Positions 1 to 64,000 of a DNA stretch of 64,000 nt are shown here, piece by piece. The stretch is from Tubulanus polymorphus (lineage: Eukaryota > Animalia > Nemertea). The notes under the pieces are model-generated. The model had not been told where the DNA came from and ran no database searches. It saw only the letters and a program-made list of their open reading frames with translations. The stretch's first letter is position 1. Every line of letters begins with the position of its first letter. The translations under genes and the position numbers were made by a program. The DNA is taken from contig NC_134032.1 in the NCBI RefSeq assembly GCF_964204645.1, positions 7,552,275-7,616,274 on the forward strand, written 5' to 3'.

Positions 1-23
1 AAAAACCGCCGGTTTTCGATTTT

Positions 24-1922
24 GTGACTGCCACTGAATCGGCTTGCCGATCACTCAAACGGAGTGATGCGGACGAACTCAGAGCCAAGGTGTCGAATAT
101 TATTATCAAAAATAAGGTTGTGAAGGATCAGAACATTAGTAAAGATGAGTTTAAGGCAATTTCTGACCTTAAGAAAGATGAATCCATAGTCATTTTACCT
201 GCAGATAAGGGACGTGTCACGGTTGTTTTGGATAAATCAGACTATATTGACAAGTGTAACGACCTGTTGAAAGATGAAAACACTTATCAGAAACTTAAAA
301 GTGATCCTACGAAAAAGTTTAAGAAGGAATTCGTCTCAGTTCTTAAAGATTTGAAAGATAATGGTACGATCCCTCACGATCTCCATAAGAAAATATACCC
401 GACAACCGATCAACCACCCAGATTTTATGGTTTGCCGAAGATACATAAAGCCAATGTACCTATGAGGCCCATTGTGAGTTCCATTGGCACCATTTCGTAC
501 GAATGTGCTAAATATTTAGCGATGATTTTATCTCCCTTAGTAGGGAAGACGATACATCATGTTAAAAACTCTACTGAGTTCTGGAAGGAAGTTTGTGGTC
601 TAGTCATTAATGATGATGAAGAACTACGCTCATATGACGTTTCGGCCCTCTTTACTAGTGTCCCTATAGACAAAGCTCTAGTGATAATTCGCCAAAGATT
701 AGAGGCAGATGATACTCTTTTTGAACGTTCACACATCGGTATAGATGACATTATTAAACTACTGAGCCTCTGTTTAAAATGTACATACTTCATGTTCCAA
801 GGTCAGTACTACCTTCAAATCCACGGAGCAGCCATGGGCTCCCCAGTTTCACCAATCGTGTGTAATCTATATATGGAAGACTTTGAACAGAAAGCCATCG
901 CCACTGCCCTCCATCCGCCACGTATATGGAAGAGGTATGTAGATGATACTTGCACAGTACTTAAGAAGTGTTTTTCTCAGTATTTCACTGACCATTTAAA
1001 CAGCATTGATGATGATATTAAATGGACTACCGAGGGTGAGGTCGAGTTACAGGCTTCGTCACAAGCCGATCTAGAGATTTGCAGTGTAGAGAGGGCTCTA
1101 GCGTTTCTCGACACATATGCGGTCATCAATGAGGATGGGTCGATTCGTACTAAAGTATTCCGAAAAACCACACACACAGACCAATATCTAAATTTCAACA
1201 GCAACCACCCGTTAGAACACAAAAGGGGTGTAGTTAAAACCCTTCTACACAGGGCGGACACCATAGTTAGTGATGATAGTGAGAGACAGTCGGAGAAACA
1301 ACATATTAAGGAGGTTCTCTCATGGAATGATTACCCTAATTGGGTCTTCAACAAAGTCACCATGCTTCCGAAGCCCAAACCTGTAGTCAGAAATAAGCGA
1401 GACACCCAGGCTCCGCGTAAGAGATCGGTCGTAGTACCATATGTGAAGGGCATGTCTGAACAAATCAGACGGGTGATGAAAGACTACAACATTAGTGTGT
1501 ATTTTAAACCGGTGAACACGTTACGCCAGTTATTAGTTAGACCGAAGGACCCGGTACCTAAAGAACGCATTACAGGACCGGTGTACCATGTTAAATGTGA
1601 ATCTTGCGATGCGAGTTATGTTGGTGAAACTGAGCGCTCCTCGAGAGCCCGGTTTGGTGAACACCGTCGACCTAGCTCTATGACGTCAGAGGTATCCCAA
1701 CACATCCATACTGACAATCCTGATCACTCTGTTGATATAGGCAACACAGACATTTTGACGGTGGAACCCCGGTGGTTCGAACGAGGTGTTCAGGAGTCAT
1801 TTTGCATATACCTGAGACACCCCACGCTGAATAAAGACTTTGGGAGATTTGCTCTACCCCCTGTATGGAATAACATCTTTAAGGCAGCAGATGGCGCGCG
1901 GGAGCCTTCACAGACCAGCTGA
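24..1922 (+). mobile_element. Penelope-like retroelement ORF (reverse transcriptase + GIY-YIG endonuclease), 5' part probably outside window
   Basis: PLE RT motifs ILPADKG, FYGLPKIHK, PMRPIVS, YDVSALFTSVP, GAAMGSPVSP, RYVDD, RKTTHTDQYLNF; C-terminal GIY-YIG VYHVKCESCDASYVGET...RFGEH. Confidence 0.95.
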
Positions 1923-1971
1923 CGAGATCCGGCTGTGACGTCACATCAACAACATCTGATGACGTCACATT

Positions 1972-2011
1972 AAGCCTGACGATGCCTACAGAATGTAGGT
2001 GAAAGCTTGCT
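1972..2011 (+). ncRNA. Minimal type I hammerhead ribozyme in the Penelope 3' pLTR
   Basis: AGC-CTGACGA-T-GCCTACA-GAA-TGTAGGT-GAAA-GCTT-GCT: core boxes CUGANGA and GAAA, 7-bp stem II, palindromic AAGCTT in place of stem III, short stem I. Such ribozymes are known in PLE termini. Confidence 0.75.
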
Positions 2012-2254
2012 CTTGTGAGTATCAAAGTTTATCCAGTGTATTAGCATTGATGGTTCAATTGCCCTAGATTCGCCCATTCGTCATAACAGGAATCAAATTA
2101 ATGCTCCGATTCGTCCTTCATTTGTCCTTTCTGTGTATGGAAATATGTATCTTAAAACGGTATCTATCGTTTACTAGAAAGAAAAAATATCAAAACACAG
2201 GAAATCCATGAAAAGTAAATTTATTTTCGAAACAAACAATTCAGCTCTCAATAT

Positions 2255-3466
2255 CTAGTGGGAAAGATTTTGGTAAAACGCTTTTGTATCCGAATTACTG
2301 ATTACCGGCATTTCTCCCTGACATAAACGCATCAGATCATTGAACTTGTCGGCGCTCAACTTCGGTTTTTCATCGTACGCCGGCACTGGATATAGGATCA
2401 TCTCTACGAAGTTTCGTCTTGACTTTAGATCTAAGGGTGCGAATACGTCATCTTGATGCGACATCTTGAATCCGATTATGCTGGGTGAATCTTTGTTAAC
2501 TTGCAACTCGCGAACTTTTTTCCAATCAATTTCCAACGAGATTCTGCACACTGGTAGCAGATGGCCCTCACTATCTGGAAGAAAGTATTTGATGGTTCTG
2601 GACTTCCGACTGTTTATTTGTTGTCTCATGGATTCATTTGATGTAATGTGAGACTTAATCCAATGGCGCTGTTCTCTCAAATCACCTTTATGCCAATATG
2701 AGAGGAAGATTTGCTCTCTGCGTTCGTTAGTGATACTGTCGCAAACATAGGATTTTTGCAGACATCTTCCTATATTCTTGCATCTATCGCCAATTGCACG
2801 TTTTGATTTAGTGATGTCACTTTTTTCTGTTGAGTATTCAATTCCTCGATTTCTATTTTCTTTCACTAATTTTCTTCTTGCCTTTGATCGTTTTTCTGTT
2901 GGATTTTCTGGAGGAAGGAGGGGTGATATTGGCTCTTGTTCTTCAACTTCTACTATATAGATTTCTGGGGATATTTCGACGTTCATCAACGAATCTTCTG
3001 TCACCGAAGGTTGAGGGTTACAAACTGGGCAATTCTCCTGAGTAAAATGGTTATAACACAGCATGCTTCTGCATGAGTTACATGCAGCAAAAACTTCTTC
3101 TTCGCAACTTTTCAATTCGCACAAACAGACGTTTGTTATATCCCTGAATACAGGACGCTCAGTTTCCTCTGCTCTCTCAGGAGATGGTGGAATATTTTCG
3201 ATATAATTAAACATGTTTACATTTTCATGAGATTCTCCACAATTAGCTTTTAACAGATCTGTCATGGGAACATCGTTATCTTCATCTTCTGAAACTATAT
3301 CAGTATCGACTATTTTTCCGTACCACCACCTTTTGCTCCACCGATAACGAATTCTTGCGCCTATCTTGTATTTGCTGTAACCTTTAACGAGCTCACACTC
3401 GCTTACAGAAACTAGATTTTTGGTGCCATCAGCGTCCCATTTCACAATTAACTCAGACGGTTCCAT
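2255..3466 (-). pseudogene. Internally deleted DNA-transposon protein, Sola1-like
   Basis: RNRGIEY...C...ITNERREQIFLSYW..GDLREQ...IKYFL...PVC joined directly to the typical tail PAY..KPKLSADKFNDL..LC...FYQNL; catalytic DDD core missing. Subterminal CATTCGCCC motifs at about 3767, 3841 and 4019. Confidence 0.55.
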
Positions 3467-4049
3467 CTATATGAAAATAAGAATATGTATTCAGGTAAAG
3501 TGATACGAATTTCAATATGATAATAAACATTGTATTTAGAAATATCAAAATATACGATTAGGCTCCGTAAAGCAAAACTTACCGTTGTTAGTGTAGATTT
3601 TGTAAAATTCGTTTCACCACAGATGACAAGCAAAACTCAATGACGATGAATGAAATATCCAACAATAGGAAACGTTTTTGAAATTTGTCAGGTTGCTAAA
3701 CGACTCAGTCAAACAGAATCAATAATGAAATGTAGGCCATATCGTTTTTGTTTTTAAATTTCACTCATTCGCCCCACTTGTAGTAGCATTGCAAAATCGT
3801 TACTATAGCAATGCATATTTAACAAAAGGGCGAATGGAACCATTCGCCCTTTTGTGAGAAAGGTAATTGGGCTTAATATTTCATATGACCTTAGTGGATT
3901 TTTAAAAATCGTATTTCCAGTAAGAATAGACATAGAATAGACAAAAATACTTCATAAGGCCATAGAAACCATCCCCATACTGTTCCTGGTGGGCTCAGTT
4001 TAAAACTGTAAAAATTCCCATTCGCCCCTTCGTCCTACTATTGACGATA

Positions 4050-4560
4050 TATCAAATCAAGGTTTTTCAATGTCAGGTGTTGAAGCCGATAAGCGTGGAA
4101 GCGTTTTATCAATTGATTTCGAAGAGGCGGCCTAAAAATCGTTCTAAATTCCGAAATATCGGTAACTAAAGTTTTGAAGTGGGCCGCGGATCACCAGGCA
4201 CCAGTCTTACGGAAAACCGAAAACACTGAATCAGCTGTTCATTATCACCAAACATTTACATCAAACTTAACAGATACAAATCATACTCGCTTATGATGAA
4301 CTTGCTCCATTTTTTACGAGTACAGCCAATTCCTCCCCGAAGCTGAATATTAGACTACACCCTTTGTACGAATTATATATAGGTAAGTGAGCGTTTGACT
4401 GGTACACGCATGATCCGGCGACCCACTTCAAACTTTACTTACTAATATGTCGGAATTCAAACAACTTTTCTAGCCGGCTCTTCTACATCAATTGATAAAA
4501 ATAGGTCCACGTTTATCGGCGTCAATATCTGATATCAAACCACCCCGGTTTAATATATAT
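4050..4560. mobile_element. Fold-back MITE-like element with long imperfect inverted arms
   Basis: About 4075-4205 (gccgataagcgtgga...tatcaattgat...ttgaagtgggccgcggatca..accagtc) is the approximate reverse complement of about 4397-4535. Confidence 0.5.
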
Positions 4561-5234
4561 GATAGGGCCCCATGTGGGGCCCCAATCCGCTAACCCATGT
4601 TTCATAGAAACCCTTAATGTGACACTAGAGTTTAATGTGACACTCAAAGTTTGTTTTCTCGGCATTCTGGCATCAATCTTGTCAGGGCCCTGGCCCCTGC
4701 AATCACATTAATCCTTGCTAGGATTGGGTTTGTAGGTGGGGCCAGAGTCACCAAGGTCCAGATCAAGGCCTAGTTAGGTCATTCCAGCGATCAGCAATTT
4801 AAGGAGAATTTTGACAGCTTATCACTAACCTTTTGCTGCTATGCATTCACCAAGACCAAGGTCCACCAGAATTTTTTCCAGCTAAAAGAGAATACCAATA
4901 GTTAAGCGCTAGTCCATAGGCTTCAATTTTCAGTTGATTAGTTCATAGATTACTAAAATCATAATTACGAAAGGCACAGTTAGGTAGATAATTTAGATAT
5001 TCCGTTTTGACGCTACACATAATTTCAGTGGGCATCATGAGGCTAAAACTTAGGCCTAGGCCTATAAGGCGATGTTCATATCATATCATACATACTCGGG
5101 CATGGGTGAATTAATTTGTTGAATTAATTTGTTTATTTCGCGAGCGGAACTCAACGGCAGTCCAAACAGCTGCAATGTGGCTGCGACCCCACGCAACGGA
5201 CCCGCAGAATACATTAAGTTCATGAGCTATTGTT

Positions 5235-5733
5235 TGTATTGGGGTGATAAATTAGTAGTTTGCATAGAGGGAGGGAAGCCAGAGTTCAGGGCAGTGGCTG
5301 AAGTTAGTAAACAACCTACGTAGTTGCTTACGTCGCACACAAGACACTGAATAGAAGATAGGTGAAAGTGACGTGAGTATCTGCGTAGGGTTGCTGGTTA
5401 TAGCGGCAGCCTTGAGCTCTGGTATGGCTAGGAAGTAAACAAGTAATAAACTCGTGACGTATAACATATGTAGAAGTATACCTCACGAGTAACATGAAAT
5501 AAGATAAAAAGGGAGGGTCAGCACAGTAAGGGGGAGAGAGATGCTAGAGTGGCGGAGAAGCCTAAAAATACGAGCTGTAGGAAGGAATAAGAATTGTGCG
5601 GGAAAATAAAGAAAGAACGTAGACCCACGAGAAGAGTTGTTATTATTCCGGAGTCAGAGGGATATCACTTATCGGATTAATCGGAACCAACAACGACAAC
5701 ACGAGGGGAGAACGCAACGTGGCCCCCACAACA
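5235..5733 (+). mobile_element. Solo LTR of an LTR retrotransposon
   Basis: TGTATTGGGG...CCCCACAACA termini; flanks ATTGTT/ATTGGT are a possible degenerate TSD; clear similarity to 60009-60607 (cttacgtc..acac, gttatagc.gcagccttgagctctgg). Confidence 0.6.
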
Positions 5734-6213
5734 ATTGGTTGAGAAACTCAACCCCACAACATTTGCATCGATAGGCCTAATATAATGTGACTCACCTTGT
5801 CGTCCATCTTTGTACGTACGAAGGCTATGTACAAATAGGTACTGCAAATTAGCGCTTGCTTGGCCTGTCTTTGTCTCCCACGTAGTATAGTATCTAGTAT
5901 GGCTACCTATAGTTACCTACTATATATAAAAATCGATTTGATGAATGACTTGTTTTGTTTCTTTTTTCATTCATCCGCTACGCTACGGCGTGGCATGAAT
6001 ACGGGGCAAACTGGCGCAAAAACGAATTTTATGGCGCAAAAACGAAAAATCATAGAGCAAAAACGAATATTTTCGTTTTTGCGCTATAATATTTCGTTTT
6101 TGCGGGATAGCAAAAACGAAAAGTTCGTATTTGCGCGGTAGGTTTCGTTTTGCGTTTTTCTATAATCGAGGTCGTGTGAAAATTATTGTATTTGGCCCTT
6201 ATCAGCCGCCATA

Positions 6214-7199
6214 ACATTTGGATTTCAATGGGAATAGATTTGTTTTCCATATATCTATGGAAATTTAACTCTTTAAAAACAGCATCATGGTGCGTGTCCG
6301 AGTTTGATTGATGAGCGTTTAATGTGCGGACAGCAGTTTGCCAGTCCCTCAATGAAGAGTCTGGATAGTTGAATGCCACCCTTCTCAGTAGATAGTTTTC
6401 CAAAAATACACAAGGACGACAGAATGCACCATCAAGTGATTTTGAATAGCTTAGCCATTTATAGTCATCAAGCCATTTATGCCTGAAAGCACGTGATCCT
6501 TAAGCATCAACCGCAGGTGTTCGAGGGAAGCTATAGTCTAAAGGAGGTTTCCACAGATTGTCAACAGCACTTTTCAATTCTATGTTGGTTAATTCGTACT
6601 TTTTCAGCTTGGTGTACATACAGACATCCTTAGACAGGAATCTCGTTTCACCTGAACTAAAATAAAGTACATTGTGCAATAACTTATATGGAGAATCATA
6701 TGACAAAATACATATATGTAGTGCAATGAAAATCGTTATCGTTGAGTGATTGTTATTCAGGTTCATATCCATGAATGATAAAGACATCTTGCTGGATGTT
6801 TCATTTTTCCACTCATAATTAATTTTGTATTAGAAATCTGGAATGGAATTATTTGAAAAAAGCAGATTTTGCGTTCATGTGACTAACCTGAATATTACTG
6901 AAAAAAATCAAAAGTGCATACCTTGACAAGTAATTGGCATTTTCATCAATTAAAACTGAAGACAGAGGATCTTGATCCGAATCACTTGTAGAATCGTTGT
7001 CACTTAGATCTTCTGCAGCGGATGAAGAATCTGGACCCTGTTCCTCCCTTTCATCATTTTGTCGTGTATCACCATCAACACCAGCATATGTAGAGATGTT
7101 GCATGAAGGTAGGTTTTCTGTAACGGATAGAGATTCAGGGTTTTCCTGCTCAGGAAGTGTACTTTGACCATCTGTTAAACTGGAAAAAATGGTTTGCAT
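6214..7199 (-). pseudogene. hAT transposase N-terminal remnant (TTF-type zinc finger, P52rIPK/ZMYM-like)
   Basis: Broken frames give WKPPLDYSFP...RAFRHKWLDDYKWLSYSKSLDGAFCRPCVFL...WQTA...H....H. Confidence 0.7.
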
Positions 7200-8884
7200 T
7201 AATAAATACAGCTTTCTTCGCTTGTGCCTTATTGTTCAATTTGCCAGACTATTGTGTACCTTTTGTGAATTTATGCTCCATTAGCTTATGTGCCTTTTGG
7301 GGGAGGGAGCTCAAGCCCTTTTTAACGTTATTCTACAATATTAGCCTGTCTTTTGGACCATACTTTGCTTTACCTGCCTGTCGACGAGAGCGACATAAAG
7401 AAAATTACGACAGTTCTTTAACGCACAAGTTTTATTTCACAGACGAAGATGTGTGGTTCAGTACAAATAAACAAATAATACCGTATTCAAATTAACAAAA
7501 TTAACAAAAATATAGTAGAATTATCTGTAATGTGCATAGTAGGCCTAAATATTCCCTAATTTCTAATTCCAACAGATTTTTTACTTACAAGAACCATGTC
7601 GAGTGTACGTCTAGTGCTGGCAAAAAGCCCCGAATTCTACAACATGACTTAAAATAAAGTTCTACAATACAGTAAACTATACAGGCGTGAATGTGATATG
7701 TATAGCATGAATGTAAATTCACGAAAAGCACGAAATCTAAACAGAATATAGAAATGCAGTATAAATTCAAACAGATCAAACCCTAGAAACACAGTGTGAA
7801 TATCTAATCAAAGCAAACAAGATAATAAAAAAAGAAAAAAAAGTTTAATATGTAACACGGCGCCCCCTTGACGTCTGATACTTGATGACGTCAAAACGTT
7901 ATTTCCTTTCTCAAACACCCTGAATAGAACACGCAATACGATTCATATTAATTTCAAAATGCAAAATGCAGTAACCAATAGAAATGATTCAATTAATCCA
8001 CACTTTCTTCAAGAACAGCAACCTTTGTTACCGGTCTCACAAACTCGGAAGCATTTTTGGTTCTTACTCTAACGACACGAACACGACCATCTGGACCCGG
8101 GCAAACTTCAACCACTCATTTTAAAAATTGGTTCAATCGAACAGAATAATATTGGTTCGAACGAAATAAAGTTTGTTGCGACGAAAGAATTTTCAAGCGA
8201 AAGCGAAGTAAACATTAAAAAAAAAAGGAAACCAATTTATAATCTATCATATCATTTAATTCTAACAGATAAACCACATTCGCTTATAACAACAATGTAG
8301 ACACACAACACGCATGAACAATTCTAAGCCAGAATGAAATATACATAATGTCTATTTATTTTCGTCTGACATCGATCCAGTTCCACAGTTTTACGAGTTA
8401 ACTCTGAGTTACTAAGAATCAATTCATTTCCAATGTTTTAAATCTAGAGACCAGAGTCAAATCTTAACTCGGAACTGAGTCCTGGAGAATGACCCATGGT
8501 GTCATCACAAATCCTACGTTTACGTACCATCGATTTGTATTCCTTCAGTTAATGCAGCGATACTCTGTATCACTGAATTCGCAAAGCACGTATTGCCATT
8601 CTATGGTATTGCCTAGGTTCTCCATTATTTGGAACAGTATCGTTAAGTTGTTGACTGGCGATATAATAAATTATCAAATACTAATTCCTGTCGTTGAAAA
8701 CCTGGGTCCGGTGCCCTGTCTGACAGTGGGTATACCCGTGGGAAAACCCGTTTACTATTTAAAGTAAAAATGAGGAAATTCCGCGTTTTTGGAAAATTCC
8801 GCGATTCCGTCTTTCCGCGATATGACAACACCGGTAAATTTCCAGTGTATCGGTAATATGATTTGATGAGGAAAATGGGCTATT

Positions 8885-8972
8885 AGTAATTGGAAGATGT
8901 GGGTTTCAGATCAGAGGTCGAGCGGTCGAGACACCACTCATCACCACAAGTAATTTTTTCCCCTAATAAATG
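8885..8972 (+). repeat. Left TIR of element A (88 bp)
   Basis: Reverse complement of 25831-25918; ends in TAAATG, the PolB start. Confidence 0.95.
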
Positions 8973-11900
8973 TGGGAAAATGAACAACAGCCAGAAAACA
9001 ATAATGTTAATAAAAATCAATATTATTGCCAATATTGTAAAAATTACATCGATAAATCCCAAAAATCACGACATGAAAAAACTGCAAATCATATAAAAAA
9101 TGTAATAGATTTTGAAACTCCAGAAAATTCCAATGAAAGAAAGAAAGATTAGAAAATATGAATGTTGATGAAATAAAATGTGAAGTTTGTAATGAATTTA
9201 TAGTAAAAAGGAATTATAAAAGACATCTCGAATCACAAAAACACCGCCAAAATTTGGTTAATAATGTTTTAGGAAAACATTATTTTGATGATAAACCTCA
9301 AAAAGTAAAAAAAAAAACAACTTCAAAAACTAAATCCATTTCAAATAAACCTTACATGGAAAATGTTAGAAATTATATTGATTCACTAGAAATAAAAGAT
9401 ACAATTGAAATTTTAGAAACATTACATAGTAAAATTGGTCCTGCAGCTATTATATTTAGATTTTTTAAAGGTACAACAATAGAAGATTATAGTACATTTA
9501 ATGAAATAATAGAAAAAATACTAGATTTGATAACAGATGTTGAATATCCAAAAATTAGTATCTCTGGGAAAGTAAGTTTTATAAAGTCAGAAGAAAAAAT
9601 GAATTATACTATTCAAACACACTCTGAAGAAATAATTTCAAAAACACAAATAAAAGAGCAGTTAGAAAAAATATTTAATGAATTTAAACGTCATATTGAA
9701 GAAAGATATTTAAGGGTTCTGGCTTAACATTGAATGAAATTATATATTTAGATTTAAAGGGTTACAATACAAAAAGGAATAAAACATCAAAAAGTAATAA
9801 AATGTTTAAAAATGATTCAAACTTTACAACAGAAAAGGATATTAAATTACCATTTACAACAAAAGTAGTAATAAATATTTAAAATGAAGATAATAAATGT
9901 TTTCTATGGTCAATTATTAGTTGCTTACATCCAACACAGGAAAATGTTTGTAGAATAACAGATTATCGGAAATATGAAACATTATATAAAATTGATCAAT
10001 ATCCAGTAACTATAAAAATGATTTCTGAAATAGAAAAAGTTAATAATTTAAAAATAAATGTATTCGAATTAATGCAATTACCAAAGACAAAAGGCGAAAA
10101 TATTAAAGATTATACATTGGAAGCTTTATATTTAACAGAATATTATGATGATGAAAATGCTATAGATTTGTTATATTACAAAAAAGATGAAAATGAACAT
10201 TATATGTGGTTAAAACAAATTGATTTATTCTTTAGAACAGAAAGTGATCATCATCGTAAAATTTATCTATGTAGAAAATGTTTATCTAAATTTATGACTG
10301 AGAATACATTATTAAAACATAAAGAATTATGTGATAATAAAGATTTTTGTAAATTAATAATGCCAACAGAAAAAGATTATAAATTGAAATTTACTAATCA
10401 CAAATTTAAGAATATTGTTCCATTTGTAATTTATGGGGATTTTGAATCGTTGAATAAAGAATTAACTGATCAAGATAGAAAAGAAATATATAATTAAAAG
10501 CAATTATTAAAATCAATGGATAAAGGAAATGAATCAAATGAAGACACAATACAAGACCCACCAATTATAAATACAATTTAAAAAGTTCATCAAAGAGCTG
10601 CTGCTTATGGAATTTATATAAAATCAAATTATCCTGAATTATATGAAAGTCAATATATTTCTTTTAGAGGTGAAAATGTAGTTAATGATTTTTGTGACAA
10701 AATGATTGAATTAGAAAGTGATTTTGCAAAATTATTAAACAAAAATAAAAGAATAGTTATGACAGAAGAAGATGAAATTGATTTTAATTATGCAACTCAT
10801 TGTTGTTATTGTGAAAAACGTTTTTATTCATTTGATAAAAAAGTTAGAGATCATGATCATTTAAATTCAAAATATCGTGGAGCTGCTCATGAAGATTGCA
10901 ATTTACAAGCTAAGAAAGTTAATTTCGTACCAATATTATTTCATAATTTATCCGGTTATGATACCCATCTATTTATAAAACAATTATCAAAGAAATTGGG
11001 TACAATTAATCAAGAGATAGAAGAATATAATGCTATGAATGGTGTAAATGTAAGAAAATATGATTTTAAACTATTAGCTAAAACATCTGAAAATTATATT
11101 TCATTTCAATTTGGTTGCATTAGATTTCTAGATTCTTATAGATTTCTAGCAAGTTCATTAGATAATTTATCAAAAAGTTTAGTTGATAACGATTTTGTTA
11201 TAACTCGATATTATTATCCAAATGAACAAGATTTTAAATTATTGAGATATAAAGGTGCAATTCCTTATTCATTTTATAAAACACAGAATGATTTTAATGT
11301 AACAGAATTATTAAAAGATCAATTTTATGATCAATTAAAAGAGGAGTATGTGAAAGACGAAGTGTTTAATAGAACATTAAATATTTGGAACCATTTTAAG
11401 ATGAAAAATCATGGCGAATTAGTTGATTTATATTTAAAATCAGATGTTATGATATTGGCTGACATATTTGAAAAATTTAGAGAAGTTAATTTGAATCATT
11501 TTAATGTTGATCCTTGTTATTGCTACTCTAGTCCTGGTTTAACCTGGCAATGTGGTTTAAAATATACAAATGTAGAATTAGATTTATTAAAAGAACCAGA
11601 TATGGTTTTATTATTTGAAAAATCAATTAGGGGTGGAATTAGTGGTGTTATGGGAGATAGGTATTTTAAAGCAAATGATGAATATAAATTATTATATATT
11701 GATGCCAATAATTTATATGGTTGGGCAATGATGCAACCTCAACCATATAAAAATTTTATATTAACAGAAGTTGAAAATGATGATAAAACTGATTAGGAAA
11801 GCGCAATTGTGAGTTTAAAAGATGAAGCACCAATTGGTTATTTCTTTGTAGTTGATTTAGAATATCCTGAAAATATTTAGTTTAAAACAAGAAACTTACC

Positions 11901-13960
11901 TTATTGCCCAGAACATTTAACTGTAGATGATAGTTATTTAAGTGAATACCAGAAGAAAATAAAACCGAAAGATCATGTTTTTACAGAAAAATTAATACTT
12001 ACTCAAAATAATAAATACAATTATATTGTTCATTAAAGAATGTTAAAATTTTATCTAAAACAAGGAATGAAATTAAAGAAAGTACATAGATATATTGAAT
12101 TTAATCAATCGAAGTGGTTAGAAAAATATATAGATTTCAATACTCAACAGAGAACAATATCAAAAACAGATTTTGAAAAAGATTTCTTCAAATTAATGAA
12201 CAATAGTTTTTATGGTAAAACATGTGAAAATATTAGAAATAGAAATGATATTGAATTAGTAAATAATTCTGAAAGATTAAGACATTTACAATCAAGTCCT
12301 AGACATTTAGGAAATAAAAGATTTGAAGATTATTTAACAGCAGTTAAATTAAAAAGAACGTCAATGAAATTTAATAAACCTATATTCATTGGTTCAACTG
12401 TTTTAGAAGTATCAAAATTATTAATGTATGATTTTTATTATAATGTTTTACAACCACTTTTTGGAGAAAAGCATATTGAAATATTATATTTTGATTCTGT
12501 TACAGCTGACACCCCAATATTATTAAAATGTAATAATAAAATATTGATAAGAAGAATTTCAGAAATAATTCCAAAACAAAATGAATGTTATATTTCATAT
12601 GGTGAAAAAGAATTAATACAAATAAATGGTTTAATGGATATTTGGACAAGAAATGGATGGAAAAAATTAAAGAATATTATTAGGCATAAAACAAATAAGA
12701 AAATCTATAGAGTTAGAACTAAATTAGGGTTCGTTGATGTTACAGAAGATCATAGTTTAATTAAACGAAATGGCGATGAAATAAAACCAACTGATATAAA
12801 AATTGGAGATGAATTATTACATAAAAGATTTTTCCAAAGAATGAATCATATGTCATTTGATGAAATAATTAATAATATTTATAACGTAGAACCCGAAACA
12901 TTAGAAGAAAAAGAAAATTTTATCAAAGGATTTTTCATGGGAGATGGTTCAGCAGGTGTGTATAATTATGTTTGGGGTAATAAATTTTGTTGGTATTTAT
13001 GCAATCAAGACTTGAAATTATTAGAAAGAATTAAGAAATTCTGTGAAGAAGTTTATTCACATAAAACATTTAGGATCGTGGATAATATGAAATCATCAGC
13101 AGGTTATAGAATACTTGTAAATAATCCTAAAGATTTTGCTATAAAATATAATGATGAATTCTATATTCATGCAATAGTGAAAAGTAATACTTCAACAAAA
13201 GAAAAGATAGTTCCAGATTATGTATTAAATGCAAAAAATAATTTAAGAAAATGGTTCTTCATTGGATTCTACGCAGCAGATGGTTCAAAAAGTTTCAAAA
13301 ACCGCAAAACGATATCTTTAGCTCAAAAAGGAAAAGTTGCTATATCAGGATTCAATATATTATGCAATTCATTGGGTTTTAATATGAATATTGGATTGAT
13401 TAAATCTAAACCAAATTGCTTTAATTTAAGCCATGTAGAAAATGAGTTAACAGAAGAAGTTAAGGATTTATTTGAAATATATAACCCATCAGATTATGTT
13501 TATGATTTATCAACTGAAGATGGTACATTTAACTGTGGATTTCCATAATAGCAGTCAATACTGACAGTTACATACTAAAAATCAAGACAAATGATATAAC
13601 AAAAGACTTAAAAACAATGATAATAAAAAGATTCCTGGTAAATTTAAAGATGAACTAGGGGGTGATGAAATGATTGAATTTGTTGGGATAAGAAGCAAAA
13701 TGTATAGTTATAGAACAAAAGATCATGAAGCTAAAAAGTTAAAAGGAATAACAAAACATGTGGTTGATAAACATATAGAATTTCAAGATTATATAAAGTG
13801 TTTATATAACTCAATTGTAATGAAACACAAAATGAATTGTTTAAGATCAGAAGATCACGAGATGTACATTAATGAAGTTGAAAAAACTAGTTTGAATCCA
13901 TTTGATGATAAAAGGCATATTTTAGACGATGGTATAAAAACATTACCTTATGGCCATTAA
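8970..13960 (+). pseudogene. polB: Protein-primed family B DNA polymerase of element A (N-terminal zinc fingers; several stops and frameshifts; intein-interrupted)
   Basis: KCFLWSI, PFVIYGDFES, VRDHDH..YRGAAH..CNL, FHNLSGYD, RFLDSYRF, SIRGG, YIDANNLYG, KLMNNSFYGK, YFD|TDS, EFVGIRSKMYS, FDDKR. Confidence 0.95.
12496..13559 (+). mobile_element. Intein with LAGLIDADG homing endonuclease in PolB motif C (about 355 aa; 1-bp frameshift near its C-terminus)
   Basis: YFD|SVTADTPILLK...VTEDHSL (block B TxxH)...FIKGFFMGDGS...FFIGFYAADGS...YVYDLSTEDGTF...IAVN|TDSYILKIKT; element B has contiguous YFDTDSYILKIKT. Confidence 0.92.
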
Positions 13961-15273
13961 AACATAAAATCAATATCATCATAATCGAAATCACTATTGG
14001 TTTCTTCATTTTCATTTAATTGTTTAGGTTCTTCTTCCATTTCATTTTTCTCATTTAAATAAAGTTCTATCTTGTTCCACATTTCATCTCGCTCTCTTTG
14101 TTTCTTTTTGTTTGTTAATTCATCAAATGGAATTATAATATCTAGGTTTAAATAATTTACAATCTTATTTAAAAAGAATTCATAATTTATTGAATCTGTT
14201 ATTCTATTTTCCAAATGATACATTAATATTTGTTTGAATATTTTGTTTATATTTTTCATATCTTCTTTTGTTAATTTAGGTTTTTCATAATAATCGTTAA
14301 ATAATAAATATAAATACATTTTCTTTTGTTTTGTGTTAAATGTTGACGGAATAATTGTTTTTATAATATATTTTTTAGGTATTTCACCATTTTTAAATTC
14401 TATTATTTTCATTTTTTCAAGCCATTGCATATATTCTGGTGTATGATCTTCTATAGAAAATATTTTAAAAATTTCATCTAGATAATTTAATTTTGGATCT
14501 ATGAGAAAATTTCTAGTTTTTTCTTCACCCAATAAATTCTTTTGCCATCCACATTCATTACAAAATAACACAGTACCTTCTTGTCTTAAGGTCGCATTAC
14601 TACATTGTGGACATTTTCGTTTATAATTTATTGGTAATAGATCTTCATTAAGTTCCTGGTATTTTCTTACGTTTTCTTTATGTTTTATTGTTCTATTATG
14701 TAGATTTGAATTACTTGTTGTAATAATCAAGTTACAATATTTACAATAATATGTTTTTCTTGTTAATTCATTATATTGTTTTTCTAACTTTTCAACTGTT
14801 TCTTTATTATCTGGTAACGTTTTCTCATATTTTATTTTTTCTAATAAATTATCTTTTCTTTCATTGAATTCAGTTTCAAGTTTATTAGAAATTTTATCTA
14901 TATGTGCTTTACGAAATTGATGATTCTCCCAATCTTCTATATTTTCAGGGCTATATTTTACTTGACAAGGCTCACAGATATGATCTTTTATATTATCCTT
15001 GTCATAGAATAAGAAAGGTCTTTTCCAAATAACTTCAGGTTCAACTTCTGCAGAATTACTATTACTTTCGTTACTATCAACATTAGCCGTTGCGCCATTA
15101 ATTTTACACTTCTCTGAATGTTTTTTAACATAATTTCTTGAGAATAATTTATTACATTTTGGACAGTTTAGTTTAGGGGGTTTATAATTTTCTTCATGTT
15201 TTTTCATATGTCGAGCCATATTACTTTTTCTTAGAAGTTCACCACAAATTTCACATGCTATCTGCTCATCCAT
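13957..15273 (-). CDS. Multi-zinc-finger protein with C-terminal VLTF3 (poxvirus late transcription factor 3)-like domain
   Basis: Intact 438 aa; several C2H2-like fingers, then CPQC...FCNECG ribbon and INKIFKQI...SINYEFFLNKI...KKQRERDEMWNKI, which resembles the VLTF3 C-terminus. Confidence 0.6.
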   Translation of the reverse strand: MDEQIACEICGELLRKSNMARHMKKHEENYKPPKLNCPKCNKLFSRNYVKKHSEKCKINGATANVDSNESNSNSAEVEPEVIWKRPFLFYDKDNIKDHICEPCQVKYSPENIEDWENHQFRKAHIDKISNKLETEFNERKDNLLEKIKYEKTLPDNKETVEKLEKQYNELTRKTYYCKYCNLIITTSNSNLHNRTIKHKENVRKYQELNEDLLPINYKRKCPQCSNATLRQEGTVLFCNECGWQKNLLGEEKTRNFLIDPKLNYLDEIFKIFSIEDHTPEYMQWLEKMKIIEFKNGEIPKKYIIKTIIPSTFNTKQKKMYLYLLFNDYYEKPKLTKEDMKNINKIFKQILMYHLENRITDSINYEFFLNKIVNYLNLDIIIPFDELTNKKKQRERDEMWNKIELYLNEKNEMEEEPKQLNENEETNSDFDYDDIDFMF

Positions 15274-15341
15274 TTATTTAGGAAAAATTTTATTAAAATT
15301 AATTTTTAGTGATGAGCGGTAATTTTTTTATGTTATAAATA

Positions 15342-15906
15342 ATGGTAGAATTAAAAGAATACAGAATTTTTGTTGATTCTAGAAGGATTATATAATTTAG
15401 ATACATTAGAACAAGAAATTAATAGAAAAGCTCGAGCTAAATTAGGAAGTGATTCTAAATTTAATATTAAATTCATAAAAAGTGAGAGCTCTAATAAAAT
15501 TAAAATAAAGTTAGATGATGAAAGTAAATATGCAATTATGGTATGGAAACCTTTAGCTAAACTGTTAGGAATTGAACCACTATCTGTTACAGGAAACGTA
15601 GGCGGTAATTCAAATATAATACCTTTTACACATTTTTATATTTATTGCAATTTAATTGACACAACAAAAACATTTGAAGCAACTAAAGATACAATTTGTA
15701 ATTCTAGTATATTAAATATTTTACCATTAAAAAATGTCAAACAATTTGGAACGCAAATAAATTATAATTTAACTGAATGTGATTTTAAACCTTGTATTCC
15801 ACATTTCAATAATTTTAAATTAGAAATTAGAAATCATAATGGATATTTAATTGATTTGAAAAACTTTCCTGTGATATATGAATTAGTTATAAGATGTAGA
15901 GAGTAA
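15342..15906 (+). pseudogene. Minor capsid (penton)-like protein, internally deleted
   Basis: MVELKEYRIFVDSR start, GLYNL..L, FYIYCNLI, ILNILP, LEIRNHNGYLID; homologous to 46780-47531 but lacks its N-proximal segment. Confidence 0.6.
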
Positions 15907-15922
15907 TTTTTTCACTATATAA

Positions 15923-16282
15923 ATGAATATAACTGTTGGACCGAGTATATGTTTTGGATTTGATTTTAAACGTGAGAAAGAAATGAAATTTAACGTTAAT
16001 GATGTAATTACACATATCAAAAATATTGCATATTCTAATGAAACAACATTTGAGTATGAAACAACAATAAATAAAGAAACTTTAAATGTAAAAAAGATTA
16101 CTAATTCAATTAGAGAATCTTTAAGATTTTATGGATTAGATGAAGATTTTATCATAGATGATATTAAAAAAATTATAATTGAAATATATGATAATCATAA
16201 AAGTAGTAATGAAATAAATGTTGAATTAATCATCACTAAGATAACTAAATATTTTGAAGATAGTAATTTTTTTGATAAATAA
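15923..16282 (+). CDS. Conserved element protein, 119 aa, unknown function
   Basis: Near-identical copy at 46404-46763; TAAATG start. Confidence 0.8.
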   Translation: MNITVGPSICFGFDFKREKEMKFNVNDVITHIKNIAYSNETTFEYETTINKETLNVKKITNSIRESLRFYGLDEDFIIDDIKKIIIEIYDNHKSSNEINVELIITKITKYFEDSNFFDK

Positions 16283-16504
16283 ATGAGTGATAATAAGTGG
16301 ATAATAACTGGATTATATAATGGCGCCTTACTATCAGTTGGAACTGTTGGTTATTCAATGGTATTTAAAAAAGTATTCAAAATGGGAAGTGTTAATGTTG
16401 ATAGATTTGATATAAATTATATTTTAAAATTAACATTAGCAGTTACTTTATCTAATTTAACTATTGATTATTTGGAAAAACAAAAATATATTCCTCCCAT
16501 ATAA
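16283..16504 (+). CDS. Small hydrophobic protein, 73 aa
   Basis: Two hydrophobic segments; near-identical copy at 46186-46407. Confidence 0.8.
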   Translation: MSDNKWIITGLYNGALLSVGTVGYSMVFKKVFKMGSVNVDRFDINYILKLTLAVTLSNLTIDYLEKQKYIPPI

Positions 16505-16521
16505 TTTTTTTTGCTAAATAA

Positions 16522-16944
16522 ATGGCTTCTGCAATTATAACTATTATAGGATCGGCAATTGTTAACGCTTTAGCATTTACTGGTGGTGGATATTTAGTTA
16601 AACATATTGATAAAAATAGTTCATTAGGAGAACAAAGAAGACATAACTTAGCATTAGAGAAATACAATAAAGCTGCAGAAGAATATAGAGAAAAAAGACA
16701 AAACTATATGGATTACATCAATAAAGAATTATATGACCAGAAGATTTCACATAGAGATTTTCAATCAGTTGATGATGCAATGAGTTTATATAACGCGGTA
16801 ACCAATAAAGAAAAATTACATCTATACAAACCTAAATTATCAGATTATTATACCCCGAGTAAAGAACAACAGAAATATGAAATAATTTGGATTTTAGGGG
16901 GAACAGTTATTGTTATATTTGTAGCATATAAATTTACTAATTAG
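16522..16944 (+). CDS. 140-aa protein with hydrophobic termini and central coiled region
   Basis: MASAIITIIGSAIVNALAFTGG...RRHNLALEKY...C-terminal TM; near-identical copy at 45738-46160. Confidence 0.85.
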   Translation: MASAIITIIGSAIVNALAFTGGGYLVKHIDKNSSLGEQRRHNLALEKYNKAAEEYREKRQNYMDYINKELYDQKISHRDFQSVDDAMSLYNAVTNKEKLHLYKPKLSDYYTPSKEQQKYEIIWILGGTVIVIFVAYKFTN

Positions 16945-16963
16945 TAATTTTTATTCTAAATAA

Positions 16964-17390
16964 ATGGAAGATAAAGTTGATAATATTGATATTATTCCTC
17001 ATGATATAAATAAAACTAAATTAAAAATATATTTAGAAAAACAAATATTAGAATTTGAAAGTAACTTAAAAGTTAAAAAGAAAAAATATTTAAAATCTAA
17101 AATTATATATTATTTGATTATAAGTGGTTCGGTTACAATTAGTTCTGTAATAACATTTCTAGCAATATTCAGTCCATTAACACATTTAGCTATATCAATT
17201 GGCGTATTAGGATTAAGTTCAAGTGTTTTAACTGGTATAAGTTCAAAATTGAATATAAAAAGTAATAAAGAAAAAATTAAAACTAATATAAAAGAAATTA
17301 AAGAACACACTAGATTATATAATAAGTTTAAATGGCCATATAACAGTTGAACAACAAGATAAATTATTAAAAGAATTAATAAATTATTAA
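16964..17390 (+). pseudogene. Two-TM protein with coiled tail (frameshifted)
   Basis: Homologous to 45279-45712; the two copies carry different lesions. Confidence 0.75.
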
Positions 17391-17406
17391 TTTTTTAATT
17401 ATATAA

Positions 17407-18795
17407 ATGGTAGATAGTTTTCCAAAAGCTTTCCAATATAATAAATCAATTAAATATAATATTCCAGCAATAGATTTTAATAAAGATATTACATATAGAA
17501 ATGAAGTTTTAGATTCATTAACTAATTTAGAAATGTATGTTACTGAAACTAATAATTTTAATGCAAAGATGGAAAATATATTTCATGTATATTTAATTAA
17601 TTTTAAAAAATTGAAAGATGAAAAACAATGGTTATTAAAATCTAATATGAAGTATTGGCAGAATCAATTAAATTTTGCTGTTTATTGTGCAACAACAGGT
17701 TGTGGAATTATTTGGAATGATCATTTGAATAATTCTGAATATAAATTAATTCAAAGTTTATTTAGATTTCATACATACTTTCAAATAAGAATAATATTAA
17801 ATGAATTAGAGTGCGCTTTACCAGGATCTAGGTATTTTAAAGAATTAGATAATAATATTAATTTATCAAAGTTTTATAAAATTTGTAATGAATTTAATAT
17901 AGATATAAATAATTCTGATATTAGAACAAAAATTGGAACAATAAGATCACTTCCTTGCCCTAAAAAGATTGCAGAATATTGTGCACTTCCCATACCATCT
18001 AATAGTTTTTATAATATCTATAGTAATAAATTAGGTTATGGTAAAATAGAAACTAAGGATTTAGAAACATTAAATTTCAATAAATTACCGACATTTTATG
18101 ATAGTTTAAAACAAGAAAATAATAATGGTTGGGTTTATTTTATTTTAGAAAATAATGAAGGTTTTACGAAATCAGGTATACAAAGAATAAATCAATCTAT
18201 TAGAACTTATTTGATATGTATTCTAGGTGCACAAGTTGAAACAAGATCACCGATAATTGGAAATTTGAATACATCATTCGATACACAAAAACAATTTAAA
18301 GTTTTATTTGAAGATTCCATACATAATGATAAAAATAGATCGATTCCAGAAAACATTGTCAGATATCAAAATTATTTAGATAAATCACATATTAGATTAA
18401 ATTATTGTATAGGCCCTAATCTATTAATTATTTCTAATGATTTAGTATTAAAGGTGGGAAATATAATTGGTTATAATAATCTAATAAAAACTGCAACAAT
18501 AAATAATTCATTTGGATTGAATGATATAAATAAATAGATTATTACTGCTCCAAAATTAATGGAAGGTGTAAAAAATAAAAAACATATTCAATCAACAGAA
18601 ACTAAAACTAAGAATATTAAATTGGATAATGACTCCAAAATAAAAGATTACAATACATCAGAAAATATAAGAACTGATAATATTCAACATGATATAATTA
18701 AAACTGATAATGATAATAAATCCCATGAAAATACTAAATTAGCTTTAACTTGTATAGGAATTGTTATATGAGGAATATTATATTTTAAATTTTAA
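17407..18795 (+). pseudogene. Conserved ~460-aa element protein with C-terminal TM (internal stops)
   Basis: WQNQLNFAVYCATTGCG motif; homolog at 43912-45262 reads through the stop at 18535-18537. Confidence 0.8.
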
Positions 18796-18811
18796 TTTTT
18801 TTATTATATAA

Positions 18812-20258
18812 ATGGATGTAGAAGGTGGAGAAGATATTGGAATGGATAATTTTGATGAACCTGGCATAACTGATGAACAACCACCTGATTTTGATGAAAC
18901 AAGTTTTAATGATGGCAATGAGCCAGAATGTAATAATAATTTAAATATGCCTGATTATATTAAAAATGCAGAATCACAATTAAATCCTGAAAATTTAGAC
19001 CCAGATTTAGTTAAACAAGATTTAGATAATTTAAACAAAATACCTAAATTAGAAGATTGAAAAATCTAAACTTGACATAAATGATGAAGACGTTGGACTT
19101 TTAGCAGATCAATTAAAATTTTTAGATAATGGTAAATGTTATTATCGTTTGAAAGGTGATTATTATATTGATATCACTTCTAAAAATAATAAAAAAATAT
19201 TAGCGGAATCAACTTTGAAAAGTTTAAAACCAGATAAAATTAAAATAATAAGTAATAGTAATGAAATAACTGATGTTACACAAAAAGAAATAGATGATAA
19301 TATAGACGTATTTAAACAAAGAATTAATGAATTATTTGAAATAATCAAAAAGAAATCAGAAACAGAAACAACTTCTGAACAGAATATAACTTCCAAAAAT
19401 AGTAAACTTAAATCAAATAAAGTTCCAATTGAAAAACTTTTACCGAATGGATTACTTGATGCAACAGATCAAGAATTAGAAGATTTAGATATATTTTCTG
19501 ATAAAGCAATTAGAGAGATTATTAGTATAAGAAATGCATCTGATAAAATTGCGCATGATAAAAGTATAAGAGATTTTAAAATTAGAACTTTGGAAAAAGA
19601 CAGAACTGATAAAATTAAAGAAATAGAACAATTAAAATTAGATAGAGATAATAAAGTTATTAAAGAAATTGAATTTAAAAAAAGAAATGCATATTTAGAA
19701 AAAGAAATTGATGATTTAGAATATAACATAGAATTACAAAAAGAAGAAATTAAATTATTATTAAAATCATATGATTATAATATTAATAGATTAAAAGTTA
19801 TTTTTAAAGATTTGTTGATAAAACCAAATTCTGAAATATCATTGAAAGATAGAATAAAGTTATTATTTAAATTAGAAGGAATAACAATTCTTTCAATTCT
19901 AACAGCTGTTACTATGTTATTTACAACAATTGGTTTAGCAATATCAAATGCTTTAAAATCTACTCCTACTCCAAATAAACCAGATAAACCCCCAGGCAAT
20001 AATTCTATACAAGATAAAGTTAAAGATGGTTTAAAGAAATTAGCAAAATATTTATGGGAACTATCGAACAAATCTGCTGCAGCATTACCAGGAATTATTG
20101 CATCAATTGTTGGTTTTATATTGAAATCTGCAGGAAACATTATTAACTTTGCTGCTGAACATATTATTTTATTTTTAATAACAGTTGTTAGTGCAATTAT
20201 TTTTGGGTTAGTGAATATGATATCAAAAAGATATCAAGAAAAAAATAATAAAAAATAA
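18812..20258 (+). pseudogene. Acidic N-terminus / coiled-coil / C-terminal hydrophobic-helix protein (broken)
   Basis: Two ORF pieces align with the intact 491-aa ORF 42420-43895. Confidence 0.8.
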
Positions 20259-20282
20259 ATAATTAATTTTTTTGTTACATAA

Positions 20283-22539
20283 ATGAGTGGGAGTTATATA
20301 AGTCCTTCTAAGATTTCTAGAATATCTAATGCTATTAAAGCAGAAAGATCACATCATATAATTACTCATAACCCTTCTAATATTAATCCCGATGAAACTT
20401 TATATGTTAGAATTCCTAGATTAACACAAAATACTTTTTATGTTCCAAATAGTATTTATTTATCAGCTGATATAAAAGTAACTGGCCATGATAATAATTA
20501 TGTTGTTGATAATGTTGGAAGGTATTTGATTAAAAAATTAACTATAAAGATTGGTCCAGAAACAGTTTTCTCATTAGATGATTATAATTTATTTATGCAT
20601 TATAAAGATTTATGGTTAACTAAAGAAAATAGAAATACAGGGTGTCCCATTAATTACTATACATAAAGAACTGCCTGTCATTTTCAAACCGCTTGAGATA
20701 TATCAGCCAAATCTTCAGGAGAGATGGACTACAATAATACTTTTCACCACAAAAATTACTTAGCTAAAATCAAATTAGTTTAAAAAATATGCTGGATGGG
20801 AGAACCTTTCAATTTTCTCACATGATTCAGTCTATTGTTGAAATTTCTCAGTACATTGACAATCATCTGTGTTATTGCAGTTGTTTCTCTTTAAATCATC
20901 AATAGTTTCTGGCTTGTTTTGGTACACTGTGTCCTTCAGCTAGCCCCACAAGTATCCAGTGGATTTAAGTCAGGCGAGTATGGGGCCCAGTCGTTTACAG
21001 TTTGGAGCGCTGAGATTCTGTCACCGAAATGCCTATGCAGAACATCAATTGTTTTGTGTGCTGAAAGACATTGCCCACCATTCTGTCGGGACCACACAGG
21101 ATTGAGACATCCTCTAGACATCTACGAATTTTGTAATGGAGTACTGAATCAGCATCTTATGATAGCTGGCTCCATTCATAGTCAGCATTTCCTTTTTTGT
21201 CAAAAAGGTATGGCCCGATTATAGGCCCACTGGATGACCTACTGTATGGCAAATCCAAAGATCACACCTCGTAGAGAACAGACAGCTCACTTGATGACAT
21301 TGATAAAGTGGCTTCTCTGCAATCAAATAGGGATTCTTGACACCAAAATCTATGGTTCAGACTGACAGAAAGATTTGGTTTCCTAAAACCAGCATACCAT
21401 CTAGGCTTTTTGTTTCAGAGACATAGATATGATTTAACAGTGATCTATTCTTAATCAGAATTATACAAAATCACTACAACAATGTAATCAGTTGCTAGCA
21501 AATCACTAAGCAAATTACCATAGCAACCATGATAATAATCAAAAAGTACTGTTACATTCTATCATTTGGTGGAAAATCGAAACATTTCATTAAGAAATGT
21601 GGAGGATACAGGCAGTTCTTTATGTATAGTAATTAATGGGACACCCTGTAATATGATATTTCAGGGTATTCAATCGGAAAACCATAATAAATTAAGATCA
21701 GGAGCTAATGACGCAATAGTAACTCGTGCCACAGATAATTTGATTAAAAAGATTTATGGAAGCAAATATAAAATTCAATTAGACTTTGAATTGATAAATA
21801 ATAATGCACCTTTATATAAATATGTAATTCAAGAAGATATTATATTTGAGATAACATTTGCTCCTGTAAATGAAATTGTATTATCTAGCGTTGTTAAAGA
21901 TATGGGTTATAAATTATCGAATATATGTTTAGAATATGACACAGTAACTAATGAAAATATTGCTAGTACAATTCAAACTCAATACAATCAAGGATTTTCA
22001 TTATTATATGATTATATTGATAAATTTAAAACTGTAACTATTAATGCAAATGATGAAATTATTAATGAGAATATTAACTTCCCAAGAAGATCGATTAAAG
22101 GTATATTAATATTTTTTACCATTGCAACATATTCTAATGGCGCAATAAAGGTAGATAATTATTATAATCCTGAAATAACAAAAGTAGAAATAACTATCGA
22201 AGGAATAGCAAATAAAATATTTTGTCAAGGAATGAGAATGATTGATCAATGGCCAGAAATTAGAAAACATTTTATGAATGAAAAAGTAAAATCATTTGAA
22301 AATTGTAATATTAATCAAATTGATTATTATACCGGCAATAAATATGCATTATGGTTGGATTTTAGAACAACAGAGGATAATTCATTACATGGTTCTGGGA
22401 AAAAACTACAGAACACTAAAGATGGAATACAATTATTTATGAAAAAAAAGGAAGCTTAAATTTCAAAATGCACATTAATATTATATCTGACGCACAATTA
22501 AATATTGTAAATTCACAATTAGATAGTTTTCAATATTAG
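20283..22539 (+). pseudogene. Major capsid protein of element A, interrupted by a Tc1/mariner element
   Basis: HIITHNPSNI..ETLYVRIPRL...NVGRYLIK...LSNICLEYD...INFPRRSIKGIL...YNPEITKVEITIEG...KYALWLDFRT; removing 20638-21650 restores KENRNNMIF as in element B. Capsid identity inferred from size, position and family resemblance. Confidence 0.75.
20638..21648 (-). mobile_element. Tc1/mariner-superfamily element (1011 bp, degenerate transposase)
   Basis: Perfect 41-bp TIRs CAGGGTGTCCCATTAATTACTATACATAAAGAACTGCCTGT, TA TSD on both sides, WAPYSPDLNPLD motif on the minus strand. Confidence 0.95.
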
Positions 22540-22569
22540 AAATATAAAGTTAAAATTAAGGATATATAA

Positions 22570-23698
22570 ATGGGAGGTAAAAAAAACTCCTAATACTAAA
22601 GAACAATATTTAAGAAATTTATATTACAACCCTGAGAGTTCGGTTGCTTATTCTTCTACCAAACATATATGGCGTCAAGTAAAACAAGATAAATTAGATA
22701 AGATAATCCCACAAAATTTAGTTAAATATAAAGATATAAATGAATTTATGTTAGAACAACCAACATATACAACACATAAAAAAATTGTTAGAAAATATAA
22801 AACTCGTAAAACTATGGTAAGTTATGTAGATCAACAGTGGCAAGGAGATTTAATTGATATGAAAAATGTTAAGAAAGATAATGATGATTATTGGTGGTTA
22901 TTGAATATAATTGATATTTTTAGTCGTTATGTATGGAGCTTCCCACTTTATAGAAAAGATGCTGTACAAACATCAAATGTTTTAAGAAAATTTCTTTCGG
23001 ATGATAAACTAAAACCAGAAAAAATACAATTTGATGATGGAAAAGAATTTGATAATTCACTTGTTCATGAACTCTTAGATAATCATAATATTAAATATTT
23101 TTCAACAAAATCGGATAAAAAAGCAGCAGTTGTTGAACGATTTAATAGAAAATTAAGAACAAGAATGTGGAAATATTTTACAGCAAATAATACTTTTAAA
23201 TGGATTGATGTTTTACCAAAATTGATAGAAGGATATAATAATTCTTATCATTCTTCTATTGGAATGAAACCTATTGATGCTAGAAAACCTAAAAATGCTG
23301 AAATTGTTTGGAATAATTTATATGGAGCATTTCTTGTAGATGATTTTGGTGAACCTAAATTTAAAGTTGGTCAAAATGTAAGAATTTCTAAGTATAAAAA
23401 GATATTTGACAAAGGATACGATCGAAATTTTACTAGGGAAATATATAAAATAAAAAAGGTAATAACAACAAAACCATATGTTTATAAATTCGAAGATTTA
23501 GATGGTGAAGAAGTTGATGGGTATTTTTATGAAGAAGAATTGAGTTTAACTACTGAAAATCTAGAACAAGAATATAAAATTGAAAAAGTATTAAAAACAA
23601 AAACTATTAAAAGAAAAAAATATTCTTTAGTAAAATGGGTTGGATGACCAGATAAATTCAATGAATGGATATTATCAAGTAAAATTAAAAATATATAA
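22570..23698 (+). pseudogene. Retroviral-like (RVE) integrase with C-terminal chromodomain, element A
   Basis: WQGDLID, IDIFSRY, IQFDDGKEF, VERFNR, YNNSYHSSIGMKP, FKVGQNVRIS, YKIEKVLK...LVKW; frameshift near start and a late stop. Confidence 0.92.
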
Positions 23699-24289
23699 AT
23701 GAATAAGGAATTATTCATATTTGAGCCTCATAATATGTTAATTTCTGGTGTAACAAATTGTGGAAAAACCTATTTTATATTAAATTTATTAGAAACTGTT
23801 TATAAAAACTATTTTGATAATATAGTATTATTTTGTCCAACATATGAATTTAATCAAACTTATGATAGAAATATTACTAGAAATAATAAATTTATTATAT
23901 TAAATCCTAAAACAGTAAAAGAAAATTTAGAAAATTGTATAAAAATAGCAATTGATACTTATAAAGGATCAAATACATTATTCATTATAGATGATTGTGC
24001 AAATTTACATGATTCAAAAGTTAGAGAAAGTGAGTTATGTTATCTAGCTTTTTCTGGTAGACATTTTGGGATAACAACTTGGGTTTTAAATCAAAAATAT
24101 AATTCAATTGTTAAAGACTTTAGAAAAAACATTAGATTTCTAGTTTTATTCTACAATAAAGATAGAAAATCGATGAAAAATGCATTTGAGGAAAATGATA
24201 TTATTCCACATGATTTACATAATGAATATATGGATAAGTTGAAAAATATTAAAAGATCAAAAAAACCGAGATCACAGCAAACAAATTGA
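23699..24289 (+). CDS. A32/FtsK-like genome packaging ATPase, element A (C-terminus lost by deletion)
   Basis: Walker A GVTNCGKT, Walker B FIIDD, GRHFGITT..LNQ. Confidence 0.9.
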   Translation: MNKELFIFEPHNMLISGVTNCGKTYFILNLLETVYKNYFDNIVLFCPTYEFNQTYDRNITRNNKFIILNPKTVKENLENCIKIAIDTYKGSNTLFIIDDCANLHDSKVRESELCYLAFSGRHFGITTWVLNQKYNSIVKDFRKNIRFLVLFYNKDRKSMKNAFEENDIIPHDLHNEYMDKLKNIKRSKKPRSQQTN

Positions 24290-24590
24290 ATGGTCTCGGC
24301 AATTAGGAATTAAATCACAAGAATATAAAAAAGCTGTAAAAGAAAAAATAAGAAATAAAAATGTTAATAAAAATGGTGAAAATATTGTTATTTCTACTCC
24401 TTCTAATAATAGAATATTTGATAAATGTATATATTTTACAGTTGGATTTGTAACTGTATTCATTTTAATTGGGCGTAATTGGTATAAGAAATCAAATAAA
24501 ATTCATGGTATTAATAATTCTGAAACAACTGCTATCAAAAATGAAAATACTTCTGAAATTCCAAAATTGACAATAAAAAAAATGGATTAA
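24260..24590 (+). pseudogene. Remnant homolog of the 119-aa TM protein 38007-38366
   Basis: KKPRSQ..QIEWSRQLG...TM...KKMD matches KKARSEKQIKWARELG...TM...LLMD. Confidence 0.65.
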
Positions 24591-25510
24591 TATTTTAGAA
24601 AAAAAGCAAAAAATAATTTTTTTTAATGAATTGAATATCTCACTACTATTGTTTATCTATAGGAGCAGTAATTATAACTGTCCAGATAAGTCATTTCGGA
24701 TTCTTGATCTCATCTAAATCCTCAAACTGAAAATAAATTCAAAGAAACGACTGGTGGAAATACTATTTCATAAACACATATATTTTATTCTACAATCATT
24801 ATCGATTTCCACATTCCTCACCGGGCGTTTGAGGCCCGGCAAGTTATGCGTGGAATGCAGGAATCAATAAAGTACAATACAACATCTGTCACTGTGTGTC
24901 ATTAACAACAGCTTAATGACGCAATTGAAATTCCGGCAAACGTAATGCATTGAAAGTCTATACAGTATGGCTAAACTGCTACAGTCTCATGAATTGAAAT
25001 ATCCGTAATTTCTGATTTTACATCCTTCCATATTCACTTTCTTGATTCAATGGTCTTCATTTTGTTATCTAAAAGATAAATATCTAGCGTAGAATAAAAC
25101 TAACTTGAAGTTGTAGTTGTAAAATATTAATTACAACACTTAAACATGGCCATTTTGTGGCGCATCTTACCAGGATAAGTTTTACATGTTTAACGTTTCC
25201 CGGCGCTTAATAACAACAAAAACAGTACTTACATTTATAACTGTAAACTCCTAAAATTGTTTTTATAGAGAGAATATCCTATGCGTTCCTATGCTCATGT
25301 GTGTGTTGTATGTACTGCGTGCTTATTTTATAACTGCTAGTTATCCAATATAACAACAACGTTGTGCAACACCTGTTTGATTGATCAATATTCAAATGAA
25401 GCACTCTCTTATAATAAAATGTAACAGATGTTTGACTGTATGATTGTAGTTGTTTATAAAACGACTAAGGTCATTTTGGATTCTAGATATTCATTATTTT
25501 TATTTTTTAT

Positions 25511-25833
25511 TTAATCAACAATTTCTAAATCATGATGACCGTCTTCATTTTTCCCATGGTAGATTATTTTAAATCCTTCTAAATCTTTTAATTCCTCTGT
25601 ACTCAATGAAACCCATTTATCAGATGAAAATACTTTAAATTCTCGTGATGTACTAACATTGCAGTAGCTTAAATTAGCTGATACTTTCCATATTTAGTTT
25701 TTATCTTTTCTAATTTCAATATTTTATGTTCAATTTCTTTTGTAACATCAACTAACTTTTTTATTTCAAATTGTTTTTTTGCTGGTTTTATTCTGTTATT
25801 TATTGTTGCTAAGAATGGTTTTCTATCTCCCAT
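25511..25833 (-). pseudogene. Frameshifted homolog of the 117-aa protein 47549-47902
   Basis: Starts at the TIR TAAATG; TKYG...LSTEELKDL...IIYHGKNEDGHHDLEIVD matches NNYG...LSSEDLEEL...FVYKGKNEKGHHEIDFE. Absent from the ORF track. Confidence 0.7.
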
Positions 25834-25918
25834 TTATTAGGGGAAAAAATTACTTGTGGTGATGAGTGGTGTCTCGACCGCTCGACCTCTGATCTGAAAC
25901 CCACATCTTCCAATTACT
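25831..25918 (-). repeat. Right TIR of element A
   Basis: Reverse complement of 8885-8972, followed by TSD GCTATT. Confidence 0.95.
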
Positions 25919-28900
25919 GCTATTGTTAAAATTACTGTTTGAAGACCGCGGCTGAATGTGAAGTCTGCGGCAATAAATTAGTTCATTTATACTTGAATTG
26001 ATAATCGAAGTGACAATCGGCCTGCGGGTTGATATGGGGATGACGACTCGAAAAACATGTCGCCCCATTGAATGGGGCTAAATTTTCGATGTTTACGGCC
26101 CGACAGTGCTTTTGTAACGATGATTCGTGAAAAAACACGCGGAGTATTTGTAGATCTCAGTGACCTGAACGATATCATACGGATTGTATCGACAACAGCG
26201 GCAAGGTAACAAAGCCTATGTTCTTTTGGTAAAAATAGTGTGGAAGAAAATAATAATAATAAATATAGCTGCAAAGCAGCGATAACGGGTTTTCTGCACA
26301 GTCTTAGAATCCTGTTCAACGGTGTATTTCGACAAAGCATTTGATAAGGCACAACATCAGCCATTACTAAACAGGCTATTAGGAAACAGTAACAATGATA
26401 GGTCGCCCAAATGGCTCAGCAGTTATCTCTGAACGAAAACTTGTAGCCTAAATCAACGGAACGCCTCATCTTGGAATACGTCGGTAAAACTAGTGGAGTC
26501 ACGCAAGGTAGTATCCTAAGTTGTCTCCTGTTTAATGTCCTGACAAATGACATACGCAGTAATCCAACATATACCAGACTGAGTAAATTTCCAAATCGAC
26601 CTTAACACGCTGTTCGACCAAAAACTTAATGTCCAACTTAATGTCCTTAACTCCAAGAAGAAAATCTTGTTCGAATGAAAATAATTCTGTTTGATCGAAC
26701 AATACGCTTTTTGCTTGAACCAACAATTTTCTTCATTCTGACAAAAAAATGTGTTCGAATAAAAAGCTATGTTATTGTTGAAATGAAAATTTTTTTGTCC
26801 CGGCAAAAAAATTTGGTTGAGCGAAAACAATTTTTTCGAACGAATGTTTGAATGAAAACGATTCTGTTCGATTGAACGAAATACTTAATACTTTCGGTTA
26901 AGAGAAAAAATTTTTTTCAATATACTTGTTCGAACGAAAAATTTAATGTTCTGACAAGAAAATTCTGTTCAAATTAAAACGATTCTGTTTGATCGAATGA
27001 TTGTTCGAACGAAAAACCTTTCGTTTGGAAAGAAAAAGTTTGTTCAACTTTGTTCTAACGATTTTTTCAAATTGGTTCAATTGAATAGAATATTATTGGT
27101 TCGAACGAAATAAATTTTGTTGCGACGAAAGAATTTTCAAGCAAAAGGTCTTTTGAACGAAAAAAAAGATACTTCTGGTGCTCCGCAGTAACTTAAAGCC
27201 GGACGTAGGTTGGTCTTGCGACGCGATGCGATCCTCGTATTGCATTTTAATAAATTTGATTCCTCCTTTACAGTGAACTAAGCTTTAACCTAGTAGAGGC
27301 TACTAGCCTATGTAAACCTATGTATATGCGTAGACCTAACATCTGGACAGATTGGTCGTAGGCCTATTGAATAACAACCCACCTAAATATCGTAAATTTT
27401 GTTTTGAAGTTCAATCTAATGAGTCCGTTAATAAACGCAACAATTATACTGTCTTTGTTTGAGACGGTAAAGCTCAGTACCGGTAGGGCTAAAGCCGCAT
27501 AAAACTCGATAAACACTTCAAGCGGCACAGCGAACGATCTCTTTTCCCCCACAGCGAACACTTACTCCGAAGGTCAAGTGTGAGTCCAGCATACGGAAGA
27601 GTGTGTTATATACTTGTATTTAATAAATACCTTGTGCATTTGACAATGATCGGTATGTACTGTACGAAATATCGAGTATTGATGGTATTGATATAGAGTT
27701 TGAAGCCCGCGGCCGAATGAATAATATGTTCTTTTATTTTGATACCTCTTCGACATAACAGCTTTACTCCGCACTATATATCTCTTCGTCGTGTTTCGTT
27801 TAGGCCTTCGACTCCCCGGTAAACTTATGATTATCTTAGTAAATACACGGTTAATTTGGTAAAGAAAAATAGGTATTGTTAAACTAACTGCTTGAAGCCC
27901 GCAACCAAATCACTGGTAGTAATAAATTAATTTGTACTCGATTCGATTCTCATGATGAGGTGAAACTCGCAGCTGATCCCCGGAACGACGATGTAGTGAC
28001 ACACGTCGATTCGTCGATGTTTACGGCTCGACAGTGCTTTTAAAATCTAAAGTAGTAAATTTCCAGTATATCGGTAATATGATTTGATGAGGAAAATGGG
28101 CTATTGTTAAAATTAGTTTTTAAAAACCGCGACAGAATGTGCAATCTTTGGGTAATAAATTTGTTTATTTATGCCTGAATTGATAATCGACGTGACAAGA
28201 AACGTGCGGTAGATTTCGGAAAGACGACATGTCGGCTCATTTGAATGAGGCTAAATTTTCGTTGTTTACGGCCCGACAGTGCTTTTGTAACGTTGATTCT
28301 TCAAAATTCGCACGGAGTATTTGAAGATCGAAGTGAGCTGAATGATATCAGACGGATTGTATCGCCAACAGCGGTAATGTAAAAAAACCTATGTACTTTT
28401 GACAAAAAAAGTGTGGAAAAAAATAATAATAAATATAGCTGCAAAGCAGCGATAACGGGTTTCTGCCTTGCTGGATGAGGAGCGCCACCTAGGGGTCAGC
28501 TGATAACATAGCTATGTTGATTCACATGGGATACTACGCGAAAAGTTCTAATGTACCAAGGTTAGGGGATATGACACCGAGAATAACGAAGATACGGTAC
28601 TTTTACCATGCCCAAGTGGCCGGGAATTTGCCGGTTAGCATACTACTGAATTACAATCGAAAAAACTGATGCTAGAATGAGTTTTCAACATTAACACCCC
28701 CTAGTGGTTAGAATAGGAACTAATTATGTTAGGGATTCGCTGTATCTTATATCCAGGTACATGTATATCAATTTTCAAATGGCTCAGCAGTTATCTCTGA
28801 ACGAAAACTTGTAGCCGAAATCAACGGAACGCCTCATCTTGGAATAAGTCGGTCAAACTAGTGGAGTCACGCAAGGTAGTAGCCTATGTTGTCTTCTGTT

Positions 28901-29740
28901 TATTGTCCTGACAAATGGCATACACAGTAATCCAACATATACCAGACCGAGTAAATTTCCAAATCGACCTGAACACCCTGTTCGACCAAAAAACTTAATG
29001 TTCCAACAAGAAAATCTTGTTCGAATGAAAATAATTCTGTTTGATCGAACAATACGCTTTTTGCTTGAACCAAAAATTTTCTTCATTCTGACAAAAAATG
29101 TGTTCGAATAAAAAGCTATGTTATTGTTGAAATGAAAAATTTTAAATCCCGGCAAAAAAATTTGGTCGAGCGAAAACAATTTTTTCGAACGAATGTTTGA
29201 ATGAAAACAATTCTGTTCGATTGAACGAAATACTTCATACATTTGGTTCGGAGAAAAAACTTTTTTCAATATACTTGTTCGAACGAAAAATTTAATGTTC
29301 TGACAAGAAAATTCTGTTCAAATTAAAAAAGATTCTGTTCAATTGAACGATTGTTCGAACGAAAAACCTTTCGTTTGGACAAAAAAAAGTTTGTTCAACT
29401 TTGTTCTTACGATTTTTTCAAATTGGTTCAATCGAATAGAATATTATTGGTTCGAACGAAATAAATTTTGTCTCGACGAAAGAATTTTCAAGCGAAAGGT
29501 CTTTTGAACGAAAAAAAAGATATTTCTGGTGCTCCGCAGTAACTTAAAGCCGGACGTAGGTTGGTCTTGTGACACGATGTGATCCTCGCGTTGCATCGCA
29601 AGTTTCGGTGCAAGTCGGTTGCAATACGATTGTGTGCGACTAGTTCCTGCCAGTCGCAAGAGCGCGTCGGTTGGTTGTGACAGTCGTGTCGCGTCGCAGA
29701 AAGTAGAACACGTACGACTCCATGTGACTGGCGTTGCTGA
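25919..29740 (+). repeat. Host composite macrosatellite (units about 2.2-2.7 kb)
   Basis: Same ordered blocks recur at about 8830-8884/25919, 27950, 55950 and 58640 (marker gaaactcgcagctgatccccggaacg); includes GTTCGAACGAAA-rich tract and RT fragment. Confidence 0.85.
26325..26560 (+). pseudogene. Degenerate CR1/L2-like non-LTR RT fragment inside the macrosatellite unit
   Basis: FDKAFDK..HQPLL...WLSSYL...INGT...TSGVTQGSIL..LLFN...ND; further copies at about 28780-28930, 52350-52585 and 56625-56860. Confidence 0.7.
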
Positions 29741-30169
29741 AAGATGAGGACGCCAGTGATATGACGACTGAGTTTCAAGTCGTCAAAACGTCACGATATG
29801 TCGACGTATTCATGTCAACTTGATGCAATATATCGACATAAATATGGCGACTTGTCGAGTTGGAACACGACAACTCGAGGCCCTTTATCGCTTTAATATC
29901 ACTTTAAAAAAAATAATCTGCCAAAATGACCTCAATATTCGACACTCTATCTACGGAAGCGATAAGCGGCCTTGAGATGTCGCATTCCAACTTGACAAGT
30001 CGCCATATTTATGTCGACATACCGCGATATATCGCGTCAAGTCGACATGAATATGTCGATATATCGTGACGTTTTGACGACATATTTCGTTTTCTCGACC
30101 ATTTTCCTCGCGACAATTTGACATATTCATGACGACTTGAAACTCAGTCATTACTGGCGTCCTCATCTT
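29741..30169. mobile_element. MITE-like element with terminal inverted repeats (second copy about 32074-32550)
   Basis: AAGATGAGGACGCCAGT...ACTGGCGTCCTCATCTT termini and long internal inverted arms. Confidence 0.6.
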
Positions 30170-30458
30170 ACATTTAGACATGTCTTCAAATGACAGCTTG
30201 TCCCGTGGAAAAAGAGCAAAAAAGCGAAATTTGTTGTGAAAACGTCACGATATGTAGACATATTCATGTGGACTTGACGCGATATATCGCGATATATCGA
30301 CATAAACATGGCGACTTGTCGAGTTTGAACCCGACAACTCGAGGCCCTTTATCGCTTCCGTACTACCGGTATATCAGATTAATCGACTTCAAAATAGGCG
30401 AAAGCATAAGTCTTCATTACGTTATTAATTGGCCTAATTATTCAAAAGCTAATAAAGT

Positions 30459-31545
30459 GGGCGACAAAACCAAAGAAAATTAATTGTCGCGGGCGATGAA
30501 ACCAAAATAATCAATTGTCGCGGGCGATAAAACCAATATAATCAATTGTCGCTGGCGATAAAACCAAAATATTGAATTGTCGCGGGCGACAAAACCAAAA
30601 AAATGAATTGTCGGGGGCGATAAAACCAAAATAATGAATTGTCGCTGGTGATAAAACCAAAATATTGAATTGTCGCAGGTGATAAAACCAAAATATTGAA
30701 GTGTCGCAGGCGATAAAACCGCGACAAAAAAAAATTGTCACGGGCGATAAAACCAAAATAATGAATTGTCGCGTGCGACAAAACCAAAATAATGAACTGT
30801 CGCGGTGAAAACCAAAATAATGAATTGTCGCGGGCGATAAAACCAATATAATCAATTGTCGCTGGCGATAAAACCAAAATATAGAATTGTCGCGGGTGAT
30901 AAAACCAAAATAATGAATTGTCGCGGGCGATAAAACCAAAATAATGAATTGTCGCGGGTGATAAAACCAAAATAATGAATTGTCGCAGGCGATAAAACCG
31001 TGACAAAAAAAAAATTGTCGCGGGCGATAAAACCAAAATAATGAATTGTCGCAGGCGATAAAACCAAAATATTGAAGTGTCGCAGGCAAAAAAACCGCGA
31101 CAAAAAAAAAATTGTCGCGGGCGATAAAACCAAAATAATGAATTGTCGCGTGCGACAAAACCAAAATAATGAATTGTCGCGGCGATAAAACCAAAATAAT
31201 GAATTGTCGCGGTGATAAAACCAAAATAATGAATTGTCGCGGGCGACAAAACCAAAATATTGAATTGTCGCGGGCGACAAAACCAAACTAATGAATTGTT
31301 GCGGGCGATAAAACCAAAATATTGAATTGTCGCGGGCGATAAAACCAAAATATTGAAGTGTCGCAGGCGATAAAACGGCGACAAAAAAAAAATTGTCGCG
31401 GGTGATAAAACCAAAATAATGAATTGTCGCGTGCAACAAAACCAAAATAATGAACTGTCGCGGGCGATAAAACCAAAATAATGAATTGTCGCGGGCGATA
31501 AAACCAAAATAATGAATTGTCGCGGGCGACAAAACCAAAATTATT
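30459..31545. repeat. 31-bp satellite array
   Basis: Unit AATTGTCGCGGGCGAYAAAACCAAAATAATG, head to tail, no spacers. Confidence 0.95.
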
Positions 31546-32839
31546 GTTTTGTCGTGTTATTTTAGTTTTTTGTCGTTTTGTCATAATGTCGCCCTTTTTT
31601 CAATATACTTGTTCGAACGAAAAACTTAATGTTCTGACAAGAAAATTCTGTTCAAATTAAAACGATTCTATTCGATTGAACGATTGTTGAACGAAAAACC
31701 TTTCGTTTGGACAAAAAAAAGTTTGTTCAACTTTGTTCTAACGATTTTCTCCAGTTGGTTCAATCGAATAGAATATTATTGGTTCCAACGAAATAAATTT
31801 TGTTCTGACGAAAGAATTTTCGAGCGAAAGGTCTTTTGAACGAAAAAAAAAGATATTTCTGGTGCTCCGCAGTAACTTAAAGCCGGACGTAGGTTGGTCT
31901 TGTAACACGATGCGATCCTCGCGTTGCATCGCAAGTTTCGGTGCAAGTCGGTTGCAATACGATTGTGTGCGACAAGTTTCTGCCAGTCGCAAGCGCGCGT
32001 CGGTTGGTTGTGACAGTCGTGTCGCGTCGCAGAAAGTAGAACACGTACGACTCCATGTGACTGGCGTTGCTGAAAGATGAGGACGCCAGTGATATGACGA
32101 CTGAGTTTCAAGTCGTCAAAACGTCACGATATGTCGACATATTCATGTCGACTTGATGCGATATATCGACATAAATATGGCGACTTGTCGAGTTGGAACA
32201 CGACAACTCGAGGCCCTTTATCGCTTCCTTAGATCTTTTATTAAGTAGGATCACTTGACTGATCGCTTTAATATCACTTTAAAAAAAAATAATCTGCCAA
32301 AATGACCTCAATATTCGACACTCTATCTACGGAAGCGATAAGGGGCCTTGAGATGTCGCATTCCAACTTGACAAGTCGCCATATTTATGTCGACATACCG
32401 CGATATATCGCGTCAAGTCGACATGAATATGTCGATATATCGTGACGTTTTGACGACATATTTCGTTTTCTCGACCATTTTCCTCGCGACAATTTGACAT
32501 ATTCATGACGACTTGAAACTCAGTCGTCATATTACGGGCGTCCTCATCTTACATTTAGACATGTCTTCAAATGACAGCTTGTCTCGTGGAAAATGAGCAA
32601 AAAAGCGAAATTTGTTGTGAAAACGTCACGATATGTAGACATATTCATGTGGACTTGACGCGATATATCGCGATATATCGACATAAACATGGCGACTTGT
32701 CGAGTTTGAACCCGACAACTCGAGGCCCTTTATCGCTTCCGTACTACCGGTATTTCAGATTAATCGACTTCAAAATAGGCGAAAGCATAAGTCTTTATTA
32801 CGTTATTAATTGGCCTAATTATTCAAAAGCTAATAAAGT

Positions 32840-34240
32840 GGGCGACAAAACCAAAAAAATTAATTGTCGCGGGCAATGAAACCAAAATAATCAATTGTCG
32901 CGGGCGATAAAACCAATATAATCAATTGTCGCTGGCGATAAAACCAAAATATTGAATTGTCGCGGGCGACAAAACCAAAAAAATGAATTGTCGCGGGCGA
33001 TAAAACCAAAATCTTGAATTGTTGCGGGCGACAAAACCAAAATATTGAATTGTCGCGGGCGACAAAACCAAACTAATGAATTGTCGCGGGCGATAAAACC
33101 AAAATAATGAATTGTCGCTGGCGATAAAACCAAAATATTGAATTGTCGCAGACGATAAAACCAAAATCTTGAATTGTCGCGTGGGACAAAACCAAAATAT
33201 TGAATTGTCGCCGGCGATAAAACCAAAATAATGAATTGACGCTGGCGATAAAACCAAAATATTGAATTGTCGCCAGCGATAAAACCAAAATAATGAATTG
33301 ACGCTGGCGATAAAACCAAAATATTGAATTGTCGCAGGCGATAAAACCAAAATATTTAAGTATCGCAGGCGATAAAACCGCGACAAAAAAAAATAATTGT
33401 CGCAGGCGATAAAACCAAAATAATGAATTGTCGCGGGCGATAAAACCAAAATATTGAATTGTTGTGGGCCACAAAACCAAAATATTGATTTGTCGAGGGT
33501 GACAAAACCAAATTAATGAATTGTCACGGGCAATAAAACCAAAATAATGAATTGTCGCGGGCGATAAAACCATAATAATCAATTGTCGCTGACGATAAAA
33601 CCAAAATATTGAATTGTCGCGGGCGATAAAACCAAAATCTTGAATTGTCGCGGGCGACAAAGCCAAAATATTGGATTGTCGCGGGCGACAAAAACCAAAC
33701 TAATGAATTGTTGCGGGCGATAAAACCATAATAATGAATTGTCGCGGGCGATAAAACCAAAATAATGAATTGTCGCGGGCGATAAAACCAAAATATTGAA
33801 TTGTCGTGGGCGACAAAACCAAAATATTGATTTGTCGCGGGTGACAAAACCAAATTAATGAATTGTCACGGGCGATAAAACCTAAATAATGAATTGTCGC
33901 TGGCGATAAAACCAAAATATTGAATTGTCGCAGGCGATAAAACCAAAATATTGAATTGTCGCGTGGGACAAAACCAAAATATTGAAGTGTCCTGGGCGAT
34001 AGAACCAAAATAATGAATTGTCGCGGGCGATAAAACCAAAATAATGAATTGTCGCTGGCGATAAAACCAAAATATTGAATTGTCGCAGGCGATAAAACCA
34101 AAATATTGAAGTGTCGCAGGCGATAAAACCGCGACAAAAAAAAATAATTGTCGCAGGCGATAAAACCAAAAAAATGAATTGTCGCGGGCGATAAAACCAA
34201 AATAATGAATTGTCACGGGCGACAAAACCAAAATTATTGT
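32840..34240. repeat. 31-bp satellite array
   Basis: Same unit as 30459-31545. Confidence 0.95.
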
Positions 34241-34561
34241 TTTGTCGCGTTATTTCAGTTTTGGCGTTTTGTCATAATGTCGCCCTCATTTGCATATACG
34301 TGTTTTTTTTTACGCATGGCCCTTATCAGCCACCATACTAAAGCCTTAAGGTCGCGTAAAACTCGATAAACACTTCAAGCGACACAGCGAACGATCTCCT
34401 TTCCCCCACAGTGAACGCTTAACCTAGTAGAGGCTACTAGCCTAGGTAGGCCTATGTATATCCGTAGGCCTAACATCCGGACAGATTGGTCGTAGGCCTA
34501 TTGAATAACAACCCACCTGAATATCGAAAATTTTGTTTTGAAGTTCAATCCAATGAGTCCG

Positions 34562-34956
34562 AGTAATAGGGAATATGTTGTTTCAGGCCAAAGGTCGAAC
34601 GGTCGAGCTCATTAAAAAACAAAACATTAAAAGTAATTAAAAACTATAATATATTTTCATAACCGAGCGCATTTTATATTATAACTAAATATTTATTCTA
34701 AGATATCAATAATTTAAATAGCATATTGTATTAAATCAATTGGTCGCTCCACTTCGCTACCGCTCCGCTCCGCGACCAATTGATTTATTTACAATACACA
34801 AATTCATATAATCAAATATATTCAAATAATAATAATATTCAACTGAAATACACACGGTTATGAAAATATATTATAGTTTTTAATTACTTTTAATATTTGT
34901 TATTAATGAACTCGACCATTCAACCTTTAACCTGAAACAACATATTCCCTATTACT
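34562..34956. repeat. Terminal ~395-bp imperfect palindrome of element B
   Basis: AGTAATAGGGAATATGTTGTTTCAGG...CCTGAAACAACATATTCCCTATTACT with apex stem AAATCAATTGGTCGC...GCGACCAATTGATTT. Confidence 0.9.
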
Positions 34957-35949
34957 CTTAAAATATTCATATATATGAATAAAATATAAATCATTGAACT
35001 TCTAAAATCAATTTTAATAAAAAATTTAGTATTAAAATGGAAGCAAATAAGTACTACTGTCCAACATGTAATATCAATATAGATAAATCCCAAAAGCAAG
35101 ACACAATAAAACTAAAACACATTTAGAGAATAAATTGAAACTAGATTTACAGTTATATTTAGAACAGTTAACAAAGGCAAAGAAATTTATTGATCAATGG
35201 AATAATGATCCAAATAATGAACAATACGTTGAGGAATTTGATATCAAGGATCCGATGTTTATACTAGAACATGATTTTATTTGAACCTATATACATTCAA
35301 TGTAAAGAGCTATGGAATACATCTATAAATTCACAGCTGTTACAGCTGTTACTATGACGCCGAGACTTATGACTCATTATTACAAACGTGCAGAGAACAC
35401 TCTAGAACCGGAACCAGATGACGTGGCAAGAAATGAACATACGCTGTAACATTGTGCTCAGGATATTCTATCTCTCGAAACGAAATTAGGAGTTTATAGT
35501 TTACAATTCTAAATCTAAATGTAAGTACTGTTTGTTGTAGTTATTAGGGCTATTAAATATGAAACCTTTAGATATATTTAATTGTATTTAGTATATCTTT
35601 TAGATGGCTAGAGTTGCCGCTAATATCTTTTAGATTAATAAAACGCCATACGCATCAAGAAGTGATAGAGAAACTCAAGATACTCTTTCTGACTGAGGAA
35701 TCAACAGCAATGGATATCAAACCAATAGAATCGCCAAAAGATCGTCGAAGAAACTATATAAGAATTTCAAAAACATTATGACTCCAATGATTAAGTTAAA
35801 CATTTGTTGATGTAGTTAAATATTTACCAACAATTGAAAAAATGTTTGTAATTATAAATTGTATTTATAGAAATCAAATGATGTATTGGAAGAAACGGCC
35901 GAACAACTTGTATAATGTATTGTGTAAATCTGTTTGGTGAATTTTTATG

Positions 35950-36305
35950 TTCGGTCGTTTCTATTCAGAATGAATATATAATTAGGATTAGCGCATGCGC
36001 ATTAAGCAAAAGCGCGCACGAATGCGCGGTTTGCTCAGTGGTATGATTTAGATATTTCATGTCGGTTGTTTCTATTTACATAATGAATATATAATTATGA
36101 TTAACGCATGCGCATTAAGCAAAAGCGCGCATGAATGCGCGGTTTGCCTAATGCGAACACGTTTAGATATTTCATGTCGGTTGTTTCTATTTACATAATT
36201 ATATATTCAATATTATATATTGTAAATATAATTATGATTAACGCATGCGCATTGATCAAAAGCGCGCACGAATGCGCGGTTTGCTCAGTGGTATGATTTA
36301 GATAT
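35950..36305 (+). repeat. Three ~110-125-bp tandem repeats with a GC-rich core
   Basis: CGCATGCGCATT...AAAAGCGCGCAYGAATGCGCGGTTTGC at about 35992, 36106 and 36242. Confidence 0.85.
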
Positions 36306-36422
36306 CAAGGAATCGAAACAACTTATCAAAAGCAGCGAGGAATGAAAAAGGATGACGTTGGTCGAAGAAATGGAAGAGGATTCTAAAATATTAACCAATT
36401 TAGTAAAAAATACATATAATAA

Positions 36423-37101
36423 ATGGAACCAGAACAACCAGAAATTATCAATATTACAAATAACACTGCTGGTGTTATAAATATATATTACAAGAAGTGT
36501 TCTAAGTGTGAATTAGATAAATCATTAACAGAATTTAGTAAGCGTAAGATTAGCAAAGATGGTTTTCAATATTGCTGTAAAACTTGCACTAAACTATATA
36601 CTAAAAAATATCGAGAAGATAATATAGAACATTATAATTATTATATGGCAGAATATATGAGAGAAAGATATCAAACAGATCTTAATTTTAGATTGAAACC
36701 AATGCTTAAGATCTAGATTAACACAATTATTCAACAAAGAAACACATTCAGAAACATTATCTAATTTATTGGGTTGTTCAGATGAATTTCTCAAATCATG
36801 GATTATATTTCAATTCGATGATAAAATGAATATAGATAATTATGGGGATTATTACCATATTGATCACGTGTTACCAATATCTAAATTTAACATGAATGAT
36901 GAATACAATAAAAAACTTATTTGGAATTGGAAGAATTTAAGACCTTTAGAAAAGAAGGAAAACATAATTAAATCTAATAAACTAGATTTACAGTTATATT
37001 TAGAACAGTTAACAAAGGCAAAGAAATTTATTGATCAATGGAACAATGATCCAAATAATGAACAATACGTTGAGGAATTTGATATCAAGGATCCGAAATG
37101 A
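36423..37101 (+). pseudogene. Zinc-finger + HNH endonuclease of giant-virus type (frameshifted)
   Basis: KKCSKC...F.K....KDG....CKTC; LGCS.EFL...F...M...NYG..YHIDHVLP...F...WKNLRPL...EN..KSNK. Confidence 0.75.
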
Positions 37102-37404
37102 CTTATCTGGACAGTTATAACTACTGCTCCTAATAGATAAACAAAAGTAGTGAGATATCAAATAGATTTTAAATAAAAAGTATTTAAAAAACAATAACTT
37201 CAACTAGCTTGTGAGTTCTATTATATTTTTAATATTTTCTTTTCAAAAAAGAATACTTTATATCACAAATAAAAAATACTAAAAAAACAATAACTAATAC
37301 TAAAATTCTTTACCTTTAACTAAGCTAGTATTAATGTAAAGAGATACTGGTATCATTTGAAGAATACTTATAATATTTTTTTTTGCTTTTTTCCTCTAAT
37401 ATAA

Positions 37405-38006
37405 ATGTCAAAGAAATCTAATAAGAATAGTATTGATATTGAAAAGACATTAGATGATTTGGGTATAAGTGATAATAAAGATACAGTTGTAACTAATTGT
37501 GCTCAAGTTAATTGTAATATTGATTATGAATACTATTTATATTTTAAGCATCATCTAGAACTATTGATTGCCGGTGGAAAAACTAAAGAGTTTTTAACTA
37601 AGACTATTACTTTTCAAGAATTAGATGTTATGAAACCAGATAAAGTAATAAAATATTATTATATAAGATTTATGAAGAGGCAAGATTATCCCGAATAAAT
37701 GATTCTATTTCAGATGGTATTGTCAAATGTTATTCTAAGTTATGTAACCAGTTAATACCAATTGATGATGAAAATAAATTATATAGTGATTTGAAAAATG
37801 ACTACTTAGTTATGACTGAATTACAAAAATGGGTTGGTTATGCTTCATTTCAATTAGGATCGGTTATGACATTAATTTCTACTGGCGTCATAACATTTTC
37901 GAACATCAAACCTATGGAATATAAATCAGGTAAGAACGAAACAGATGTACTACAACCAAACGTCGAAACAGAAAATGAATCAGAACAAAAATTAAAACTA
38001 AAATAA
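37405..38006 (+). pseudogene. Unknown ~200-aa element protein (frameshifted)
   Basis: TAAATG start, two ORF pieces, hydrophobic C-terminal segment, stop abuts the next gene. Confidence 0.6.
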
Positions 38007-38366
38007 ATGATCGATGGAGTTAAGAAAAAGGCTAGATCCGAGAAACAAATTAAATGGGCAAGAGAATTAGGTGAAAGATCTTCAGAATTAAAAAAAGCTA
38101 AGAAAAAGAAATTAACTGACATAAATGAATTATCTGATATTGATTCAAATAATAATCCATCTGATTCTTCTAATGCTGGAAGTAATTATAAATTATATAT
38201 TACAATTGGATTAGTAACAGTTATTATATTATCCGGTGTAATATATAAATCTAAATTCAAATCTGATGATAAAGATGATTCCAATGACAATAAACCTATC
38301 ATACCAGAAAATAAGTCAAATCATAAAGTCATTGAAACTAAATCTAAATTATTATTAATGGATTAA
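38007..38366 (+). CDS. 119-aa basic single-TM protein
   Basis: TAAATG start; homolog remnant at 24260-24590. Confidence 0.75.
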   Translation: MIDGVKKKARSEKQIKWARELGERSSELKKAKKKKLTDINELSDIDSNNNPSDSSNAGSNYKLYITIGLVTVIILSGVIYKSKFKSDDKDDSNDNKPIIPENKSNHKVIETKSKLLLMD

Positions 38367-38372
38367 AATAAG

Positions 38373-39459
38373 ATGAAAAAAGAACAATATTTAAGAGATT
38401 TATATTATAACCCAGAGAGTGAAGTATCATATTCTAACGTTTCAGAATTATGGAATAAAATTAAATCTGATAATGGTAATATAAAATATGGTGAATTAAA
38501 ATCATGGTTACAAAATCAACCAACATATCAAATCCACAAGAAAATGGATAAAACTTATTTAACAAGAAAAGTTATGGTTTCATATATCGATCAACAATGG
38601 CAAGCAGATTTAATTGACATGAAGAACTTAGAAGAACACAACAAAAGGATATTTCTGGATATTAAATGTTATAGACATATTCAGTAGATACGCATGGTCA
38701 ATTCCAATCAAAAATAAAACTGGAATAGAAGTAAAAAATGCTTTTAAATCTATATTTAAAGAAGCTATTCCAGATAAGATACAATTTGATGAAGGTAAGG
38801 AATTTTATAACAAACATTAAAAAAAACTATTATCTGATAACGATGTAGAATATTTTTCAACACACTCAGATAAAAAAGCATCTATTATAGAAAGATTTAA
38901 TAAAACATTGAAAACTAGAATGTGGAAATACTTTACTGCTAATGAAACATATAAATATATCGATGTGTTAGATGATTTAGTGAAAGGTTATAATAATTCT
39001 AAACATAGTTCTATAAATATGAAACCTATACAAGCTAGAAAAGAAGATAATTCGGAAATAGTTTGGAATAATTTATATGGAGCGTTTGTTACACACGATT
39101 TCGGTGAACCTAAATTTAAAATAGGACAACACGTAAGAATATCTAAATATCGAAAAACCTTTTATAAAGGTTATACCCCAAATTTTACAGAAGAAATATT
39201 TAAGATTAAAAAGATAATATTAACTAAACCGTTTGTTTATAAATTAGAAGATCTAAAAGATGAAGAAATATTAGGTTATTTCTATGAACAAGAATTATCA
39301 CTTGTACCAAATCCAGATGAAATAGAATACAAAATAGAAAAAGTATTGAAAACAAAAACTCTTAAAGGAAAAAAGTATTCTTTGGTGAAATATAAAGGAT
39401 ACGATGATAAATTTAATGAATGGATTTTATCTAGTAAAATTAAAAGAATAAATGAATAA
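38373..39459 (+). pseudogene. RVE integrase with chromodomain, element B (disrupted)
   Basis: WQADLID, IQFDEGKEF, IERFNKT, YKIEKVLK...LVKYKGYDDKFNEWI. Confidence 0.92.
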
Positions 39460-40080
39460 AGATTTATTTATATTTGAACCGCATAATATGTTAGTTACTG
39501 GTGTAACCAATTGTGGTAAAACACATTTCATATTAGATTTGTTAGAAACTATTTATAAGAATCATTTTGATAATATAATATTATTTTGTCCTACTTATGA
39601 AATGAATAAAACATATAATAGAGATATAGTAAAGATGAAAAAGTTTATTATATTAGATCCTAAAACAGTAAAAGAAAATTTAGATAATTGTATAAAAATA
39701 GCAATTGATACTTATAAAGGATCAAATACATTATTCATTATAGATGATTGCGCAAATTTACATGATTCAAAAGTTAAAAGTTAAAAGTTAAAAGAGAAAG
39801 TGAGTTATGTTATCTAGCTTTCTCTGGAAGACATTTTGGGATAACAACATGGGTTTTAAATCAAAAATATAATTCAATTGTTAAAGACTTTAGGGAGAAT
39901 ATAAGATTTCTAGTTTTATTTTATAACAAAGATAGAAAATCTATGCAACAATCATTGGAAGAAAATCAAATTATACCTACTGAATTACATGATGAATATA
40001 TGAATAAATTAAAGAATAATAAAGGTTCAAAATTATTACTGAGACTACAATTTCCATATGAATATAAATTTATAAAATAA
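39452..40080 (+). pseudogene. Packaging ATPase, element B (disrupted by AAAAGTT tandem duplication)
   Basis: GVTNCGKT, FIIDD, GRHFGITT; repeat expansion at about 39768-39795. Confidence 0.9.
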
Positions 40081-40426
40081 CTATTTATATATCTATGTAT
40101 TAGATACCCTATTAGATACCTTAAATACTTAAAACCCCCTTTTTTAAAATAAATATTATTTATACAATTTTCAACCAATTTATTTTTATTTTTTCAACTA
40201 ATATATGAATAAATAATAAAGGTTATTTATTATTACTGAGGTTTCAACATAAATTTAAAAAAGAAATATAATTTAAGGTATTTTCAAATAATATGTATTA
40301 GATATGTATTAGATATGTTTTAGATACCTTAAATACCTTAAATACTTAAAACCCCCTTTTTTATTTGCTATTATTTTATACAATTTTCAACTAATATTAT
40401 TATTTGAGTTAAATATAATTAATATC

Positions 40427-41233
40427 TTAATCACTTCCACTATCACTCTCCAATTCACTATCAGGCCCTAACAATTTATTCAAATGCTCTACCGAATCTA
40501 CATCAATAGTTGTTTTATTTTTATACTTATTCTTCACCCTTTTAACCGCATCATCAATAGTTGTTTCATTGTTATGCTTATTCATCCAATCAAATTTATC
40601 ATTATTTTCTACTTTATGTTTCATAGAATCTTTATTAGTGTTTGCTCCTAATATTTCATTTGCAGTGTTTGATCCTAATATTTCATTAGCATCAGTTAAA
40701 TCTAATTCATCTTTATTAGGTGTTGCTAATAAAGAATCTTCATATAATTCTTTACCATTTACTTTTTTATTTGAAACAAATTTTGTAACATATCTAAATG
40801 GGTGTTCTATAAATTCTCTTAAACCAACACGTTCTATAACATTAGTAATATGTACCTTTGTATTCATATGTTTATTCCAATTTGATGGAGCGTTTGAAAA
40901 TTCACCTTTACAATAATCACAATAATTTCTATTTTCACTAACGTTTAATATTATTTCATTATTAGATGTAGTAGGTATTACATTATTAGATGTAGTAGGT
41001 ATTACTGTAGTAGGTAATCCTGTAGTAGGTATTACATTATTATCAATTACATTACTTAAATTATCAACAACACCACTTTTATTATTATCGATTTCTATTA
41101 GTTTAGTTTTATAAATTTTGAAAATAGGATCAAATATCAAAGCTATATTACAAGGTATTACATAATATAAACCATCATTATTTTCATGTGTATCGATGTA
41201 TGGAATATGTTTATATACTTTACCACCTTCCAT
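40427..41233 (-). CDS. 268-aa protein with PTT repeats and one zinc finger
   Basis: TAAATG start; VIPTT repeats; YCDYC...KHMNTKVH; no counterpart seen in element A. Confidence 0.75.
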   Translation of the reverse strand: MEGGKVYKHIPYIDTHENNDGLYYVIPCNIALIFDPIFKIYKTKLIEIDNNKSGVVDNLSNVIDNNVIPTTGLPTTVIPTTSNNVIPTTSNNEIILNVSENRNYCDYCKGEFSNAPSNWNKHMNTKVHITNVIERVGLREFIEHPFRYVTKFVSNKKVNGKELYEDSLLATPNKDELDLTDANEILGSNTANEILGANTNKDSMKHKVENNDKFDWMNKHNNETTIDDAVKRVKNKYKNKTTIDVDSVEHLNKLLGPDSELESDSGSD

Positions 41234-41265
41234 TTATTATATAAATATTTATTAAAGTTAAAATT

Positions 41266-42385
41266 TTAATACATAACACTATCTAATTGTGAATTTACAA
41301 TATTTAATTGCGCGTCAGATATAATATAAATGTGCATTTTAAAATTTTTGATTCCTTTATTCTTTGTCATGAATAATTGTATTCCATCTTTAGTGTTTTG
41401 TAGTTTTTTTTCCAGAACCATTTCTGGCCATTGATCAATCATTCTCATTCCTTGACAAAATATTTTATTTGCTATTCCTTCGATAGTTATTACTACTTTT
41501 GTTATTTCAGGATTATAATAATTATCAACATTTATTGCGCCATTAGTATATGTTGCAATGGTAAAAAATATTAATATACCTTTAATAGATCTTCTTGGGA
41601 AGTTGATATTCTCATTAATTATTTCATCATTTGCATTAATAGTTACGGTTTTAAATTTATCAATATAATCATATAATAATGAAAATCCTTGATTGTATTG
41701 AGTTTGAATTATACTTGAAATATTTTCATCAGTTACTGTGTCATATTCTAAACTTATATTCGATAATTTATAACTCATATCTTTAACAACGCTAGATAAT
41801 ACAATTTCATTTACAGGAGCAAATGTTATCCCGAATATAATATCTTCTTGAATTGCGTATTTATATAAAGGTGCATTATTATTTATCAATTCAAAGTCTA
41901 ATGGAATTTTATATTTGCTTCCATAAAATCTTTTTTATCAAATTATCTGCGGTACGAGTTACTATTGCGTCATTAGCTCCTGATCTTAATTTATTATGGT
42001 TTTCCGATTGAATGCCCTGAAATATCATATTATTTCTATTTTCTTTAGTTAACCATAAATCTTTATAATGCATGAATAAATTATAATCATCTAATGAGAA
42101 AACTGTTTCTGGACCAATCTTTATTGTTAACTTTTTAATCAAATATCTTCCAACATTATCAACAACATATTTATTATTATTACCGATTACTTTTATATCA
42201 GCTGATAAATAAATACTATTTGGAACGTTAAAAGTATTTTGTGTTAATCGATGGATTCTAACATATAAAGTTTCATCAGGATTAATATTAGAAGGGCTAT
42301 TAGTAATTATATGATGAGATCTTTCTGCTTTAATAGCATTAGATATTCTATGATTCTTAGAAGGATTGATATAACTCCCACTCAT
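41266..42385 (-). pseudogene. Major capsid protein, element B (frameshift and internal deletion)
   Basis: Highly similar to 20283-22539; lacks the segment between DQWPE and KKLQNTKDG. Confidence 0.75.
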
Positions 42386-42419
42386 TTATTTAACAAAAAA
42401 ATTAATTATCTATTTTTGA

Positions 42420-43895
42420 TCATGTTTTCTTGATATTTTTTGATATCATATTTACTAACCCAAAAATAATAGCACTTACAACTGTAATTAAAAATAAAAT
42501 AATATGTTCAGCAGCAAAGTTAATAATGTTTCCTGCAGATTTCAATATAAAACCAACAATTGATGCAATAATTCCTGGCAATGCTGCAGCAGATTTTTTA
42601 GATAGTTCCCATAAATATTTTGCTAATTTCTTTAAACCATCCTTAACTTTATCTTGTATAGAATTATTATCTGGGGGTTTATCTGGTTTATTGGGAGTAG
42701 GAGTAGATTTTAAAGAATTTGATATTGCTAAACCAATTGTTGTAAATAACATAGTTACAGCTGTTAGAATTGAAAGAATTGTTATTCCTTCAAACTTTAA
42801 TAATAATTTTATTCTATCTTTCAATGATATTTTAGAATCTGGTTTTATTAGATATCTTTTAAAAACATCTTTTAATCTATTAATATTATAATCATATGAT
42901 TTTAATAATAATTTAATTTCTTCTTTTTGTAATTCTATGTTATATTCTAAATCATCTTTTTCTTTTTCTAAACGTAATTCTTTTTGCCTATATTCTATTT
43001 CATCAATTACTTGATGATCTAAATCAGACTTTAATTGTTCTATTTCTTTATTTTTATCAGTTAATTCTTTTTCCAAATACATGATTTTTTGATCTCTTAT
43101 ACTTTTATTATGTGCAATTTTATCAGATGCAAGTCTTATACTAATAGTTTCTCTAATTGCTTTATCAGAAAATATATCTAAATCTTCTAATTCTTGATCT
43201 GTTGCATCAAGTAATCCATTCGGTAAAAGTTTTTCAATTGGAACTTTATTTGATTTAAGTTTACTAGTTTTGGAAGTTTTATTCTGTTCAGAAGTTGTTT
43301 CTGTTTCTAAATTATTATCGATTGTTTCAAATAATTTATTGATTCTTTGTTTAAATACTCTTTCATTTTGATTTATTTCTTCTTGTGTTACATCTTCTGG
43401 TTCATTACCATTTCTTATTCTCTTAATTCTATCTGGTTTTAAATTAAGCAAAGTTGATTCTGCTAATATTTTGTTTTGTTTTTTATAAGAGATATCAATA
43501 TAATAATCATCTTTCAAACGATAATAATATTCACCATCTAAAAACTTTAATTCTTGTACTAAAAGTCTAGCGCCTCTATCATTTATATTATATCCAGATT
43601 CTTTAAATACATGTTGAAATTCATACATAAATTCATAATTTTCTAAATTTTTTCTTTCTAAACCTGGGTCTAAATTTTCAGTAGGTATTCTCAATCTAAT
43701 TCTTCTATCATTTTCTTCTGTTGATGGGACTTTAGAACCACTATCTGCTAAATTAGAATTATATGCTGATTCATCATCATTATCAATATTAGTTTCATTA
43801 AGATTAGCACCTGCATCATTATAATCATCATCAATATATCCTTCATCATTATTTCCCATGCCATCCAATGGATTATCTTCTACACCTTCTGCCAT
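42420..43895 (-). CDS. 491-aa coiled-coil protein with C-terminal hydrophobic helices
   Basis: Intact ORF; GITILSILTAV...ALPGIIASIVGFIL...FAAEHIILFLI. Confidence 0.85.
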   Translation of the reverse strand: MAEGVEDNPLDGMGNNDEGYIDDDYNDAGANLNETNIDNDDESAYNSNLADSGSKVPSTEENDRRIRLRIPTENLDPGLERKNLENYEFMYEFQHVFKESGYNINDRGARLLVQELKFLDGEYYYRLKDDYYIDISYKKQNKILAESTLLNLKPDRIKRIRNGNEPEDVTQEEINQNERVFKQRINKLFETIDNNLETETTSEQNKTSKTSKLKSNKVPIEKLLPNGLLDATDQELEDLDIFSDKAIRETISIRLASDKIAHNKSIRDQKIMYLEKELTDKNKEIEQLKSDLDHQVIDEIEYRQKELRLEKEKDDLEYNIELQKEEIKLLLKSYDYNINRLKDVFKRYLIKPDSKISLKDRIKLLLKFEGITILSILTAVTMLFTTIGLAISNSLKSTPTPNKPDKPPDNNSIQDKVKDGLKKLAKYLWELSKKSAAALPGIIASIVGFILKSAGNIINFAAEHIILFLITVVSAIIFGLVNMISKNIKKT

Positions 43896-43911
43896 TTACA
43901 TAATAAAAAAA

Positions 43912-45262
43912 TTAAAATTTAAAATATAATATTCCTCCGATTACAATTCCTATACAAGTTAAAGCTAATTTAGCATTTTCATGGGATTTATAATCATTAT
44001 CAGTTTTAATTATATCATGTTGAATAATATCAGTTTTTTATATTTTCTGATGTATTATAATCTTTTATTTTAGAATCATTATTTAATTTAATATTCTTAG
44101 TTTTAGTTTCTGTTGATTGAATGTCTTTTTTATTTTTTTCACCTTCCATTAATTTTGGAGCAGTTATAATCTTTTTATTTATATCATTTAATCCAAATGA
44201 ATTATTTATTGTCGCAGTTTTAATTAGATTATTATAACCAATTATGTTTCCCATCTTTAATACTAAATCATTAGAAATAATTAATAGATTAGGGCCTATA
44301 CAATAATTTAATCTAATATGTGATTTATCTAAATAATTTTGATATCTTATAATGTTTTCTGGAATCGATCTATTTTTATCATTATGTATGGAATCTTCAA
44401 ATAAAACTTTAAATTGTTTTTGTGTATCGAATGATGTATTTAAATTTCCAATTATTGGGGATCTTGTTTCAACTTGTGCACCTAAAATACATATCAAATA
44501 AGTTCTAATAGATTGATTTATTCTTTGTATACCTGATTTTGTAAAACCTTCATTATTTTCTAAAATGAAATAAACCCAACCATTCTTGTTTTAAATTATC
44601 ATAAAATGTCGGTAATTTATTGAAATTTAATGTTTCTAAATCCTTAGTTTCTATTTTACCATAACCTAATTTATTACTATAGATATTATACAAACTATTA
44701 GATGGTATGGGAAGTGCACAATATTCTGCAATCTTTTTAGGGCAACGAAGTGATCTTATTGTTCCAATTTTTGTTCTAAAATCAGAATTATTTTAAACTT
44801 TGATAAATTAATATTATTATCTAATTCTTTAAAATACCTAGATCCTGGTAAAGCGCACTCTAATTCATTTAATATTATTCTTATTTGAAAGTATGTATGA
44901 AATCTAAATAAACTTTGAATTAATTTATATTTAGAATTATTCAAATGATCATTCCAACTAATTCCACAACCTGTTGTTGCACAATAAACAGCAAAATTTA
45001 ATTGGTTCTGCCAATACTTCATATTAGATTTTAATAACCATTGTTTTTCATCTTTCACTTTTTTAAAATTAATCAAATATACATGAAATATATTTTCCAT
45101 CTTTGCATTAAAATTATTAGTTTCAGTAACATAAATTTCTAAATTAGTTAATGAATCTAAAACTTCATTTCTATATGTAATATCTTTATTAAAATCTATT
45201 GCTGGAATATTATATTTAATTGATTTATTATATTGGAAAGCTTTTGGAAAACTATCTACCAT
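43912..45262 (-). pseudogene. Conserved WQNQLNFA..CATTGCG protein, element B (small deletions)
   Basis: Near-identical to 17407-18795. Confidence 0.8.
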
Positions 45263-45278
45263 TTATATAATTAAAAAA

Positions 45279-45712
45279 TTAATAATTTATTAATTCTTTT
45301 AATAATTTATCTTGTTCTTCAACTGTTATATGACCATTTAAACTTATGATATAATCTAGTGTATTCTTTAATTTATTAATTTCTTTTATATTAGTTTTAA
45401 TTTTTTCTTTATTACTTTTTATATTTAATTTTGAACTTATACCGGTTAAAACACTTGATGATAATCCTAACACACCAATTGATATAGCTAAAGGTGTTAA
45501 TGGGCTGAATATTGCTAGAAATGTTAATACAGAACTAATTGTAACCGAACCACTTATAATCAAATAATATATAATTTTACTTTTTAAATATTTTTCTTTT
45601 TTATCTTTAAGTCACTTTCAAATTCTAATATTTGTCTTTCTAAATATATTTTTAATATAGTTTTATTTATATCATGAGGAATAGTATCAATATTATCAAC
45701 TTTATCATCCAT
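45279..45712 (-). pseudogene. Two-TM protein, element B
   Basis: Homolog of 16964-17390 with an internal stop. Confidence 0.75.
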
Positions 45713-45737
45713 TTATTTAACAAAAAATAATAAATAA

Positions 45738-46160
45738 TTAATTAGTAAACTTATAAGCAACAAATATAACAATAACAGTTCCGCCTAAAATCCAAATTAT
45801 TTCATATTTCTTCTGTTCATTACTTGGGGTATAATAATCTGATAATTTAGGTTTGTATAGATGTAATTTTTCTTTATTTGTTACTGCGTTATATAAACTC
45901 ATTGCATCTTCAACTGATTGAAAATCTCTATGTGAAATCTTCTGATCATATAATTCCTTGTTAATATAATCCATATAGTTTTGCCTCTTTTCTCTATATT
46001 CTTCTGCTGCTTTATTGTATTTCTCTAATGCTAAGTTATGTCTTCTTTGTTCTCCTAATGAACTATTTTTATCAATATGTTTAAATAAATAACCACCACC
46101 AGTAAATGCTAAAGCGTTAACAATTGCCGATCCTATAATAGTTATAATTGCAGAAGCCAT
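45738..46160 (-). CDS. 140-aa protein, element B
   Basis: Near-identical to 16522-16944. Confidence 0.85.
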   Translation of the reverse strand: MASAIITIIGSAIVNALAFTGGGYLFKHIDKNSSLGEQRRHNLALEKYNKAAEEYREKRQNYMDYINKELYDQKISHRDFQSVEDAMSLYNAVTNKEKLHLYKPKLSDYYTPSNEQKKYEIIWILGGTVIVIFVAYKFTN

Positions 46161-46185
46161 TTATTTAGCAAAAAAAATTATGCAT

Positions 46186-46407
46186 TTATATGGGAGGAAT
46201 ATATTTTTGTTTTTCCAAATAATCAATAGTTAAATTAGATAAAGTAACTGCTAACGTTAATTTTAAAATATCATTTATATCAAATCTATCAACATTAACA
46301 CTTCCCATTTTAAATACTTTTTTTAATACCATTGAATAACCAACAGTTCCAACTGATAGTAATGCGCAATTATATAATCCAGTTATTATCCACTTATTAT
46401 CACTCAT
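46186..46407 (-). CDS. 73-aa hydrophobic protein, element B
   Basis: Near-identical to 16283-16504. Confidence 0.8.
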   Translation of the reverse strand: MSDNKWIITGLYNCALLSVGTVGYSMVLKKVFKMGSVNVDRFDINDILKLTLAVTLSNLTIDYLEKQKYIPPI

Positions 46408-46763
46408 TTATTTATCAAAAAATTACTATCATCAAAATATTTAGTTATCTTATTTATGATTAATTCAACATTTATTTCATTACTAGTTTCATTTGTATAT
46501 ATTTCAATTATTATTTTTTTAATATCATCGATGATAAAATCTTCATCTAATTCATAAAATCTTAAAGATTCTCTAATTAAATTAGTAATCTTTTCTACAT
46601 TTAAAGTTTCTTTATCTATTGTTGTTTCATACTCAAATGTTGTTTCATTAGAAAATGCAATATTTTTGATATGTGTAATTACATCATTAATGTTAAATTT
46701 CATTTCTTTCTCACGTTTAAAATCAAACCCAAAACATATACTCGGTCCAACAGTTATATTCAT
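46404..46763 (-). CDS. 119-aa protein, element B
   Basis: Near-identical to 15923-16282. Confidence 0.8.
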   Translation of the reverse strand: MNITVGPSICFGFDFKREKEMKFNINDVITHIKNIAFSNETTFEYETTIDKETLNVEKITNLIRESLRFYELDEDFIIDDIKKIIIEIYTNETSNEINVELIINKITKYFDDSNFLINK

Positions 46764-46779
46764 TTATATAGGTGAAGAA

Positions 46780-47531
46780 TTACTCTTTACATCTTATAAC
46801 TAATTCATAAATTACAGGAAAGTTATTCAAATCAATTAAGTATCCATTATGATTTCTAATTTCTAATCTAAAATTATCAAAATGTGGAATACAAGGTTTG
46901 AAATCACATTCAGCTAAATTATAATTTATTTGCGTTACGAATTTTTTAACATTTTTTAATGGTAAAATATTTAATAAACCAGAATTACAAATTGTATCTT
47001 TAGTTGCTTCGAATGTTTTTGTAGGATCAATTAAATTACAATAAATATAGAAGTGCGTAAAAGGTATTATATTTGGCGTAGTATCAACATTTGAATAAAC
47101 TTTATTTGGATTAACTCCTAGCATTTTAGCTAATGGTTTTCTTACTATGAATTTATATTGTTCATTAGTTAACTTTATTCTTATTTTATTAGTACTATCA
47201 ATTTTATTAAATTTAATGTTAAACCCAACAGATTCACCCACTTTTAACCGAGCTCTTCTATTAATTTCTTGAGATAATGTTTCTAAATTATATAATCCTG
47301 GTCTTAGAAATAGATGATACCATTTATCCATATTTCTATCATGAATCATAAACAATCTATGATCAAAACTTTTATCCGATACATTATAAAAAGAATTACA
47401 TAAACTTATATTAACTAATTTTAAATCAACACAATTTTTGAATTCTCTATCTAATTGTACTAATAAATAATGTGATTTATAATTTGTAAGATTTCTAGAA
47501 TCTAGAATCTGTATTCTTTTAATTCTACCAT
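46780..47531 (-). pseudogene. Minor capsid (penton)-like protein, element B (frameshift near start)
   Basis: MVELKEYR..DSR...LKLVNISLCNSFYNV...PGLYNL..L...FYIYCNLI...LNILP, a pattern typical of single jelly-roll minor capsids. Confidence 0.65.
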
Positions 47532-47548
47532 TTATTTTACATATTTTC

Positions 47549-47902
47549 TTATTCGAAATCTATTTCATGGTGCCCCTTTTCATTCTTACCTTTGTATACG
47601 AAATAGAAATCTCCAGAACATAATTCTTCTAGATCTTCACTTGATAATCTAGGAAATCTATCCGGTAAATATGTTCTGAATTTATATGTATTTCCTTTTA
47701 ATCCTTCATATTCTAAGTGTATAACTAATTTATCTCCATAGTTATTAGTTACTGTAACAATATCTGTAATTAGATATTTCTTATGGATTGTTAATTCTGT
47801 TAACTTTTTGAATTTATAATCTACAGATTTTACATTTGTTATATCTTTAATTCTATCTAGAAATAATTTGTTGTTCTCACTGTGTGTTTGTTTACTCTCC
47901 AT
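47549..47902 (-). CDS. 117-aa protein downstream of PolB, possibly OB-fold / ssDNA-binding
   Basis: Intact ORF, FKKLTEL...Y.I......NYG...RTYLPDRF...FVYKG; homolog at 25511-25833. Function is inference. Confidence 0.65.
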   Translation of the reverse strand: MESKQTHSENNKLFLDRIKDITNVKSVDYKFKKLTELTIHKKYLITDIVTVTNNYGDKLVIHLEYEGLKGNTYKFRTYLPDRFPRLSSEDLEELCSGDFYFVYKGKNEKGHHEIDFE

Positions 47903-47931
47903 TTTAATAACATATTTTTATTAAAATTTGA

Positions 47932-50900
47932 TTAACACGTTAGAATTCTTTTCATTATCTCGTTCTCTTTTGTTTCTTCTCTTTTAAATTTTAAGTATTC
48001 ATCTAAATTGCAACCATAAGCAACTGTATGAATTCCATCATCTAAAATATATCTTTTATCATCAAATGGGTTTAGACTTATCTTTTCAATTTCTTCAATA
48101 AACATTTCATGATCTTCAGATCTTAAACATCTCATCTTATGTTTTCTAACTTCTTCATTGAATATACAATTGATGTAATCTTTGAAATGAATATTCTTTT
48201 CTACTACACTTTTGGCTATTCCTTTTAACTTTTTAGCTTCATGAGTTTTAGTTTTATATGAATACATTTTAGATCTAATACCTATGAACTCTATCATTTC
48301 TTCGCCACCTAATTCATCCTTAAACTTCCCTGGAACTTTTTTATTATCATTGCTAAACAATTCATGATTTTTAGAATAATAACTAAAATCAAAATGGTGT
48401 TTTAATGTTTTTAAATCATCAGTTATGTTATCAGTTTTTATCTTTAATATGTAAGAATCGGTATCAAAATATAAGATTTCTATATGTTTTTTTTCCAAAG
48501 TGGTTGTAATATGTTATAATAGAATTCATACATTAGTAATTTTGATAATTCTAAAACTGAAGCGCCAACATAGATTGGTTTATTAAATTTCATTGATGTT
48601 CTTCTCATCTTAACTGCGGCTAAATTTTCATCAAATATTCTGTTACCAATGAACTTAGGATATGATTGTAAATGTCTAATTCTTTTACCATTACTGACTA
48701 ACTCAATATCATTTCTATTTCTAATATTTTCACAAGTCTTACCATAGAATGCATTATTCATTAACTTGAAGAAATCTTTTTCGAAATCAGTTTTAGCTTT
48801 AGTTCTCTGTTTGGTGTTAAAATCTATATATTTTTTTAACCACTTAGATTGACTAAATGAAATATATCTATGTACTTTTTTTAGAACCATTCCTTGTTTT
48901 AGATAAAACTTTAACATTCTATAATGTACTACATAATTATATTTATCTTCTTGAGTTACCATTAACTTTTCTGTATGAATATGATTTTCGGGTTTAATTC
49001 TTTTTTGATAATTTGATAATTCTTCATGAGTTACAGTTTTATGTTCTGGGCAGTAAGCTAGATTTCTAGATTTAAATTTTTTATCTTCAGGATATTCTAA
49101 ATCTACAACAAAGAAGTAACCAGTATCTGAATCATCTGCAATATCTAGGATTCTTTCTTCCAATCAAATTTATCATTATTTTCATTCTGTAAAACTTCAG
49201 TTAATTCAAATACTCCATAAGGTTGTGGTTCCATCATTGCCCAACCATACAAATTATTTGCATCTATATATAATAACTTATATCCGGGGTTATCATTTAC
49301 ATTGAAATATCTATCCCCCAATACACCTGAAACTCCTCCTCTTATAGATTTTTCAAATAATAGTAATTGATCTATATTTGTTAACAAATCCATTTTTATA
49401 TCTGTAAATTTTAATCCACAATCCCATGTTAATCCTGGTGATGAATAACAATGACAAGGATCAATGTTAAAATATTTTAGGTTAACATCTCTAAACCTTT
49501 CGAATATATCGGTTAATAATAATACATCTGATTTTAGATATAAATCTACTAATTGTCCATGATTTTCTATTTTGAAATGATTCCAAATATTCAATGTTCT
49601 ATTATAGACTTCATCTTTAACATATTCATTTTTTAATTCATCATAGAATTGTTCTTTCAATAATTCAGTTATATTGAAATCATTATGTGATTTATAAAAT
49701 GAAAATGGAATTGCTCCTTTATATCTCATTAATTGAAAATCATCATTATTTGGGTAATGTTGTTTTAATATTTTTAATTCATCATCAACTAATGATTTTG
49801 ATAAGTTATCTAATGAACTATTTAAAAATCTATATGAATCTATAAATCTTAGACACCCAAATTGGAATGATATATAATTTGCAGATGTTTTAGCTAACAT
49901 TCTAAATTTATAAGTTGGTATTTTATCTTTTGATCTATTTGAATTTAATATTTCTATTTCATTATTAATTTCTTCTATTTTATGACATAACTGTTTGATG
50001 AATAAATGTGCATCATATCCTGATAGATTATGAAATATAACTGGTACAAAGTTAATTTTCTTAGCTTGTAAGTTACAATTCTCATGTGCAGCGCCTCTAA
50101 ACTTTCCATTCAAATGATCATGGTCTCTTACTTTTTTATCTTTATAATTAAATATCTTTTCACAATAATAACATTTATCTGCAAACGCAAATTCTTCTTT
50201 ATCTTCTTCTGTCATTATAATTTCTATATTTGTATTCAATAATTTACTAAATCTTATTTCATATTCAATTAATAAGTCACAAAAATGATTGATAACATTT
50301 TCATTTCTATAATCATAATATTCACTTTCAATTAGTTCTGGATAATCAGATTTAATATATAACCCGAAAGCAGCAGCTGATTGATGAATCTTTTTAATTG
50401 TATTTGTTTTTGGTGGTTCATCTGAAAAATCATTTTCATTAGAATTTAATTTCTTTTTTTTATAATATATTTCTTTTCTATCTTGATCAGTTAATTCTTT
50501 ATTTAATGATTCAAAATCTCCATATATTACAAATGGTACTTTATTTTTGTAATCATATTTTTTGAATTCTAATATTTTATCTTTTTCATTTGGTAAAACT
50601 AATTTACATTAATCATGATTTTCACATAAATGTTTATGATTTAATAATGCACTTTCATTACTGAATCTATGTAAATATTTTCTACATAGATATATTTTAC
50701 GAGTGTGATCATTTTCTGATTTGAAAAATAAATCGATTTGTTTAATCCACATATAATGATTCTCATAATATAGTATATCTATAACATCATTTGAATCATA
50801 ATCTTTTGATAGATATAAAGGTTCTAAAGTATAATGTTTTATGTTGTTACCTTTTGTATTTGGTAATTTGATTAAATCAAATACATTTATTCTTAAATTA

Positions 50901-51973
50901 TTATCTCTTTCTATCTTTTGGATGTTTTTAATTATAACAGGATACTTATCTATCTTATAATTATTTTCAAATGGTTTATAATGAGTTAATCTATAAGTAT
51001 GTTTATTATAATCTTCAACTGGATGTAAACCACTTATTATAGCCCATAGAAAACATTTATCATCTTCATTTTGTACATTTATTACAGCATTAGTTTTAAA
51101 TGGTAGTTTAATATAACTCGATGCTTCAATATCTGGTTCTTTATAATATGATACATTATTTTCATCAATTGGTTTTGATTTAGTTAACTTATTATATTTT
51201 GTGTTATAAACATGTAAAGTCATAAATATTATTTCATCAAATATTAAACCAGATCCTTCAAAATATTTTTCTTCTATTCTAGTTTTTACTTCATTATAAC
51301 ATTTATATAATTTATCATCTATATGTTGTTTAGATATTATATGTTGTGAATGAGAATTTATATTATATATTGGTTTATCTTCAGATTTTATAAATTTAAC
51401 TTTTGATGAAATACTTATTTTAGGATATTCAACATCAGTAATTATTTTTATTATTTCTTTCATATTTTCTAAATGTTTTTTATTTTCTTCTAATGTTTTT
51501 CCTTTATGAAATTTAAACTCGATAGCTGCTGGGCCAATATCACTTTTAAATGCTTCGGTTATCTCTATATCTTTTTTATTATCTAATGAATTAATATATT
51601 TTCTTACATCTTCCATGTATGGTCTTTTATTGTTTAATTTATTTTTTATGCTTTTAATTGCCTTCTGTTTCTTATCATTATCTTTATCAAAATAATCTTC
51701 ACCTAAAATATCATTATTCTTATTTCTAATATGACTTTTAGATTTTAAATGTTCTTTATAATATCTTTTATCACTGAATGATTGATTACATGTATCACAT
51801 TTATATGTTTCTTTTTCATTCTTAAATTCATCTAATTTAGTTTCTAATACATCATCTTCATATTCTAAATTCAATTTATTCTCTCAATGTGTTTTAGTTT
51901 TATTGTGTCTTGCTTTTTGGGATTTATCTATATTGATATTACATGTTGAACAGTAGTACTTATTTGCTTCCAT
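47932..51973 (-). pseudogene. polB: Protein-primed PolB, element B (intein-free; several stops and frameshifts)
   Basis: Starts inside the TIR (MEANKYYC..C); same motifs as A with contiguous YFDTDS. Confidence 0.95.
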
Positions 51974-52669
51974 TTTAATACTAAATTTTTTATTAAAATT
52001 GATTTTAGAAGTTATTCATTTATATTTTATTCATATATATGAATATTTTAAGAGTAATAGGGAATATGTTGTTTCAGGTTAAAGGTTGAATGGTCGAGTT
52101 CATTAATAACAAATATCAAAAGTAATTAAAAACTATAATATATTTTCATAACCGTGTGTATTTCAGTTGAATATTATTATTATTTGAATATATTTGATTA
52201 TATGAATTTGTGTATTGTAAATAAATCAATTGGTCGCGGAGCGGAGCGGTAGCGAAGTGGAGAAAGTGTGGAAGAAAATAATAATAAATATAGCTGCAAA
52301 GCAGTGATAACGGGTTTTCTGCACAGTCTTTGAATCCTGTTCAACGGTGGATTTCAACAAAGCATTTGATAAGGCTCAACATCAGCCATTACTAAACAGG
52401 CTATTAGGAAACAGTATCAATGATAGGTCGCCCAAATGGCTCAGCAGTTATCTCTGAACGGAAACGTGTAACCGAAATCAACGGAACGCCTCATCTTGGA
52501 ATGAGACGGTCTAACTAGTGGAGTCACGCAAGGTAGTATCCTAAGTCGTCTTCTGTTTAATGTCCTGACAAATGACATACACAGTAATCCAAAATATACC
52601 AGACCGAGTAAATTTCCAAAACGACCTTAACACACTGTTCGACCAAAAAAATTAATGTTCCGACAAAAC

Positions 52670-55640
52670 CACGGGTGACAAAACCAAAATTATGAATTGT
52701 CGCGGGTGACAAAACCAAAATATTGAATTGTCACGGGCGACAAAACAAAAATAATGAATTGTCGCGGGCGATAAAACCAAAATAATGAATTGTCGGGGGC
52801 GATAAAACCAAAATATTGAATTGTCGCGGGCGATAAAACCAAAATAATGAATTGTCGCGGACGACAAAAACAAAATATTGAATTGTTGCGTGCGACAAAA
52901 CCAAAATAATGAATTGTCGCGGGCGACAAAACCAAACTAGGGGTCCAGGGACACCATGCTCACTTGGGAAGTGGTTTCAAATGCTCAACAATCTAACAAT
53001 TTCAATACATAACGCCCTCTAGTGACCATATACAAAAACCAATGACCTTGAAACCCACCACAATCATAGAACATGTGAGCAGCTATGATTTTGTAATCGA
53101 TTGTGATAACAAAATATGCCTCGTTACCAATTTAATATGGAAATACTAAGTTATTCTACTATTCAACGCCCCCTGGTGACCATATGCAAAACCCAATGAC
53201 CTTAAAACTCACCCCAATCGTAGGACATGTCATGAAATACAACTTTGCAATTGAACATAGTAACAAAATATGCCTAGGTACCAATCTAATAAGGAAATAC
53301 TAAGCCATTCTACTATTTAACGCCCCCTGGTGACTGTATGGAATAACTAATGTCCTTAAAAACTCACCACAATCATAGACGATGTCATGAACTACAAATT
53401 TGCAATTGATCATGGTAATAAAATATGCCTTGGTACAAATATAGCAATACTAAGTTATTGTATTATTCAACGCCCCCTGATGGCCACATACAAAAACCAA
53501 TGACCTTGAAACTCACCAAAATCATAGAACACGTTATGGGCTACAACTTTCCAACTGAATATAGTAACACAATATGCTTAGGTATCAATTTAATGTGGAA
53601 AAACTTTTTCCCACCTACGAATGAGTACTGATGACACCAAGATGGCCGCCAATTGCGTCATAATTGGCTGATCAAAGATACCTGTCCCAGGTATAAAACA
53701 TCCCTCTCTAAAGAATACCCATCAGCAATTGCAATGAGAAATGGCAAACCAGTAGGAAGCCACGTGACCTAGAATTCTGGCCAAAATTGACATTTTTGGG
53801 CACTAAAAAGGTCATAGGACGGCCATCTTGAGTCAGATCGACCCAATTTTCTTATGCTGATGGGCCTTTGGTAGATTCAAATATAAACGAAACATCAAGG
53901 TAATTGATCAAAGCGTCTTCAAAATTTCCCACGAAAACTTCGAAAATGTTTAAAAAGTGCTGATTTTGGCAAACAACAATGGCTGCCAGTCGGCCATCTT
54001 GAATCTGACAGGGCCAGTTTTTGGGCTGACGATGTGTCTAGGGTAGATACATGTTTAAACCAAATATCAAGACATTACCTTGAAGCGTCTTCAAAACTTC
54101 CCAAAATAACTGGATTCCGTCTATGGACGGACGGACGGAAGAAAAGTGAACGCAATAGCCCGCTGGGACTAAAGTCCCAAGTGGACTGAAAAATAATTGT
54201 CGCGGGCGACAAAACCAAAGTATTGAATTGTCGCGGGCGACAAAACCAAACTAATGAATTGTCGCGGGCGGCAAAACCAAACTAATTAATTGTCGCGGGC
54301 GATAAAACCAAACTAATGAATTGTCGCGAGCGATTAAACAAAAATATTGAAATGTCGCGGGCGATAAAACCAAAATAATGAATTGTCTCGGGCGACAAAA
54401 ACAAAATATTGAATCGTCGCGGGCGACAAAATCAAAAAAATGAATTGTCGCGGGCGACAAAACCAAAATAATGAATTGTCGCGGGCGATAAAACCAAAAT
54501 AATGAATTGTCTCGGGCGACAAAAACAAGATATTGAATCGTCGCGGGCGACAAAATCAAAATAATGAATTGTCGCGGGCGACAAAACCAAAATAATGAAT
54601 TGACACGGGCGATAAAACCAAAATAATGAATTGTCGCGGGCGATAAAACCAAAATAATGAATTGTCTCGGGCGACAAAAACTAGATATTGAATCGTCGCG
54701 GGCGACAAAATCAAAATAATGAATTGTCGTGGGCGACAAAACCAAAATAATGAATTGTCGCAGGCGATAAAAACAAAATATTGAATTGTCGCGGGCGATA
54801 AAACCAAAATAATGAATTGTTGCTGGCGACAAAACCAAAATGGTGAATTGTCGCGGGCGACAAAACCAAAATAATGAATTGTCGCGGGAGATAAAACCGT
54901 AATAATGAATTGTCGCGGGCGATAAAACCAAAATAATGAATTGTCTCAGGCGACAAAATCAAATTAATGAATAATCGCGGGCGATAAAACAAAAATATTG
55001 AATTGTCGCAGGCGATAAAGCCAAAAAAGAAAATTGTCGCGGGCGACAAAAACAAAATATAAAACCAAAATGAATTGTCGCGGGCGACAAAACCAAAATA
55101 ATGAATTGTCGGTGGCGATAAAACCTAAGTAATGAATTGTCGCGGGCGATAAAACCAAAATATTGAATTTTCGCGGGCGACAAAACCAAAATATTGAATT
55201 GTCGCGGGCGACAAAACCAAACTAATGAATTGTCGCGGGCGACAAAACCAAACTAATGAATTGTCGCGGGCGATAAAACCAAACTAATGAATTGTCGCGG
55301 GCGATAAAACCAAAATAATGAATCGTCTCGGGCGACAAAAACAAGATATTGAATCGTCGCGGGCGACAAAATCAAAATAATGAATTGTCGCGGGCGACAA
55401 AACCAAAATAATGAATTGAGGCGGGCGATAAAACCAAAATAATGAATGGTCTCGGGCGACAAAACCAAAATAATGAATTGTCGCGGGCGATAAAAACGAA
55501 ATATTGAATTGTCGCGGGCGATAAAACCAAAATAATGAATTATCGCGGGTGATAAAACCAAAATATTGAATTGTCGCGGGCGATAAAACCAAAATAATGA
55601 ATTGTCGCGGGCGACAAAACCAAAATATTGAATTGTCGCG
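52670..55640. repeat. 31-bp satellite array interrupted by a HINE-like element
   Basis: Units at about 52670-52936 and 54195-55640. Confidence 0.9.
52937..54189 (+). mobile_element. Non-autonomous Helitron/Helentron-type (HINE/pearl-like) element
   Basis: 5' ACTAG, four ~150-bp core repeats (aacgcccc.tggtgacc), GGAC microsatellite at about 54125, 3' hairpin GGGACT-AA-AGTCCC then an A-run. Confidence 0.65.
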
Positions 55641-55949
55641 GAATGATGCAATCGTGAGTTGAAATAATACCTGAACAAATCGATGCACAGACATTTACTT
55701 TATATATCTACTTGAACAATCGAGCCTACTCAGTAATATACTCAGTTTTTACGAAACCTGGAGTTTTTGTTTCAGAGAAATTTGAGTATCAGTATCCGAT
55801 GCTATATACTAACGTTAACGTTAGTTATCATCGCTCCGTCATGCTAAGTTATACATTTCATGTCAACCAGTATCTACAGGCAGCTGTACAGTGTGTACAC
55901 ACTATATCTGAATACGAGGCTGGAATAACAGGCTCACTTCACGTAGGTT

Positions 55950-58825
55950 CATGATGACGAGAAACTCGCAGCTGATCCCCGGAACGACGATGTAGTAACA
56001 CACGTCGATTCGTCGATATTTACGGCTCGACAGTGCTTTTAAAATCTAAAGTAGTAAATTTCCAGTGTATCGGTAATATGATCTGATGAGGAAAATGGGC
56101 TATTGTTAAAATCACTGTTTGAAGACCGCGACTGAATGTGAAGTCTGCGACAATAAATTAGTTCATTTATACTTGAATTGATAATCGAAGTGACAGTCGG
56201 CCTGCGGGTTGATTTCAGGATGACGACTCGAAAAACATGTCGCCCCATTGAATGGGGCTAAATTTTCGATGTTTACAGCCCGACAGCGCTTTTGTAACGA
56301 TGATTCGTGAAAAAACACGCGGGCTATTTGTAGATCTCAGTGAGCTGAACGATATTATATGGATTGTATATGAAACAGCGGTAAGGTAACAAAGCCTATG
56401 TTCTTTTGGTAAAAATAGTGTGGAAGAAAATAATAATAAATATAGCTGCAAAGCAGCGATAACGGGTTTTCTGCACAGTCTTTGAATCCTGTTCAATGGT
56501 TAATACAGTTTTATAAGAGGAAGCTCGACAAACAGTCAATTAGACCTTCTTGAAACCATGGACAACTGAACCAGATGTCCTATTTGACTCTGGAAAATCG
56601 ACTGTTAGGCGATAATTACTCTTTATGATTTCGACAAAGCATTTAATAAGGTACAACATCAGCCATTACTAAAAAAGGCTTTTAGGAAACAGTATCAATG
56701 ATAGGTTGCCGAAATTGCTCAGCATTATCTCTCAACGAAAACTTGTAGCCGAAATCAACGGAACGCTTCATCTTGGATTAAGTCGGTCTAACTAGTCGAG
56801 TCACGCAAGGTAGTATCCTAAGTTGTCTTCTGTTTAATGTCCTGACAAATGACATACACAGTAATCCAAAATATACAGACCGAGTAAATTTCCAAAACGA
56901 CCTTAACACGCTGTTCGACCAAAAAACTTAATGATCCGACAAGAAAATCTTGTAGGCTTTTTGTTTGAACCAAAGCTTTTCTTCATTCTGAAAGCTTTGT
57001 TATTGTTGAAATGAAAAACTTTTTGTCCCGGCAAAAAAATTTGGTTGAGCGAAAACAATTTTTTCGAACGAATGTTTGAATGAAAACAATTCTGTTCGAT
57101 TGAACGAAATGCTTAATACTTTTGGTTCGGAGGAAAAACTTTTTACAATATACTCGTTCGAACGAAAAACTTAATGTTCTGAAAAGAAAATTCTGATTAA
57201 ATTTAAACGATTCTGTTCAATCGAACAATTGTTCGAACAAAAAACCTTTCGTTTGGACAAAAAAAAGTTTGTTCAACTTTGTTCTAACGTTTTTTCGAAT
57301 TGGTTCAATCGAACAGAATATTATTGGTTGGAACGAAATAAATTTTGTTCCGACAAAAGAATTTTCAAGCGAAAGGTCTTTTGAACGAAAAAAAAGATAT
57401 TTCTGGGGCTCCGCAGTAACTTAAAGCCGGACGTAGGTCAGCCTTGTGACGCGATGCGATCCTCGCGTTGCATCGCAAGTTTCGGTGCAAGTCGGTTGCG
57501 ATACGATTGTAAGCGACTGTGTGCGACTAGTTTCTGCCAGTCGCAAGAGCGCGTCGGTTGGTTGTGACAGTCGTGTCGCGTCGCAGAAAGTAGAACACGT
57601 GCGACTCCTTGTGACTGGCGTTGCTGAAAGTCGCAACCCGTCGCAAAGGAGCATAGGTCGATGAGTCGTTGCGACACAATCGTCGCTGGCGGTCGCAGTG
57701 ATAGGCGTCGCAGTGAATCACAAGCCGTCGCAAGGCCGACCTACGCCCTGCTTAAATCATAAGAAATTAATGAAATACCAGTTTCATTTATGATGAAAAA
57801 AATCAAATGAAAAGTCTGGCTTATAAAGCTGTCTGCTCAGACGAAATTTTCAAAGAAATCTTCATTTTTGGCAATAAAATTGATATTTGTGATTGATCGT
57901 TGCAAGTCACAACCAGTTAATCACTAATTAACATGCATTTTAATAAATCTTTATTCCTCCTTTACAGTGAACTTAGCTTTAACCTAGTAGAGGCTACTAG
58001 CCTATGTAGGCCTATATATATGCGTAGGCCTAAAATCTGGACAGATTGGTCGTAGGCCTATTGAATAACAACCCACCTAAATATCGTAAATTTTGTTTTG
58101 AAGTTCAATCCAATGAGTCCGTTAATAAACGCAACAATTATACTGTGTTTGTTTAGTAAAGCTCAGTACCGGTAGGCCTAAAGCCGCGTAAAACTCGATA
58201 AACACTTCAAGCGACACAGCGAACGATCTCCTTTCCCCCACAGCGAACACTTACTCCGAATGTCAAGTGTGAGTCCAGCATACGGAAAGGAGTGTGTTAT
58301 ATACTTGTTTTTAGTAAATACCTTGTGCATTTGACAATGATCGGTATGTACTGTAGGAAATATAGAGTATTGATGGTATTGATATAGAGGTTGAAGCCCG
58401 CGGCCGAATAAAGTAATATATTCTTTTATTTTGATACCTCGTCGACATAACAGCTTTTCTCCGCTATATCTCTTCGGCGTGTTTAGTTTAGGCCTACGAT
58501 TCCCCGGTACACTAAAGATTTATCTTAGTAAATACACGGTTAATTCGGTAAAGAAAAATAGGTATTGTTATACTAACTCCTTGAAACCCGCAGCCAAATC
58601 ACTGGTAGTAATAAATTAATTTTTACTAGATTTGATTCTCATGATGAGGAGAAACTCGCAGCTGATCCCCGGAACGAAGATGTAGTAACACACGTCGATT
58701 CGTCGATGTTTACGGCTCGACAGTGCTTTTAAAATATAAAGTAGTTAATTTCCAGTGTATCGGTAATATGATTTGATGAGGAAAATGGGCTATTGTTAAA
58801 ATCACTGTTTGAAGACCGCGACTGA
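55950..58825 (+). repeat. Uninterrupted macrosatellite unit (about 2.7 kb) plus start of the next
   Basis: Marker recurs at about 55955 and 58643; holds the empty sites for both Polinton insertions (about 56099 and 58116). Confidence 0.85.
57425..57752. mobile_element. MITE with imperfect TIRs (Harbinger-like) inside the macrosatellite
   Basis: ttaa-AGCCGGACGTAGGTCAGCCTTG...CAAGGCCGACCTACGCCCTGC-ttaa; truncated copies at about 27197, 29547 and 31880. Confidence 0.5.
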
Positions 58826-60008
58826 ATAAATAAATACGTATGAACTATCGTTGTAAAGAAGGATATATATAGTGTATACCTGAAAGCGCGGCGCGTAAGT
58901 CGTGGGTGGCAGCCAGGGTTATGTTTAATAATTGTTGTCGGTTGCCTGCGTTGCAAAAGTATGTTAGAAAAAGCAGTTATAAATTGTTTTTTAGTACATA
59001 AAATGAATTAAGAGGTCTTACCGGGCTGCGCTAGAATAAAGCCATACGGCATGTGTAGGACCAGTGAGGCTGATATGAAAAACAAAATATGACAGAATGG
59101 GATATATATGTTGTTAATTTTGAGGTTTCTGATTTAATATACTTCATGCTTTGAAGCACGGTATTCGTACGTTGCCGTACAGTACCTTGGTAATGCTGAT
59201 TAACATATAAAAGCAAAAAAAAGAAAGAAAAAAAAGGATTGTATATATAAAAGTATTGTTGCACAATATAATACAACGGTAATGAAATGGACTGAAGTGC
59301 AATTAACGTATTTACAATTAATAATTATAGTTACATGACTAATATTGTTAAAATTCAAGGTTTTTCTGGTATTATATTGTTCACATTTTTAGAAATAACG
59401 CATGGGTTAATAGATCTTATCAGGGGCGATGTGACCGTTTAAAATAACAAAGTGCAAGAGTGGCACATAATGTATTATCGCATGTAATGATAAAACTGTA
59501 CAAAATGGTTGGTGTGTTAGTTTATAAGTATTCAAAATAAGTTGCTTACCGAAAAACTCTATTGGGTTCATTGTAAATGCTAATCCGGATGGTGATGATG
59601 GTAAAGTCTATATGGCGGATGGAAGTAGAATGTTTAAGAGATGGGGATTTTACTCAGTATCAAGGGTGACTTTTTGGCCAGGTGTACTGTTATTGTTGCT
59701 GGTCAGAGAAAAAAAATAGTGGGTTTTTTTCTCTCTCTACCATCCAGATGTTGAAAATTTATGTGCGTCAGTTACAAGATTGTTATATCATTTATCATAA
59801 AGCACCATTTTTATTGCCTTACGGTAAAGTTCAAGAGGTGAAAGTTGTTTAAAAAAAAAGTTGTTCATGGAAGTAAGGGGTACTGATTTTGCACTGTTGC
59901 TGGCTGCGGCTCTTTTAAAAAAATCTGTGGACATAAATCTTTGGAAGTGCAAACGGGCTTCAGTATTTTTTTTTGGCGATTGGGGGTCCAATCGTCTGGA
60001 GAGGGGGA

Positions 60009-60607
60009 TGGTATTGGAGTAATAAATTACCTATTTAGACAATGGGAAAATAAGCCGGAGTTCGGGGCAGTAGTTCGGGGCAGTAGTTGCGGTTAGCAGG
60101 CAACGTGAATACTTACGTCACACATAAGAGAGAAGCATAGGAGATAGGTAAGAGTGATGGGGGTGTCTACGTGAGAAAGCTTGTTATAGCAGCAGCCTTG
60201 AGCTCTGGAAAGTTGAGTTATAAATTTAGCGTTCGTAGAAATGATTTACATGGCCAGTAGAACTATAGTAATAGAATAAGACGTCTCTGGCAATGAGGCG
60301 AAGGGTGTGGAAATATACGTCACGAGCGAAGGAAGAATAGATATAAAAAGGGAGGGTTTTAAGGCAGTGGGGTCGGGAAAAGCTGGGTCGGTAGAGCTAG
60401 GTCGGTTGAGCTAGTGGTTAGAACTAGAGGGGACGTGTTAGGAAGATTGTAAGAAGAGAGTATAAGAATAAAGATCTGGATCGATAGAAGAAGCTAGTTG
60501 TAGTTAATTTATGAGAAGAACCCCAAGGAACTACGCTGGTGAAACGCAAACAACGCAGGTGGTCAACACACGTCACCCTGACACTGGAGAAGAGGACCCC
60601 CACAACA
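60009..60607 (+). mobile_element. LTR preceded by a polypurine tract (probable 3' LTR)
   Basis: GGAGAGGGGGA then TG...CCCCCACAACA; internal TATAAAA and AATAAA; related to 5235-5733. Confidence 0.6.
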
Positions 60608-62717
60608 TCTCCTCCACTACGGTTGCATTTGGTGGGTACGCTGGCTGCCACTGTCTACTCCACCTTCTCGTTCGATTTCTTTCCATCCTAGCACCTCCCT
60701 CTATTCTCTGCGCTCTCTCCCTTTTTCTTGCTCTCTGTCCCTGCTTCTATCTTCGTCTCTTCCTTGTCTCTTCCTTTGTCTTTCTTCTCTTCTCCCGCAC
60801 TGCACCTGTAAACTCCACCTTTCTCTTCTTCCCTGCGTAATCGATGCTGATTTCTGGCGGTTTGTCCCCTTCCTCTGTTGTGTTTATCACACAATGCGAG
60901 GTGCCATGGCGGCCTCTGGCATGGCGTCGCAGCGTGTCGCCTCTGTCGCCGACTCGACTGCATTTTTTTACATTCGTACTACATCCCATCGTGCGTCACC
61001 GCTCCACACTTGCCTTTGCATTATTTTAAATTCTCTTCCTTCAGAAGTGGTCCTGTCAACCGTGACATTTAAAATTTGACTACCATAAATTGAAAATTAA
61101 CTAGAGCGATTGAGTGATTTTAAAGCACGCGTATTGTTGATATCGCGCGTTGTTGGTAACGAAGATCTTTAAGAAATAGCTTTTCAACTGGAAATTTCCA
61201 GTTCAAAATGCAAAATGATCTATGTATTCTCAAGTACGTGCTTATCACCTGGCCATCTAAGCCGTTGTGTCCTGCTAGTATCGGAGCGCTGTCCACACCA
61301 CTGCCATTGCAGTTGGTTTCAGTTGCGTCGGAAGTAGTCGGTAGGAGTCGATAGGGCTCCCGCCATTTGTCGAGATAAGTCAGGCTTTAGACTTGGTCCA
61401 GTTCTGATCACACTGTCTGATACATAGGAATAAATTTACTCTACGTAGTTGCAGTCAAATAAATGCTCAGTAGATAGAAGTGTTGGCCGTTCCGCGTATC
61501 GCCTCTTTTTGCCTCTCACGTTTTGCCTCTGTATCGTTATGTTGCTTTTCGACTGTTTCAACAACCAGATTGTTGATAATGCATATAATACGATATGATA
61601 CGAAATGCCATACGACACGATACCAGATGGTATGGATTATTGTCAAAGCAGATTTTCCAACTGCCATATGGTATGATGAAATAGTAACTTTAAGGTATGA
61701 TGGATGCATTACCAGTGCAAATCATAATGCAAAATCCAACAATTGATCTTCCTGTCCGAACAATGAACACTAAATAACATCATTTGTAGGATTGATAAAC
61801 GTATTTTGAATAAAATCCGAAGCTAAATCCGTATTCAAGTAGCTTTAGATAATATTCGAATTTTGAATAGAAACCTGTTGTTTTATCAGTCAGTAGTTTA
61901 GCTCCAGCAGTGGCACTTACCGCAGGCTACGAGACCGACTTGTAAACATGTGAGTTTTACAAGAGGCCTTTCCGCATGGTTTCGACCAACATATGAAAAT
62001 TGAGTCTATTTCGACAAAATCATCAATATTTTCGATTACTTAAAGGTTTCTCCATTTTTAGTACATGAAAACAAAGTGATTTTTGGGGTATAATTTCATT
62101 GCTAGTTCTCTTATTTTACAGGGATGTCTCAACACTACTCTACCAGTTCCTATACATTTCTTTGATATGCGCATCATGGAAATTCGGTAAGGCACAATTT
62201 ATCAAATATTTTGTTTGTTCATCTTGCTTGACATCGTTCGATTCTCGGTTTCCCAAGACGTTGACCCTATTGGATTAATCATTTAAACTTACGACGTGAC
62301 CGCGGTCTTTGAAGCGTAGTTTGCAGAGCAGCCGGCATGACTCGAACTCACTTGCCACTCAAGCAGTGACATGATTTTCTATTCAAACTTATATGTAGCT
62401 ATTAACCTTGTGTCTGTACATAGCCCTCAGACGTTCGACAAACATTCACCCTTTTCCCAAATCATGCTCACCCAGGCGTTGTCGTCCCAATAGCAGTTAC
62501 CATGACAATTTTCTTTTTAAATGAAATTGGGTTTCGTGTCGGAACCATGAACAATGAATGTCCGAACATTCACAATTTGGGAAAATGGGTTGGGTCCAGA
62601 TATTGCCATCTTCAAAAGATGATTGGCTGAGGGGTTGGTACTAACAGGCATCAGATTGACAGTTGAATAATGTTTTAAGAGATGATATACGAACGGGACT
62701 CTTAACTCTCATTGCAG

Positions 62718-62865
62718 ATTCCGTTGTCAGCGTTGAGGAAAGAAGTTTGGACCAGTTTGGCCATATGATGAAAGAATTGACGAAACGTCCGGTTGCAGAT
62801 TTTAACAGATATGGCAACTATTGTGGAAAGGGGGGCAGTGGTCGTGTCCTTGATCAGATTGACAG
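62718..62865 (+). CDS. Exon of a host secreted phospholipase A2 (group I/II/X-like)
   Basis: ttgcag| ...EER-SLDQFGHMM...FNRYGNYCGKGGSGRVLDQIDR |gtattc; Ca-binding loop present, intron falls just before the expected CCxxHD exon. Confidence 0.85.
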
Positions 62866-64000
62866 GTATTCAGCACCCAACAATTACGATTACATCACAT
62901 TTTGTATGATCCTGCGATGGACAGGTCTACGCTTATTTTCTCAGTTTTTTAAGCCATTGAATTGCTACAAAAATCTACTTCATGCCAATAGACAGAATCT
63001 TCGGCGTTTCGCAGGAATTTACTTTTTTGAGCGGGACGTTCTTTATCTAACACGAACTCAATTTTCGTTGTTAATTAGATTGTTTATAGAACCAAAATGT
63101 AGTTTGACTGGTCATAAGTTGTTAGATTGGTTAAAGGACCAAACCCTCAGTGTAAACAAAATATGTCTTCATGTGGAATTGTTTTATTATCTGATGTTGT
63201 AATGGGTCCAAAAATCAAATTTTTGCAACAAATGAGGTTCGGTTATAACTTTGACACGAAGTCATGCAATCTACTATGTTTATGTGCAAAATGTAGCTTC
63301 ATCATGTGGCTAAAATCTGTTGAAAATGGAATTTGAATATCGCGTTCATTTAAGAGAAATCGACGAATTTGTTGCGATTTTTAAAGAAACTTCAAGGAGC
63401 ATTTTGTTTCATAAAACGGCTAGAAGGCCGATGTACAACGTTACATTGAAGTAAAATTACTGCTCCCTGCAGATGGCCGAGCTCCCGCTGTCAATCAATG
63501 TAAAAGGGCATATTCAATTGACGCAGACAAACCGGTCTACTCATCTATTAATCTGCTCGGTTCTAGTTTCTCGTTTCCCACTTATGGGAGAGTGTCTTAT
63601 ATGTTTATTTTTAATTTGATATCCGTAGTATCGATTCCGTCCCCCCATATCTATTTCATTATGCAAATAACCGAAGATTCACTCGATAGGCTACTTCACG
63701 GAAGATTATACGCGCACAATCGAATAGGCCCAAACCTCGTGTATATCGGTAACTAAAAACTTGAAGCGAGAGTTTCTTTATTGCAAATGAACTAGAACAT
63801 GGCGGATTTAGGTTCCAATTTCCGGTTCTGACTAGCGCCATCAAACGAGTAATTCAAGAACATGAATTTGTCGATATCCCGTATTGCCGCGATGATTGCT
63901 GATTAGATTTCGATGATAGAAATATAACCACACTCAAACGTGGTGAACGGATAATAAGATAAAATCCCACTATTTACAGATTAAAAGAATTTAAAAACCA

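Follow-up and report, generated by a model that had tools for sequence, protein, structure and literature searches.

The window analysed here, a stretch of 64,000 nucleotides, comes from the genome of Tubulanus polymorphus, a nemertean (Nemertea, Metazoa), and holds a DNA polymerase gene whose catalytic motif is split by an insertion that the original prediction read as a homing-endonuclease intein. The available text of a 2021 review (PMC8529194) describes inteins as absent from metazoan genomes, an absence on which it rests its argument for intein inhibitors as antimicrobials. This locus raises the question of whether the insertion is a true intein, whether it belongs to the animal genome, and how it came to lie there.

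The insertion spans 1064 nt (12496–13559, forward strand), a length that is not a multiple of three. The upstream polymerase frame (...ILYFD) runs into it at 12495|12496, giving the N-terminal junction YFD|SVTADTPI, and a stop-free frame of 350 codons then extends across 12496–13545 to ...FNCGFP; the same frame was open in 0 of 2000 base shuffles. All the features announced by the original prediction were found in place, namely the split of YFD|TDS with Ser1, the TEDH block B, two LAGLIDADG motifs and VYDL. The N-terminal splicing region (12496–12753) reaches from block A with Ser1 (SVTADTP) to block B, T83-E-D-H86, with VTEDHS starting at 12739. The two LAGLIDADG motifs follow on the same strand, GFFMGDGS with Asp150 at 12928–12951 and GFYAADGS with Asp262 at 13264–13287. 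The C-terminal splicing region (13498–13559) comprises block F VYDL (VYDLST, from 13498), a frame break, and the Asn that precedes Thr+1. This break, anticipated as a frameshift near the C-terminal end, occurs just after 13545, beyond which A-V-N-T-D-S-Y-I-L-K is read in another frame, with NTDS at 13557–13568. The insert has a GC content of 25.8%, near the 21–25% of the polymerase, so that composition shows no sign of a recent arrival.

The profile search that had been proposed as a check on the Hint and LAGLIDADG assignments upheld both of them. TIGR01445 (intein_Nterm) scored 30.8 bits against a cut-off of 24.5, with the N-terminal nucleophile Ser1 and the block B TxxH present, and PF14528 (LAGLIDADG_3) scored 30 bits against a cut-off of 22.5, while PF14890, at 29.6 bits, stayed under its cut-off of 35.8. 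An AlphaFold2 model of the 350 intein residues, obtained from an 11-row alignment (pLDDT 82.7), predicts a Hint fold with two LAGLIDADG helices (residues 136–150 and 248–262) that carry the acidic Asp150 and Asp262. The best Foldseek matches of this model were the TliVMA, PhoVMA, PI-PkoII, PI-PfuI and PI-SceI inteins (E from 6.5e-15 to 6e-9); solved homing-endonuclease inteins thus share the predicted fold, at sequence identities of 10–17% for PI-PkoII, TliVMA, PI-PfuI and PI-SceI. An Atlas search with the intein matched LAGLIDADG/intein clusters only. By its N-terminal residues, its modelled fold and its endonuclease motifs, the insert belongs with the motif C LAGLIDADG inteins, this copy being broken at its C end, and its reading as a true LAGLIDADG intein at the PolB motif C is supported. 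A Hedgehog-type or bacterial intein-like Hint domain was also considered and ruled out, as this insertion holds an endonuclease, lies within a catalytic motif that it interrupts, and is matched by precise empty alleles.

In the copy under study, the terminal Asn-Thr lies out of frame behind the break, and the same junction is in frame in 18 of 19 pPolB relatives. The penultimate residue is Val, as had been noted and put down to either decay or a variant. A penultimate His is common in inteins but not universal, and it is not a required feature. Among the 19 pPolB rows this position is occupied by His (16), Lys (2) or Ser (1) and never by Val, which was found in one of 85 other rows, where Lys is commonest. 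Since Val is rare and adjoins the frame break, a variant is no more probable than decay, and we do not count this residue as a functional variant.

The intein is carried by a Polinton, element A (8885–25918, 17,034 bp), bounded by 88-bp TIRs beginning AGT (left, 8885–8972, forward strand; right, 25831–25918, reverse strand, 100% identical to the left one) and flanked on both sides by the 6-bp TSD GCTATT (8879–8884 and 25919–25924). Its HNH-type Polinton polymerase (pPolB) is divided into an N-extein (9015–12495; PF03175 and tblastn; six stops and a frame change) and a C-extein that starts with TDS (13560–13960), in which about 15 codons are missing with a frame change near 13613. Further along the same forward strand lie a major capsid protein gene (20283–22459; PF16903 weak, E 9e-4, below cut-off), an rve integrase (22523–23647; PF00665, E 2e-10) and an A32-type packaging ATPase (23699–24289; PF04665, E 3e-14). 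PF03175, PF00665 and PF04665 were above cut-off, and no Pfam match for an adenain-like protease or a minor capsid protein was obtained among the ORFs scanned. The six polymerase stops fall within 9703–12495. The reading frame is altered near 9709, again near 13545 and once more near 13613, and the capsid gene is interrupted by a 1013-bp inverted-repeat element (20636–21648). Element A is a dead Polinton copy on these grounds, and its intein, accompanied by six polymerase stops and frame breaks, is likewise dead and cannot splice as it stands.

Integration of the element in animal DNA, on which the original prediction depended, was borne out by the TIRs, the TSD and a host exon, and 1558 reads showed the host repeat unoccupied by element A. 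The exon (62678–62866, forward strand) matches a protein labelled acidic phospholipase A2-like from a 16.7-Mb contig of Tubulanus polymorphus with 100% identity over 79% of a 63-aa query (two matches among 39 candidates), which places the window in the animal genome; it had no match in the Atlas. In run X4 of organism A, a contig matched the window flank 6400–7408 without difference, and the intein was found in the same run. Runs X7 and X8 of the same organism gave one short record each, with no bearing on expression, and run X5 (marine metagenome, share 0.07; 13 short pieces) was left out of the analysis.

Read depths were derived from run X6 of organism A, about 12% of which was read. At 85% likeness, depth was 128–259 over the intein and 286–572 over the upstream extein; at 92% likeness, it was 128–198 over two intein bins versus 4 and 12 over two outer flank bins. 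These depths suggest roughly 10–50 intein-bearing copies, a rough figure to which free element DNA may contribute. The C-terminal frame break was absent from 67 of the 128 reads at that position. The coexistence of occupied and empty sites in one genome was sustained: in 160 reads, the sequence continues past 12495 into an empty site, the first 30 bases of which, compared by eye, match element B. An intein-free junction with A-like sequence to the left and to the right was seen in only two reads, so few open targets may exist in the lineage of A itself. Taken together, the reads indicate that the intein is common in the lineage of element A and that the empty sites seen are mostly B-like. The read differences listed within the intein (8 synonymous and 11 not, n=19, for the rows shown only) are uninformative.

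Element B, also in the window, supplies the empty site itself. Its intein-free pPolB gene (48013–51964, reverse strand) reads YFDTDS without interruption at 48471–48454, as expected, and the DNA alignment between A and B ends exactly at 12495, the N-terminal junction of the intein. Around the motif C site, 25 of 30 nucleotides are the same in the two elements (14 of the 15 left-hand positions, 11 of the 15 right-hand ones). The description of element B as an empty allele held for the site and not for the closeness of the relationship: with only 72.7% DNA identity across the polymerase, B is a sister polymerase lineage rather than a close allele of A. Identity rises to 89.6% in the capsid-side module, and the two elements are mosaics, which implies that recombination between lineages occurs. 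The element B polymerase has two stops and frame changes near 49157 and 48490. The original prediction had mentioned neither that the polymerase genes of A and B are both otherwise broken nor how limited their identity is.

Two protein searches with the intein returned 31 matches of similar length and 361 longer ones, 120 of the latter being listed. A parsable intein was present in 104 of the 194 proteins collected, 19 of the pPolB type and 85 others, nearly all of which are RNA-primed PolBs, with three topoisomerases. The 19 pPolB proteins have the whole intein in frame, between D|S...N|T junctions in 18 and with N|A in one. Polinton-type proteins are the best matches, first P0075 (1693 aa, 61–62% identity) and P0076 (1537 aa, 136 members, on contigs of up to 1.0 Mb), then P0078, P0081, P0083, P0085, P0086 and P0063. 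The nearest relatives of the element A intein are other Polinton pPolB inteins, 42–62% identical over full length, while non-Polinton full-length inteins in the protein searches were at most 41% identical. Both LAGLIDADG motifs and their Asp are kept in all eight full-length alignment rows at 41–49% identity, and several lineages far from one another have unbroken intein-bearing polymerases of 1476–1693 aa whose splice junctions are intact. No mini-intein was found among the 19 pPolB rows (333–354 aa) with the full intein as query. We infer that the other intein-bearing pPolB proteins also come from animal hosts.

Scans of viral and metagenomic data gave intein-bearing PolBs with 28–41% identity over full length, many on contigs labelled giant-virus MAGs; an intein was parsed in 146 of 198 loci, at D|S...N|TDS in all of them. 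The original prediction is supported in its comparison with giant-virus PolB inteins at motif C, in that these are the nearest non-Polinton relatives of the present one. One Polinton-type locus, L038 (4.2 kb, without neighbours), was obtained from the JGI metagenome, IMG/VR and GTDB scans. When the extein served as query, the intein was present in none of the top 150 matches (131 empty, as are element B and P0221, and 19 not scorable at the site), which confines it to a small part of Polinton diversity.

Intein and extein histories were then compared. Across 10 HNH-type sequences, intein identity correlated with extein identity (r 0.69, Mantel p 0.0008), and between element A and P0075 the value is 62% for intein and extein alike. 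An extein tree of 149 rows placed all 16 intein-plus rows, 15 of which had been added from the intein searches, in one 39-row group with a support of 92. The starred branches of this tree force six gains or losses, and empty sisters stand beside four intein-plus groups. P0078 departs from this pattern, as its intein belongs to the pPolB clade (41–49% identical) and its extein is only 18–32% identical to the rest, a mismatch that needs a jump between polymerase types; for placement of its intein inside versus beside the HNH-type pPolB inteins, the AU test gave p 0.24. As far as these sequence comparisons can tell, the later history appears to be one of co-divergence with repeated loss or re-invasion.

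These data are probably best explained by a mobile intein residing in motif C of Polinton polymerases, which would be spliced out of the products of intact copies and spread by homing between related Polinton copies. The insertion, its site and motifs, the modelled fold, the integration, the copy number and the distribution were observed; splicing, cutting and homing are predicted. Class 1 splicing is established chemistry, relying on Ser1, the block B His, Thr+1 and the terminal Asn. By standard intein chemistry, Ser1 would undergo an N-O acyl shift aided by the block B His; attack by Thr+1, then cyclisation of the Asn, would restore YFDTDS with its catalytic Asp. Once released, the LAGLIDADG domain would cleave motif C in closely related copies that lack the intein, and their repair on an intein-plus template would transfer the intein with some of its flank.

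Alternatively, the intein could splice and no longer home, having been gained once and inherited vertically, with the empty sisters arising by precise loss through recombination with empty lineages. The parallel divergence of intein and extein and the agreement of the deep topologies are in line with this account, and the mosaic structure of A and B shows that the inter-lineage recombination it invokes takes place. Homing domains that are out of use usually decay, however, and here both LAGLIDADG motifs with their Asp persist in every full-length row examined at 41–49% identity, the pPolB rows, recovered with the full intein as query, contain no mini-intein, and P0078 calls for a horizontal jump. 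We regard splicing with purely vertical inheritance as unlikely.

Signs of homing were sought in families with both forms. The P0076 cluster was represented by 15 of its 136 members, 13 of which cover the site (P0377 ends before it, and P0379 was left out of the comparison); seven are unbroken intein-plus proteins of 1537–1539 aa and six are empty. The empty members differ from P0076 at 11–15 of the 40 residues beside the site and at 1–5% of residues elsewhere (Fisher p from 6e-6 to 6e-15), their flanks occurring in several variants; the other intein-plus members differ from P0076 at 1–3 of the same 40 residues. Uniform intein-plus flanks beside varied empty ones are what co-conversion and the survival of resistant copies would leave, although recombination with a different lineage that removed the intein would account for this pattern just as well. 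In a second family, the empty P0203 and the intein-plus P0200 are 98–99% identical, and their flanks are identical at the protein level. Both comparisons concern proteins from assemblies, in which the two forms are not tied to one genome.

It is possible, if somewhat less likely than not, that animals host a working intein and that this LAGLIDADG intein is still homing between Polinton copies scattered through animal germlines. If so, it would act as a natural gene drive at the protein level inside a family of transposons or endogenous viruses: the intein would carry its own flanks through that family, divergent empty alleles that resist cleavage would remain, and it could cross from one polymerase type to another. 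Families in which intein-plus and empty copies are about 98% alike make splicing and homing in animal cells testable.

The origin of the intein was addressed with three trees: a quick search on 93 rows, with six near-copies and inteins shorter than 320 aa dropped; a tree of 50 hand-chosen rows; and a 41-row tree, for which 13 rows were dropped for speed and four archaeal-MAG rows added. All three trees unite the pPolB inteins in a single clade (SH-aLRT 100, 100/99 and 100/100, respectively), on a long stem. Given that the nearest relatives are Polinton inteins, that these group together and that their divergence parallels that of the exteins, the acquisition is old and ancestral to a Polinton polymerase lineage. 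Such an outcome is the one that the original prediction had named as refuting a recent acquisition. Rooted on three archaeal motif C inteins, the pPolB clade nests inside the giant-virus-type inteins (node 96/97), and the giant-virus group formed one clade in 0 of 200 bootstrap trees, L118 being ungrouped in this count. Monophyly of all non-Polinton inteins was not rejected by the AU test (p 0.096), so the direction from giant virus to Polinton is likely without being significant; the p value of 3e-6 obtained when L118, the sister of a giant-virus-type row, was left outside the tested group was set aside. The history may have begun with a single ancient transfer into an HNH-type Polinton polymerase lineage, for which a giant-virus PolB is the most likely source; co-divergence would have followed, with the intein lost and regained by homing more than once and moving at least once into a second type of polymerase.

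Transfer could also have run the other way or through a third party, such as a Polinton-like virus or a virophage, so that giant viruses would not be the direct donor; how probable this is was judged separately from the mechanism. The AU result and the long branch of the archaeal outgroup leave room for such a course, which we nevertheless hold to be improbable, given that the archaeal-rooted pPolB clade sits under two starred nodes within giant-virus-type diversity and that the giant-virus inteins did not group together in the bootstrap trees.

Another account would make the intein-plus Polintons non-autonomous, the insert inactivating their polymerase and empty elements replicating them in trans. 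Element A is indeed dead, empty lineages coexist with it in the same genome, and splicing of the intein is itself a prediction. This account is nonetheless very unlikely in view of the unbroken polymerases with intact splice junctions in several distant lineages and of the conservation of the exteins over such distances, which implies selection on a working polymerase. The conserved intein-split polymerases imply that these Polintons are translated and replicate with a spliced enzyme.

That element A or its immediate ancestor recently gained the intein from a co-infecting giant virus, as the original prediction supposed, is extremely unlikely: although the nearest non-Polinton inteins, found in PolBs on contigs that bear a giant-virus MAG label, occupy motif C at the same site and the nearest extein neighbours of A, P0221 and B, are empty, the nearest intein is that of the Polinton pPolB P0075, the pPolB inteins make up a single clade on its long stem, full-length identity to the best viral contigs is no higher than 40%, and intein identity follows that of the Polinton extein.

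Returning to the putatively mobile motif C intein, its closest described counterparts can be compared feature by feature. The Mimivirus PolB intein is located at YGD|TDS. According to the available text of Ogata, Raoult and Claverie (2005; PMC549080), it has 351 aa with Ser/Asn/Thr, and like the element A intein it combines a length of about 350 aa, Ser1, the block B Thr/His, a LAGLIDADG domain, a terminal Asn and Thr+1, the last two lying behind the frame break in element A. The exteins differ, as that of element A is a protein-primed Polinton polymerase (PF03175) and the Mimivirus-type enzyme is an RNA-primed PolB (PF00136 and PF03104). Unlike the Mimivirus intein, moreover, the gene described here is integrated in many copies in an animal nuclear genome. 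The intein of Chilo iridescent virus sits in ribonucleotide reductase. That intein, of a virus of animals, is cited in the available text of PMC549080; it is Gln-terminal and belongs to a free-living NCLDV without integration in the host genome, whereas the element A intein is integrated. Archaeal PolB motif C inteins occur at the same site in three archaeal MAG polymerases, branch outside the group of viral and Polinton inteins, and are 26–28% identical to that of element A.

Inteins in viral-like DNA polymerases on nuclear scaffolds have been described in Klebsormidium, Tetrabaena and Honda, together with virus-mediated intein spread in Anaeramoeba (PMC10710043, available text). Those cases resemble ours in that a virus-borne polymerase intein resides in a eukaryotic nuclear genome; their hosts, however, are algae and protists, whereas the present intein is carried by a self-synthesising element that exists in many copies and shares its genome with empty targets. 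Polintons, Mavericks, animals and Metazoa are not mentioned in the accessible parts of that paper and of two of its supplements. The accessible parts of PMC12220804, PMC4760082 and 10.64898/2026.10.13.758929 contain nothing on Hint inteins of Polinton polymerases, and the literature covered, with most subscription papers and all bioRxiv supplements outside its scope, yielded no account of a Hint intein from either a Polinton pPolB or an animal genome.

The novelty lies in the carrier and the place: protein-primed Polinton polymerases, many integrated copies in an animal genome, and an old, patchy intein clade. Because the intein is not in a host gene, the statement of absence in the available text of PMC8529194 holds for animal genes proper and fails for animal genomes. 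The findings also suggest that genes have passed between giant viruses and Polintons, at a catalytic motif which two highly dissimilar classes of polymerase have in common.

Polinton polymerases with inserted endonuclease domains are known in another form. HNH and VSR insertions in Polinton pPolBs have been described (Jeong et al., 10.1101/2023.08.22.554363), in a text whose accessible part contains neither the word intein nor LAGLIDADG, and endonuclease insertions in these polymerases have been suggested to result from intein invasions (Krupovic et al., PMC11161782, available text), a suggestion to which the element A intein gives concrete form. The element A insert shares with them the presence of an endonuclease domain inside a Polinton polymerase and differs from them, as far as the accessible parts of these two papers describe them, by its Hint domain, by splitting the catalytic motif and by its precise presence or absence. 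In the Polinton polymerase, the intein co-occurs with an HNH domain.

Alignment of the two Polintons at the DNA level revealed that elements A and B are mosaics, their capsid-side modules being far more alike than their polymerase or integrase/ATPase modules. The capsid-side module (15384-20637 in A versus 47299-42031 in B) is 89.6% identical, whereas identity falls to 72.7% for the polymerase (9048-12495 versus 51931-48463) and to 75.6% for the integrase and ATPase (22598-24262 versus 38379-40032). The relative orientation of this last module also differs between A and B. The uneven identities and the change of orientation suggest that modules have been exchanged between Polinton lineages.

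The termini of element B are unlike those of A and consist of a 400-bp inverted repeat (97.8%) at 34561-34957 and 51864-52262, overlapping an imperfect palindrome of ~395 bp that starts with AGT at 34562. No target site duplication was found at these two ends, and a host repeat directly adjoins the right one. Near its left end, element B also contains a 113-bp tandem repeat (35943-36206) and a weak HNH_4 ORF (36697-37101, Pfam E 0.028).

Element A lies in a high-copy host repeat, which flanks it at 8834-8884 and 25919-26113. Among the raw sequencing reads of the organism whose runs match the window's flank and the intein, 1558 carry this repeat in its unoccupied form, without element A. Position 26113 is joined back to 8834 in 1595 reads, which suggests that the repeat is a tandem unit. 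The capsid gene of A harbors a 1013-bp inserted element (20636-21648) that has TA at its ends and is bounded by terminal inverted repeats of ~40 bp; this element looks like a Tc1/mariner-type insertion and is missing from 339 reads. Elsewhere in the window there are host satellite arrays with a 31-bp unit (30459-31541, 32840-34249, 52672-52936 and 54195-55641), which give rise to spurious Med25 Pfam matches, and a 154-bp repeat (53011-53605). At positions 3-1922 a host retroelement has left a reverse-transcriptase ORF, whose match to PF00078 falls short of the cut-off.

Related inteins were also found in other proteins. P0078 (1603 aa, 5.3-kb contig) carries an intein of the protein-primed polymerase (pPolB) intein clade at YLD|TDS; it is a pPolB of another type, with an extein only 18-32% identical to the other exteins compared, and a VSR-like motif was read in it by eye. 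Type II topoisomerases form a second ectopic site of the family, at D|S...N|TDG, represented among the matches listed by P0080, P0181 and P0182, whose inteins group in a separate clade of their own in the intein tree. In Chloropicon primus, a protein named DNA polymerase delta (P0185, 1.86-Mb contig) matches the intein with 31% identity over 99% of its length, and is possibly, judging from this match, an intein-containing cellular Pol delta.

Finally, Polinton-type polymerase fragments bearing bacterial labels (Candidatus Thiodiazotropha MAG; Bartonella sp.) were retrieved on contigs of 0.8-2.5 kb. These fragments, P0083, which contains the intein, P0222 and P0371-P0373, are probably host DNA inside bacterial assemblies.
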